A stretch of 64,000 nucleotides of DNA from Oculina patagonica (Eukaryota), in assembly GCF_052425735.1 (NCBI RefSeq), contig NC_135761.1, positions 33,666,001-33,730,000 of the forward strand, read 5' to 3'. The translations under genes and the position numbers were made by a program. The notes under the pieces were generated by a model. It did no database searches, had not been told where the DNA came from, and saw only the letters and a program-made list of their open reading frames with translations. Positions 1 to 64,000 of the stretch are shown one piece after another. Within the stretch, counting starts at the first letter, position 1. Each line of letters starts with the position of its first letter.

Positions 1-812
1 TGTATACCGTTAAACAAATTGGCAACAGAGTTATCTTCGATTCCTAGCAGCTGTTGTGGTGGTGGTTGTTGTGGGTGTTGCAGCGCTTGAAGCTGTGGTT
101 GCTGCTGTTGAAGGTGCATGGTATTTTGGGCAGCTTGAAAATCAGCAAACAGCTGGTCATAAACGGCGCCAATGGATTCTTCTGGCTGTTGAACCTGTTG
201 CTGAGGGGTCTCTTTTGGTTTCCTTGGCGCCCTAGGCCTCTTGGTTGCCTTTGGGGGTTTACTGCTTTCCTTTCCTATAGGTGTCGAGCGTTTACGCCTA
301 TTTGCCTGTTGAGTTGAAAAATCTTCCGCAATAACTGGATTGGGGCTGCGTTTGCTTTAGTTTTTACTTTGAGGTATTTCACCATCAAAGTACTTTAGCC
401 ACTCGGTATTGATTTCTTCGAGATGTCCCCGCTTTTTACGAGCTTGGTGGTTTCGGAGCTGTATATCTGTGAACTGGTACTGGACGTCGGCGAAGAGAGG
501 TGGTACAGTAAAAGGTGCTTGTTGAAGGTTAACGCAAATTTCGCGAAAACCCTCGTAAGCTTTATTAAGATCGCCCAGATGCGAGAGTACACTAGGTTTG
601 ACATACTCGCTGGCACTTCCGGATGGTTGAACGTGCGCCATAAGTCCCAAGCAGTAGTTGGTTTGGGCGCTGTGCAAATTCCTCCACATTTCATCCATTT
701 TCTCCTCTTCTGTTAGCTTTTTCCCTTGCAGAGGCTCCACCATAGTAAAATCGACAGCGTAAGCCATTGGACTACTTACGACTGTCTGGGTGCTTTGGGA
801 CGAAGCTGACAT
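1..812 (-). pseudogene. Unknown protein gene with K/R/P-rich and Q-rich C-terminal part, one premature stop, running off the window start
   Basis: ATG at 812 opens a 151-aa ORF to TAA at 357-359. The same frame stays open from 356 to position 1 (SKRSPNP...KPPKATKRPRAPRKPK...QQQQPQLQ). No recognisable domain. Confidence 0.45.
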
Positions 813-944
813 GATCTATTTTGCGGGTGACCTAAGCAGTATGCGTTTAATGCGAAACAATTAATGCCGAAAGGGCTTTCGCGACCTGAATTTATTACGA
901 TTTTTTAGCGGGAAAACAGTCTGACTTTTTTTTTTTGCTGAGTA

Positions 945-1068
945 AGAAAGACACACCCCCCGTCCCACCCCTTAGTGCAAGACATCAATATATTTTTATT
1001 ATTGCCACATGAAAACAGAGTGACATTTCAGAGAGCAAGAAAGACACACCCCCATCCCACCCCTTAGT
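945..1068 (+). repeat. Direct repeat of about 32 bp (AAGAMAGACACACCCC-TCCCACCCCTTAGT), two copies
   Basis: Copies at about 945-976 and 1037-1068, upstream of the 812 ORF. They are followed by a region rich in CCAAT, octamer, TATA and CRE (TGACGTCA) motifs at about 1110-1350. Confidence 0.6.
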
Positions 1069-2638
1069 TTGCCTGTAGTGAAATTTAAGTAGTAAAGCAC
1101 GCCCAACGGGCTGGTTACCAATCACAGCACGGTGCATCTCATAAAAAAATTGAATGGACCAATCAGATTGCAGTATTCAGGGATTTGCATAAAAACATGG
1201 CACGAGGTTAAAAAAACTCACAAAGAGTCACGTTCCACGAGTGGAGCCCACGCAAGCTATTGTTTTAGTGGGTATATAATGAGATTCTGTGTAGGGTCCA
1301 CGTTAAGTGACGTCATTAGCAGGAAAAGTGACTACCTCTGAATGACGTCATGGAAAATCGATACTGCATAATTAAATGGTACTTACAGTGAGTAGGTATG
1401 TAGGAATAAGCTTTGAATAACAATAGGGCAAGTTCAGGCAAGCTTTCTTACGTCATACAAACGTGTTGGGGCGAGTCCCAGTCATGGTTACAAGGTAACC
1501 TGAACCAAACGTGTAATGGTAAAAACTATGTTACACACTCACTCAGTTTCACGACAGACACCAGAAATAAGTTTTAAACTATTATATTATACAAGTATCC
1601 TAAATACACAACTGCGGGACGTGTACGCGATCCTAGTGATTCGTGCCCGACTTACGATAATTAAAAACAGTTTACAAATTCGAGTGTGTGCTTTTCGGGA
1701 GGTAAAGTTAGTATGGAGTCACTGTGTGTGCGATCTAATGTATGTATGTAATGGAACGACTATTAACATGGGGACTAAAGCGAGATTACAAAGAAAAAAA
1801 AATTACTCGTCATCGCAACGAACGTTTGTTAAAGAAACGACGCCTTCCAAATGCCTGTTTACAAAATAACGTAAGCCTGTTCTTATGCGCGATGGGTACA
1901 TGTAAACTGCAACTGGAATCATGCGGTCCACTATGGATTATGGATTCGAAGCGAAATATATGTACAAAGTGTAGCAACTCTGCGGAGAAGGCACTGATAA
2001 TCATTGGTAGATCTGGCGAATGAAATGAGAGATAGGCATTGATCATCTCCCATAAGTTAAACCAATCCATTGGAGCGACGGAGAAAGGAAACTGAAAAAT
2101 AACAAACACAATTTTAGTACACACTTTAGTGCGTGTCATTTTTTCGAACGCATGATTACTTACTTCGGGGGTGACACGAATTTTAAAGGCTCTGTCGCTT
2201 TCTTGAAAGGAATTTAAGGCTTTCCAGGCTACTTGGCTACCCTTGGTTTGGAGTTTCCAGTTCTTTTCGTTCCGAGACAATGGGTGCCATAGAACCAGAT
2301 TACTTCGTTTTCATTTCCTCAATTTTCAAATAAGCAACCAATGCGTACTTGACCGAAGACACACACTAGCAAAATGAAGGTCAACCATTGTCATTCAATT
2401 TATACCTTTTATTTGATGAGAAAAAACTATTGGGCAAAAAAATCTTCAATGAATCGGGAAAGTATGACATCAATTTCAAACTTTTGTTTCGTTCTGAATA
2501 AGGAACATGAAAAGCGTTTACGTTTTTTTTCCTAACTTACAACCTTTTTCAACGAAATGAGAAGTGAGAAATGATAAATAACTATAGTATTGGGGCAGGT
2601 ACTATCATCAACAATGTAATTTTAAAAAACAGTGATAC

Positions 2639-3122
2639 CTAGTCTCTGAGAACTCGAATACGCCTGGTTTTATGGCGTGTGACTGGACTGTCTAAAACAC
2701 CAATTTCATTGTCAATTAAACCAAGATGATTGTTGTCATCACTCGAATCAATGTCATGTCCTGGTGTAGACAGAGGAGACTGTACAATAGGAGAAAGTGG
2801 CTGTGTGGAAGGAGATCTCCTCTGGTCCTCCTGTCTATCAGCCGTGGCCAATGCCCACTGAGGAGAAGATGGCGGAGGACCAGTACATGGCTCTCCATTG
2901 ACTCTTGGATTTTTTGGGTGCGAAGACCCTGGGAATCAACTTTTTGCTGCAGTTGTTTTAACATCAATGACAGTTGCGGGCTGCGCCAGGGTGGGGACCT
3001 CACAACCCATGAATCTGCTTGATTTTCTTTGCATTCCTCTTCACTCATAAACCATGGGTCCATTTGCTTCATCATTCACCTTTCTGGCCCTGTGGCAAAT
3101 TTCATTCGGTTGGTAAAGAGCT
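2639..3122 (-). pseudogene. Degenerate last exon of a C14orf93-like protein (often transposon-associated)
   Basis: FMSEEE...WVVRSPPWRSPQLSLMLKQL resembles the C14orf93-family motif MSDEED...WVARPPxFR. There is a TTTTCCAG acceptor near 3122, one stop, and one frameshift near 2910. Confidence 0.45.
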
Positions 3123-3943
3123 GGAAAACGAGTTTGGTGCAAGTGAGTTAAGGCAAGATCCGTGAAAATCTTAGAAGTTAGAAGATACATGTACATTTAT
3201 GAAAAAATACAATCAAACTTTGATAGTTCCTCCTTTAAACAAGTTTATTGGTTAACAAGTGTCATGTGCCTTATTACTAGTACCTATAAATATGAGTGTA
3301 CTATGCAAATGTTTAACAATGACCTTAACAGAAGAATTTGTTACATTCATATTAATTGTCTGGTCTTATTTCAATAAATTTTTAGAGCATCCTATTTTTT
3401 CTCCATGAGTTGTCAGGGCTATGAACCCCACTTCAATTGGAGCCAGAGGCAGTAAAATGTTTTCCTTTTGAGCTAATGTAACAAAAGCTTAAACAGCTCA
3501 AATTATAAGTCTTTAATGTTCACTGCACTGAGTTCAAAATCTTGAGAATGCAAAAACCACAAACAATAATTGATGTTCTATCAGTTATGGAACAACTTTG
3601 TCATTTTGTTTTTAAATTGCATTGTCAGTCTTATCTGATTTCAACAAGAAGCTTATTGACAAGATGTGATGAACCCTTTACAATTTCAAGTTTCCATTTG
3701 CTATTTTGCAGCCCACCTTGCAATGTTTTAGTAGCTTCCAACTACAGTGTAATTGACCATTAAATACAAATTATTTTGAAATGTGACATTGGTATTGTAT
3801 TTGTAAGAAACTGTTTTCTAGGCCTTTGTTTTAAAATCCCACTGTCTATAGTAAATATTGTTTAGCCATTATTCATATTCTTGTTAAGTAAAAACGAGGC
3901 AGCCTGTAATTTAGCTACAAAACCCATTACCTCACATTGTATA

Positions 3944-3996
3944 ACTGACTTACTGACTGACTGTCAGACAGACTCACCGACTGACTGACTGACTGA
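3944..3996 (+). repeat. Imperfect (GACT)n microsatellite
   Basis: actgacttactgactgactgtcagacagactcaccgactgactgactgactga. Confidence 0.7.
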
Positions 3997-4452
3997 GTAC
4001 TGCCTTGAGCATGTCTCTGTCTCTTTTTATAAAACTCTTTTGTACTGGGGGGTGGGGGGAGCAAATTTCTTTCTTAAAAAGGGCTGGGTAAGTAGAGGAT
4101 TTATGTTACTTTCCACTAGAGGGTACTAAATATTAAACAAAACAAACACTATGATTGACTGTCAAAAATGTACAAATCGACACACTTTCTGCCCAGTTTT
4201 TACACTAACAACTATTTAATAACTATGTCAATACCTGGATTTCACAGCCTTTTGTATAACTTATGGACCAGCCATGTATACTTTTGCCTAACAGCAATGT
4301 TACTGGTAGTTATCCTGTGTTTAGTAAATCAAGGAAATGCACTCTCCCAGTGACACATCAAGGTATATATGATAATGAGAACCACCAAACAAACGTTCAA
4401 AATGTTATAACGATCATTAACACCTTTGACTACATTCATTTTCAATTCCTAT

Positions 4453-4616
4453 TACAATGATCTCTCTTTAAAACGGACACCTGAAACTGTCCGTCTTTCA
4501 TTTAGGTGTCTGTCTTATAGGGAGTAACTTTCAGTAAAATGACTAAAACAGCAAACACGGGACCAACACCAAGTGTCTGTCTTATAGAGTTGCCCATTAA
4601 GAGAGAGTTGACTGTA
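4453..4616. mobile_element. Degenerate Tc1/mariner-type MITE
   Basis: Right end GAGAGAGTTGACTG|TA. The left end is degenerate (TA|CAATGATCTCTCTTTAAAACGGACACC). Internal GTGTCTGTCTTATAG repeats. Confidence 0.5.
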
Positions 4617-4626
4617 TTGTCAAATG

Positions 4627-6186
4627 AATAATAATAATTAATGAACTTATATTGCACAAGTATCAATCAAGGATTTTCACTTGCGCATTACAATATTTAT
4701 AAAGATTTATATTACAAAATGGCCCTAAAATTAATAAAAATACTAAAATACATGATAAGTGTAAAATTACAATAAATAAAAAATAAAAATTAGCTTTAAA
4801 ACGTCTTCTGAAACAAATAGGTCTTAAGATACTTTTTAAAACTATTTACAGATAAATGGGAAGTGTTGCGCGGTGTTTTTGGAGTCCTGGCTTGTTTTCC
4901 TTTAGTCACTCACGAGATATAACTCTGGACGGGATTTCTACTTTAACCAAGTTTATTACATTGTGTACTCGTCGGCTTCAGGTATCGATCCTTTCTCTAT
5001 CTCTGTTGTTAACTGCTCTTCTCTGTTCTTAACTTCTCTTCTTACACCCTAAAACGACACTAATATAAACCACGCTCTAGATCCACAACTCTCACTGATT
5101 GGTTAACGTGAATTAAGTAAAGCTTGTGATTGGTTAAACTGTAATGTTTTGGAATGGTAATCTTACATGGCAACGGCGGCGTTCTTTAATCTTGCGCGAA
5201 CCGCGTTCTTACTTTTTGCTGTACGACTTACAATAACTTGCAAATAGATCAGCTTAATGAAACGGCTTATACCCGCGAACATATATGTAAGTTTCCCCAA
5301 ATATCAATCACTGGAATTGATGGACTAAAGCGGGTTTTTCCTTCCGTACGTGATCTACTATCACAATGTTAAATTCAATAACACAAAAGGATCCAAAAGT
5401 AACATGTAAATATTTTGTGGTAACTAGGTAAACTAATTAAAGCGATCCATTGTTCATAGAGTTGAATGGAATCAAAGTTCCACAGTTCGTGCTGGTCAAA
5501 AGACCAGAGTGTCCAGAATTAATTTAAACTAAGTTAAGAACACTTAAGAACATAAATGCTTGTAACTATAAATAGTGATCAGGTTGTTACTTGACTGTTG
5601 GCGCACACAAAAACATTAATTGTTTAGTTTAGTTGGATCAAGCCAAAACAATAGTTGTTTACACAAAGTTCTCAAATCGATCTGGAAACAAAGGAAAAGG
5701 GATTAGAGCGTAGACAAGTTCCCAGCTCGCAAAACAAAATGCAAATTGCTACGAGAACGTGTGCAGAAGTCAGCTACAAATTCTGGCACGTGTATGTTGC
5801 TTAGTAACGATCTGGTCATTGTACGAAAAGTACAAAACACGTTTCTAGTTCAACTAAATAATAAGACTGTTTGTAATTGATTAACACTTGAATCGCCTAG
5901 AATTTAAGAATGTAAAAGCTAATATGAAAATATCTAAAATTGTGTGTCAACAGAAGATCATTCCATAACTTTGGAGCAGCCATATAAAAAGATCTGTCAC
6001 CCAGGGTAATAACCTTGACCTTAAGTTATATCTACCACCAGTATCCCTAACAGATATAAGTTCGGAAATGTAAGGCGGAGCGAGACCATGGATAACCTTA
6101 ATGTTAACAATAAAATCTTAAAGTCAATACGAAACTTGACAGGCAACCAATGGAGTGTTCTAAGCAGAGGCGTAATGAGATAGGAA
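4627..6186 (-). mobile_element. 5'-truncated L2/CR1-clade LINE 3' end, split by a solo LTR
   Basis: Minus-strand peptides HWLPVKFRIDFKILLL, GDRSFYMAAPKLWNDLP and SVNSFKKYLKTYLF are typical of the L2 ORF2 C-terminus. (TTA)n tail at about 4627-4640. Confidence 0.8.
4864..5952 (-). mobile_element. Solo LTR (1089 bp, Gypsy-type 4-bp TSD)
   Basis: TGTTG...CAACA termini, with GAAG duplicated at 4860-4863 and 5953-5956. It interrupts the L2 motif LWNDLP. CCAAT boxes, TATA and AATAAA are in order on the minus strand. Confidence 0.85.
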
Positions 6187-7025
6187 CTAACAAAATTTTC
6201 CTTACATTCAGAGGATTTCTGTCCCTGTTTGTCAAGCATCCTCAAGGTGATTGTGGCATCTTCCCTTTCTCTTATTTCTGACTCACTCAAGCCAGTCCAT
6301 AAATGGCTACCAGGTACATTTTCTTTGTTTGCCTCTGGGTGATCATGAGCTTCCAAATCCGTGGCAGAAGACTGGACTCTGACACTTAAACACTTAAGGC
6401 CAAGTAAAATGATACAAATGATTATAATCCCCCACCGGCTTCATTTTCTGTGGCTGCCTCTTTTTTAATTGCTATTAGAAAAATTCGAATAAACGTTAGT
6501 GGTGTTGCTTTCAATTTTATGACAGCTAAAAATAATGCAAGACATGGCTTCATCTGTGTTTAAACTCAGGCCAAACGTTCAAAGCTAAGTCCATACAGGA
6601 TAGGTCAAATTAACTTGCAGAATTTCTTCAGCGACAAATTTAAAGAAATCTGGGCAAGAAACTTTTTAATTTTTTTCTAATTGGTCTAAAACATAACCTA
6701 ATCATCATACTAAGAACAAGTTACCATTCAAAACTCACCAATTCTGATTGTTGCTGATGACCACCTGTTTCCCTTTTTTTCTGGTACTAAAAATAATGAG
6801 ATAAATTAATAACTTATTTTGAAATGAGATCACAAAAATAGTTTTCCTTGTGCTTTGCCTCGGTTTTTAACTGATGGAGAACGTCACTGCTCCTTTTGTC
6901 AATAAGTTTTTGTGTAAAGTTTACTGGTTAAACTTTTCCATGCTGACTTTCATTCCCTTTAAAACTTGTTTATTCTCTTCAGTAAAGTCGACTTTCTTTT
7001 ACAGAGGGTCTACATAAGTACGATT

Positions 7026-7135
7026 ACCTTATTACATGAAATTTTCGCGACACTTTAATTTCGCGATTCTAAAAAAATCGCGAAATTAAAGTGACGCGAA
7101 CAATAAGTGTCGCAAACATAACATGACGCGAATAG
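7026..7135. mobile_element. Truncated MITE end with TTTCGCGA-rich palindromic subrepeats
   Basis: TACCTTATTACATGAAATTTTCGCGACAC...TTAATTTCGCGAT...ATCGCGAAATTAA. No partner end was found. Confidence 0.4.
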
Positions 7136-7293
7136 CGGTCGAAAATTACTCTAGCTGCCTCGTAGTCGACGTCTTCGATTGGAATCCCGGCATAGCTCAG
7201 CCTGATTAACTTGTCCAATCCTCCGTAAGAAAAAAGATGGCGCGCAATGCATTATAGGTAAATGTACCAAATTAGAATACACAAACAAACAAA

Positions 7294-7659
7294 ATGGCGG
7301 CTGTTGAGACAGAAGTTCTCCTCTCTGAAGACGAAATTCCAGGGGCCAAGTTAGCAAAAGAAATCGAAAGTCTTACAAAATCAGAAGCTCTCAGATGGTT
7401 GAAGAGTTGAGGATGCCACAATTTGAGTCAACTCAATTTAAAAGAGCTGAAAAGCAAGTAAGTCGTAGATCGCGTGAGTGGTATTTCAAGCTGATTTAGC
7501 CGGTGTAACAATTAGTTTTTTATTAAATACATTGGCCAAAATTTTTTCCCCTGTCATTTCTAGAGTCAAATTATGCATCGAAAATGGCTGGGATAAAAAA
7601 ATTTCTAAAGGACCCAGACGGCAAAGTTTTTACGAGAAAAAGAGAAAAGAAAAACTTGG
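7294..7659 (+). pseudogene. 5' part of a SAP-domain / YqaJ-exonuclease-like gene of the ISL2EU element (exons 7294-7457 and 7564-7659)
   Basis: MAAVETEVLLSEDEIPGAKL...LRWLKS*GC...LKELKS, then a phase-matched GTAAGT...TTCTAG intron, then KVKLCIENGWDKK.LKDPDG. It is cut at 7660 by the IS3EU-like end. Confidence 0.6.
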
Positions 7660-9414
7660 TATGGCATCAGATAGGGGACAAAATCAAAACTTTTATTTTG
7701 TGGCATCGAAACTTCTTTTTGTCGTCGAAAACAGTTCTTTGTGTCGTCGAATTTCGCTCTTTATGCCGTCAAATACTGTTCTTTGTGTCTTTGAGTTCCA
7801 ATCTTCGTGCTGTCATGTTCTTTGTTTCGTCATAATTTAGTTGAGTCGTCGTGTTTTTTTAAAGGAGAAGTTCACTCCAGAATGGCCATTTATTTTCTTT
7901 ACGCTAATAAAAAGTTTATACCAAAATATGTAATTCACCAAAATTTCAGCTTCCAACGAGCGCTAAAACCCTACGAAATCTTTCTCTAAGTAGCCCAAAA
8001 TTCGACAACTGAACGCCGCCATCTTGGAGCTAGTAATGTATGCGTGACGTCAAAGAGCTCAGCCTGAAGTTTGAATACTCAAAACTCCTTGTTTTGTTTT
8101 TGTTTGTCAAAATGCCTGTTTGTACAGCTCCATGTTTCTCAAACAGAGCTCCAAGAGATACAAAAAACCATTCACCGTCTTTCAATGTCTAAAAGAAAAA
8201 ATGCTCACGAATGGATTATAAGAATGGGCAGAAACGAAAAATTCCTACCAAAGCGGACATAAATATTTGTGTGTTCCGAAAACTATATAGTCAGGTAGCA
8301 CTATCCTGTGGGAGGCTTAATTTTGAGTTTCGCTAAACTTTTTGAGTAGAAGCAGGAAACAGGGCTTAAAATGTTCGTCTTGTGGTCCTTTTGAAGAATT
8401 TTGCTGTTTCCAGCGTGAATTTTAATTCGTATGGCAATTTAAGGGGGTTCTGCTGAGAGCCTCAATTATTCAACATGGAAACGAGGCTGGATCACGGATC
8501 TTTACAAAACACACCGAAACATTGGCCAAATAGCACAGAAAATCACCATATGCATTTACAACTGAGATTATTATGTTTGAATGAGTTTAAATTTAAATGG
8601 ATGATCACGTGACAGGTCACGTGACTTTTTAATTCAAGTGCATTGAAATTCATTACCTGTAGTCTATGAAAAGTGTGACAGCACCTTCTGGCTCTAAAAT
8701 ACTACAGTTTGCAAAACAATATAATACAGTTATAAGATGCGTATAAGCGACGTTGCCTGTTTCATGTATACATTGTAGCTCAGAAAATATCAACAAGTGA
8801 GATATATGCAAATTAGTTATAGGATGACGTCACTTATAAGGCTGTATGTATCTCAACAAGTAGTTATAAAACAACATCCCAATTTTCAACCCCGTTACTC
8901 CTCCTCCACAGCTACAGGGACCGTGTTTTTACTTAAGCATGTTTTTTTATTCTCATAAAATGTTGAAAAGAAAAATATTTATTGACATTGAGCAAGTTGT
9001 TTATTTCCCCTTTTTTGCCTAAAAATAAAAAAAAGGCCAACAGCAGGCCATGAATACCAGTCAGTGAAAATAAAAGCCATAAATAGCTTTTCTGTGTAGT
9101 AAATTTCATGGCACTGTGAGTTATTTACCTTCAGTTTCTCCGGGAAATCCCCCGCATGAAACTGAGGCTAATATGAAAACGAGGTTAGCATGAAATCGAG
9201 GCTAGACTTGTGGGCGGACATTTTGAATTTCGTTTAACGATTTACGAGGGTTAAAACACAATTCTGTACGTTTAATGCTGGTTGGAACTTCCAGAACACA
9301 AAGATATGTGAGTACTTTAGTAAGAGAATACATTTTTCAAAACGTTTTTAACTCGAAATGTAGAAAAAATTGAAAAAAGGACAGTTCAAAGCACATAACT
9401 AAGGGAGAACTCAA

Positions 9415-12400
9415 ATGGAAGCCGTTGCATCAGTTCCCCTCCCTGTTGGCAGTGACACAGCCTCAACTAGCGACATAAACTGGAAAAAGTGCATTATTTG
9501 CCAAGAAAGCAAGCTGCCAAAGAAAAGGTTTCCACTGTCTAAAGCATCAGTTGAAGGTATTCAGCGAGTGATAGATTGTGTTGACGTGAGGGAAAAATGT
9601 AAAGACTCTAGTTTTAAGGATGCACTGGGAAGATTAAAGGGACTGAAAGAAGTTGAGATCGAGGTAGTTTGGCATAGAGGCTGTTATAGCAGTTTTACAA
9701 ACCAAGAGCATATACGGCGTCTTCAGAAACGTACACCAGATTACACCGAAGGACAATCAAACACATCTTCTGTGTCAAGGAGATCTTCTGTTTCATCTGT
9801 GGACTGGACAAAATGTATGTTTTGTCAGACCGATTCCCTTGGATTAAACCAAGTACAAACAAAGGAGACATCGCAAAAAATCATCAGTAAAGCAGTTTTT
9901 GACGAAGTAATGAGCTGCAGACTGGCAGGTGAAAACAATTTGATAGCGGCAGAAGGCAAATACCATCTGAAATGCTACAGTAAGTTTCTGAGAAGTGTTG
10001 AAAAGAACCCAGGTTGTAAAAAAGGAGAGGGTAATGACGATCTTAAACAGGCATGTTTTGAAGAGGTCATGTCTTTTCTTGAAAAAGGGATTTCTCAAGG
10101 AAATATCTATTCGTTAAAGTCAGTGTGGAGATATTTCTGTTGCAAGTTGCAGTCCAGTTGTAATGTTGATCCAGGCATTTATAGAAGTAATAAGCTTAAG
10201 GAGAAGATCCAGAACTCTCTTGGAGATAAAGTGTCTTTCATTCAGCCTCTAAATCCTGCCGAACCGCTTTTAATTATTTCATCGAATTTAGGTGAAGCAG
10301 CCTTGCACTCTATACTGCAGAATTCAAGAGACAATGAAGTAGAAGATGAACTAAACAATCTAAGCCCTGATACACAGATGAGTACGTATTTTGATACCAT
10401 TTTCCACGACTATACGTTCGCGTATCGGAAATTTCACGGCTGCTCTGCGGCGCTATTAACACTTACCGAAGAGTGGAAAGAAAAACTTGATCAAAGCCAC
10501 TTTATTGGTGCTGCTACACTGGACCTTAGCAAGGCATTTGACTGTATCCCTCACGATCTTCTGTTGGAAAAGCTTAGATTTTACGGACTGGATGAAAGAT
10601 CGTGGTCCCTTCTTCAGAGCTATCTCTCACATCGCTACCAACGAGTCAAACTGGGAAACAGTTTTTCATCGTGGAATGTCGTTCGTAGTGGTGTACCCCA
10701 GGGGTCAATATTAGGACCGCTTCTTTTTAATATTTTTATGAACGATATGGCCTATGCTATAAACGAGAGCAGCTTACTAAGCTTTGCAGATGACACCAAT
10801 CTACATGCCTCAAACGAATGTCCCTGCGCAGTTGAAAACATGATTAACCAAGATCTGTTCAATGCCAGCTCTTGGTTCAAACAAAACGGTATGATCGCCA
10901 ACCCGACAAAATATAACGCCATGGTGTTAGGAAATGCTAGTCAGTGTGACATCAAGATCGAATGTGAGGGTAAAGAAATTCCAGTATCCAAGGAGATAAA
11001 ATTACTGGGCATAACTTTAGACGATAAACTAAAATTTGATTCACACATTGCGGACATTTGTCGCAAGGTGGGGAGCCAAATAAACGCTCTAAGCAGGTTA
11101 AAGAACATTCTACCTTGTAATACGAAGGAATCCTTGTATAGAGCTTTTATTTTACCTTATTTTTCTTATTGTAGTCAAGTTTGGTATCACTGTGGAAGAA
11201 GAAATATAGAAAAACTGGAAAGAACAAATGCGAGGGCCTTGAGATTTGTGTACAGCGACAAGACCTCGTCGTACGAAGCGCTCTTGCGGCGTATCGGATC
11301 AAAATCAACCTTAGAAAATCGTCGCACTCAAGATATGTTATTGACTGTGAACAATATTATTCAAGGCAGGGCACCATCCAGCTTCAAAAATCTTATAACT
11401 GAAAAGAGAACAGCGTACAATCTTCGCGGTAATTTTAATCTTTCCATACCTAAAGTGAACACTACCAGATATGGTCTTAAGTCGTGGCGTTATGCTGCAG
11501 CAAAGCACTGGAACATGCTACCTCGTGATATTCGTTCCATGGCAGGCTCAAAGGACTTTTTGAAAAAGATTAGACAAACTGATTTCAATGTTTAATAATT
11601 ATATTTTATCGCTTTTAGATAGGATTTTTATATTTATATATATATATTTTTTAGGAATCTTAATTTAGCTAGATGGTGTTGTTGTTTGTTTGTTTGTTTG
11701 TTTCACCATTTTAAAATAGTCTGATGTAATACTTTTATACCCTTTGTTTTGATGTAAATACTTTTGTAAATACTAAACTTTTAATCGTGGAGCACCTGTA
11801 AACTAGCTAACAGCTAAGTGTGTACTTTTTTCCACGTTAAATAAAGTATGTATGTATGTATGTATGTATGCTGCAGAAGACGTGGATCTTGACACAGAGC
11901 TGCTAAGTTGGCTTTTTCGAGTAGCTGTTAAGGTTCACCATGACATCAAAGCTACCCCTGGGCATAACTACGTTGGTGGCATTGACATGAAGAATGCGGA
12001 GAAAGTAGTTCCAGAAAGTCTTTACATGCTCATTCGCCTCTTGTGTGCTGGAGACGTGACTGATGACGGCACTGATGAAATGGATGTGGCCATCAAAACC
12101 AAGATACTCAGCATTTGCCAAGATATTATTTTTCTCGTTTCAAAGGGACGCAAACTCACTCCCAAACATGTTGGTCTAGCACTGACTGTGCATCAAGCTA
12201 CAAGGTCAAGAGAACTCGTTGAACTTCTCCATTCAGCAGGACACACTGTTAGCTATGACACTGTACTTCGAATAGACAATGGTATTGCCAACGATGTGTT
12301 AGAGCGGTATCATGATAATGATAAGGTCTTTGTTCCACGCAACTTCATTGATTGCACTGAGAGGTGTTATACACGCTATGCAGTAGACAATATAGATATC

Positions 12401-15400
12401 AACGAGGAGACACTGAGTGGCATGGGCACATTTCATGCCACGCAGTTTGCTGCATTGCGCAGAAAGAATGAAGAAGAACCAAAAGTGGACCTGAAAATTG
12501 TTCCAAACTCAAGCAGGAAACTCAATTTGGAAATCCCATCTGAGTTACACGAGCTTCAGCAAGTAGATATTAGGGCTGGGAAACCAGAACCAGTGATGAA
12601 TGAGCCAGTGGTTGCCGAGTGGTACGAGCCTGACAAGACGTTGATTAAGGAAACGTTCAGGAAGGAACTGGCGTGGATTTTATCCCGTCTTGTGAAGCAA
12701 CAACCTGAGGTTCAGCGTGTTCCAGGGTGGACAGGTTTCAACCATTTGTTGTCAAAGAATGACCCACAACCGACAATCATTGGCCCGCTTCCTATCCTCA
12801 ATGCCGCAGCTCATGAATTTGACACTTTGTGGACGGTGATCCTCAAATGTCAGGCAATGACAAAGCTGACACATGGCCAATACAGCGTCATCACTATAGA
12901 CGAAGCCCTCTACAACAAAGCCAAGATGCTGCAGTGGACAAGAACTGAAGAGTGCAAGGATGTCGTCATTATGCTTGGAGGGTTTCACACTCAGATGACC
13001 TTCTCCAAAGTGATTGGGAAGTACATGGAATCTTCTGGACTTAGTGACATCTGGGTGGAAAGTGAAGTTTTCGGAGAGTCAACCGCCCTGAATGTTTTGA
13101 AAGGCAAAGTGTGGAATCGTGTCATTAGAGCTCACAAGTTGAGTTATGAAGCCCTTTGGAGGGTTCTGTGGCCTCTCTTTTTGGCATGGTCCCAAGAAAA
13201 TGGAAAGAATTTAGATGGTTCCTTAGAAGTTCTTGGAAGAAAGCTGGCCGAGGGCTTTTCTACCGGAACAAATGAAGAAAGGGACGCTGCTTATGCATCT
13301 CTGATGGAGGCACTTACCCGAATACCTGAAGTCATTGAGGAGTTTGAAGCAGCGCACGCAGACAGCGCAACTTTCTGCTACTGGCGAAAGAACATGTACA
13401 TGGTCTCCATTCTGCTGAGGTTCACAAGAGCTCTTCGTGAGGGTGACTGGGCACTCTATCTTTCATCATTTGCTGAGATGCTTCCCTGGTTTGCTGCTTA
13501 CGACCATGTTAACTACACCAGGTGGGGAGCAGTTTTTCTAGCTGACATGAGCCTCCTACCGCAGTCAGCACCGGAGGTCCATCAGGGGTTCCAAAACGGT
13601 GATTTTGTTACCAAGGAAGCACTAAGCAAATTTAATCAAATTCCTGATGACCAAGCCTTGGAGCATGTCAACAGAGCTGGGAAAGTAGCAGGAGGGCTGG
13701 TGGGGATAACACGAACTGACACAGCACGAGATCGTTGGTGCCTCACGTACAATGAGAGAGCCCAGTTATCTGAGGATACTAAAGTTATGTTTGGCATTTT
13801 TGGCGAAGAAGAAACTGACCACAAAGATTGTGGACGTGCTAGAATGCGGCGGGATGAAGAAGATGTCCATAAGCTTGTTGCACAGTTCCAGCGGTATAAG
13901 GTGTTCCGCCTTTCGACTGACCTAGTTGCTGTCACTACCGGTGATGTCGCTACCGAGGAAATCAAGCAAGACCTTCTTCAGTCACAGAGCGTGGGAAATA
14001 CTGCCATCAAGGACTTTGTTCATGACAGATTAATTACGAAGCAGACAAAGTTCCATGAGAAAATCAAGCAGCATAAGCTCAAAACATTTGAAGCACTTTA
14101 TTCAGTTCCTGTGAGATTGGATAAAGACAAAACGATTTCTATCAAGGCGGACAGAGATCTGTTCAGGCGAGTGATTGTTGCTCTAGAATCTGGACGCGAC
14201 GTGGATGTAGACTCATTATTGCAACGGGAGCTGTCCCCAGTTCCACTATCGTTAGCTACCGTGGATGGCAAACTAAGATATGCTTCCAGCAAGTCTGATT
14301 TAAGTCACATTCTTCAAAAAAACACAGTACAGAACCAAGCTCCCTTGAATCACAGTCAAACCTGCACAATCATTGATGGAATGGCAGCTATACAATCTAT
14401 GGGGAATCGCTCTGGAGCAAAGACTTTCGGGGAGTGGTGTAACATGTTTTTAAAGTACGCTGTTTCCCACTTTTCTGACAGATGAAGCAGGATTGACATT
14501 GTCTTCGATCGATACCTAGAGAACTCCATCAAAGGCGGAACACGTGCTAAGCGAAAAAGCGGAAAAGAGAAAGGAATAAAGAGGAATGTTGATTGCAGAG
14601 AACAGAAGATTGGCAACTGGGACAGGTTCATTATCATGGACGAGAACAAGGCAAGCCTAGTTAACTTTCTGTGTACGGAAACGTCTCAAAGCTATCACGG
14701 GCATTCAAGGAAGGAGCTGGTCTTAAGTGGAGGCTTCACTGACCCAAAGAAGGTGTGGTCGTCTACTGACAGACATCTGGCTGGATTGGCGTCAGACCAT
14801 GAGGAAGCCGACACACGTATTCTACTTTATGCAAGAGATGCTACCATTCGAGGTTATCAGCAGATTAATGTCGTATGTCGGGACACTGATGTCCTCGTTC
14901 TCCTCGCCGCGCACCTACCAGAGCTTTCCCCTTCTGTGTGGATCTTCACTGGGACAGCCAAACGGAAGCTTTATGTTCCTGTACATCGAATCCGCTTAAG
15001 TGAAGAGAACAGGAGTTCCCTACTAGCTTTCCATGCTATCACTGGCTGTGATACGACTAGCCAATTTGCTGGTATTGGCAAGCAGTCGGCTTGGAGCATC
15101 TTTGTCACCTATTCTGAGCTGCTTCAACATCTTGGAAGAGAAGAGTGTCCAGATGATAAAGTGCTCTCTGATGCTGAAGCCTTTGTCTGCAAGCTGTACA
15201 ACAGAGGGACAGTTGAGGTTCTCATCAACAGTGAAAGAGCGGCAGCTTTTCGAAGAGCAAAGAAAAGCTTGGATAGTCTCCCTCCAACTCAAGATGCCTT
15301 GCACCTTCACATCAAGCGAGCTCACCATCAAACATATGTGTGGAAGAGAGCTCTAGAACCCTGCCCTGTGTTGCCCAACCCAGATGGTAGTGGATGGCAC

Positions 15401-15604
15401 TACAATGAAGATGGCATCCTCAAGCCCAAGCTTGTCACCTTGGAACAGGTCTCAGAAGGATGTTTGCAGCTGGTGTATTGTGGATGCACTCGAGAGGGTA
15501 ACTGCTGTGCTACAAGGCGATGCACGTGTTTTAGGCTGTCCCTGAATTGTTCCAGAGCCTGCAAATGTGGCGACTTGTGTAGAAACATTACTGTTTTAGA
15601 TTGA
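9415..15604 (+). pseudogene. Academ transposase (about 1563 aa reconstructed) with XPG/PIN-like and C-terminal CXC regions; interrupted by a LINE and one nonsense codon
   Basis: 9415-10371 joined to 11870-15604 is one frame (SPD|AAED), with a single TGA at 14483-14485. Motifs: CIICQ, WHRGCY, YHLKCY, DEALY, MLGGFH, DQALEH, IIDGMA, DIVFDRY, HEEADTR, DTDVLV, HAITGCDTTS, and a terminal Cys cluster. Confidence 0.88.
10372..11869 (+). mobile_element. 5'-truncated CR1/L2-group LINE (RT and C-terminus, 3' UTR, (TATG)n tail)
   Basis: RT motifs LDLSKAFD, GVPQGSILGP, FADD and LLGITLD, with an uninterrupted frame to TAA at 11595. AATAAA is followed by a (TATG)6 tail that shares ATG microhomology with the target. 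Confidence 0.92.
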
Positions 15605-16411
15605 ACTTTAAAGTCTGCTTTTCAAAACCAGAAGTGCATATTTTCAGTATTGCCATATACAAATTTGTTTTTATCAAGAGTCTGTGATTTGTACGTAACA
15701 TACGAAACACAAGAAAATACGTGAAAGGTCACGTGACACTTCAGATATTTTGGTGTATACTTGAAGACAGAATACAACTAAAGAATTGTATTATGAATGA
15801 TTTTGTTTATGAGTTCATGATCATTTTTATACTTGATATTGTAATGTCTTGGCTTTTCCCTTTAATTTAAATGATTCCATTGCTATGGGTCACGTGACTA
15901 GAGTAATGCATCACGTGACCACCACATGCCGATTATGTCACATTATAAATATTTGATATTCTTATTTAGACATTTGTGGTGATTTTCTGTGCTATTTGGC
16001 CAAAGTTTTGGTGTCTTTTGTAAAGATGCTTGATCTGGCCTCGTTTCCATGTTGAATAATTGAGGCTCTCAGCAGAACCCCCTTAAATTGCCATACGAAT
16101 TAAAATTCACACCGGAAACAGCAAAATTCTTGAAAAGGACTACAAGACGAATATTTTAAGCCCTGTTTCCTGCTTCTACTCAAAAAGTTTAGCGAAAGTG
16201 ATTTTTTGGCGTTCTGCCACCTGACTAATACGGAAGACTGCTTCGAAGAAGATTACAGATACAGGCTACTGAGTGACAATACCCCCCAAAAAAGAGAAAA
16301 AGGCAGACGCAATACCAACCAATGTTACGATTATGCTATTTTACTTTTTTACTTTATTTCAGGGAGGATTTTTAATCAACCAGAGAAACTCTCTGTTGTT
16401 GTTGTTGACTT

Positions 16412-17018
16412 CGTCGTATTTTCTCGATTAAAAACGGGTCCCCGATTAAACGCCGGCTTCGTATAAACGCCGGGTTAAAACTGCTAACTTTTAAATAAAC
16501 CCTGGGAGCGTTTGATCGAGGTCCCGGCGATTTTTGTGGTCAAGCAAACAAGTAAATATATTCTTTTCAGTAGCACTGCTACGACAAACTGGTACGGTCT
16601 GCTACTTTGGTAATTTTTTATAATGTTCAAGGAAACGTCCGGCGTAAAATAACTAGGATGGATGCTGTAAACAAAACGAAACAGCAATGTTCGCGTTCAT
16701 GTCGTCACGACTGACTCGAACAGTGGAGGAGGACGTTTATTGCCGCGAAGGACATTGGCGACATTGCCGTTTATGGACTTATTGGTTGTTTATGTTCTGT
16801 TTGTCACAAATCTTGATTGCAACATGCACGTACCGTATGCAATACTGCAACATTGGTATCATGATCATCCTCGGAGACCCAGAGACAGATTGTCGAGCGG
16901 GACGACGAGAAAAATCGAGGGTCTCGAAGGATAGGTAATAATATATCAACCTGAAAAAGTTGCAGAAAATTGCATTGCGCTTTGATAATGAACTCGATCG
17001 GACCCCGATTTAACGCCG
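16412..17018. mobile_element. Pogo-like MITE remnant (TAAACGCCGG subrepeats)
   Basis: CGTATTTTCTCGATTAAAAACGGG...TAAACGCCGG repeats at 16415-16475, and a partial motif at 17000-17018. Confidence 0.45.
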
Positions 17019-17577
17019 GAACACACAAATATTTGTGTCCGCTTTTGAGCAATTGTTCTTTAAATATTGAAAGACGGTGAAAACGAAAATACCTCTTTTT
17101 GTATTTCTTGGAGCTCTGTTTAAGCAAAATGGAGCTGCACAAACAGGTATTTTGACAAAGAAAAGCCACTACAAAGAAACAAGAAGTTTGAAGTAATTAA
17201 AATTTTCTCGCTCAACTTCAGGCTGAGCTCTTCGACGTCACGCATACATAAACAGCTCCAAGAGGGCGGCGTTCAGTTGTCGAGTTTTGGGCTACTTCAG
17301 AAAAGGATTTCGTATGGTTTAAGCGCTTGTTAGAAGCTGAAATTTTGGTGAATAACATATCTTTGCATAAACTTTTTATTGGCGTAAAAAAATTAATGGC
17401 CATTCTGGAGTGAACTTCTCCTTTAACATTCGTAAACTCTCTTTGTCGCCGGGTTCTCCATTTTGTCGTAATTTCTCTTTGTCGTCATGTTCTTCATGTC
17501 GTCTACGACGGTATAAGGAGGTCAGCGGTAACTCCCGCCAATATTTAAAACAAGGTGGCGACGATGGCGACCAAGCG

Positions 17578-18402
17578 ATGTTAGAAGAAACAGCTAAGAA
17601 ATGTCCCAGTTCAGTTCACGTTTCACCAGCCCTTAATCTGAAGAACCACATTTCATCAGCTATCTGTGAAGTCATTCGCCTACTTGAAAATCTCAGGTTT
17701 AGTGATGATAACGGAAACCTACTTGATTACTCGCTATACAAGCTTGAACAGGTCGTCTTTCTCTGCGTTTGCAGTCAAAATATATGGCCAAATTTTTTAA
17801 CTGACGAGGTTATTCAGCTGCTTCTGAATGCATATAATAACCTATCTCAAGACAACTGTGAAACTGATTCTCGTACGCCGACTAACTGTCAAGCAATTTA
17901 TACAGGGTCGGCAGGTAGGCCAGCTTTTGATATTCCAAGAGAAACTTTAAAACTGTACTTGAGCTATGGTTTTTCTCTTCGAAAGATTGCTGATATGTTT
18001 GGGACTTCGAGAAAAACGATTAAGTAGGCGTGTTAAGTCATATAGCTTATGAGAAGAAGTCCCAAAGTATGACGATATCTCAGATTAGGCCTTGGACTCT
18101 ACCGTTTCTGCTGTATTACACAACTTTCCCAACTGTGGTATAAGAAGAATGAAAGGGTTCTTGCTTGGGCAATGTATTAGAGTGCAGTGGAGTCGTGTGA
18201 GGTCGTCTCTGTGGAGAACTGATCCCAGTGGTATTCTGCTACGAACTTCCCAACTCAATATTGTAAATCGGCATCATTACAGTGTGCCTGCACCCAGATC
18301 ATTAAGGCACTTGGATGGCAACCATAAGTTGATCAGATGGGGATTTGTTATTCATGGATGTGTGGATGGATTCTCAAGACGAATTATGTTTTTGAAATGC
18401 AG
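17578..18402 (+). pseudogene. IS3EU-type integrase-core transposase (truncated, stops and frameshift)
   Basis: HTH region GRPAFDIPRETL...GFSLRKIADMFGTSRKT, then [41 protein letters not shown]. Confidence 0.8.
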
Positions 18403-18760
18403 TAGCTTCAGTTACTGGGGCTCATGTTGCCCAAATACAGTTACAAGAGGAATGTACACAAGCGAATGTTTGTATCCTTCAGTCCTTTGTTCCAGAGAGT
18501 AAACATTCGAAGTATTTTTTAATCAGAAATGACAATAGTTTTATAAATTCCTTCAAACTATGCTGCAATGCAATCCTAACAAACAACAAAATAGACAATA
18601 ACAATGCAGGTAACAATAAGAAGCTGGAAGGTTTGCAAAATCGAGTGCCTAGCTTTGAGGACTTACTGCCCTTACGGCAATGGGTAAATGAAATTGCCCG
18701 ATCATGCATGGAGGTTGCTTTTCTGTAATCTTACTCATGTATAACAGAACGTCTCTCTGA
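18403..18760 (+). pseudogene. Probable C-terminal part of the ISL2EU YqaJ-like gene
   Basis: Open frame [29 protein letters not shown]...LRQWVNEIARSC resembles the YqaJ QxQxQ(M)xxT...C motif. It is convergent with the transposase end at 19563. Confidence 0.4.
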
Positions 18761-19562
18761 CAAGAGCTTTAACTTAAATCAGCATTTCAAAGTAAATATT
18801 TATTTAAAAATACAATTTGATGCAATACATGTAAATATTCATATTTTTAAATGTAGAAGTTAACTTAAACTATACTCTTAAATATATCTTGAATATGTTA
18901 TCAATAAATTACCACATGTAAGAAAAGAAATATAATTAGTGTTTGACACTGGATATAAATTAATGATTTTTCACTTCTGACTTGAACAGTTTCACTGCAC
19001 TTGATTATATACCGGTATATAAATATTAAAAAATTATGTGCTCTTCAAAATCCTGTATTCTAAAACTTTCAGGGATATCAAAGTCTGGAATAATATACAT
19101 CACCTAAGTATGTACAAATCAAATAGAATATACAAAATTGTATGTACAAAACTTTACATATTTGCTATACCAAAAAGAGAAATACTATAAGATGTTGAAT
19201 TATTTTTGCTTCTGTTACTGGTATGCATGCTGTTGCTGTGGTTGCTGAGTTAATTATTATGTTCCAAAAAATATCCCTTCCTCTCCGACAAAAGGTTTTT
19301 CGGTTTGAATCCCAATGGCCCATTTTGGCTTTTGATCTGAACCACCCCCCTCCCCCTCCCCCCTTCAAAATACTTACTGACCTCCCATGGGGTGGGCTTG
19401 GATATTTTCTGTTTTTTTTTTTTTTTTTTTAAATTTTCTACTCTTTTACTTTTTTGTTATCCTGGGTTAATGTCAACCAGTTTCTGAAAAAACACAGCCG
19501 GGTGGGCCACAACACTTGATCATGAAAAGAGAGTTGACTGTACCTATCAATCATGAAAGATG

Positions 19563-20236
19563 TTATTCCTCATGTTCTTCTTCATCATTAATTAATGGTG
19601 GGAGGAACGCAGTCAACCAGCAACATACTTTCCAAAGTTTTGATAGAAGGTGTCCATAACGGATCGGGATATTTCCTTTAAAAATTCTGAAAACCTTGGT
19701 CCTTCTAATTGCTCGCTCGACATGCACTCTGACCTGAGAGTTCTTTCTGTTATGCACATCTTCTTCTTCGGTAAACTGCTTCTTGCCTTCCAATTTTACT
19801 GGTGTGTCGATTCTTACTCTATAATCATCCAGGATATGTTGCACAATAAAACCCTTGTCTGCCGATTCCCTTTATATTCAGACCATGTGGCACTCTGCTG
19901 AATAATTTGCCAAGATCTCTCAATGAAGATCTCAGTGCAGTCAATAATGAGATAGACATCCTCGTGCTCTGGCTTGAAACAACTGGGCAAAATCTTCTTC
20001 ATGGTTTCACGGTCAGTTAGGAATTTCAATTGTCTCGTACAATCATGCATACGGTCAATCCAAGTTGTAAAAATCTTTGACACCTCAGTTTGATCGATAA
20101 AAAACCTGTCAGCAAGGTCTTTCTCTAGTAAGCCAAGCCTCAGTTTATTCAAGGTTAAAAAGAACTCATCAATCTCGACGAGATTACGAGGTCTTCCTCT
20201 ACACACTACATAAGACGGATGTTTCGTGACATAAGT
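19563..20236 (-). pseudogene. 3' half of the ISL2EU transposase (HTH_Tnp_4 + DDE_Tnp_4)
   Basis: GRPRNL...EFFLTLNKLRLG...DLADRF, IIDCTE, DKGF, RVHVERAIRR, FLPPLI. Internal deletion/frameshift near 19865. Confidence 0.85.
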
Positions 20237-20242
20237 GTATCC

Positions 20243-20688
20243 AGTAGTTTACCGGGAATGGGTAGACCAATTTATTCATGAATTCAACAGGCCTGAGTTA
20301 ATGAGCTCTGTATATCCAGAACTGGTTTAATGAGATTCGTGTCACGCAGGTATAGGAGCTGGTTTAATGAGATGCGTGTCACGTTGGTTTATGGACAAAT
20401 TCAATGAGATACGAGTCATTATGCAGGGTATTGTTTTGAGTATTTATTGTTGAATATTACATGAGTTTTTAGGAGAGATGTTGGTGTTGTTATAGAGTTA
20501 TTGAACCACCCAACCAGCCGGGTAGTGATGCAGTTATATAGAAGGAGAACAAAGACTTGTAAAACAACCAATCAGGGAGTACCGTCAAACAAGTCAAACC
20601 AGTTTTGATTCCGGTTGGATTTGATTATTCAAAATGGCGCATGTATCTTGTTTGGTAGCTGGTCAAACCGGTTTTCAGGCTGGATAAA
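20243..20688 (+). repeat. Polinton left TIR (446 bp)
   Basis: Reverse complement of 37942-38212 plus 42116-42290, with about 5 mismatches counted by eye. Internal repeat GGTTTAATGAGAT.CGTGTCACG occurs twice. Confidence 0.95.
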
Positions 20689-20767
20689 TGTTTTCAAAAT
20701 GGTGTCTGGAAAACTTTAAATAGGGTTTGTACGCAAGAGAAAAAAAAAATCATTTATAAACCAAGCA

Positions 20768-21160
20768 ATGGAGTGCCTGATACAGAAGCAAAGTCTTGCT
20801 TTGCAAGTGGAAGCTTTATCAAAACGGATGCAGCGTCTAAATATGGAGGATAAGGTGGTGACCTTATTGAATAAACTTTGGGATAAAATGTGTATGAACA
20901 CAACAGCACGACGACCTGTTGAAATCACGTGTGAAGATCATGGCATGGAATTCTCGGTTGGCGAATTAATGGTTCCAACATTTTACTTTATGAACGAAGA
21001 GAAATTTTGGTCAAAGCTACAGTATGTTTTTAAGTTACAAGTACAATCAGAACATTGGCTCGAGACTTCAATCTACCATCACTTTGTGAGCGACTGGAAT
21101 ACGGACCCTTTCATACCTTGGTATTGGAAACGTCAAGGAAAACACACATTTGGACTGTAA
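20768..21160 (+). CDS. Polinton accessory ORF, 130 aa, unknown
   Basis: Intact ATG-to-stop ORF directly inside the left TIR, with TATA-like TTTATAAA at about 20753. Confidence 0.55.
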   Translation: MECLIQKQSLALQVEALSKRMQRLNMEDKVVTLLNKLWDKMCMNTTARRPVEITCEDHGMEFSVGELMVPTFYFMNEEKFWSKLQYVFKLQVQSEHWLETSIYHHFVSDWNTDPFIPWYWKRQGKHTFGL

Positions 21161-21344
21161 AGCGAAAATTTGTTTGTTTACAGATATTTATTTTCATTTG
21201 TCATATAACGTTTCTAAGTATTAACAATAAAAAAGGAAAACATAGAGAAAACTGCGCTATATTACATTGCTGTATAATTTGTGCAAAAAAAAAGAGAGTA
21301 AATTTAAACTTGTAAAGTGAAAAGCTGTTGTATTTACAATTGAA

Positions 21345-21629
21345 TAGCATGCATTTACTTCAGTTATTAAATGCAATACAAATCGTGAGTTTGCATTTAC
21401 AATAAGACCAATAAAAAAATAAAACAAAACAAACTGTCAGCATTGTTTGAGACTGACAAGCAAAGTCACCCGACATAATACTGAAAAATCCTTTGTGTCA
21501 GTCTCAAACAATGCTCACAGTTTGAATTATTGTTACACAACGATTTGTGTGCCGCTATTCGTCTTACTATAAATGCAAACTCGTGTTTTTGAATCGCATT
21601 TAACCCCGTTCTGAAGTAAATGCATGCTA
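21345..21629. repeat. Imperfect inverted repeat (foldback) spanning the RING gene stop codon
   Basis: 21431-21458 pairs with 21496-21523 (27/28), and 21345-21363 pairs with 21611-21629 (19/19). The segments between also align. Confidence 0.88.
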
Positions 21630-23165
21630 GACATCTTTCCTGTACTTCGGTCTCTGGATGTCTTGTTGCGCAAATCTGCCAGAGAAACAAAAATAGGTAA
21701 AATTAATAACAAATTAATAATGAACAAAACAGGATTTAAACAATTAGTTTCCTTCAATTAATTTCTTACCTGATTCAAGCGCATCATAACTCTTTCATCT
21801 GCCTCTATGAGTTCCTGATTTGGAAGTTTATATGCGCGGGTACAAAAAGGGCAACCTGCAGCCCTCATGGATCTCGAACGTTTCCATCTGAAATAAAACC
21901 AAATGTAAAGCTGAGCGAATTGTAAACAATACACTAACAATTAAAATGCAAAGCGAAGCGAAATGTAAACAATGCGTTCAACAATTAAAAGAAAAAAATC
22001 TCAACTAAAAAAAACAGCGCGCTTTCTTACCTTCTAATACATTTCTTATGTACTATAGTATCGCAACAGCGCGTCATCGGTAGATTAAAATCGTCGTCCA
22101 TACATATCATGCAAGTGTTCAAAATCTGCAAGATAAATCATATCATTCAGCCCGGTATTTTATCAAAAGAAATGAATTCTATTGAGAAACAATGAGTAAT
22201 TCCCTCATGGGAAGTATTTCTTTAATTACATAAGCCATGTAATGAATTACACATTGATTGCGTTTAATGAAATAACTTTTAATTAAACTTTACCAGAGAA
22301 CGTTACTCTGAAAATTACTCTGTTAATAACAGTAGAGGGAACATCATTTCCTTAAATTAACTTTTACATGTATACTAAAGAAAATGTCTTATCCTAACTG
22401 CACCCTTTTTTTTTATATAAAAATGGTTTTTTTAACTTCTTTTTAGAAAGGGTCAAGGCGTTATTTGAAAAGAAAATTTGTCAAAACGACGTTTGCATAT
22501 GCTTGAGTGAAATGCGTAAATTCCAATAAAGTAAGCACAGATACTCTCCAAATAACAGTAAACACGGAACTCTCGGTAGCGCAAAACGAGTGTTTAAATT
22601 TTCTTTCTTCGTTTATTGACGGCGTGATGTATCTTCGCATTTCAATACTTTTTGGCGCGCGTTTGCAAAACGCTTTCATAACACCTAAACAAAATAAAAC
22701 CTAATTTCATACCAGCAGAGTTACAATTTAATTCGAAATCAGGGTTCATTCGAATACGTTGCTATATGAAAAACGAATATCCTAAATTAAATCGGTTTTG
22801 GCTATTTGTATCTCACTAAAGTTCAAGATTTTTGGCGCGCATTTTGTTATAAAAGGTAAACGGAAAAAAAAAAGATTTGTTCAGGAAATTACGCATGTAA
22901 ACAAACTTCAGCCAAAACGGTTTTGAAATGTTTTTCCTAAACGAACCCTCTACTTTAAACTCTTTCCGTTTTTTATGATTCTTATAAACTTTGAAGTTTT
23001 GGCGCGCATTTTCAAACCAAACCCGACTTAACTTTGAAAAAGAAATCTACATTGCATAAACAGAGCTACTACTACATGGAAATTACTCTACAAAACAGAA
23101 CAGAACAGCCAACACATAAATTTACTTACCATTTGCACAATAACTTTAGTGATTTCAACATCCAT
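21466..23165 (-). CDS. Spliced 4-exon RING-finger protein (152 aa) with a C-terminal TAZ-like Zn motif; exons 23165-23130, 22125-22031, 21887-21770 and 21675-21466
   Basis: All three introns are GTAAG...YAG and phase-compatible (0, 2, 0). The product contains CMIC-x11-CC-x4-H-x2-C-x15-CPFC, then CLAC and H-x3-C-x5-C-x2-C. TATA and CCAAT lie upstream. Confidence 0.85.
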
Positions 23166-23855
23166 GATCGATAGCAACAAAATCAGCGACAGAAGTATAA
23201 TCACCAAACAGCAACACAGGTAGAGAGAGCAAACTGCGCGAGGCTTGGTTTATTGCATTCGCTTTATATAAAGCTATTCCTTCATGTTTATTGGTTGTGT
23301 TTATACAGAATGTGTATTCCATTTGCTGATTGGAAGATTTGGAACCCTTTTTATTCCGAAGTCAATGCGAAAATTGTACATCAGTTTTGTAAATCAGTAA
23401 AGGTAAAGTTATTTGCATAAGTAGCCCTTATCACAAGTTTATTAGCATAAGTCAACATTACGGTTGTCAACAACGTTTCGATAAAAAAAAAAAGATATAT
23501 CATATATTTAAACTTCTATTGATTTCTTTTCGTTTCTCAGTTCGTTGAAAGCTGTACTATTTGATTGGCGCATTTAAATAAACCGTAGGCCTAACGGTCT
23601 TGCAAATAAGATCGTTGCAAAAATAAATGCATGATTGGTTCATTTAAAATATTTTCGCTTGGAAAGCGTCCTTCCTAAATCCGGTGAGAAAGCTGTTAAA
23701 AAAAATGTAGAAATTGATTGGTCTGTGTAAAAGACAGAGCTTGTTTAACGGCGTCAGGATTAAAAACCAAACCGGTTTTTATAGCGTCATTTGACCAGTA
23801 AAATTTGCTATAAAAATGACATAACAGTTAAGGTTTTTAGTATACATTCAGAAAG
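23166..23855. promoter_or_regulatory. Divergent promoter region between the RING gene and the acidic ORF/pPolB unit
   Basis: TATA boxes at about 23265-23272 (palindromic GCTTTATATAAAGC) and 23809-23815. Several ATTGG/CCAAT boxes (about 23290, 23328, 23564, 23633, 23718). AACCGGTT at 23770. Confidence 0.6.
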
Positions 23856-24842
23856 ATGAACAGACAAGTCAAGTTTAACCCTGAAGTCAAACGCGCTGTT
23901 TTCAGTACGTTGAAGAGTACGCACCGATGTCTTGAACATCTTGCAAATACACGGATAGTTGAAGAAGACGAAATCGCTTCACGTAGTTCCGAGTTTCAGG
24001 AAGAGAACCGCGCTCAAAAGAGGGCTTTACACGAATATCATTTATCACGAAAGCGATGCCGCCTTTTTTTGCGTCAAGATATCTTTGATGCATTTTGGAG
24101 TGTGTATGAGCATGAAGCATGGAGTAGATTGGAAGAGTTAGTTGGAACTCCTGATGTGACGGTCAACGATGTGGAGATGTTTGGTCTCGAAGCCGTTTTG
24201 TCTGTAAATAAAAATGAAATTGTGAAGTTATGGCGTGAAAGACTTATGCTAATGATTCCGTCAGTGTTACAACATGAATTGGTTCCATTTCACGAGCGTT
24301 GGGTTCAAGACCAATTTAAAGATCAAGCAAACATTGAAGAAATGCAAAGGAGATTGTGTGCAAAAGCAAACACTTCAAATCACTGGCTGACAGAACTTGT
24401 AAATGAAATGCTTGTATCTCCTGACACTCCATCAACTCCTGAAATCAACTATGAAAACCTATCAGGTGCGTTAAATGAACTCGAAGTTGCTCATCCGGAG
24501 ATTTTTCAAGACTTGCATTCGTCCGTTGAATCTACTAAAGTAAACAATCCAGATGAATGCCTTGACACCCCACCAACACCTGAACTCAGATATGACAGAA
24601 TGTCGCAAGCACTAAATGAGGTGAACTATATCAATGACGACATATGCGAAGATACACCGTTGATTGTGGAATCCGCTCTTAACGTCCACGAACTGGATGC
24701 CCTACAGAACGAGAGCGAAATGTATGAAGCAGAAGAAACAGAATCAGATGATACACTTATAGAGGCGATGCAAGATTGGGAAGAAAAGGAAATAGAATCA
24801 GTCTTTGAAACCTGAAATTATGAACATCTTTTGGAAGACAAA
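23856..24842 (+). CDS. Acidic 319-aa ORF, possibly exon 1 of the pPolB polyprotein
   Basis: ORF 23856-24815 has an internal peptide repeat (DTPSTPEINYENLSGALNE / DTPPTPELRYDRMSQALNE). A consensus GTAAGT donor lies at 24843, just after the stop. Confidence 0.6.
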
Positions 24843-24902
24843 GTAAGTCATTCTTAAATCTATAACAATTATATTAAACTCGCTTGAATAGTTTGTTGTT
24901 CC

Positions 24903-25420
24903 TGCAAGTTACATAGCCTCGCTTTCATGACTCAGCTAAACAGTTAATTAATTATGAATATGTTAGTCACACAGCCTCGCTTCCGTGTCTTAGTTAAACG
25001 GATTATTATCTCTGTAAGTTACATAACTGAAATACGACTCTGCAAGTTACACAGCCTCGCTTTCAGGACTCAGTTAAACAATATTATCTCTGTAAGTTAC
25101 ATAACTGAAATACGTCTGCAAGTTACACAGCCTCGCTTCCGTGTCTTAGTTAAACGGATTATTATCTCTGTAAGTTACATAACTGAAATACGACTCTGCA
25201 AGTTACACAGCCTCGCTTTCAGGACTCAGTTAAACAGAATATTATCTCTGTAAGTTACATAACTGAAATACGACTCTGCAAGTTACACAGCCTCGCTTTC
25301 AGGACTCAGTTAAACAGAATATTATCTCTGTAAGTTACATAACTGAAATATGAGTCTGCAAGTTACACAGCCTCGCTTTCAGGACTCAGTTAAACAGCAC
25401 ATTTTCTCTGTAAGTTACAT
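24903..25420 (+). repeat. Tandem repeat with a unit of about 80 bp, about 7 copies, two subtypes
   Basis: The core AGCCTCGC recurs at about 24916, 24973, 25053, 25129, 25209, 25289 and 25369. Confidence 0.92.
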
Positions 25421-25471
25421 ATTGAAGTGATGTTTTATTTTGCATTATTTGATTTTATTTCTTATTCTCAG

Positions 25472-28400
25472 CTCACTTTTGTGTCATCAGAATGAAAATG
25501 ACGTTTGCCTTAAGTCCTCAGAGCAAATTGGCTCTGGCAGGGACCTGTGGAAATCTGACAAACACTATACTCTTCGAGAAATAGGTACAAGAAAAGTACG
25601 AAAATTCAACACTATGAGCACCGATTATCACTTCTCACTGAAACTGCAGACAGGTGGAACCCCTCTTTTGAGTCAACTTGGTAACATTTTCGATTCTCTC
25701 GTGGAGGAAATGAGCACAGGCATGGGCGAAAACGATTTGGTAAGATTTGTCTTACAAAGCCGATCCCTTGATTATCCTATTTCTCTACCATTTATGCCTC
25801 GTCATGAATTAAATGCAGAGAGGATCATGGGAGAAGTGCAACGCGTTTTGCAGTCCAATGAAAAAGTAAACTTAAAAGATGGGATGCACGTTCATTTAGT
25901 GCATGTTGGCATGCCGCAGGGTGGAATTGCTACACGCAAAAGAAAACATTACGGTTTTAACTTGTCCAAGTTCCTGGATGCCAAGAAGTGTGTCATTCGT
26001 ATCCGAAACAAAGATTCCTTGTGCCTCGCTCGTGCGTTGGTGACAGACATAGCTCGCCAAGAAGCAAGTCCCGACTGGAATTCAATTCGACAAGGACGTG
26101 AGCTGCAAACCATTTTGGCTAAGGAACTGCACTAGAAGGCCAAAGTTCCGGAGGGTCTCTGTGGTTTACCCGAAATTGCTAAGTTCCAGGCAGTCATCGA
26201 AGATTATCAAATCGTTGTCCTCTCTGCTAAACATTTTAACGCTGTTATTTTTGAAGGACCAAAGCGTGAAAAACAAATCTATCTGTATCTTTACGAAAAC
26301 CATTTCGACATCTTAACTTCTGTTTCTGCCTTTCTGGGAAAAGGCTACTGGTGTTTGGAGTGCAAGAAAAGTTACAACAACAAAGAAGACCATCGTTGCA
26401 ACAAAGTTTGCAAGTGCTGTTTCACAGAAGGATGTAACGGAGTGAAAATGAAAGAACCGTGGCGAGAGAATGTGGTACCTGTCATAGACTGTTTGCAGGA
26501 GACGAATGCTATGCCAATCACTGCCGTCCAAACAAAAATGGTCAGTCGGTATGTCAAAGATTCTACAAATGCACAAAATGCCAAAAAATCTTCTCGCACA
26601 AACGAAGAAGCCCAGAAGATCACCAATGTGGTGAAAAGTTGTGTTTCAACTGTGAAGAATATGTGGATCCCAACACGCACCTCTGTTACATGAAACCGAT
26701 CAAGTTTGAGGATGACGAACAAGAAGAAGAAGAAGAAGAAGGACAAGGAAAAAAGAAGAAAAACAAAGGTAAACGAAGACGCCTTTCAGAAGAAATGTTT
26801 TCTGACGAAGTTGAAGAAGACTACAATATTGAAGAAGAAGCAGAACAGGAATATTTATTCTTTGACATAGAAACACGCCAGGAAGAGGGACGTCACATAG
26901 CAAATTTATTAATTGTACAAGACGAGACGGGATTTGAAGTGGTGTTTAAAGGAGACGATTGTGTCGAACAGTTTGGGTCCTGGTTATTAGACGGAACGCA
27001 CGCAGGTGCCATTGTTATCGCGCACAACTTCCGCTCTTTTGACGGAATACTGTTGTGTGAGTATTTCTATAAGCAATGCATTCTTCCAACGTTGATATTA
27101 AATGGCGCAAAGATCATGTCCATGGACCTCGAAGAAGCCGAAATCAAGTTCCGTGACTCACTGAATTTCTTACCGATGCCTCTTAAAGCCCTGCCTAAAA
27201 CCTTTGGGTTAACTGAACTAAAGAAAGGTTATTTTCCCCATTTCTTCAACCGCCAAGAAAATCAAAGCTACGTTGGTCCTCTTCCTCCAATCGAAAACTA
27301 AGACCCTGACGGTATGAGCGGTAAAGAGCGCCAAGAGTTCTTGAGGTGGTATGAAGAGAAGAAGAATAATGATTTCACGTTTGATTTTCAAAAAGAGATA
27401 GTGGAATACTGTCGAAGTGATGTTGACATTCTCCGACGATGCTGTCTACATTTTAAACAGCTAATGGAAGAAACTTGCAATCTGGATCCTTTCAAGTACT
27501 GCATCACGATTGCGTCCGCCTGTAATTATGTTTTTCGGCAAGAGTTCTTAGAAGAAGAAACAATTGGTCTTGTTCCACCTCAACGATACCAACCTGCTCG
27601 CAAACAATCCGTACCCGTACCCGTATCCGGTGCCCGTATACTCCATGCATTGAACGGTGGAGAGCAGCGGATCGATGGTAATTATGTTGACGGTTATGAT
27701 CCTGACACAAAGATCATTTACGAGTTCATGGGCTGTATGTGGCATGGTTGCGCCAAATGTTTCTTACCTGATACCAAGAATCCGGTGAATGACACCAGCA
27801 TGGAAGACCTTCTTGAGGGAACCATCCGTAAACTAGAACGCTTCAAGAAGTTGGGATACCAAGTGGAAGTCAAATGGGAATGTGAATTCAGGCACGAGCT
27901 TGCCAATAGTCCAGACATGAGAGACTTCATCCAAAACCTCAAATTTGATACTCCCTTAGAGCCTCGCGATGCGTTTTTTGGTGGAAGGACCAATGCCACG
28001 TGTCTCTTCAAAGAGGTGAAGAGGATGAGAAAATTCATTACGTAGACTTTACCTCCTTGTACCCTTTCACGAATAAATATGGAAGCTTTCCTATCAAACA
28101 TCCCGAAATTTTGACCAGTGAAGCTCTCATCAACCGCTCTCCCACTGAATTCTATGGTCTGATCAAATGCAACATTCTCCCACCATCATCCCTGTTTCAT
28201 CCGATGCTACCCTACCGCGCCCAAGGAAAATTGATGTTCCCATTGTGCAGAACGTGTGCCGAGAATTTACAACAATCACCCTGTAAACACAACAAAGAAG
28301 AACGTATGTTGTCTGGAACTTGGTGTTCCATTGAGGTCGTAAAAGCTTTGGAAATGAGATATCGTATGGTCCGAATGGTGGAAGTTTGGAATTTCCCCGA

Positions 28401-29292
28401 AAAGTCCTCGAAGCTGTTTACCGGATACATAGATACCTTTCTGAAAATTAAACAAGAAGCAAGCGGGTGGCCATCATGGTGTCAAACAGAGCAACAGAAG
28501 AGGCAATACATTAGGGACTACGAACGAAAAGAAGGAATCAGATTGGATTATCATAAGATTCGAAAGAACCCTGGGCTTCGTTCGTTAGCCAAACTCATGC
28601 TTAACTCCTTTTGGGGAAAATTCGGGCAACGTGACAACATGCCTCAAGTCGAGCTTGTCAGGGATCCCGAGCGCTATTTCAGGCTTCTCACCTGTCAGTC
28701 TACCCAGATAAAGAATATTCAGTTTGTCAACGATGAATGCATTGAAGTGTACTACACTCAAGGAGAGGGATTTGTTCCTGCTTCCAACAAAACCAATGTT
28801 GTGATTGCTGCCTTCACTACAGCTCAAGCCCGTCTGAAACTGTACTCTGTTCTTGAACAGTTGCAGCATAGAGTTCTCTATTTCGACACTGACTCTGTCA
28901 TATTTACAAGTCAACCGAATGAATGGATGCCCCCGCTTGGTGATTACTTAGGAGAACTCACTAATGAGCTTGACAATGATGACTACATTACCACCTTCGT
29001 TTCAGGGGGCCCGAAAAATTATGCGTACCAAACCAAGAATGAAAAAACAAGTTGTAAGATTAGGGGCTTTACGCTTAACCATAGAGGTTCACAGAAGCTC
29101 AATTTTCAGTCCATGTGTGAACAAGTCTCCCGCCCTAATGGAGAAGTCATCTACTTGGAAAACCCTCATTTCATCAAACGGGACGCGAAAACAAAAACAA
29201 TATACACAGTGAAACAGGAAAAGAAGTATCAACTTGTGTACGACAAGAGAGTAATCCATGGTTACATCACTTACCCCTACGGATTTCGCTGA
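25472..29292 (+). pseudogene. POLB: Protein-primed family B DNA polymerase with N-terminal OTU-like protease, Zn fingers and a VSR-like insert; disrupted
   Basis: OTU Cys and His motifs DSLCLARAL and NHFD, exonuclease FFDIET and AHNF..FDG, YCRSDV, YEFMGCMWHGC, FFGGRT, DFTSLYP, KLMLNSFWGKFGQ, YFDTDS. Stops at 26133 and 27299, frameshifts near 26467 and 28015, in-frame lesion near 27615. Confidence 0.95.
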
Positions 29293-29372
29293 CTGGTGAT
29301 TGTCGCCAGTTGGGATGGTTATAAGGCGAGGTTGGAGGCTACACTAGGCTCAAATCACGTTGAACTTTCAAC

Positions 29373-29648
29373 ATGGACAGACTGTATTTTCATCTAGTGC
29401 GTGTCTCCGCTAAACGCCATTTCTCTCGATATGCATTCCGTAACATACCACCTGAACAATGGTCATCTCTTCTCAAAGAAATAGAACCAATGAATTATGG
29501 TCGTTTATTGTGCTTCTACGCCTACATGGATCACTGCAGCGTCACTTTTAGTGAACAATACGAATTTCACAAAACATTATGCGATCAATACCCATCGCAT
29601 TATCCCTCTATCTGGTGGATGCTTCTACAGGTTATAAAAAGCAGATAA
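29373..29648 (+). CDS. Polinton accessory ORF, 91 aa, unknown (aromatic-rich)
   Basis: Intact ORF with a good CAACATGG start context, in the gene-dense interval between pPolB and integrase. Confidence 0.55.
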   Translation: MDRLYFHLVRVSAKRHFSRYAFRNIPPEQWSSLLKEIEPMNYGRLLCFYAYMDHCSVTFSEQYEFHKTLCDQYPSHYPSIWWMLLQVIKSR

Positions 29649-29679
29649 AATCTATTTTGCTATCATTTACAGTTCAACC

Positions 29680-29895
29680 ATGGGCAACTTCACAAGTCGG
29701 TTATGCCAATCCCCTGTTCCAAACCTATCCTTTAAAGAAATGTGTCAGAGGATGTGTTGCTTAGTTGTCTGCTGTGATAGTCAAGTGCACATTGATTATA
29801 GCGATGCCTCAGATGAAGAAGAACAAGAACAAGAAGTCCATGAACGAGAAATCTCGCAAGAAAGTGTATCAACTTTTAGAGAAACTGTATTATGA
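29680..29895 (+). CDS. 71-aa protein with N-myristoylation motif, Cys cluster, acidic tract and C-terminal PDZ-binding motif
   Basis: ACCATGG start context; MGNFTS...MCCLVVCC...DASDEEEQEQE...FRETVL-stop. Overlaps the integrase start. Confidence 0.6.
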   Translation: MGNFTSRLCQSPVPNLSFKEMCQRMCCLVVCCDSQVHIDYSDASDEEEQEQEVHEREISQESVSTFRETVL

Positions 29896-30921
29896 ACAAG
29901 ACCGTCCTTCTGCTTTGGGTGGTGTAGAAAAGTTGTATCGTGTGGCGCGTCAACATGGAATAAAACGTAAGCAAGTTCTTCAGTGGTTACAGCAACAACC
30001 TGGCTACACCCTTCATAAACCAGCTCGTAAACGGTTTACTCGTAACAGAGTGTTTGTCAATGGATTAGACCAGCAATGGCAGTGTGACCTTTGTGACGTT
30101 TCAAGTCTGAGTCGATGGAACCGTGGACATAAGTACATACTCACATGTATCGATGTCCTATCTAAGTACGCTTGGGCCGTGGCCTTAAAAACAAAAACGG
30201 GTTCTGCGTTGGTGGCGGCCTTTACAAAAATCTTTCAGCAAGGAAGAAAGCCTGAAGTTTTGCAATCCGATGCTGGAACGGAATTCAAAAATAAAACGTT
30301 TCAAACGTTTCTCAAGAAGCATGACGTTCGCCATTTTGTCACGTACAACGAAACGAAAGCCCAGATCGCGGAACGTTTTAACAAGACGTTAAAACAGTTG
30401 ATGTGGAGGATGTTTACCACTAGCAGCACAAGCTGGATAGTTTGGTTAACGATAACTACAATCAGAGCGTTCATCGAAGCATTAAAATGAAACCCATTGA
30501 TGTCAACGTTTTTAATGCACAAAAAGTGTGGCGAACCTTGTATGGTAAGCAATTCTCACCCAAACAGTATAAATTCAATGTGGGCGATCAAGTCAAGATC
30601 AGTAAGTACAAGAAAGTCTTTGAGAAAGGTTACCTCCCATCGTGGACCGAAGAAACTTTCACAATTGGTCAAAGACTTCCACGAAATCCACCTGTGTATC
30701 GTTTAAAGGAAGCAAACGGAGACTGGATTCAGGGTACATTTTATGAAGCTGAGCTACAGAAAGTTATTGAAAAAGCAGATCACCTGTTTCGCATTGAGAA
30801 AATTTTGAAAAGTAGAGGAAAAGGAAAACAGAAAGAAGTTTTAGTGCTTTGGAAAGGCTGGCCGAGATCCTACGCAAGCTGGCTACCCTCTAAACAGTTG
30901 GTTTTGTTACAACAAGCATGA
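29840..30921 (+). pseudogene. INT: Retroviral-like (rve) integrase with C-terminal chromodomain; frameshifting deletion near 30430
   Basis: YTLHKP, WQCDLCD, CIDVLSKYAW, LQSDAGTEF, AERFNKTLK, KGYLPSWTEE.F, and chromodomain IEKIL...LVLWKGWP...SW. Confidence 0.93.
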
Positions 30922-31771
30922 TACAAGACGATGACTTTTACGTGGTGCTTCCAAGCAACGCCAATACCAATTTGTTCCCAACCAATACAGAATCATTTTA
31001 CCGTGTGGCATTACCTCGACAAATCCAATTAAAGGATGAAGAAGATTGGGAAGTTGGACTTCATCATGTTATATATCCATTTTCTTGGTTCGAAGTGCCT
31101 CACGAATGCGACCATCCACACCTTTTGTTCCGACAATTTGGTACGGAAAAGGTACATGCAGCGACGTTACCTGTGGGAAGATATCAAACAGCCCTGGACA
31201 TTGTAGAAGGAATACTTCAATGTGTGAATCTCAAGTACTTTGACCTAACAGTGGATGATGAATGGAACATTACTTTCAAAACTCAGGATATCTGGGTTAT
31301 GGTTTCAACACCAGTCGCTCAAGCTCTAGGGTGGATAACCAGTGAAAACAAAATCCTTCAGAGTGAACTTCTGGTTTAAAAATTCTTTCCTCCTCGAAAG
31401 GGATTCCTTCAATGGAGAATGAAGTGTGCGTACTACCACGAAATTCTTCAATTACCTTTTCGGGTACCTTTCTTATACCCTCGAGCGTTTCTCTCTGTCG
31501 TTGCAGACACATAGTGGTGCAAGTACAAACTAATCTTATTGAGCCACGTCAAGTTGGTGAAAATCGTCTGCAAATGTTACACGAAATGGTACCAAGTGGC
31601 ATGTTTCGAGAAACATTAATGGAAGAGCCGCTACGTGTGAATTATCTTACGTTACGAACCAAAACATTCCAGACCATAGACATCTACTTAACCAGCAGTT
31701 GTGGTAAGCTACTTTCATTTCAAGGCGGAATTGTAAACATGACACTACACTTCAGACGACGCACAAGATGA
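30918..31771 (+). pseudogene. Minor capsid protein (penton) 1, frameshifted near 31375
   Basis: FYVVLPSNA...LP..I.L...WEVGL at the N-terminus, LHFRRR at the C-terminus. ATGA overlap with the integrase stop. Confidence 0.8.
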
Positions 31772-32649
31772 CCAACAGTTTTTATATCGTAGCTACAAGT
31801 GATGCGAGCAAGGAGCAGCACAGTAAAAACGCCGCTGCAAGTTTCAAAATGCAACTTCCAAATTAAGTGCATTTAAGTGAAGACTGGGAGGTTGCAATGA
31901 CTCACGTCATTTATCCACACACGTGGCACAATGTGAAACATCGTGAACTGTCTTACCTTCTAAGCTACCATGGTAAGGCATCATGGAAGCTACCAATTTA
32001 TCTACCGAGTGGAAATTATCAAACGCTTGAGGATTTAGTAAATGGCATGGTGACAGGACTGCACAGCTCGATTCTAGACATCTACCTTAAAAGTGAAAAG
32101 AAGATCAAACGCATTGGAGGAAAAGACTGTTTCTACATTTACCCAAAAGGCAGACATTATTACGAGTTCAATCTACCTCCAGGCTATCAAATAAGCCTAC
32201 CTAAGAATATAGCTAAGGCGTTAGGCTACTTAAACCATCAAAATCGTGTACCCACCCTTTATGAGATCCTTGCTCCTGCATCTATCCAGTTGAATGAGGA
32301 CCAAAGCATAACCCTTTCAGCAAACACCACCACCATGAAGCGAAATGATGAATTGGTATGGGGCATGTTGACCAGTCATTCTTTTCAGTCCATGTACATT
32401 TACTCGAATCTTATAGAGTCCCTTGTAGTGGGGAATGTACAAGCTAATCTTCTGAGAACAATAGTACCACGTGGTCGACCTGGTGACATGATTGCAGAAG
32501 AGATAAAGATACCTACCTATCATCGTCTCCGTACATCAGTCTTTTCGTCAGTGGAGATCAATATAAGGGGTGATACTGGTCAATTAATATCATTTACGTC
32601 TGGAGTCGTACGAGTAACATTGCATTTTAGACGTCGTGCAATTCTATAA
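31768..32649 (+). pseudogene. Minor capsid protein (penton) 2, premature stop at 31864
   Basis: FYIVATSDAS...WEVAM...MYIYSNLIE...VGN..ANLLR...TLHFRRR. ATGA overlap with penton 1. Confidence 0.82.
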
Positions 32650-32650
32650 C

Positions 32651-33109
32651 ATGATCCTACCAATGAATTATCAGTTTTATCCTTACCAAAGACAAGTCAT
32701 TCCCTTTTCGCAACGAGGCAAGGGAGCTATAAGTATCTTTGGAGGATCACATCCTTACGGTCAAGGAGGCAATGGATTAGGTGGAATGTTTCGTTCACTC
32801 TTTCGCACAGCTACACCCTTTCTCAAAACAACAGCTAAGAAAGTAGGAAAACGATTGCTCAACACTGGTCTAGACACAGGAATGCAAATTGCAAAAGATG
32901 TTATCAATGGGCAGTCGGTTAAGAAGGCTACAAAGTCAAGAGCAAAGGCTGCCGGGAAAAACTTTTTGACAGGTGCCATTCAGGACATTACGCAGCAAGG
33001 GCGTGGGCGAAAAGTACTTAAACGCAAACGGAAAGCTACTCCAGCCAGTTCAAGACAGGCCAAGAAACGGAGAACATCAACAGCAAAGTTCCAAACGATT
33101 TTTGACTGA
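32651..33109 (+). CDS. Basic virion core / membrane-lytic (cupiennin- or pVI-like) protein
   Basis: QxGxG-type motifs (QRGKG, QGGNG, QQGRG), an amphipathic segment GLGGMFRSLFRTATPFLK and a basic tail. Sits in the conserved position before MCP. Confidence 0.75.
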   Translation: MILPMNYQFYPYQRQVIPFSQRGKGAISIFGGSHPYGQGGNGLGGMFRSLFRTATPFLKTTAKKVGKRLLNTGLDTGMQIAKDVINGQSVKKATKSRAKAAGKNFLTGAIQDITQQGRGRKVLKRKRKATPASSRQAKKRRTSTAKFQTIFD

Positions 33110-33111
33110 AT

Positions 33112-34440
33112 ATGGCTTCAGCACACCCTCTCTCTGTTCCTGGGGAAAATTCGAGTTTGCAACTGTTTCAAGTACCAGTCACTGATGTTTCTGTTGTGAA
33201 AAGCAAATGGGTTGACTATGAACCTGTTCAAAGTGGAACCAACCCTATTGAGTTTGTTATCAAACCACTCTCAGACTACATCGACATAAACAAAACCGAG
33301 TTGAGATTCGTGGTGAAGATAAGTAAACGAAACGGAGCTGATCTCACTGCAGGAAAGAAATATACATTGATAAACAATGCCCTTCATTCTCTCATCAAGC
33401 AGTTCACCATCAAGTTAAATGAAACACTTGTTACAGAACAATCAGACACCCAAGCTTACAATGCCTACATCAAGACCTTGCTAAATTTTACTGAACAGGC
33501 CAAGAAATCTTATTTGACCAAAGCACTGTACTATAAGGACAGCGCAGGGCATATGGACGAAGTGGATAACACGTCAGAGAATAACTGGGGACTCATGAAG
33601 AGAGGAAGATTTACCAGTGAAAGTGCTGAAGTAGGGTTAGTCGGTGTTCCTCTGTGTGATCTGTTCAACACGAATAAGTTACTGCTGGACAACATAGAAA
33701 TCAAGATCAAGATTGATCTGAACAATGATGACTTTGTTCTTATGAGCGGTGAGGAAGGAAACGATTGCAAGTTACAACTGGTATCAAGTACCCTCAGAGT
33801 GCGCACAGTACGCGTAGCAGACAGCACGAAACTAGAGCACCTTAATATCATGCAAGGACGGTCGGGGCAAAAAGCGCTTCCTGCAATCTACACTTTAACA
33901 AGAACTCCAACGCACTCCAGGATCATTCCAAGTGGAGTATTGAATCATACAGAGACAGATCTTTTCAATGGGCTTATTCCTCAATGCATTATATTTGGAA
34001 TGGTACGAAACGATGCTTATAACGGCAACCTGAAAAGAAATCCCTTCAACTTCCAACTGTTTGGTCTGAATGCTGTTCGAGTGACACTCAATGGCGAAGA
34101 GATCCCCTACTCAGTCATAGACTTGACGGGTGGTAAGAAAATCGATGGGTACAATACCCTCTTCTCAGGTAGTGGCGACATAAACTGTGGACACGGTATA
34201 GACATTGACAGAGAAGATTGGGAAGCAGGATATGGACTTATTCGTTTGGACACAACGCCTGCTGGTAGTGGCCATCCCGACCACTTAATTCCTCACCGTA
34301 GTGGCAACGTGAACCTCTATCTCCAATTTGGTACTCCCACACCTTTGGTTCTCAATTTAATCGTCTACGCTGAATTCCAAAATCATTTGGAAATTGACCG
34401 TAACAGAAGAGTGGTGTACGATCTATCTCAAGGAGCATAA
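33112..34440 (+). CDS. PY: Major capsid protein (double jelly-roll, hexon/PY), intact 442 aa
   Basis: LQLFQVP.T...PIEFVI...YIDI..TEL, NNALHSL, AYNAYIKTLLN, AYNG..KRNPFNFQ, YAEF.N.LEID..R.V. Confidence 0.92.
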   Translation: MASAHPLSVPGENSSLQLFQVPVTDVSVVKSKWVDYEPVQSGTNPIEFVIKPLSDYIDINKTELRFVVKISKRNGADLTAGKKYTLINNALHSLIKQFTIKLNETLVTEQSDTQAYNAYIKTLLNFTEQAKKSYLTKALYYKDSAGHMDEVDNTSENNWGLMKRGRFTSESAEVGLVGVPLCDLFNTNKLLLDNIEIKIKIDLNNDDFVLMSGEEGNDCKLQLVSSTLRVRTVRVADSTKLEHLNIMQGRSGQKALPAIYTLTRTPTHSRIIPSGVLNHTETDLFNGLIPQCIIFGMVRNDAYNGNLKRNPFNFQLFGLNAVRVTLNGEEIPYSVIDLTGGKKIDGYNTLFSGSGDINCGHGIDIDREDWEAGYGLIRLDTTPAGSGHPDHLIPHRSGNVNLYLQFGTPTPLVLNLIVYAEFQNHLEIDRNRRVVYDLSQGA

Positions 34441-34442
34441 AG

Positions 34443-34982
34443 ATGCACACGACTCAAGAGCTGTGGCAAGCTTCATTACAAGATCACGTGCTTGCAGCCC
34501 AAATGAGAGGTGTTTTTCCCAGTGACAAGTTGCCCGTCATAGAGACCTATCCTTCAGCTCTGATTGCAAATACGGATCCCCACGATCAACCAGGCACACA
34601 TTGGGTTGCAATGTACTTTGTAACACCCTATGAAAGTAAATTCTTTGATAGCTACGGATTTCCTCCTGAGACCTATGACATGGATGGATACATAGTTCGA
34701 GAAAATACTTACTATAACGACAAACCGATGCAAGGTCTAAACAGCGATGTATGCGGAGACTACTGTTTGTTTTACTTGCTTCACCGAGCACGGGATGTGG
34801 ATTTGAACACTATTCAAACAAAATTTAGACGATATGATTCGCAGTGGAACGATACACAAGTGGCACATTTTGTACACAGCTATGTTCATTCGATTACTAA
34901 GAATAGCAATGTAACACTTCTTAAAAGTGAGCAGCAAGTTTGTAAGTCATTTCAATGTTGGCGTAAGCAATCAATAAACTAG
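34443..34982 (+). CDS. PRO: Adenain-like cysteine maturation protease, intact
   Basis: ANTDPHDQPGTHWVA, FFDSYG and Q...S.VCG.YC supply the His/Asp/Gln/Cys catalytic set. Confidence 0.93.
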   Translation: MHTTQELWQASLQDHVLAAQMRGVFPSDKLPVIETYPSALIANTDPHDQPGTHWVAMYFVTPYESKFFDSYGFPPETYDMDGYIVRENTYYNDKPMQGLNSDVCGDYCLFYLLHRARDVDLNTIQTKFRRYDSQWNDTQVAHFVHSYVHSITKNSNVTLLKSEQQVCKSFQCWRKQSIN

Positions 34983-35046
34983 TTTTAAAAGGAAAATAAT
35001 CTGTGTGTTTTTGTAAAGGGGGACTGATGCGTAAACTTATCAATTG

Positions 35047-35748
35047 ATGTCTGCTTTCGTTAGCGACAACATGTCTCAATTTAAATGCCCAAGCAGTATT
35101 ATTATAGCTGGCCCTAGTCAGTGCGGAAAAACGACATTTACGAGACAATTACTACAACAGGCGGATTCTTTATTTGAACGCCCCATTCGTAAAATCGTAT
35201 ATTGTTACGGACAGTGGCAGGAATGTTTTAAAGACATGACCTCACAAGTAACATTTGTTGATGGTATTCCCGAAGATATTCCCAGTATGTTTCCACCCAG
35301 TTACCGTCCAGGAATTCTTGTACTGGACGATCTTATGAGGAACTGTAGCGATGACGAACGCATCGTTGATCTGTTTACTAAAGTTTCCCATCATTGTGAT
35401 GTGACCTGCATCTATTTGACCCAGAACCTCTTTCCACCTGGAAAGTTTTCTAGGAGTATCTCTTTGAATGCCCATTATATTATTGCTTTTAATAACCCTC
35501 GCGATACCTTGGGTTTTCGAACATTGGCTCAACAAGCATTTGCAGGAAAAGTTCCTTACGTATTGGAAAGTTTTGAAGATGCCACATCCAACCCGTTTGG
35601 TTATCTCGTTATGGACTTACATCCTCGAACACCAAACATTCAACGACTACGAACAAAAATATTACCGACGACCCATTCTTATCCCATGGTTTACGTAGAC
35701 AAGAAAATGCATAAAACTGATGAACCCCTGCCTGTTGATATCAGTTGA
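35047..35748 (+). CDS. ATP: A32/FtsK-like genome-packaging ATPase, intact
   Basis: Walker A GPSQCGKT, Walker B LVLDD, TQNLF...SRSISLNAHY...NPRD. Confidence 0.93.
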   Translation: MSAFVSDNMSQFKCPSSIIIAGPSQCGKTTFTRQLLQQADSLFERPIRKIVYCYGQWQECFKDMTSQVTFVDGIPEDIPSMFPPSYRPGILVLDDLMRNCSDDERIVDLFTKVSHHCDVTCIYLTQNLFPPGKFSRSISLNAHYIIAFNNPRDTLGFRTLAQQAFAGKVPYVLESFEDATSNPFGYLVMDLHPRTPNIQRLRTKILPTTHSYPMVYVDKKMHKTDEPLPVDIS

Positions 35749-35752
35749 AATC

Positions 35753-36217
35753 ATGACTTCGAACAAAACACATTGCAAAGCCAAACGTCCAAGAAAGACT
35801 CAACGTGGTGGTAATATGGTCTTGCGCTCAGGTACGACCACTCAATTGCAGCGGGCAGCTAAAAAGCGTCATAGAATTTCCAAACATTCAAAGGTGAAGC
35901 AACATTTACCGTTCCTTTGTACCTGTTTTAAAAGCAATGGAAAACAAAGAAAAGACATGATTGCGCACGCAAACAAAGGACAGATGGAAGCTATTGGTGA
36001 GATCGCACTAAATCTCCTTAAAGGAAACATTGTGGTACCTAATTCATCATTTAAACGGTTGAAGCCTCACAAGTCAAAGCTCCTTTATCTCACTCGTAAA
36101 ACACCAAGTCTCAAACAGAAAAAGGGTGTGCTTAATCAGAAGGGAGGATTTTTACCGGCTCTCGCAACATTGATTGCTCCTCTTGCTGTGGATTTGTTGG
36201 GTAAAGTTTTCAAATGA
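35753..36217 (+). CDS. Basic core protein with protease sites and a C-terminal amphipathic helix
   Basis: K/R-rich, with TQRGG and NQKGG|FLPALATLIAPLAVDLLGKVFK; EIALNLLKGNI is a motif seen in Polinton core proteins. Confidence 0.75.
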   Translation: MTSNKTHCKAKRPRKTQRGGNMVLRSGTTTQLQRAAKKRHRISKHSKVKQHLPFLCTCFKSNGKQRKDMIAHANKGQMEAIGEIALNLLKGNIVVPNSSFKRLKPHKSKLLYLTRKTPSLKQKKGVLNQKGGFLPALATLIAPLAVDLLGKVFK

Positions 36218-36768
36218 AGCACGCTCAGAAGATGTTGATGGTTCCTGAACATTTATTGCAAAGTATGGAAACAGAACATCGATTAACGGCTCCTCCACAA
36301 CTCACAACTTTAACAAGGCTAGATCAAGACATGAAACAAATCATGGAGTCCTCTTTACCGGAAGATCACAAAGTAATGTTGTTGGATCAACTTCTGCAAA
36401 GGTATCAGGGATTAACGAAACAGATGAAAAGTGAAGCAAACGTAAAACCTACAGTGGTTCTACCAAAAACAGATCCGCAGCCTCCAACAGATACAACTCC
36501 TGGTGTAAACAATCGTGCCTCCACACCTAAAGTTAAGACTACAAGAGAAACACCAAGACAACTTCCACCCACACCCGCGACTACTAAACAATCGAAAATT
36601 CCTGTCAGAATGGAAACACCCCTCAACGCATTGTCTGAAGAATCGGCGTACGCGATAATGATGGAAACACCCCCAGATTCCAAACGCAAATCTGTGAAAC
36701 GGCTTAAAAAACCAAAAACGCCTTTAGTGGCAAGGTTACGCAGCAATAGACAATGGGAACCTTACTAA
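36214..36768 (+). CDS. Polinton conserved hypothetical protein, 184 aa, P/T-rich C-terminal half
   Basis: ATGA overlap with the previous gene; helical LTRLDQDMKQIM...K..L..Q.LQRY; ends QWEPY. Confidence 0.7.
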   Translation: MKHAQKMLMVPEHLLQSMETEHRLTAPPQLTTLTRLDQDMKQIMESSLPEDHKVMLLDQLLQRYQGLTKQMKSEANVKPTVVLPKTDPQPPTDTTPGVNNRASTPKVKTTRETPRQLPPTPATTKQSKIPVRMETPLNALSEESAYAIMMETPPDSKRKSVKRLKKPKTPLVARLRSNRQWEPY

Positions 36769-36852
36769 ACCAGGAAAACCGGTTTTTATTTGCCGACTCT
36801 ATATATATATATACACAACGACTGTACGCTCATTTTCATTTTGCTTTACACG

Positions 36853-37239
36853 ATGGTGCCAAATATTGCAAACGATACTTGCTACGAGTGTGATTGTATC
36901 GAAAAGATGAAGCATGCTTACTGGAATTCGCTAGCGTATTTGGTGTACGCTGAACTTGAAAAACAAGAACCCGGTGTTATTCAAGACAATCAAAAACTGA
37001 TGACATGTCTACGCGAATCAGTGGATAATAGGAAACCAATTGCATACTGGCTCTGGCAGGATCTACTAGACATATTGGAGTTCACTGCTCCTGAAAATCA
37101 AGACTGGATCGATGACACTTCTCCAGAGGAACAAGAGGATGCCATCATTAAAGCCATCATAAATCCGGACGAGTTTGGCAAAACCTGTTGGTACTGGTTA
37201 GATCTGATTGTTAATGGAATTGACGAAGTTGACCGGTAA
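36853..37239 (+). CDS. Acidic accessory ORF, 128 aa, unknown
   Basis: Has its own TATA at about 36800 and AACCGGTT at 36777 upstream. CYECDC near the N-terminus. Confidence 0.6.
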   Translation: MVPNIANDTCYECDCIEKMKHAYWNSLAYLVYAELEKQEPGVIQDNQKLMTCLRESVDNRKPIAYWLWQDLLDILEFTAPENQDWIDDTSPEEQEDAIIKAIINPDEFGKTCWYWLDLIVNGIDEVDR

Positions 37240-37305
37240 AACCTGTTTAGCTCCATAAAAACTATATAAAGAATTTGTGTTTCCACTCTCAAGTCATACT
37301 TCAAG

Positions 37306-37773
37306 ATGAGTTATTCACAGTGTGGACTTTGCCTTAAAGATCTTGAATTGATCAAGCCTGCCTCAGGTATACCTTACATTCGATGTATAGACTGGAAGTT
37401 GTGTCCTTTCTTTTGCCGTGAAGAAGACGTGCACGCTTATCAACAATGTATCAGAGATCGCGTAATACCAGAATACATTGCATTTGAAGGTGGGCAGTTG
37501 CCTTACTGCAGACACATGGATGTTGCGACATTAAGAGTATCAAGGTCACAGAGCAATCCTTTCAGACCCTATTTCACCTGCAGGAGGAGTAAAGAAATGT
37601 GTAGATTCTTTCAGTGGGCAGATGAAACACCGATTGACGATGAACGTAAAATACCGTCACCAACGTACTGCCCTGAGGAAAACAAGCCATCAAAAGGAGT
37701 GAAAACCAAGTACACGCCACGACCCAAGCTACAAAGACAATTTGCCGTATCAGAAAAGTTGGCTCATTGTTGA
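37306..37773 (+). CDS. GRF-type zinc finger protein, 155 aa
   Basis: CRH...LRVSRSQSNPFRPYFTC.....CRFFQWAD matches zf-GRF, with an additional N-terminal CxxC...CxxxxxC. TATA at about 37263 and AATAAA at about 37878. Confidence 0.85.
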   Translation: MSYSQCGLCLKDLELIKPASGIPYIRCIDWKLCPFFCREEDVHAYQQCIRDRVIPEYIAFEGGQLPYCRHMDVATLRVSRSQSNPFRPYFTCRRSKEMCRFFQWADETPIDDERKIPSPTYCPEENKPSKGVKTKYTPRPKLQRQFAVSEKLAHC

Positions 37774-37941
37774 CTCATTGAACATTTATTATTGTATTAG
37801 CAACATCACTGAACAATTAATATTTATTCATATTTAATCATATTCATGTTTGAGGTTGTACACTTTTTCTATACTCAATAAATGTTTTTTTACTTACTTT
37901 AAAAGATTGTGTGGATTTTAATTCGCCATTTTGAATAAATT

Positions 37942-38212
37942 TTTATCCAGCCTGAAAACCGGTTTGACCAGCTACCAAACAAGATACATGCGCCATTTTG
38001 AATAATCAAATCCAACCGGAATTAAAACTGGTTTGACTTGTTTGACGGTACTCCCTGATTGGTTGTTTTACAAGTCTTTGTTCTCCTTCTATATAACTGC
38101 GTCACTACCCGGCTGGTTGGGTGGTTCAATAACTCTATAACAACACCAACATCTCTCCTAAAAACTCATGTAATATTCAACAATAAATACTCAACACAAT
38201 ACCCTGCATAAT
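37942..38212 (-). repeat. Polinton right TIR, inner part
   Basis: Reverse complement of 20418-20688. Confidence 0.95.
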
Positions 38213-41200
38213 CTGCCTCGTCCCCAGGCGCTGATTGGCCGGACGTTGAGGCGGTAAGGCGGGAAAACAGGGAGCGCGGGGATTGATGGTTAGGGAGCGA
38301 GCCGCGGAGCGCCTGGCAGATCTTGCATTCAATATGGCGGACCAAAATGTCATCAACTCTGAAATGTGTAATAAAAACAGCAAAAGAGCCGTCTATTTAG
38401 CATTTTTACAGCACAGAGCGCCTTGGACACATCTTTTATGAAAAATATTCTTATTAAGACGACGGAATTCACCACCATTTTCGCACGCTTCATGTCCCAG
38501 CTCAGCTTGAGAAGAGCCAGGAGGAGCGTACGAGGCACTCTGTGAAGTTAAAAAAGCTTTAAATCCTTTACGGCAAAGAGACGTTGAAATGTCTAATGAC
38601 ATTTTCCGAACTCCAAGAGAGACAGGTACTCATTTCCGTTTATCAAAGTTGTCTTGTAAATCCGAGTGTAAATGACAAGAAAATTAGTTATCCTTTCCAT
38701 TATTGTTTTGTGTAGAATTTTTTTCGTAGAGCCCGAGAGTTAGTTGCCTTTTAGTTATTCCATGGACGCTCATTTAAGCCAGACGCGACAAAGATAATGC
38801 AACAACAGTATGAATCCATCGATACAAATAACAATTCATCTGTCTTTGGGATGTCATTTCTACTATCTCTGGTTTACTTCAATAAAATGTTAATTATCTG
38901 CTTATCAGTAATCAAGCACAACCTTTGATAGTTGCTTTATTAATTGAAAATAAAATTACATTAAAAATGTTTGATATCATAACTGTAATTTTTTTCAATG
39001 CAATTTTTTTATTGATTGCCAGTAGGTGACTTTTTTCCCATTAAACCACAATTTATTAAGGATAAATACACATTTTTTTGTTAAGCATTGTGGCAGTGAG
39101 TGTGCCATTTATGCTGTGAATGCAACTGAAAAACTAAATTGTTTGGAATGTACCCTATGCCATGCCATGCAGGCTTTTAATTTGGGGGCAGGTGCAGAGA
39201 GCATTTCTGATGAATGTGACACTGTTTTCATGAAGTTTTTAGAATGGTTCATGTGCGGTATATGATTTAAGATCATCTTGAAATCTTGCTTTGTAAAAAT
39301 GGAAAGATAATTTTTCTCATAAATATTTATGTATTAATATGCAAGGCTAGCATCTTTGGACATCCAAGGCCCACCATCATTCTATTCTAAATAATTCTAG
39401 TAACAAACCCCTCTTAATTTTTTATCACTCTCCTGTAATTCTTTACAAATTTAAAATAGTACATGTATTTGTAAAATTCTTTACTTTTTTAGCCACTGAA
39501 AAGAAATGTTTACTTTGTGCTTGCAAATTTGGTGTCTAAAGGCCTTTGTTATGCTCCCACTGACTTGATATTAACTAATTACAAAAGGAGCTGGGGTGAA
39601 CTGTACATGGAGGGTTGAAGAGGGTAGTAAATCACTTTAGAAAATCAATCAAGTTAATTTTCAGGAGAAGGGTAACTATTATGTCTAGATCATAATCAGA
39701 TGAAGGGCACCACCAAGGAAATTGTCGTACAAACAGTAATTCTCAGATTATCTCATGCACAACTTATTTAAATTCACAGTAGGTTAAGGCCATGCAGGTA
39801 AAACCCTCCTGGCTAGATAACCTTTGCAAATTGAAGGGAAATGTCTGAATGGTTTTGCAAAATCAGTACTACTAAAAATATTTTTAAAAATGTAAAAAGG
39901 TATCTTTTTCTCTTACAACAGCTGTTGTCATGGGTATAAAGCAGCAGGGTAGGCAAAGCATACATTCAACATTTAAAGTGTTTTAATTGTTTTCCAAGAC
40001 TGCTAGAGGCAGTGGGCTATTAGCAGACTGGGGAAAAAGTGGCAACTCCAGGTTTGCCGGTTTATTTATTTTAATCAAATTGAATATGGTTAGCCAGGAG
40101 TTGCCATGTTCACATGAAATGCAGTTAAGAGTCAGTAACAAACCCTTTGATGTAAAATTGCCTGGCATCTCAATTTATTTTCCTACACTATCTCAGCCAT
40201 AAAATCTTGGGCCGGCAAAAATGATTCAAGTTTTGCTGTCTGTCATAGTCCAGTGTTTTGTTACCCTTAGGAATAAAGTTTTGCCACACATTCTCTAAAA
40301 ACACCTACTAAAAAACTCTCCCTGTGACACTACAACTAGAAAAAACTATATTTTTTTTGTTACAAGTTTGGCAAAGTCTTATCCTGCTTAAATCCTCCAA
40401 AAGAGTGACCAAAACCTTATTTCTCCTTACAGTATCAATGCATTATCAAGCAGTACAGTGACGAGAAACACACAAATTAATCAGCGGAGAGTAATTTCGA
40501 TATTAACACTTGAATCAGTAAAAAGAAATTTTGAGTAGGATCTGCCTCCTCTGGTCACTAACACATTAAGTGCTGAAATAAACAGAGCTACGCAAAGTTG
40601 AAATTTCAATAATTGTACTTTCTGTCAAGAAAGGTAAATTATGAGGTTAACCTAGCTAGAATAAAATATCAGCACACATTATAATTGTTTATGTGTCATG
40701 TTCTCATAAGATCTCCTACGTTGGACAACATTAATTTGATAAAACACTTGTTAGCACTTGAACGGCTCTCTCTGGAGCGCTGCTTATAGACTTTATAGCT
40801 GAAGTTTAACGGCCAAGAGGTACAAATAAAAGTATACCGAAATGTAAGGAAGCTAAGCACTGCTCAGAAACGAAACAAACCAGCTCTGGCATCGATTGAA
40901 GCGAAACTTACCCTCAGTTCGAAGCTTATAAAGAAATTTAATTTTCTAACGACGGCAGAGATTCTTAGTTTAGTTTAGTTTAGTTTTTTTTTTAGTTTTT
41001 TTTTTTTTATTTTTTTTTTTTTTTTTTTTTTTTTTAGATTCTTCTTAGTTTATTGCAAACAAAAAAGAAAAAAAAAAACAGCTACATACATGTACAATGT
41101 GTCTGAGCTTTAAAAACAATACGGTACTTATTTACAGTGCTTGTTTATGTTAATTCTTTATCAGCTAAAATTCTTGTCCTTTCAACCATTATTTACAGAT

Positions 41201-42106
41201 GCAAAAGCTATACATTTAAGAAGAATAAGTAGACAAAACAGAAAAAGCGAGGTAAACAAAAAAGCTTCGTGACGAGTACAAAGACTAATTACGGACAAAA
41301 GGAAGCAGAAAGAAAATAATAAAATAAAATAAATAGATAAAATAAAGTGCCTTACAAAATTTCACCTAAAAAAAAGCCTTAGAGTTGAATTTGAGACTTT
41401 GAGCTGCTTTTTTCGATAGATATTTTATCTTTTAGAAGGGCTAGGAAGGTTTCGAAGTGGTAGTGTTGTTCATCTCTCGAAGCAGTGTAGATATAATATT
41501 TAGCAATGAGTACACAGAGGTTTAAGCCAAGTCGTAAAGGAAAGTTAGTTGTGAAACCATAGATAATGTTTTTCTCGTGTAGCTCAATGGAATCGTCATT
41601 TTTGACGTTCCACCACGTAGCATTACCCTCCGCCATTGACGATCTTCTCGCAATCAAAGTGGGATTTTCTCTGTTCAATCTTCTGCTCAGATTTCATACC
41701 ATTTCTCCGGATAAATCGCTGATTTTGAGCTAGATTTCCCGCCAACATTAGATTAAAGCAAGGGGACCCCCGCTCTGCTGAAACCAGCCTCAGTGAATGC
41801 TGAAAAGAATCGGCTCGATAGAGCAACGAAAACGATCCGAAAGGCCGTCAAAATCCCCATGTTGACAGTACTAACTTCCACGTAGCTCCCAGTGTTGATT
41901 TCTTGACCGTTAAACTTGTTAAAAGCGCTAAAACGCCTTTTGACGAGAAACCGAACATTTTTGCCAAGAAACTGAACAGGATCTGCCAGGCGTCCGCTTC
42001 CCCGTCCGCATCAGGCCCAGAACGCCAAGCGAACCGTGCACGTCAGTCCCACAACACCAAGCGAACCGTGCACGACCAAGGACGAGGACGCCTGGGGACG
42101 AGGCAG
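38213..42106. mobile_element. Non-autonomous DNA transposon (18-bp TIR, 9-bp TSD) inserted in the Polinton right TIR
   Basis: CTGCCTCGTCCCCAGGCG...CGCCTGGGGACGAGGCAG, with TSD CTGCATAAT at 38204-38212 and 42107-42115. A 9-bp TSD fits AcademH or Mutator; the family is not resolved. Confidence 0.92.
40965..41622 (-). mobile_element. 5'-truncated L1/Tx1-clade LINE 3' end
   Basis: NIIYG...LNLCVLIAKYYIY...L..KI.IEK is typical of the Tx1/L1 ORF2 C-terminus. Poly(A)/(AAACT)n tail at about 40965-41036. No clear TSD. Confidence 0.75.
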
Positions 42107-42115
42107 CTGCATAAT

Positions 42116-42290
42116 GACTCGTATCTCATTGAATTTGTCCATAAACCAACGTGACACGCATCTCATTAAACCAGCTCCTATACCTGCGTGACACGTATCT
42201 CATTAAACCGGTTCTGGATATACAGAGCTCATTAACTCAGGCCTGTTGAATTCATGAATAAATTGGTCTACCCATTCCCGGTAAACTACT
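42116..42290 (-). repeat. Polinton right TIR, outer part
   Basis: Reverse complement of 20243-20417, ending GTAAACTACT. Confidence 0.95.
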
Positions 42291-43097
42291 GTATCCATTA
42301 TAATAATTAAGTTGGTAACCCGACCTTGGCCTTAAAAAATTATATAATGCTAGAAATGTTTTATAGTCTGGCAATCCAGTGTAAAATCTGATGTCATTGT
42401 CCGAAAGCATGAACCTGTTTACAACAAATCTCTCGATTTTTCTTTGTTCCTCAAGCGACTTTATTTGTTTCAGTAGTTAACTGATTTCATGCTTGGACAA
42501 ACAATCTCCTTTCGCATCTAAGCCTTGCTGCACCATTGAGTCGTTGTCATCTGTTTTGCTCTTAAGTGGGAAATTCTCAGCCTTTTCTGTAACGGTCTGG
42601 TTATTCTTGTCAGTGTCCTGCTGAACTACTACCTCGTCAAGACCTGATTTGCCATTCGGTGGAATATTCTCGGCGTTTACTGGAAAGGTGGCACTGTTAG
42701 CGCTAACAATTCTCACTGTTGAGGTTGATTTTTTCTTGTCCTCGGCGGTGGGATTTGATTTATCCTGCAGCAAACTTGAAATATCCACCGGCCACACAAT
42801 CTCTCCACTTTTTAGGTCCCTCCTCGGAAAAATTGAGGGTATATTGTTTGATCCATATTTGTGTCCTCCGGGAAAATGCGCACTACATACGCGGTCACTT
42901 GATTTCCACCTGTAATTCTTTCGTCTTAAACTCAGTGCACTTATCCATTTTCGCCTTAATGCTTCCTCTTTTGGAAAAGTATAATATTTCAGAGTCTTAA
43001 CTTTCCAACTTTTATGACCGCAGGCTGCAACTGCACAGCTACAGGGCGTCACAAACTATCAGAGCTTGCTTCTGTAGACTCGCAGGTTGAACGCCAT
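42291..43097 (-). pseudogene. 5' half of the ISL2EU transposase (THAP domain)
   Basis: THAP motif CAVAAC...FPKEEALRRKWI...RVCSAHF...PSIF, then DNDIRFYTGLPDY. Joins in frame across the Polinton (NYYNGY|TYVTKHPSY). Internal stops. Confidence 0.88.
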
Positions 43098-43936
43098 ATT
43101 GCTTGTTTAGGTATGATAATTTGGTACATTTACCTATAATGCATTGCATGGCGCCATCTTTTTTCTTACAGAGGATTGAGTGATGTTGAGCAACATCCTG
43201 GATTTTGTCTTGATCCGATTCTGGCAGCTAAAGATCCTCTAAGCTTCTGCATTGCCAACCATGACACACAGGCACAAGCACATAAGTTTGAACATGGCTG
43301 TAACAAAATAGTTGAGTAACGTAACTTACGTGGAATGACAAATTGATAGCACTTCATGTTTCTGACTTTGGTATCGAAAGACGCAAGCATAAACGCTATT
43401 ATCAATGCGCTAAAAGCTTAATACTTAAGGTTTGCCATTAACTGTCCACTTACCAGGAAAAATGGTTTGATTCACTTGCATATGGCCACCAAATATGCGT
43501 TTCATCAGTTCCAGGGGTGTGAAGTAGTGCCAAAATGAGGCTGTCACAAAAGCTTCACTGGAGAACATGGAACATTGCAAAATCATGAGGTATGAAGTAT
43601 TGTTGGTAGATAACACCTGTGCATTCAAACACGTTAACAAGGTTGGGGCTCTCAGATGAAAAATCTATCATGACAATTTCAAGCAAAGGTAATAAATGTT
43701 CTCAAAATCACAGAAAGATGAAAAATATGTAAGAAGTTTGAGGATGATACACTTAATATCATACTTGAAACACTAAACGTAGGTGTGACCTTATTTTGAA
43801 CAGAAAAGCAAACAGAATGTTGAAATTCTTGTTCTGCACACGTGGGCTGTTTCCGCTATTTGTGGTCAGCAGTAGTTATACCGTAATTAGATTAGAGGTC
43901 CGCCATTTTGACTTACAGAGAGTGTGGAGGCGATCG

Positions 43937-44491
43937 ATGGCTACGGAGTTTAATCGAACTGGCGTTATATTTAAGTTGTGCATCATCTGCCAAACAGGAA
44001 CAGATAATGAACTTGTAGAGAAACCTATTTCACACAAAAAACTGTTCGAAGCAATAAAGGAAATATCTTGCTATGGAGACGTGAAGTTCAGCGACAGGTG
44101 GTGTTATTTGAAAGGCTTTTCATTTGAAGAACTAGAAGAACGTGCATCATGGCACAGGACGTGTTATCAAGAAGCGAAACATTCAGGCATGATAAAAAGA
44201 GCTAAAGAAAGGTATGAAAGAGAACTGTCTGGTCCAAACGAGGCAAGGCGAAAATCTTGTGATCTGTCACTGGAAGCTAAACAGCCATTAACACGTTCAA
44301 AGCCATCACCACACAATCGAGATGTGTGCTTTGTCTGTGATGGTGAAGGAGGATATCGCCAACCACAACACACTGTCAGTACATTGTCTGCAGGAAGTTC
44401 TCTGGATGCTGCTGTGAAGAAAGAAGGAGATGAAAAGCTACATATCAAACTCTCCACTGCAGTTGACAGCAGTGTATTACCACACTACTGA
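43937..44491 (+). pseudogene. N-terminal fragment of a second Academ transposase
   Basis: LCIICQ...WHRTCY...CFVCD parallels the N-terminus of the 9415 protein. Truncated. Confidence 0.65.
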
Positions 44492-44859
44492 CACAACGCA
44501 CATTGCTAAAGTCCCATTTAAACGACTGCTGTCACACACGAAGGCCAGGAAGCAGGGAACACAAGTTTTGAGTAAAACATGAGTAATAGGAAGTCTAGTA
44601 AACAAGGGAAAATGTTTTTTTACCTGAATACCACAAGGCAACTAACAATTCAAATAAAAAAAGCGGGGTGGTTCGATTACAAATTTCATTTTCGATTTAA
44701 GTTAGCTTGAATACGAAATGACCAATGAGACAAATTATGTCTCCTACTTTTTTTCTATATTTCTGTCATTTACACATCATCGATGCTATTTATGTATTTT
44801 GTTTATATCTTCAGCAACCTTAGAAGTTTTTGCTCACCGTATCCACTCGAAGATGATCT

Positions 44860-45700
44860 TATAACCATCTTTATGAAAGAATCTCCAAACAGTGTGACAT
44901 CTTTTAAGGTGGTAAACAAAAGGGGTAAGGAAAAAGAAGTACCCGGTAGGTGTTGGGGTAACAAGAGATGCTACTGCCACATTTTGGCAACAGTTCTTCA
45001 CGTCTGCTTCTGTTGGCAACAAGGAAAAGGTGCCCTACATCTGATACGACTTTCAAAAGAGCCAATGGGAGGCCGTTGCCAGAATTTTGTTATATGACTT
45101 TAAAGTGGCTAAATACTTCCAAGTTAGCCTATCAAATGCGTTTCTTGCCACGTGCTTATTTGGGGAAGAAAGTATAAACAGTGTTGTCCTTCTTGCATTG
45201 TTTACATTATAAATAACATGAAGGAACTTTAAAACATACAAGTACTACACCAAAGAAAACATCACTCTAATCATTTCTAAATTGGCCCACTAAGAGCTTC
45301 TTCAGCGTCCAAGATACATAGCTAAGTGCTGGGCGCCAATTTTGGCTCATTTGAACGTTGAGCATACCAAAGTCCAAAAGTTATCAGGAAATTTATTGCT
45401 GCCAAAACGCTGACAACTAGGAAGCTTATCAGAGCTATAAACCGTGATCCAAGCACCCATGCGGAAAGGCATTGCTTAGATTTCCTAAAGAAATGTATTC
45501 GTTCATTGGATGGGCCTGCATTAGGCACTTTCCTAAAATTTACCACGGGCAGTGACCTAATGCCGGAAGAACGTTTGGTTGTATCATACACATCAAGCGA
45601 TGGTGTTTGACAACATTTGGAGGTGCCCAGCACCTACCAATCATTCGGTGAACTGTCCGAAGAGTTTGCCTTCTTGTTGAGGGACAAGGGAAGATTTAAC
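44860..45700 (+). pseudogene. Degenerate HECT-domain (G2E3-like) ligase remnant, probably transposon-borne
   Basis: GVTRD...FWQQF...WEAVARIL; LDFLKKCIRSLD...FLKFTTGSD...VPSTYQSF.EL.EEF. Many stops and frameshifts. Confidence 0.55.
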
Positions 45701-47873
45701 ATAGTTGATTCACATAGTGATCGTAGAGGGAAATATTGACTTTGCTTGAGACAGAGAAGAAAACAAGGGTCAAAAGGTTATTTTGAAGCATGACTACACT
45801 TGATAATTACGTTTTTTATTGAACCACATGGCGACATTTAACAAACTATTAATTCAGTTATTGCGTCAACATGGAGGTATATTGCAGTGGTCTGACCCCA
45901 CCTTGTACCCATCTGCAAGCTGATCTAACAATTTATGCCTAGTGGAAAAGTCTTATGGAAGTTATCTGTGGAAGTGATGTTGGAACATATGAAGCCATGC
46001 CGTTTGTTTGTAACCAAATTTACAAAGCGGAGATGCGTAACCTTTGTGGCAAAAGACAACTTAAGTCCATTGTTCAACACAGCCATGAGAAAAAAATATT
46101 AAGATCAGCCAATTTTCAAAAGGCCTTGTAGATGTCTTCAGATTTATGCTTTGGTGAAATTGGTAATTGGTCTAATGATTGCACAGAGCCCCCTCAGCAA
46201 CAGTGGCTTGCAAAACAACACTGCCAAAAGTGTGATTTACAAGGAAACCTAGTAGCATTCCCCCAAATTCTGACAAAGCAATATTTAAAGCAGAGGTCGC
46301 CAGAATGTCACCAATATTAAAAGCAGAGGTCGCAATCAGATGATCTCAACTTTTTACTTATTTGTGCATTGTTTGCTGAGCCATCCCCATCTGCTCCACG
46401 TCTGAATCTTGCTGACCTGACAGACTGCTAATGTGAAACCATGTTTTGGTTAGCTACCCATAATCGTAAAACCAGTACCTCTGGCGTGTACAGGCTACGA
46501 AAACACAGCAAAAAAAATGTAGAAAATAAATGGCATAAAAATCTTTATTTATTCAGAAGCTCTACAAATTATAAAGGGCTTGTTTCTTCTTATTTGTAGA
46601 TGCCAAAAAGGTGACATGGAGCGTCTCTTACATGCTTTTGAGCACTACCTTCTCTTGTTCATGAGTGGATATTAGATTTGAACCAGGAAAGATAAGGTCA
46701 ACACGCTATTGCAAAAGAAGTCAGGACTAGTCAACATTTTCAGAAAAAAGGTTTTAGCAAAAAAATTCCTACACCATGAGCTAATTTCCCTGAGCCTAAT
46801 TGACGCAAACGTTCTTGAATACATTGACGACCAATGAAGTACGAAAACAAATAAAGCCAAGTACCTATCACAGCAGAAAACTCAGCAGGGTATTTCAGGG
46901 AGTGTGGCTATCTTGTTTAAAACTAACAACATTCGAAGCAAAAAGTAAAACAGGAAGACGAAAATAGAGTCAATAGTACTTTTTCAGTGCTAAACAAGCA
47001 ATCGGATCAAAATCCAACAATTACACCCTACCAGATGAACCTAAAAAAGGTTCAAAAGGTCACGCCAGTGGACTATGATTGGTGGGTTTTCATCCATCCT
47101 GTTTGTTTTGCATGTCTTAAGGTTGAATTTAGAATGTTGCGGCTATGCACAGTCATGTAAATATGTATATTCCGCCGAGATTAGGTCATTAATTATCTTC
47201 AGCACGTGGAGAGCAATGTGTTGCAATAGGACTTGTTGCTCATTGGTCGCTGGGTAATATAAAGGGAAACGGACGCCTATAACTTGTGGTTAGTTAATTA
47301 AAACCGACAAGGAGGGAACTTTAGTTGGCGTCGTCTTTGTTTCCATCAACCCCAGCTCGAACTGTAGATTCATGGAAGAACAAGCTCCTATTGCAGCTCC
47401 TGCAGCAGTTCTTGCAGTGCTACAAGGTGTAGTAGATGAACTAGCACCAAATCCACCGGCACCGAATGTACCTGCACCGAACGCTTCAGCGGCAGATGGA
47501 CAAGTCCCTGAGGTATTTATTTCTTGTTTACTTGAAACTTTTGTTGCAAGTTCGCGAAGCTTATACTAAGGGTTTGGTCGCCTGGTCGGGTTTTCTGTAG
47601 TAATGTCATTTTCCCTTGTTTTGCATTCCTTGGTATTGCGGTGAATTTAATTCTAGTTAGGGGTTCCCAAGTTTGTTTTATGTTATTACCTCGTTGGTCT
47701 TTCTATAGTTTTATTGCTTCATTTTGTTTTGCTTTGCTGGTTTTTATTACTGTGTTAATGTTACAACGGGTAGTTTATACCTTATGGTTTCGCTGAATAG
47801 AACATCGGGTTTGATATTTGCTGTAGTCGTGTCTGTGAAAGCACTGAATTTTTATTGTCTGTTATGAAACTTG

Positions 47874-48192
47874 CAGTGATCGAGGCAGTATATATACATC
47901 ACATAATAATGCAGGCCCGTGATCGTGGCTGCTTGAAAATGATACACTGGCCTGTGATCAAGGCAGCATGAGAAAATGGGAAATCTGGCCTGTGATCGAG
48001 GCAGTATAAAATGATAACGCAGGCCCGTGTTTGTGGCTGCTTGGGTAAATAATAAACTGGCCCGTGATCGTGGCAGTATAAAAAAAATGACAACGCAGGC
48101 CCGTGATCGTGGCTGCTGGAGAAAATCAAATAATGGGCCTGTCGAGGCAGCATGAGAGAATGATAACGTAGGCCCGTAATCGAGGCTGCTTG
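47874..48192 (+). repeat. Array of 9 GGCCYGTGATCGWGGCWG motifs with a period of about 35-40 bp
   Basis: Copies at about 47876, 47913, 47949, 47987, 48022, 48059, 48098, 48136 and 48171, separated by A-rich linkers. Confidence 0.8.
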
Positions 48193-48280
48193 AGAAAGTG
48201 AATCAATATATTATGAGTTTATTCAAGACAGTTATAAGCTAACTTTCTGTGTTGGCTCTAGATCCCTAATCGAGAAGATT

Positions 48281-48718
48281 ATGGAGATGGTGAAGTCAAA
48301 GGCTGCACCATTTAATAAGGACCAGGTGTTCGAGCAGATTTTAAACCTGAAGGTTGTGGCTTTGGAAACCAAACACCCTAAAGCCAACTTCTACTCTACA
48401 GTGTTCCAAGCTTTACGTGAGAAGATGGGTGGTTCAGATGAGCAATTTAAAAGATATGTTTTGGCTCTTCTTGGAGACAAAGACCAAGAGAAGGTGCTTG
48501 GTGCTATGACAAAGGTTGACAAGGCCCTGAGGGTCCCATCCTTTTTGGCTACACCCACGTTCCGAGGTCGTGAGCGTGGTAGATCTCTAGGCGGTGTTCA
48601 GTGCTTATATTGTAAGGGTTATGGTCATTACCAGAGAAATTGTCAAATTTGCTGGAGAGATGATGAAAAGCCACCTCCAGCAAAGAGAGGGAGATGGTTC
48701 AGGGGGTCGCCAGTGTGA
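48281..48718 (+). CDS. Gag-like protein fragment with CCHC zinc knuckle
   Basis: CLYCKGYGHYQRNC fits C-x2-C-x4-H-x4-C, preceded by an RG-rich stretch. Confidence 0.6.
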   Translation: MEMVKSKAAPFNKDQVFEQILNLKVVALETKHPKANFYSTVFQALREKMGGSDEQFKRYVLALLGDKDQEKVLGAMTKVDKALRVPSFLATPTFRGRERGRSLGGVQCLYCKGYGHYQRNCQICWRDDEKPPPAKRGRWFRGSPV

Positions 48719-48857
48719 TCGGACAGATTAAATCCCTGGTTTTAAGTTCAGTTGAACCATTTACGTGTAATAAGAATAAGAATAAATGAATTACAAACAG
48801 TATAAAATTAATTTGTGTGTACAAAGTTGATTTCCTTTGTTTGGGTATTTTTTAGTA

Positions 48858-49008
48858 ATATATCAAACACGAGACAGCGTTTTTCATCACATTTCCAAAC
48901 ACCGAGAAGAGAGTTGAAAGTACGACGCACAGCCACAGCGAAGTATTTTTGACGAACTTCGAGGTGTTTTGAAATGTGATGAAACACTCTGTCGAGTGGT
49001 TGATATAT
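48858..49008. repeat. Foldback (MITE-like) repeat
   Basis: ATATATCAAACACGAGACAG...TTTCATCACATTTC pairs with GAAATGTGATGAAA...CTGTCGAGTGGTTGATATAT. Confidence 0.65.
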
Positions 49009-50124
49009 CTTCTCGATCGAAACTAAAACTACAACAAAAACGGAAAAATAAAATCGTCAAAATCTATGCTAATTAACATCAGATTTCCAAACTCCGTCAC
49101 GGTTCTGATTTCCTTTGTTTAAACTAGATGAATTATTAATAAGTTTGAGAACGGCATTTCTTAGTCTCTTATTTCATGGTATATGGGTACCACAACAAAA
49201 TTTTAGTTTTATCTTTAATGAGGGTGAGTAACTCCCGTGGGCTAGCCTTATTGCTAGGCAGTCTGTGGACGTTCCTTTCGGGGCGTGGAAAGTTACTCTC
49301 TCCTGATCGGGGACCTCATCTTTAGTGGTTAGGTTCTCTTAGGAGGGATAGTTTCATTTGGGTTTTCAGTTTCCTATAAATATTTTTCCCAATTATTTCG
49401 CAGATCCGCCAGGTGAAGCGGAAAAGGATCTGCGAGGGCTTTGAAATTCCTGCCTGGGAAAAGATAAATGAGGAATTTGACCTTAATTTATCCTGTTGTC
49501 AGCCTCCCAATGAGAATTTATTTTCGACTACTATAGATGGGGTCCTCGTTGAGGAGGGAGTTACAGAGATTCCCACTATAAAGGATGTTCTAGTATCTGA
49601 AAAGGTGCCTGATTTATCTCTGTTGCGATTTCGTGACTCCGATCATTTTGTGGCTGGCGGCGTTCACAAGGACCCGTCCACTTGTACAATGTAACTTAAC
49701 TTGTACAATGTACAAGTTAAGTGCTATAGAGATATCTTTTGTTTTCAATTTTTACATGAAGTCTAGAAAAGATGTTGTGGTTTTATTATTTTCAGTATAT
49801 ATATTTTTTGTGAAAAAAATGTTTTCAAACCAGTTTGATATTCATTTTCCATTGTCTTAAATTCATGATCATAATCTGTAACAAAAGAAAATAAAAATCT
49901 GATGGATTTTTAAAATTTTAAGTCAAATACAGTACCATAACATCCACATGTACATTAATGCAATTTGTAAGAAGCTTTAGCACCATTGCATGAACGACTG
50001 GCAACATGGGTTGAATGCTGAGTGATTGATACTTACCCTAACAGTACCATCTGGAGTGTATATTTGTTTGACAGCATAAAGAAGGATACTGTCTCATTTA
50101 TAGAACATGAAGCCAGTATAAATA

Positions 50125-50169
<45 letters not shown>

Positions 50170-50172
<3 letters not shown>

Positions 50173-51183
50173 GCATTGTGAGGGTGCTTTAACAGTCTTA
50201 GCAGTATTTACCATTAGTCGGAGAAGGAGAAGAGGTCACCTTTGCAGAGCAAGGACTAGTTGGGGATCAACTGACAATTAAGCGAGCTGTAAATACCGTC
50301 CGATCTATGACAAATGGTTACACTCTACTGGAAAGACTGGAAGGATTTCATTTTGGAATAGCTGACTGGCATACTGGTGTTAAATTTTTGGGTGTAAGTT
50401 AATATAGAAAATAAGTGATATAAGACAATATGATAATATGAGACAATAAGTGGATTTTTTTTTCTAGTGGAATCTTCAGTGAGTAATGTCACATGGTAAC
50501 AGTGTAACAGTATTTATAAATCTTTATATAATAACTACTTGATACATTAAATAAGGAAGCATTTGATGGTCAAATACATGCAATATCATTATGGTCAGAT
50601 CTTTTTCTATGAGCACCTTTAAGAAAGACAGTTGGTATTTCACCCTGGCCTTATGGCATCTTCCTTTACTAATTAGGTGGCTGATTTTTACATGCATATG
50701 ATTCCAATTTGCTAAACCCATTCTTTTTACCATATTTTATTTTCCCAGACTATTTTCAAAAAGCTGTATTCACCAAAGTTAGGAGGGGATCTGTGCACAC
50801 TGTTCAGTGACAGAAACCTCATTAACCGCAGAAACGTCAGGGGAGAGGTGAAAGAAGCCTACACGCAATGCAAAGAATTTTTTTTGCTTCAATTTGAGAG
50901 CAGAGTTGTTGCCGCTGCCTTTCAAGTTCTTGGCATGTCATCGCTTGATGACACCCTAAGCATCCATCCAGTTCCTCAGTCAGTGCAGGAAGATGCCCAA
51001 AGTATCCTTGGCAAGGATACTAAGGTGTCTAAAGCTATTTTGGACACATTTGTTTGTGCTGATTCAAAATCTGCTGAAATAATTAATTCTGTTCTTAATG
51101 AAGAGGAAGTAGCACAGGAGGAATTACTTATCCAGCTGTGGCCAAAGTATCAGTGTTTGTATCAGACTAGCTCCAAAGATTAA
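50170..51183 (+). pseudogene. DUF6589-type (AcademH-like) transposase fragment with an intron at about 50393-50748
   Basis: GDQLT..RA......NG.T..ERLEG....ADWH before a GTAAGT donor, then LYS.....D.CTLFSDRNLINRRNV...AY..CKEFF....RVVAAA..VLGM. Confidence 0.65.
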
Positions 51184-51989
51184 AAGCGGACCGACAAGAA
51201 AGCGGCGGCCGTCGAGGAAATTAAAAGAAGTCTTGAAGAAAAGCTCAGTACAGAGCAGGAACCCTTCACTGGTAAGCTGGCCGTCTGTATTCCTATTATG
51301 CCAGACTCAAGAGAAACTAGACTCCATTATAGCATTCAAGTTTCTTTTTGTTTTGCTCCCAAGCCCATTTCTTTGTTTGAATATAATCAAGTGTTTTGAC
51401 TTTGACGTGCGCATTATTGAAATTTTTTTAAGATTTTACTTCAAGTTAATAATTTTTCAATTTTAAGTCAACTATTGCACATATGAATAACAATTACTCG
51501 ATTGTTTCCTTCAGATGAACTGACTGAGATAAGACCTTGTCACTCTATTACCATAGATGCCACAATGGACTGCCTGGAATTAATAATCTGGTGCAAACTG
51601 GGTATACAGCACTTGGGCTTCATGAATTTGCAAGCTTTGTTAAGAAATGGTATCTGCCAACTTCGCCCATTTCTGGCACAGGCGCTGACTTCATTCACCT
51701 AGTTTCATTCATGAATCGTTGTGCGGTGCCCTGGTTTCAGCACTAAAAAGAAATGGTGTGTTTTATTAAGCTGCTGGCCATGAAAACACTGCCAAAAAGA
51801 GATAAGTGTGAACGGAATTGCAAAGTCTCAGTGGAAAGAAATATTAAGCGTGAAAGAAGAAATCGGGAGGGGCTCATTTGGATCCACCCCTGAACTCATC
51901 TACCGTACTCAACTGCTAATGGTTGTTATATCTAATCTCTGTTTTCTGTGCATCGATTTATGAATGGTAGCATGTCAAAGTTATTCCAC

Positions 51990-52580
51990 GCAAATCCCAT
52001 CCCTTAAGTGTATGAAACACAAACGAATGATGATTATCCTGCTGTGTCCATTTTACCTGCGCTGTCAATGGTATATGAGAAGCTGGCTCTTCGACAAATG
52101 TCATACTTTCTAAAGGATAAAGCCATTTTGCAGCCAAACATAAGTGCCTATCGCAAATGCCATTCCACTAAAACAACTCTTCTTGCTATAAGGGATGACA
52201 AACTTAAACCAATGAAAAGAGGTGAAGTCACAATTGCAGTTATGGCGGACTTCTCCAAAGCCTTTGACACGGTGGCATAAGGTACGGTCTTGTCCAAATT
52301 AAACAAGTTAGGATTCTCCAAGGCTGCTTAACACTGGGTATCAAGCTATCTAATAAATCGGGGCCTGTATGTCCAAATTGATGATCTTTTATCAGAACAC
52401 AATGGCGTGACTTTCGGAGTTCAGCAAGGGTCAATCTTAGGCCCTGTATTATTTCACTTGTACGAGAATGACCTTTCGAAGTGCTACCATCAAAAGTTAA
52501 ATGTCACCAATATGCAGATGACACAACTTTCTATAGGCACTCAAACGATCTCCAAACCTGCCAACTTGTTATCGCTTGAG
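51990..52580 (+). pseudogene. CR1/L2-type RT fragment, degenerate
   Basis: VSILPALS.VYEK, SAYRK.HST.T.L, ADFSKAFDTV, GVQQGSILGP, QYADDT. Confidence 0.8.
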
Positions 52581-52659
52581 CAGATAAAATCACGAGTTTG
52601 AGATTGACGAATCCATGATCCGTTACTCGCGAAAGAAGAAGGTTAAAATGATGAAAATG

Positions 52660-53780
52660 CCAAAATGCCGTACTGGCGAAGTTTTCTGCACTGGAGAGAA
52701 CTTTGAAAGAGTAGCCAAAGAGAAAAGAGCCATGCAGTCACCACCATTATGATCTGTTTCAAAGCAAAGGAGTTGGCAAAACAGATGAATGTCGCTGAAT
52801 TTGTTGGTGGCCCGAGCTGGTGTAGCAGATTCATGCGCCAAAATTGCCTATTTGTGCGTGCGAGAACTACTGTTGGCCAGAAGCTTCCAGGTGACTGGGA
52901 GAAGAAAGTTGTGAACTTTCGCAAGTTTGTTTGACGAAGAAAAGAGGAGCTTTGGTTTTCAACATTGATGAAGTTCCGATGTCATTTCATGCTCCTCATT
53001 CCAGAACTGTTGACTCAACAGGCGCTGAAAGCGTTCCTGTTTCAACCACCGGTCACAAGAAAACTGGCTTCACTGTTGTCCTTGCGTGCTTGGAGTGAAG
53101 GAAAAAGCTCAAACCAATAGTCATCTTTAATCCCAAAACGCTACCAAAAGAAAAGCTTCCAGATGGTGTGGTTGTCCACTGCCACGGCAAAGAATGGATG
53201 GATTGCGACGGAATGGCTGTTTGGGGTGACAGAGTTTGTTTGGCGACCAAGACCTGTGTCTTTTTTTCGACAGAACATCGCTTTTGATCTTCGACAGTTT
53301 CAGGGTGCACATCAATGAAGTTGTTCAAAACACTTTCAAAAATGAGCACAAAACAACCACTGCAGTGATTCCTGGCGGCCTTACTAAGAAATTGTAGCCA
53401 TTAGACATTGCTGTGAATCGCTCATTTAAAAACCATATCCATGCCGAGTGGGAAAAGTGGATGTCGAAGGGCCTACACACCTTCACCGAAACCGGGGAAA
53501 TGAGGAGGACAACGCATGCTGAAGTCTGCGATTGGGTTATTCAAGCATGGAGGGCAGTGAAAACAACTATCACAAATGGATTTAGAAAGGCAGGCATTAC
53601 GGTTTGTGCTGAGGATAGAGCAAGCAATGAGTCCGACAACAGTGACTATGACTATAGGTTTGATATTTTTTTTTTGGTTTTTTTTTATTGGAATCCCCGA
53701 CCGCTCTGGGTCCTGTTATGGATGCTAATTTAATTGACTTGTTTAATAGTGACACGGAAGATGGGACTTAAATGGATTTT
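52660..53780 (+). pseudogene. Pogo-family transposase remnant (CENP-B HTH + DDE_1)
   Basis: SWCSRFMR....VRARTTVGQKLP, NIDEVP, TTGH.K..FTVVLAC, LIFDSF..H, IPGGLT..L.PLDIAVNRSFK. Many lesions. Confidence 0.85.
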
Positions 53781-56260
53781 AAACTGAACTTGATCAAACT
53801 GAACACTAGCCTGGGAACTGAACTTTGTATTATAGTATGGACATAATTAAAAAAAAAAGACCATTTAGGTTTTAGTGAATGAATGCATGTTTCAGGCATT
53901 TTTCAAAACATTTTAGAAGTGAATGAACTGTTTGTTATTTCTAGTGTTTTAAAATAGTTTTGGAGAACGTTTTTACTTAGCACATTAAAGGTATTGTTAT
54001 TAACATAATATTGCAGTTTTTTCCTGTTTCACGGGTACGTTTTGGCTGCCTGTCACCCCTACCCCATAAGGATCTTTTACACACGTCCCAGCTTTCTCTC
54101 AACCTAACAAAAATGGTGCTCAATGATCGATTGCTCCAACAACGAATGCTTCGCATTCTGTTAAGTCTTAAAAATCAATACATTGGATATTTTACTTGTA
54201 AAATCAAACTTAAGAAAGCAATGGCTGAGGAGAGTGCTTTTAACTGCCCTTTTGGTGGCCAAGTAGCAGAAACGTTTATCTTATTCCAAATAGACACAAA
54301 CATGAAAGAAATTACGGTAGCATATATTTAGCCCATTGTTGTTTAATATCTTTACCGAAGCAACAATGGTATTTCCTCTCGATATTTTATTAGCGACGCC
54401 CAGAGAAAAAGCTGTACTGTGTTCTCACTCTATTTCTGCAAAACCAGAATCTTTCAGATTGCTGTCTTCGATCTGTCCTAAATTCACAATGCGCTTTACT
54501 ATTTTACTTTACGCTAAGCCAAAGAACATTTTGCTACACCATTTATAGCACGTCGAGCGAATTTGCAATAAGCTTAACTGTAACGCATTTTATTTCAATA
54601 GCTAAGAGTTTTTTAATATAACAGCCTCTTAAATACTTCGTAAACCTCCCAACTGCATCCATGACTAAATTGCAATGCATGCTGTGTATTAAAACATTTC
54701 TTTTTTTGGTGTGTGTGAGATTGAAATTTGGCTTTTAATACTTCCAACAGGTAGACACCCAACGAAAGGCAAAGACAAGAAAAAGGGAATCAGGAGAACA
54801 AATGGTTAGACAAATATATTTTTTTAAATGCCTTCGTACTTTGTCACTAGAAAAAACTAAAACTAAGAATGAAAAAGGTTGTGATATTTAGGTCTTCCAA
54901 CAGAGCAGGGCCTGAACAATCGATGAAACCGATGATCGGAAAATCAATCGATAACAATCGATAATCACACAAAAGTGGTTGCAACACATCGATTGGCGTT
55001 AAAAAATTCACGGTTTGCCACGTTCCAGCATGTAAGTATACGCACTCGCAGTATGCACGAATGTTTGAGATGATTCGAATTTGTTCACAGGATTGTTTGT
55101 ATGCAGTTGAATGGTTTCAAAAATCAAGAACAGATACAAACTTTGACAGACTTTGAACAGTGTGAAACAGTGTTTTGAAAAAACACACGTCAACAACACA
55201 CCTTTTCGCTTAGCTGTTCCTTTTGCTGTTCTTTATAGCGGAGCTCCACGCGCCGAAGGCGCGTAGCGTAGCTCCATTGGTAACATGCGGGTACAAGGGA
55301 ACAGACAGGGCAAATGGTATCCTATCGAACCGAGAAATTTTGGTTGTCGGGTACGTACGTCCGTACGCACGGATTAGGCCTGGGAACGAGCTAGGCTCCG
55401 GTGGCAACCCGCGTCTTTTGGCGGGAAAAATCATTACTATCAAGGCCTTAGAAAAAAAGTTTTTTTAAAACGATTTCTACTCAGCTAAGCTTTATATAGT
55501 AGGAAGTTTTAAACGCGAGGAAAAAAAAATCATTCTTAGCTCTTGTTGACAATGTTAGAATTACATGAAGGGGAGACTAACTTGAGGAAGTCCGCTGTGT
55601 GAAAAGTCAGGAAACAATCTCACAGCATGCCGATTTACCAAGCGTACGCATGAGTTCACTACTAAGCATGAAGACTCCTCGATTGAAAAGCACACGAAGA
55701 ACTCAGTTTTAAAGACAGTTTATTACAGATACATTATTTCTGGATATATTCCTCGTTTCACCCGCGATGACAACCATAGTTAGTAGAGGAGTAAAGATTG
55801 TGGCCGATCGAAATGGAAAATCTTCCAAGCTTCTTGGTGAGTTTGAAGCAAAGACGGTCAAAGACAACATTCCTTTACGAAATCAAGGTGAGCTATTGAT
55901 GTTCATTTTTTAACAGATTAGAAACGTCTTTGGTATTTAGATTAACCAGCATTCAACCTAATACACTGTACATCATTTTTAAACGAAGCTGGGTTCTAGC
56001 TCTCAGTCGTGTACCGGTATGTCAAACAAGGACATAGACTTAATGAACTGAAATTCGTTTTGTCTTAAACACGAGTTGTATTCAAAGCATACCTTACTTC
56101 TGGTTTTTCCTATCTGCGTTAATTTGTTTATTCTGTAGTTAAATCACCGAAGTAGGAAGAACACACCACTTTTAAACGTTGGAAAGAGTACAGAACAATT
56201 AGTAGAGAACAAAATTTACATGAAAATTTGTAAGAATGTGGTCGAGTCAGATGCAATATA

Positions 56261-57291
56261 CAGTATGGGGCCCAGTTCTCTGCCACTATAGACGTAAACT
56301 AGTATTTCTTTTCTCAGAATAACCAAAGAAACTTGAAATTTCTCCCAGAGCTTTCTACATTATTCAGCTTTTTGGTGTAAAGCTATCGACCGGTTAATAA
56401 TTAATTATCCCGAACAATAATAAAAATAAAATCTCCTTATGTGGGCCCAGTTCTCGGCCACGCGGCCCAGTTCTCGGCCACCAAAAAGCTTATGCGTAAT
56501 TTCCGTATAAAAAGGCTCAATTAATTTTCACAGTCATAAAATCACTCTGTAAACTCATTTATGTTATATCGATCGCAAATTATTTTTATGAGGCTTTTTG
56601 CAGGTTCTTGCAAAACCGCAGAATTGTGTTGTGTGACCAATGCATTTAGATGGTTTACTTTGCAGGGTCTTGAAAGAGTTAGGTGTTGTAGAAATAATAA
56701 ACAAGACAAGAGTTAGCTCAAAACTTAGAGATTTAATTGAACTTTATTTTTAAAACATTTCTTTCTTTTATTCTGGCTGCAGTAGATGAAATTATATTAA
56801 AAACCAAGCGCTAAGCTGTGATAGCGAGCAGGGTGGCCAAGAACTGGCAAATACCGGTACGCAAAAGTCGCACGGAAAAATTCCGAAGTAAATTAAGACC
56901 AACAAAATACAAAGAATCAACGAAAAGTTAACTTAAGCAGAAAGCTGAATTATTTTACGTTTCACATGCAAAAAAATTAGCTCTTTTGGTTGGGGCTTTC
57001 GGATAAAATACGAATTTAACTGCATCCAAGAATTTCAAGGAGCCGTAAACAAACAAGATTTCGGGAAAACAAATTAACCTACCTCCGCGTAAACTCGACG
57101 TGTGAGCTTTCTATAGCGTGTTGAAGGATCAAACTAACGATACTTAGAGCACAAGAATCAGTCTATCGCAAATGTAAATCTATCGCTGGATGTAAATAAC
57201 TTTTTGTTTTAATTCAACTGAGGCGTGAAAAAACGCGTTGAACACAAAGTGGCCGAGAACTGGACCCGGCCGAGAACTGGGCCCCATACTG
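56261..57291. mobile_element. Tc1/mariner-pogo type MITE, TA TSD
   Basis: TA|CAGTATGGGGCCCAGTTCTC...GAGAACTGGGCCCCATACTG|TA, with internal GGCCCAGTTCTCGGCCAC repeats. Confidence 0.88.
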
Positions 57292-57516
57292 TATAGGGGA
57301 CATTGCTAGCTGAGAGTCTTAGCGAAATATAGTTTCTCCATGACCTCTGTTATTTTTCACTGAGAACTTTGCGTAGTCTTCCTTATTTTAGTTTTTATAT
57401 TTTTATCATATGAATGTTATGAGTGAAAACGTTTTGTGAAAGTTTTGTATTTCTTATCTGATTTTACAGCCTTTCTCAGAATAAATTGATTAGTTTTTTC
57501 ATATTTTTATAACTTA

Positions 57517-57909
57517 CCGTATTTAATCGATTAAACGCCTCCCTCGAATGAGCGCTACATATTAGAACAGAAATATTAATAAACGTCGCCCTCAAACAAT
57601 CATTCGAATAACAGACTCGGAAAGCAAATGCAGTAATAATCAAGCTTGAGCAGGCCAAAAAAAATATTTTTCTTGATTGTAACAAGGTTTTAAGGTATTG
57701 AAATTGACTTTTCAGGCATGCACTAAAACATGTTTCTGTTTTTTTTTTTTTTTAAATTTAAATGTTCAGTGACCATACTATTGTTTACAAGAAATAAATT
57801 GAATTTTAAATGAACGCCGCCCTCGTATAAATGCTTTCCTCTAATAAACGCCGCACTCGAATCACGAAAAATTAAATAAACGCCGTGGCGTTTAATCAAA
57901 TAAATATGG
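57517..57909. mobile_element. Pogo-type MITE, TA TSD
   Basis: TA|CCGTATTTAATCGATTAAACGCC...GGCGTTTAATCAAATAAATATGG|TA, with TAAACGCC subrepeats. Confidence 0.8.
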
Positions 57910-60059
57910 TACATAAAAGAATATAGCACAGATTCTAAAATGTTATGCGAAAGATCATGAAATTTTCTTAAGTTATAACAACCAAGCTGATCCTGAAGTT
58001 ATCATGTAGAATAAGGGCTTGGAAAAAAATAAATTCCAGATTGCCCTGTGGTTAACAAGCAGCTCTCAAATTTTGCTTGCCTAGGACTGTGCATGATTAT
58101 GTTTCTTAGTAAACTTGTGACTGTATAATTTACATGTAGACGACTTGCCTGGGCCTTTTAACCTAAATTACGCAAACAGGCACGAAAAATTAATTGCTTG
58201 ACAGAAAAATCTACTTGCCCCAGATAATCAGAGGGTACTTTTTTAGCCCTGTGGCTATGAGCATTGCTTTCTGGAAGGTTGCACATGACTCGTACAATTC
58301 TTTAAGCCTTTCAAAGTTTTCCAACTTAAAGCAGTGACTAAATCAAATGTTTTTGCCAATTTTTTTTCTACAAGAGAAGTAGGATTAGTTCTTGATCGTG
58401 AAAAAAATAAGTTCAAAATGGGCCTGTCTGCGATGACTCGAGGATTATATAATTAAAAGTAAATAATACATACATGTATTATTTATTTACATGTACAACA
58501 AGTTTTTTGAGGTCAATTTCAGTGAGAAGTATTTATGGAGGGTGTAAGATGCAGTTTGAAGTTATCATTTATTTTGGTAAATCTGTTGTCTTTCTAAAAC
58601 TTGCTGTTAGGATTTCCATACTTTTTGCCAGGATGCAAGTTAAGAATTTTACAGGTTTTTGATATGTATAAATTTTGTTTTCAGTGCAGGGAAAACAGTC
58701 AAGGGGTGCAGTTAGTGAAATTGGTGATGCAGGTAATCATTACATAAGTGTCAGCTTATACCTTTCTTTAGCTAGATATTAAAGAAGCTCCATGACACAT
58801 TAGTGCATGAAACTTGTTTTTCAAGTGTAAAACTTTTGGGTGTGAAAAATGGTATGCGTTTTAACCCCTTGGTAAGTTTACATTGTATATTTCCCTAAAA
58901 TCCTCGTTCAATTGAGGAATTTAATATACACAATTTATATGTAACAGCACATGTACATAAAATGTTTTTATTGTTCAAGTAAAATGTTTTCGTTGTTCAT
59001 ACAATGCACCCCTCCCCCACCGTGGAGGAGGGGTATGAGGGCAAAGAACCAACAAGATCTGCTACCTGACCCGACAAAATACCGGAATACTTGTAATGAT
59101 TTTGTGGGAGAAGTGCAAATTGACCTGTTGTGTTTGAATTCCTTTTGTTAATACCTTAATTAAACCTTTATAGCTAATAAGCTCAAGCCCTAACTTAAGA
59201 TAAATTGTCTTGTTGTGGTACCAGGCAAATGTAGAAATAGAACTTAAACTTAGCTGAAATTTTACGTGAACACAAAGACTTAGTAAAATTTTAGAGCTGT
59301 TTAGGCCAGAAAAGCCAGCTGGGCTTGTTGATGAACCGGCTAAGTGTTTTCTTAGCTACATCCCTGATAAAAGTTTTAGGGAGAATATGTAAGCTTTCCT
59401 GGACTTAATCACAGTACTTTCAACAGCACCTGTCAGAGATAAATAATTATAAGAGTCTCAAAAGACACATCATTTTGTAGGGAACTCTTGAATTAAGCCG
59501 GTGTTTCACACCCCAAAACATTCATCAAAGCCTCGCCATGTGCCGGGTCTTTTTGATAGCACTATTAGTGTCTTCAGTAGGTAAAAAAAGGTTTTGCTGA
59601 CACACTCACTCTGAAAGGACTTTTTGGTTCTAAACATAATGTATCCCCCAACACATTCCCTGGCCCATGCAAAAATTGGAAAAATGACTCTCTTTTTTTA
59701 TGTATCTGTATAATGTTCTGAATAAATTCAATTAAAATTATAAATATTCATTTGATGTCAATGATCATCAACAAAATGGTATCTGTTATTTTCCCTTTTT
59801 CAGGGTTAACACGAGTAGCAGAATTTCCACAGAGAGTTGCAGACACAAGAGAGAGAGAGATAAATGAACAATCAGAATATATTATTTCTTCATTGCATGT
59901 ACAACTAATACTTATGTACTCTGTGTGAAATACAATTTATGTGGTCAGGTGTAATTTTAAAGTTAATGAAATAGAGCCAGATAAGGCTCATCCATGTACG
60001 TATTTCTTAAGGGATCTCTGACAACACAATATAAAAATCATCCGGCTACCCAAACATTT

Positions 60060-60368
60060 GTGGGAGGTTTGGTGACCTAATGGTTATTGTGCTGGACTCC
60101 GGATCGAGCGGTCCGGGTTCGAGACCTGGCCCGGGCACTACGTTGCGTTCTTAGGCAAGACACTTTACTCTCATAGTTCTTCTCTTCACCCAGGTGTATG
60201 AATGGGTACCGGCTTATTTACTGCTGGGGGAGGGGGGGGGGGTTAACCCTGCGATGGACTAGCATCCCATCCAGGGGGAGTAGAAATACTCCTAGCCGCT
60301 TAATAATGCTGCAGAAACCTGGTTACGCTCCAGCCTGATGAGCCACTTGGCTCAACAGCAGGCTTTAC
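60060..60368 (+). mobile_element. tRNA-derived SINE
   Basis: A-box TGACCTAATGG and B-box GGTTCGAGACC, central GGCAAGACACTT...CCCAGGTGTA..AATGGGTACC domain, and a 14-bp TSD CTACCCAAACATTT (60046-60059 and 60369-60382). Confidence 0.9.
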
Positions 60369-63300
60369 CTACCCAAACATTTAATTCCCAGTGCCCACAC
60401 TGTGAAGAACAGTAATCATGATAATGAGATACACAGTTCATCAATCTCTAAATTAATCTCACATGTTGCAATACAATAATAACTGATAAAATATATGTTG
60501 TTCATAGGCAAATTTTTACTTTACCAAAACCGAACTCAGTCATTACATAATAAAACATTAAACACAGCTGTTTTGTTTTGTGGGTGTGTCTCACAGATTA
60601 GTTATTTGTTGTTATTTATAGTATCGGGAAATAATACTGTCACTGTTCCAATAGGGCCCCCGTTTGAGGGGGGGGGGGGGTGGGACAAGCTACATGCAAA
60701 ACTTTCCAGTTGTATGCTATGTACAGCTATAACATACCAGTTATGGTGGGTGTATGGATATTTTCTAGAGCAACGCTTTCTTTGTTCTAGTTTCTCTTTG
60801 AGAGTTTATATATCTTTGGGAGGTTATGCACAAACTGCTAGATGATCATCCTCTTTTGATTGATCAACTATTTTTACTTTTATTTGGTGCTGTTGTTCAT
60901 GGTGAAAAACAATACATAATATATATAAAGAAAATAACACGAATAAAAAATCATTCTAAAAAAAAATGTAAAGGGCATATAACCGGGGAGCTCCGCTTTT
61001 AGGCTTGCCTAAATCTCTATTACTGTTGATATCTGGTTGATATGAATTTTCAGGAATTTTATAATTTCACTATTTTTTTTTCCCGTCACGCCGTGCAAGA
61101 TGAAATTATTATTATCTGATTTATCTCTGTAAATATCTGAGAATAATTAAGTGTAGTGTTAAGTGTTAAAGATATCCAGACGGAGGAAAGAACTGCAAAA
61201 TAACTCTTGAGACTGCGAGAATGTTGACTCTTCCCCAGCTGTCTCTTAGTCTGGCTATGGAGAGATGACTAAGTCAGCTCGTCAGCTCTGAATAAACCAG
61301 AATAAAGATAAACCAGAATAAACGTGAATACGCTTCGGAAATCATTTTATTAACAAAGGTCTGCAAAGGTACATAAAGTAAACAATGAATAAAGTCAGAT
61401 AAAGTCTATTTCTTCAGGCTTAATTCTCCTGGTTTGTATGCGTCATTCTTTGCCATTTTGAAACCAATCTTTTACCTATAATATAAATTTAAATGTTTTA
61501 GTATATCATTCTGATCATTATGGGAATTTCTGTCATTGTAGGAAGGAAAGTGTACCATCCTGCCACCCCACGCCTTGCACATTGGATGGAATCTGCGAGA
61601 AACAATTTTTATGTAAAAATTGAAAAGCTAATCGACCCTCAACGTGTTGAAAGCGGTACCTACCTGAACGATATTGTTGCATTGTGGCTTCCATCAGAAG
61701 GATTACAAGTTGGCCAGATCGTCAAGATTGTCAGGTCACCCTCCTTAAAATCAAACTTTTCGGTTTTCGAATGGAGATCAGATTAAAAAAATTAGAAAAA
61801 GTAACCATTCGCTTCAGGGGATTGAACTTTAAGAAAAAAACTTCGCTTGGGTGGGAAGTGGTACCTACTCACACCTTTAATTGGTGCCATGTTCGTTCCA
61901 TCATAAAAGTAGTGGGAAAAGTGAGTGGTTCGCAGCCCAAATGGCCGAATTATGTTGACCTGACCGAAATTTTTAAGGAATTACTTAGGGGACAAGAAAT
62001 AAACAAAGAGAGAGGAGGCACAACAAAAGGAAGAAAATGAAAAAAGGAAACCCAGAAGATCTGACTGTTTGGCTGTTGCGAGAGATTTTGGACGAGTGAG
62101 CCGTATAGTAAAAGTTGAAAAAAAGGAGTCCTGATCGAGAAAGTTAGAGCTGCCAGGGAAAAAGCCAACAACACAACATGTACCGCCTCTGTCTGAAACA
62201 CAGTTACCACCGGTCACGAGAGATCTACAGGCCACAATTCGAACTCAGATTCTGCTGACTTTTTCATTGCAGAAGAGAGAGCCAACTCTACGTCTTTGTC
62301 GTTTCGTTGTTTCCAACGTGTTGTACGACCAACACAAATTCTTTATTATTTTGATGAAAAGAAAGAAAGGTTGATCTACCTATTATTGCTTGTACTGTTT
62401 TTTTATTGACCTGCTCAGGCGTACATGGCAAACGCCCTTTACGTTTACGTTATTTATGCACTGATTTTAATTCAGGCAACTCTGGTTTTCGAATAAATAA
62501 TTTGTTTGTTTGCCTCGTTTCTTGCATTATTGATGATGCTGTTGACTTGTTCAATGCTTGCGCAAGTAAATGTACGTTCCTTCTGTGGTGACCAGTATCC
62601 AATAGACATGTTTTGTGCTGCCTATGGCTAGTGTAACTAATGAGCGAGCCTTCTAGCCGCCAGACTCTTTTGGAGAGCTTCTTTTTCAAGGCGTTTAAAC
62701 TGCCATTTTTATGTTACAGTTCAAGTTTACAGTTTGAAAGGCAAATCATGACTTATGTTAGTGTTTTAAGATAATTTTTACTTTTTTAAAATATGACGCC
62801 AGCATTGCATTAGACGGTATTCAATTTTAAAGCACTACAGGTAAGTGACCTTTAATCTTCTTTGATCTCCGTTCGATCACAATTCATCAATTTGATGGCA
62901 AATTGAGAATTGATATTGTTATAAAATCGTATGCCCAGTTCTACGATGTATCAATCACTATGTGAAAAAAAGTTTTATTACAGTTTTCCTCATTAAAATG
63001 CATAACGAGACCATGTTTTAGAAATATTGACTGAAAATATAACGCATCAAAAATGAAAACCAATCGATGACAATCGATGTCAAATAACTGATCAATTGGG
63101 ATTGATAATCAATAAAAATTGATAATCGATGAAATCGTTAATCACAAAAAACCTGAGCATCGATTGTTCATCAATTATTGATATTAATTATCAATCGATT
63201 AATTGGCATCAATTGTTATCGATTGATTTTCCGATCATTGGTTTCATCAATTGTTCAGGCCCTGAACAGAGGCGCACAGAGCCAAAGAAAAAGACAAGCA

Positions 63301-64000
63301 AGAAGATAGTGGAGACGAAAAAACAAAGAGATTACCGGGGTATTAAGCTATTCAGCCTGTTGGCTGCCATTTAATTGTTTAAACGAAACTATCTTTTTTT
63401 ACTTTTTAGGAAGAAGTGGTAAAATAATTTGTTGAATGCTTAAATTGAAAACGGCCAAAAAAAAAAACCATCTTACACTTTAACCAACCGTCTACCTAAT
63501 GATGACTATCTTGTGTAATTAAAATTTACCTCCATTTCTGACCATTAAACACAGGATCCACTTTTAGTTTGGCAGAAACTAAGCTGCAACGACATTAATC
63601 AGAGAAAGATAGCAACATCACCTTCAATCTTGTGAGAAATATCTAAACAGCAGAAATAAACAACAAGAAAAAAACAGCAAAAACTGTTGCCTTGTCTTTT
63701 TGTTTCCTGCACTCTACTGCCTAAAACGGCCTATCAGCACTTCCAGCTACCATGACTTCCTTTTTTTAAACTACTGCTTTTATAACACCTAAACACCTAT
63801 TACACATGCTGCAAGGAGAGCTCTACAAAAACTAAGCAAAAAAAAAAACAGCACAAACTAAATGCTTTGAAAGGTTATTTTATTTTTATTACTGCCGGTC
63901 CTACTTGATGAAATGTCTCACTTTCAGTTTTATCTTAAAGAGATGCCAGTTTATGAAACATCATTGTCGGTACCAAGAGCACGAGAATATTGTCCAAATC

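Follow-up and report, generated by a model that had tools for sequence, protein, structure and literature searches.

A small ORF overlapping the integrase gene of an anthozoan Polinton encodes a predicted lipid-anchored protein ending in a putative class I PDZ ligand

Introduction

Proteins ending in the class I PDZ consensus S/T-x-hydrophobic-COOH have been described from several viruses, including E6 of high-risk HPV, HTLV-1 Tax (TEV) and adenovirus E4-ORF1 (TLV) (accessible text of PMC4810129). This use of a PDZ tail has so far been known mainly from human tumour viruses. Herpesvirus UL11, pp28 and BBLF1 combine small size with an MGxxxS myristoylation motif, palmitoylated cysteines, an acidic cluster and a disordered tail, UL11 being a tegument protein of an enveloped virus (accessible text of PMC9205190). 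Other viral proteins, for example lyssavirus P, bind LC8/DYNLL, for which the consensus is [DS]-K-x-[TVI]-Q-[TV]-[DE] (accessible text of PMC3078936).

Accessory genes have also been reported in adintoviruses, namely Oncoids, which are defined by LxCxE/CxxC motifs, Bcl2 homologs and genes named Adintoc, and the text of Supplementary Fig. S2 places 'Adintoc5:Bcl2' beside 'Integrase' (accessible text of PMC8502044); 'myrist' has no match in that text or in the readable supplement. Proteins of unknown function were frequent in a survey of coral polintoviruses (accessible text of PMC11131425), and the accessible text of PMC11071296 mentions myristoylation for Macc-class proteins only. No account of a Polinton protein that is myristoylated and binds PDZ domains or LC8 turned up in the literature searched, most subscription journals lying outside its scope. 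Here we describe a small gene from a Polinton of Oculina patagonica that is real and conserved and whose function is undescribed, although it may already bear an Adintoc name (Adintoc5 or Adintoc7) without a function.

Results

Host element and gene neighbourhood

The window, i.e. the whole 64,000-nucleotide stretch of DNA that was analysed and to which all positions refer, contains the following features:

20243..42290, no strand: host element, an integrated Polinton/adintovirus that has AGTAGT termini and long TIRs, is flanked by a 6-bp target duplication (GTATCC) and contains pPolB, integrase and a virion module
29373..29648, + strand: 91-aa upstream ORF carrying N-[WY]-G-R, a motif reminiscent of Bcl-2 BH1
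29633-29639: TATAAAA, putative promoter, 41 nt 5' of the small ORF ATG
29680..29895, + strand: 71-aa small ORF, accessory Polinton gene (ORF list, purifying selection, family searches)
29677..29697, + strand: ACCATGG, a strong context for initiation, followed by MGNFTS, an M-G-x-x-x-S motif for N-myristoylation that is conserved in relatives (consensus as in the accessible text of PMC9205190)
29731..29775, + strand: predicted amphipathic helix with the Cys cluster CCLVVCC at its end, candidate palmitoylation sites (CC conservation, hydropathy)
29803..29862, + strand: acidic linker of variable length, in the +1 frame the K/R-rich N-terminal extension of the integrase
29878..29895, + strand: C-terminal R-E-T-V-L-stop, class I PDZ-binding motif over integrase E-K-L-Y-Y-E
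29804..30921, + strand: integrase, rve and chromodomain, frameshifted near 30415-30430 (Pfam)

The element was assigned to the Polintons/adintoviruses by its matches to pPolB (PF03175) and to an rve integrase (PF00665) with a C-terminal chromodomain (PF00385), and by its long TIRs, its 6-bp duplication and its AGTAGT termini, which we take to be the Polinton terminal consensus. In the window copy pPolB is in pieces and the integrase is frameshifted, whereas the small ORF has remained intact. The N-terminal integrase extension, which contains 31-48% K/R at five loci, is possibly an NLS. The upstream ORF precedes the integrase in all elements examined, L022 among them, and its motif is conserved in relatives as [NY]-[WY]-G-R. 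Searched as a Bcl-2 protein it gave nothing significant in Pfam, in PDB sequences or in two fold searches; its models had a pLDDT of 46-51, and BCL-XL rows came up only at non-significant values (E 4-6).

The small ORF and its motifs

The features listed in the initial annotation, i.e. the ACCATGG start, MGNFTS, CCLVVCC (residues 26-32), SDEEE within the acidic tract, RETVL-stop and the overlap with the integrase in another frame, were all found in the letters of the window, and its reading of the tail as a class I motif is sound, since ETVL agrees with the S/T-x-hydrophobic-COOH consensus (accessible text of PMC4810129). The further claim that three such motifs would hardly coincide by chance held in Markov-shuffled copies of the element (n=300), in which 62 of 11,759 ORFs of 50-120 aa started with MGxxx[ST], 434 ended in [ST]x[VIL], two had both terminal motifs and none combined both with CC..CC, a null that is generous in that the motifs were picked after the small ORF had been seen. 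Among the 29 real ORFs of 50-120 aa in 20418-38212, the small ORF alone has either terminal motif.

In five family members the maximum Kyte-Doolittle 19-mer value was 0.76-1.23 and the helical moment about 0.5, and the D/E fraction of the tail was 0.34-0.40, a predicted profile that fits an amphipathic helix with an acidic tail and excludes a TM helix. A transmembrane or FAST-like protein was ruled out, as the hydropathy is too low and the helix too short and polar. With MGxxxS/T at the true start, conserved cysteines nearby and no TM helix, the product is predicted to be an N-myristoylated, S-palmitoylated peripheral protein. The window small ORF matched no Pfam family, the UL11 profile (PF11094) included, and none was significant for four relatives.

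Purifying selection and the protein family

Comparison with the DNA relatives L001-L003, which add two lineages to that of the window at about 77% nucleotide identity, gave dN/dS values of 0.011, 0.082 and 0.092 in three pairwise comparisons of codons 2-41, the part outside the overlap, where the window and L001 differ by 12 synonymous changes and one non-synonymous change. The same DNA in the other two forward frames gave 0.7-4.4, and the integrase core, which is constrained about as tightly as the small ORF, 0.08-0.13. Because dN/dS is this low in codons 2-41, the small ORF is, judged from its sequence, a real gene under strong purifying selection. A single 155-nt contig over 29676-29830 (depth 2.7) in the putative RNA run X17 was not counted as expression evidence.

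Protein searches gathered 161 proteins. The relatives number about 150 and reach down to about 36% identity over the N-terminal core. After 39 of 162 protein rows had been dropped (11 for lack of the anchor motif and 28 because no Met stood at the spacing expected, the MGCG group included), 123 full-length rows were kept, with 99 in clade A, to which the window protein belongs, and 23 in clade B, in which P0072 was not counted. Gly2 is present in 118 of these 123 relatives, MGxxx[ST] in 109, Cys9 in 119 and the CC pair in 112, as counted over proteins that share ancestry, and hence are not independent samples, and that come in many cases from decaying copies. The conservation of Gly2/Ser6 and of the Cys cluster, which had been put forward earlier as a check, was thereby borne out.

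Clade B splits off with bootstrap values of 94/84 in a tree on 45 columns, and one of its members (P0142) shares 36% identity with the window protein in the first 42 residues; the clade-B linkers vary in length, giving proteins of 67-96 aa. A third, more distant group (P0063, P0147, P0151 and P0156) has an MGCG start and a CL[LM]ACC core and is without the PDZ end, in place of which these four proteins carry a basic C-terminus with CCF/CRF. The homolog P0089 is annotated 'hypothetical protein [Rhodactis coral adintovirus]', which places it in the same virus group as the Oncoid, Bcl2 and Adintoc genes (accessible text of PMC8502044). Near-identical DNA was present, with shares of 0.70 and 0.52, in sequencing runs that carry the label coral metagenome, which together with the Rhodactis homolog points to an anthozoan host. 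A metagenome scan yielded 12 loci with L001-L003 as the only close relatives; L004 (44% integrase identity) has no comparable small ORF. Scanning of viral contigs with the integrase gave no relative, and with the small protein one weak match (L013). The gene is accessory, because element L022 lacks it despite having the upstream ORF and an intact integrase.

The C-terminal motif within the integrase overlap

The integrase ORF is read in the +1 frame from 29804 and has its first 92 nt in common with the small ORF, so that the integrase ATG sits inside the D42-A43 codons and the E-T-V-L-stop codons of the window coincide with integrase K-L-Y-Y-E. These residues leave only Leu for position 0 and Thr or Ala for -2, and synonymous-codon draws for LLEKLYYE (element codon usage) produced a class I end in 12% and ETVL-stop in 1.1%, the shuffled-tail null being 2.4%. 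In clade A, 62 of 99 rows end in ETVL and 71 have a class I end (one of these, P0047, owing to a chance read-through); they are distributed among many sub-lineages with 45-65% identity. The remaining 28 rows are without the motif; many of them appear truncated or frameshifted, and point variants in the clade comprise RNIVL (the Rhodactis homolog), RENAL, REAVL and RERAL. Val(-1) is nearly fixed (66/71), while PDZ domains usually tolerate change at -1; because this residue is no PDZ determinant, part of the constraint on the clade-A tail may be of another kind. Across the last 10 overlapped integrase codons a single wobble position varies among the three lineages, silently in both frames, compared with 43 of 116 downstream, a marginal difference (P about 0.05).

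The motif does not keep one place on the integrase. In the window, L001 and L003 it lies over KLYYE, 8 codons before the integrase GG motif, whereas in clade B it is found as ETEV-stop over KQRSR, 20 codons before GG (L014), and as ETSV-stop over KPPSK, 28 codons before GG (L020), the clade-B registers coming from these two loci only, both Polinton contigs in the genome bin G001; the L014 contig also bears capsid and PolB. In all, 22 of 23 clade-B proteins end in E/Q-T-x-V (ETEV, ETSV, QTTV), and in these 22 rows Thr(-2) and Val(0) are invariant, -1 is S, T or E and -4 takes six different residues. Since Thr(-2) and Val(0) are fixed and -1 is free in clade B, the tails show what is expected of class I PDZ ligands, and since the three registers involve different integrase residues, the integrase frame does not fully explain the motif. 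A motif kept while its place on the integrase shifted twice, with -2, 0 and the stop conserved independently of the overlap against nulls of 1-12%, behaves, as far as sequences can tell, like a class I PDZ ligand under selection.

The initial annotation had warned that the C-terminus might be wholly accounted for by the integrase frame, and this concern is answered by the three registers but retains some force in the window clade, where KLYYE favours a class I end. It had likewise made its reading depend on conservation of the ORF and of a terminal ETxL among copies; class I ends do prevail in both clades, but the RNIVL variant, the third group and L022 depart from this.

An LC8-type motif in clade B

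The clade-B linkers contain the core [TVI]-Q-[TV]-[DE] in 20 of 23 proteins and A-Q-T-D in the other 3, nearly always with Asp at -4. An LC8-type pattern that was widened after the sequences had been seen matched 22 of 23 clade-B tails compared with 1.7% of shuffled tails, and the strict consensus with Lys(-3) is present in one of the 23 (DKSTQTE). The motif occurs in none of the 99 clade-A rows, the window protein included.

Discussion

Our sequence data make it probable that the small ORF is an accessory gene through which anthozoan Polintons/adintoviruses produce a cytosolic motif mimic with a lipid anchor and a ligand for host PDZ domains. The small gene, whose translation is indicated by purifying selection on its sequence, would yield a protein that is myristoylated at Gly2 and palmitoylated at the Cys cluster on its amphipathic helix, as the conserved motifs suggest, and that is thereby held at the inner face of host membranes. 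Its disordered acidic linker, which varies in length and doubles in the +1 frame as the basic N-terminal extension of the integrase, would display the C-terminal class I ligand E-T-x-V/L, the key positions of which, according to the conservation pattern, appear to be kept for the small protein itself and not for the integrase alone. The tail may then bind host PDZ proteins and relocate or sequester them at the membrane, aiding the viral phase of the element jointly with the neighbouring Bcl-2-like gene. Polarity and junction scaffolds of the Dlg/Scribble/MAGI type would be the leading candidate partners, and they are plausible because the PDZ domains of Dlg and Scribble are conserved in cnidarians (accessible text of PMC9012326), but trafficking PDZ proteins would fit equally well. 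In clade B the LC8-type motif in the linker would dimerise the protein and raise its avidity.

The family shares its C-terminal S/T-x-hydrophobic motif with E6, Tax and E4-ORF1, and the TEV end of Tax equals the E-T-E-V end of several clade-B members (accessible text of PMC4810129). Adenovirus E4-ORF1 is likewise a small accessory protein from a related capsid lineage and acts with PDZ proteins at membranes. In contrast to these three proteins, with which it has no sequence homology, the small-ORF family consists of proteins of 70-90 aa without a folded enzyme-derived domain, carries a predicted lipid anchor, belongs to an invertebrate host and has its motif overprinted on an integrase. Like the LC8-binding lyssavirus P, clade B has D-x-x-[TVI]-Q-[TV]-[DE] in a disordered linker (accessible text of PMC3078936), to which it adds lipid-anchor motifs and a PDZ ligand motif, whereas the window clade lacks the LC8 motif.

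The same set of motifs could also serve transport. As a UL11-like trafficking or egress adaptor, the protein would be brought to Golgi/endosomal membranes by its dual lipid anchor and acidic cluster, where the PDZ tail (with the LC8 motif) would recruit PDZ proteins of the SNX27/GOPC/syntenin type and dynein-associated LC8 to move or release particles, not to disturb polarity. Acidic residues upstream of a PDZ motif suit SNX27-type binding, and UL11 ranked first among the ESM feature matches of the window protein, with a score of 0.85 that counts as a lead only, but this match was not reproduced with P0043, and Polintons are regarded as non-enveloped. Although the anatomy of myristoyl group, palmitoyl group and acidic cluster is shared with UL11 (accessible text of PMC9205190), sequence homology is absent, the Cys cluster of the small protein lies at 22-32 and not beside the N-terminus, and 'PDZ' does not appear in the accessible text of that review, so we regard such an adaptor as unlikely. 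A minor virion protein for membrane penetration, comparable to the myristoylated polyomavirus VP2 or the 'Macc' class and with an incidental tail, would account for the conserved myristoylation motif and the amphipathic helix, and myristoylated proteins of the Macc class have been noted in this group of viruses (accessible text of PMC11071296). The gene, however, adjoins the integrase, outside the virion module, and is missing from L022, and the three-register PDZ pattern and the LC8 motif are left unexplained, which gives this role only a small chance.

Equally improbable is that the lipid-anchored gene is real but that its C-terminal motif arises as a side effect of the integrase coding or a nucleotide signal, as the bias of KLYYE and the point variants without Thr(-2), the Rhodactis homolog among them, might suggest. 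Integrase residues and nucleotides differ among the three registers, the freedom of -1 in clade B goes together with fixed -2 and 0, and no Arg read-through at the stop occurs among the RETVL-type rows listed. We hold it to be very improbable that the small ORF is a piece of a larger protein, i.e. a leader of the integrase (by frameshift or splicing) or the tail of the upstream Bcl-2-like protein. Fusions to the integrase do occur (P0030, P0032, P0037, P0038, P0047, P0096, P0153, P0160 and locus L021), as do fusions to the upstream ORF (P0073, P0077, P0089, P0109, P0123 and P0132), but both are read as incidental, because the former all stop early or contain stops, as expected of decayed copies, and the latter represent one of three frame relations, the upstream ORF lying, depending on the lineage, in any of the three frames relative to the small ORF and being stop-separated from it in the window, L001-L003, L014 and L020. 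Moreover, a separate ATG opens the integrase in each of the five loci checked, and Gly2 is conserved although co-translational myristoylation would be impossible at a Gly inside a longer protein. A splice acceptor before the small ORF ATG was ruled out, the candidate TTTACAG not being conserved in L001/L002, and a search for longer proteins returned two matches and no full-length integrase fusion, which is weak evidence.

Taking the PDZ-ligand reading further, we suggest tentatively, and with somewhat less than even confidence, that the Polintons of corals and their kin possess a hitherto undescribed group of lipid-anchored proteins acting as linear-motif hubs, which combine myristoyl and palmitoyl groups, an acidic linker and a PDZ ligand, with an LC8 ligand in one clade. 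The family would have been born by overprinting on the N-terminal part of the integrase and would form, together with a Bcl-2-like gene, a cassette for taking over the host. If this is true, viral hijacking of Dlg/Scribble-type polarity scaffolds would reach back to cnidarian viruses, and there would be direct evidence of Polintons acting as cell-manipulating viruses in coral epithelia. A pure transposon would have no use for a membrane-anchored PDZ/LC8 mimic, and the gene would therefore support a real viral life of coral Polintons. The proposal names testable host targets, PDZ scaffolds and LC8, in animals whose tissue integrity underlies disease. The locus is also a clean case of dual coding, with one purine-rich tract read as an acidic linker and as a basic integrase extension and with a putative binding motif that moved between three registers, and most annotation drops overlapping genes of such a kind below 80 aa.

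Other observations

Within the element, about seven copies of a tandem repeat of ~80 bp lie upstream of PolB (24902-25421), and a GRF zinc-finger protein is encoded at 37306-37773 (+), to which a Cys-rich protein of L014 (925-1590, -) looks similar. The right TIR is split by a 3.9-kb insertion (38213-42106) with short terminal inverted repeats of its own and a 9-bp target duplication (CTGCATAAT). In clade-B elements a conserved ORF of ~250 aa with GGAxGxD (L014 1826-2605 (+) and the same position in L020-L022) precedes the Bcl-2-like ORF and occupies the place that PolB has in the window. Matches to Polinton capsid, PolB or integrase were found in contigs C2, C9, C36, C37, C61, C64, C109, C113 and C114 of G001, a bacterial MAG labelled Endozoicomonas sp., and these Polinton contigs are most likely host-derived contamination. 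To the left of the Polinton, the window contains another element with nested inverted repeats (7859-17426).
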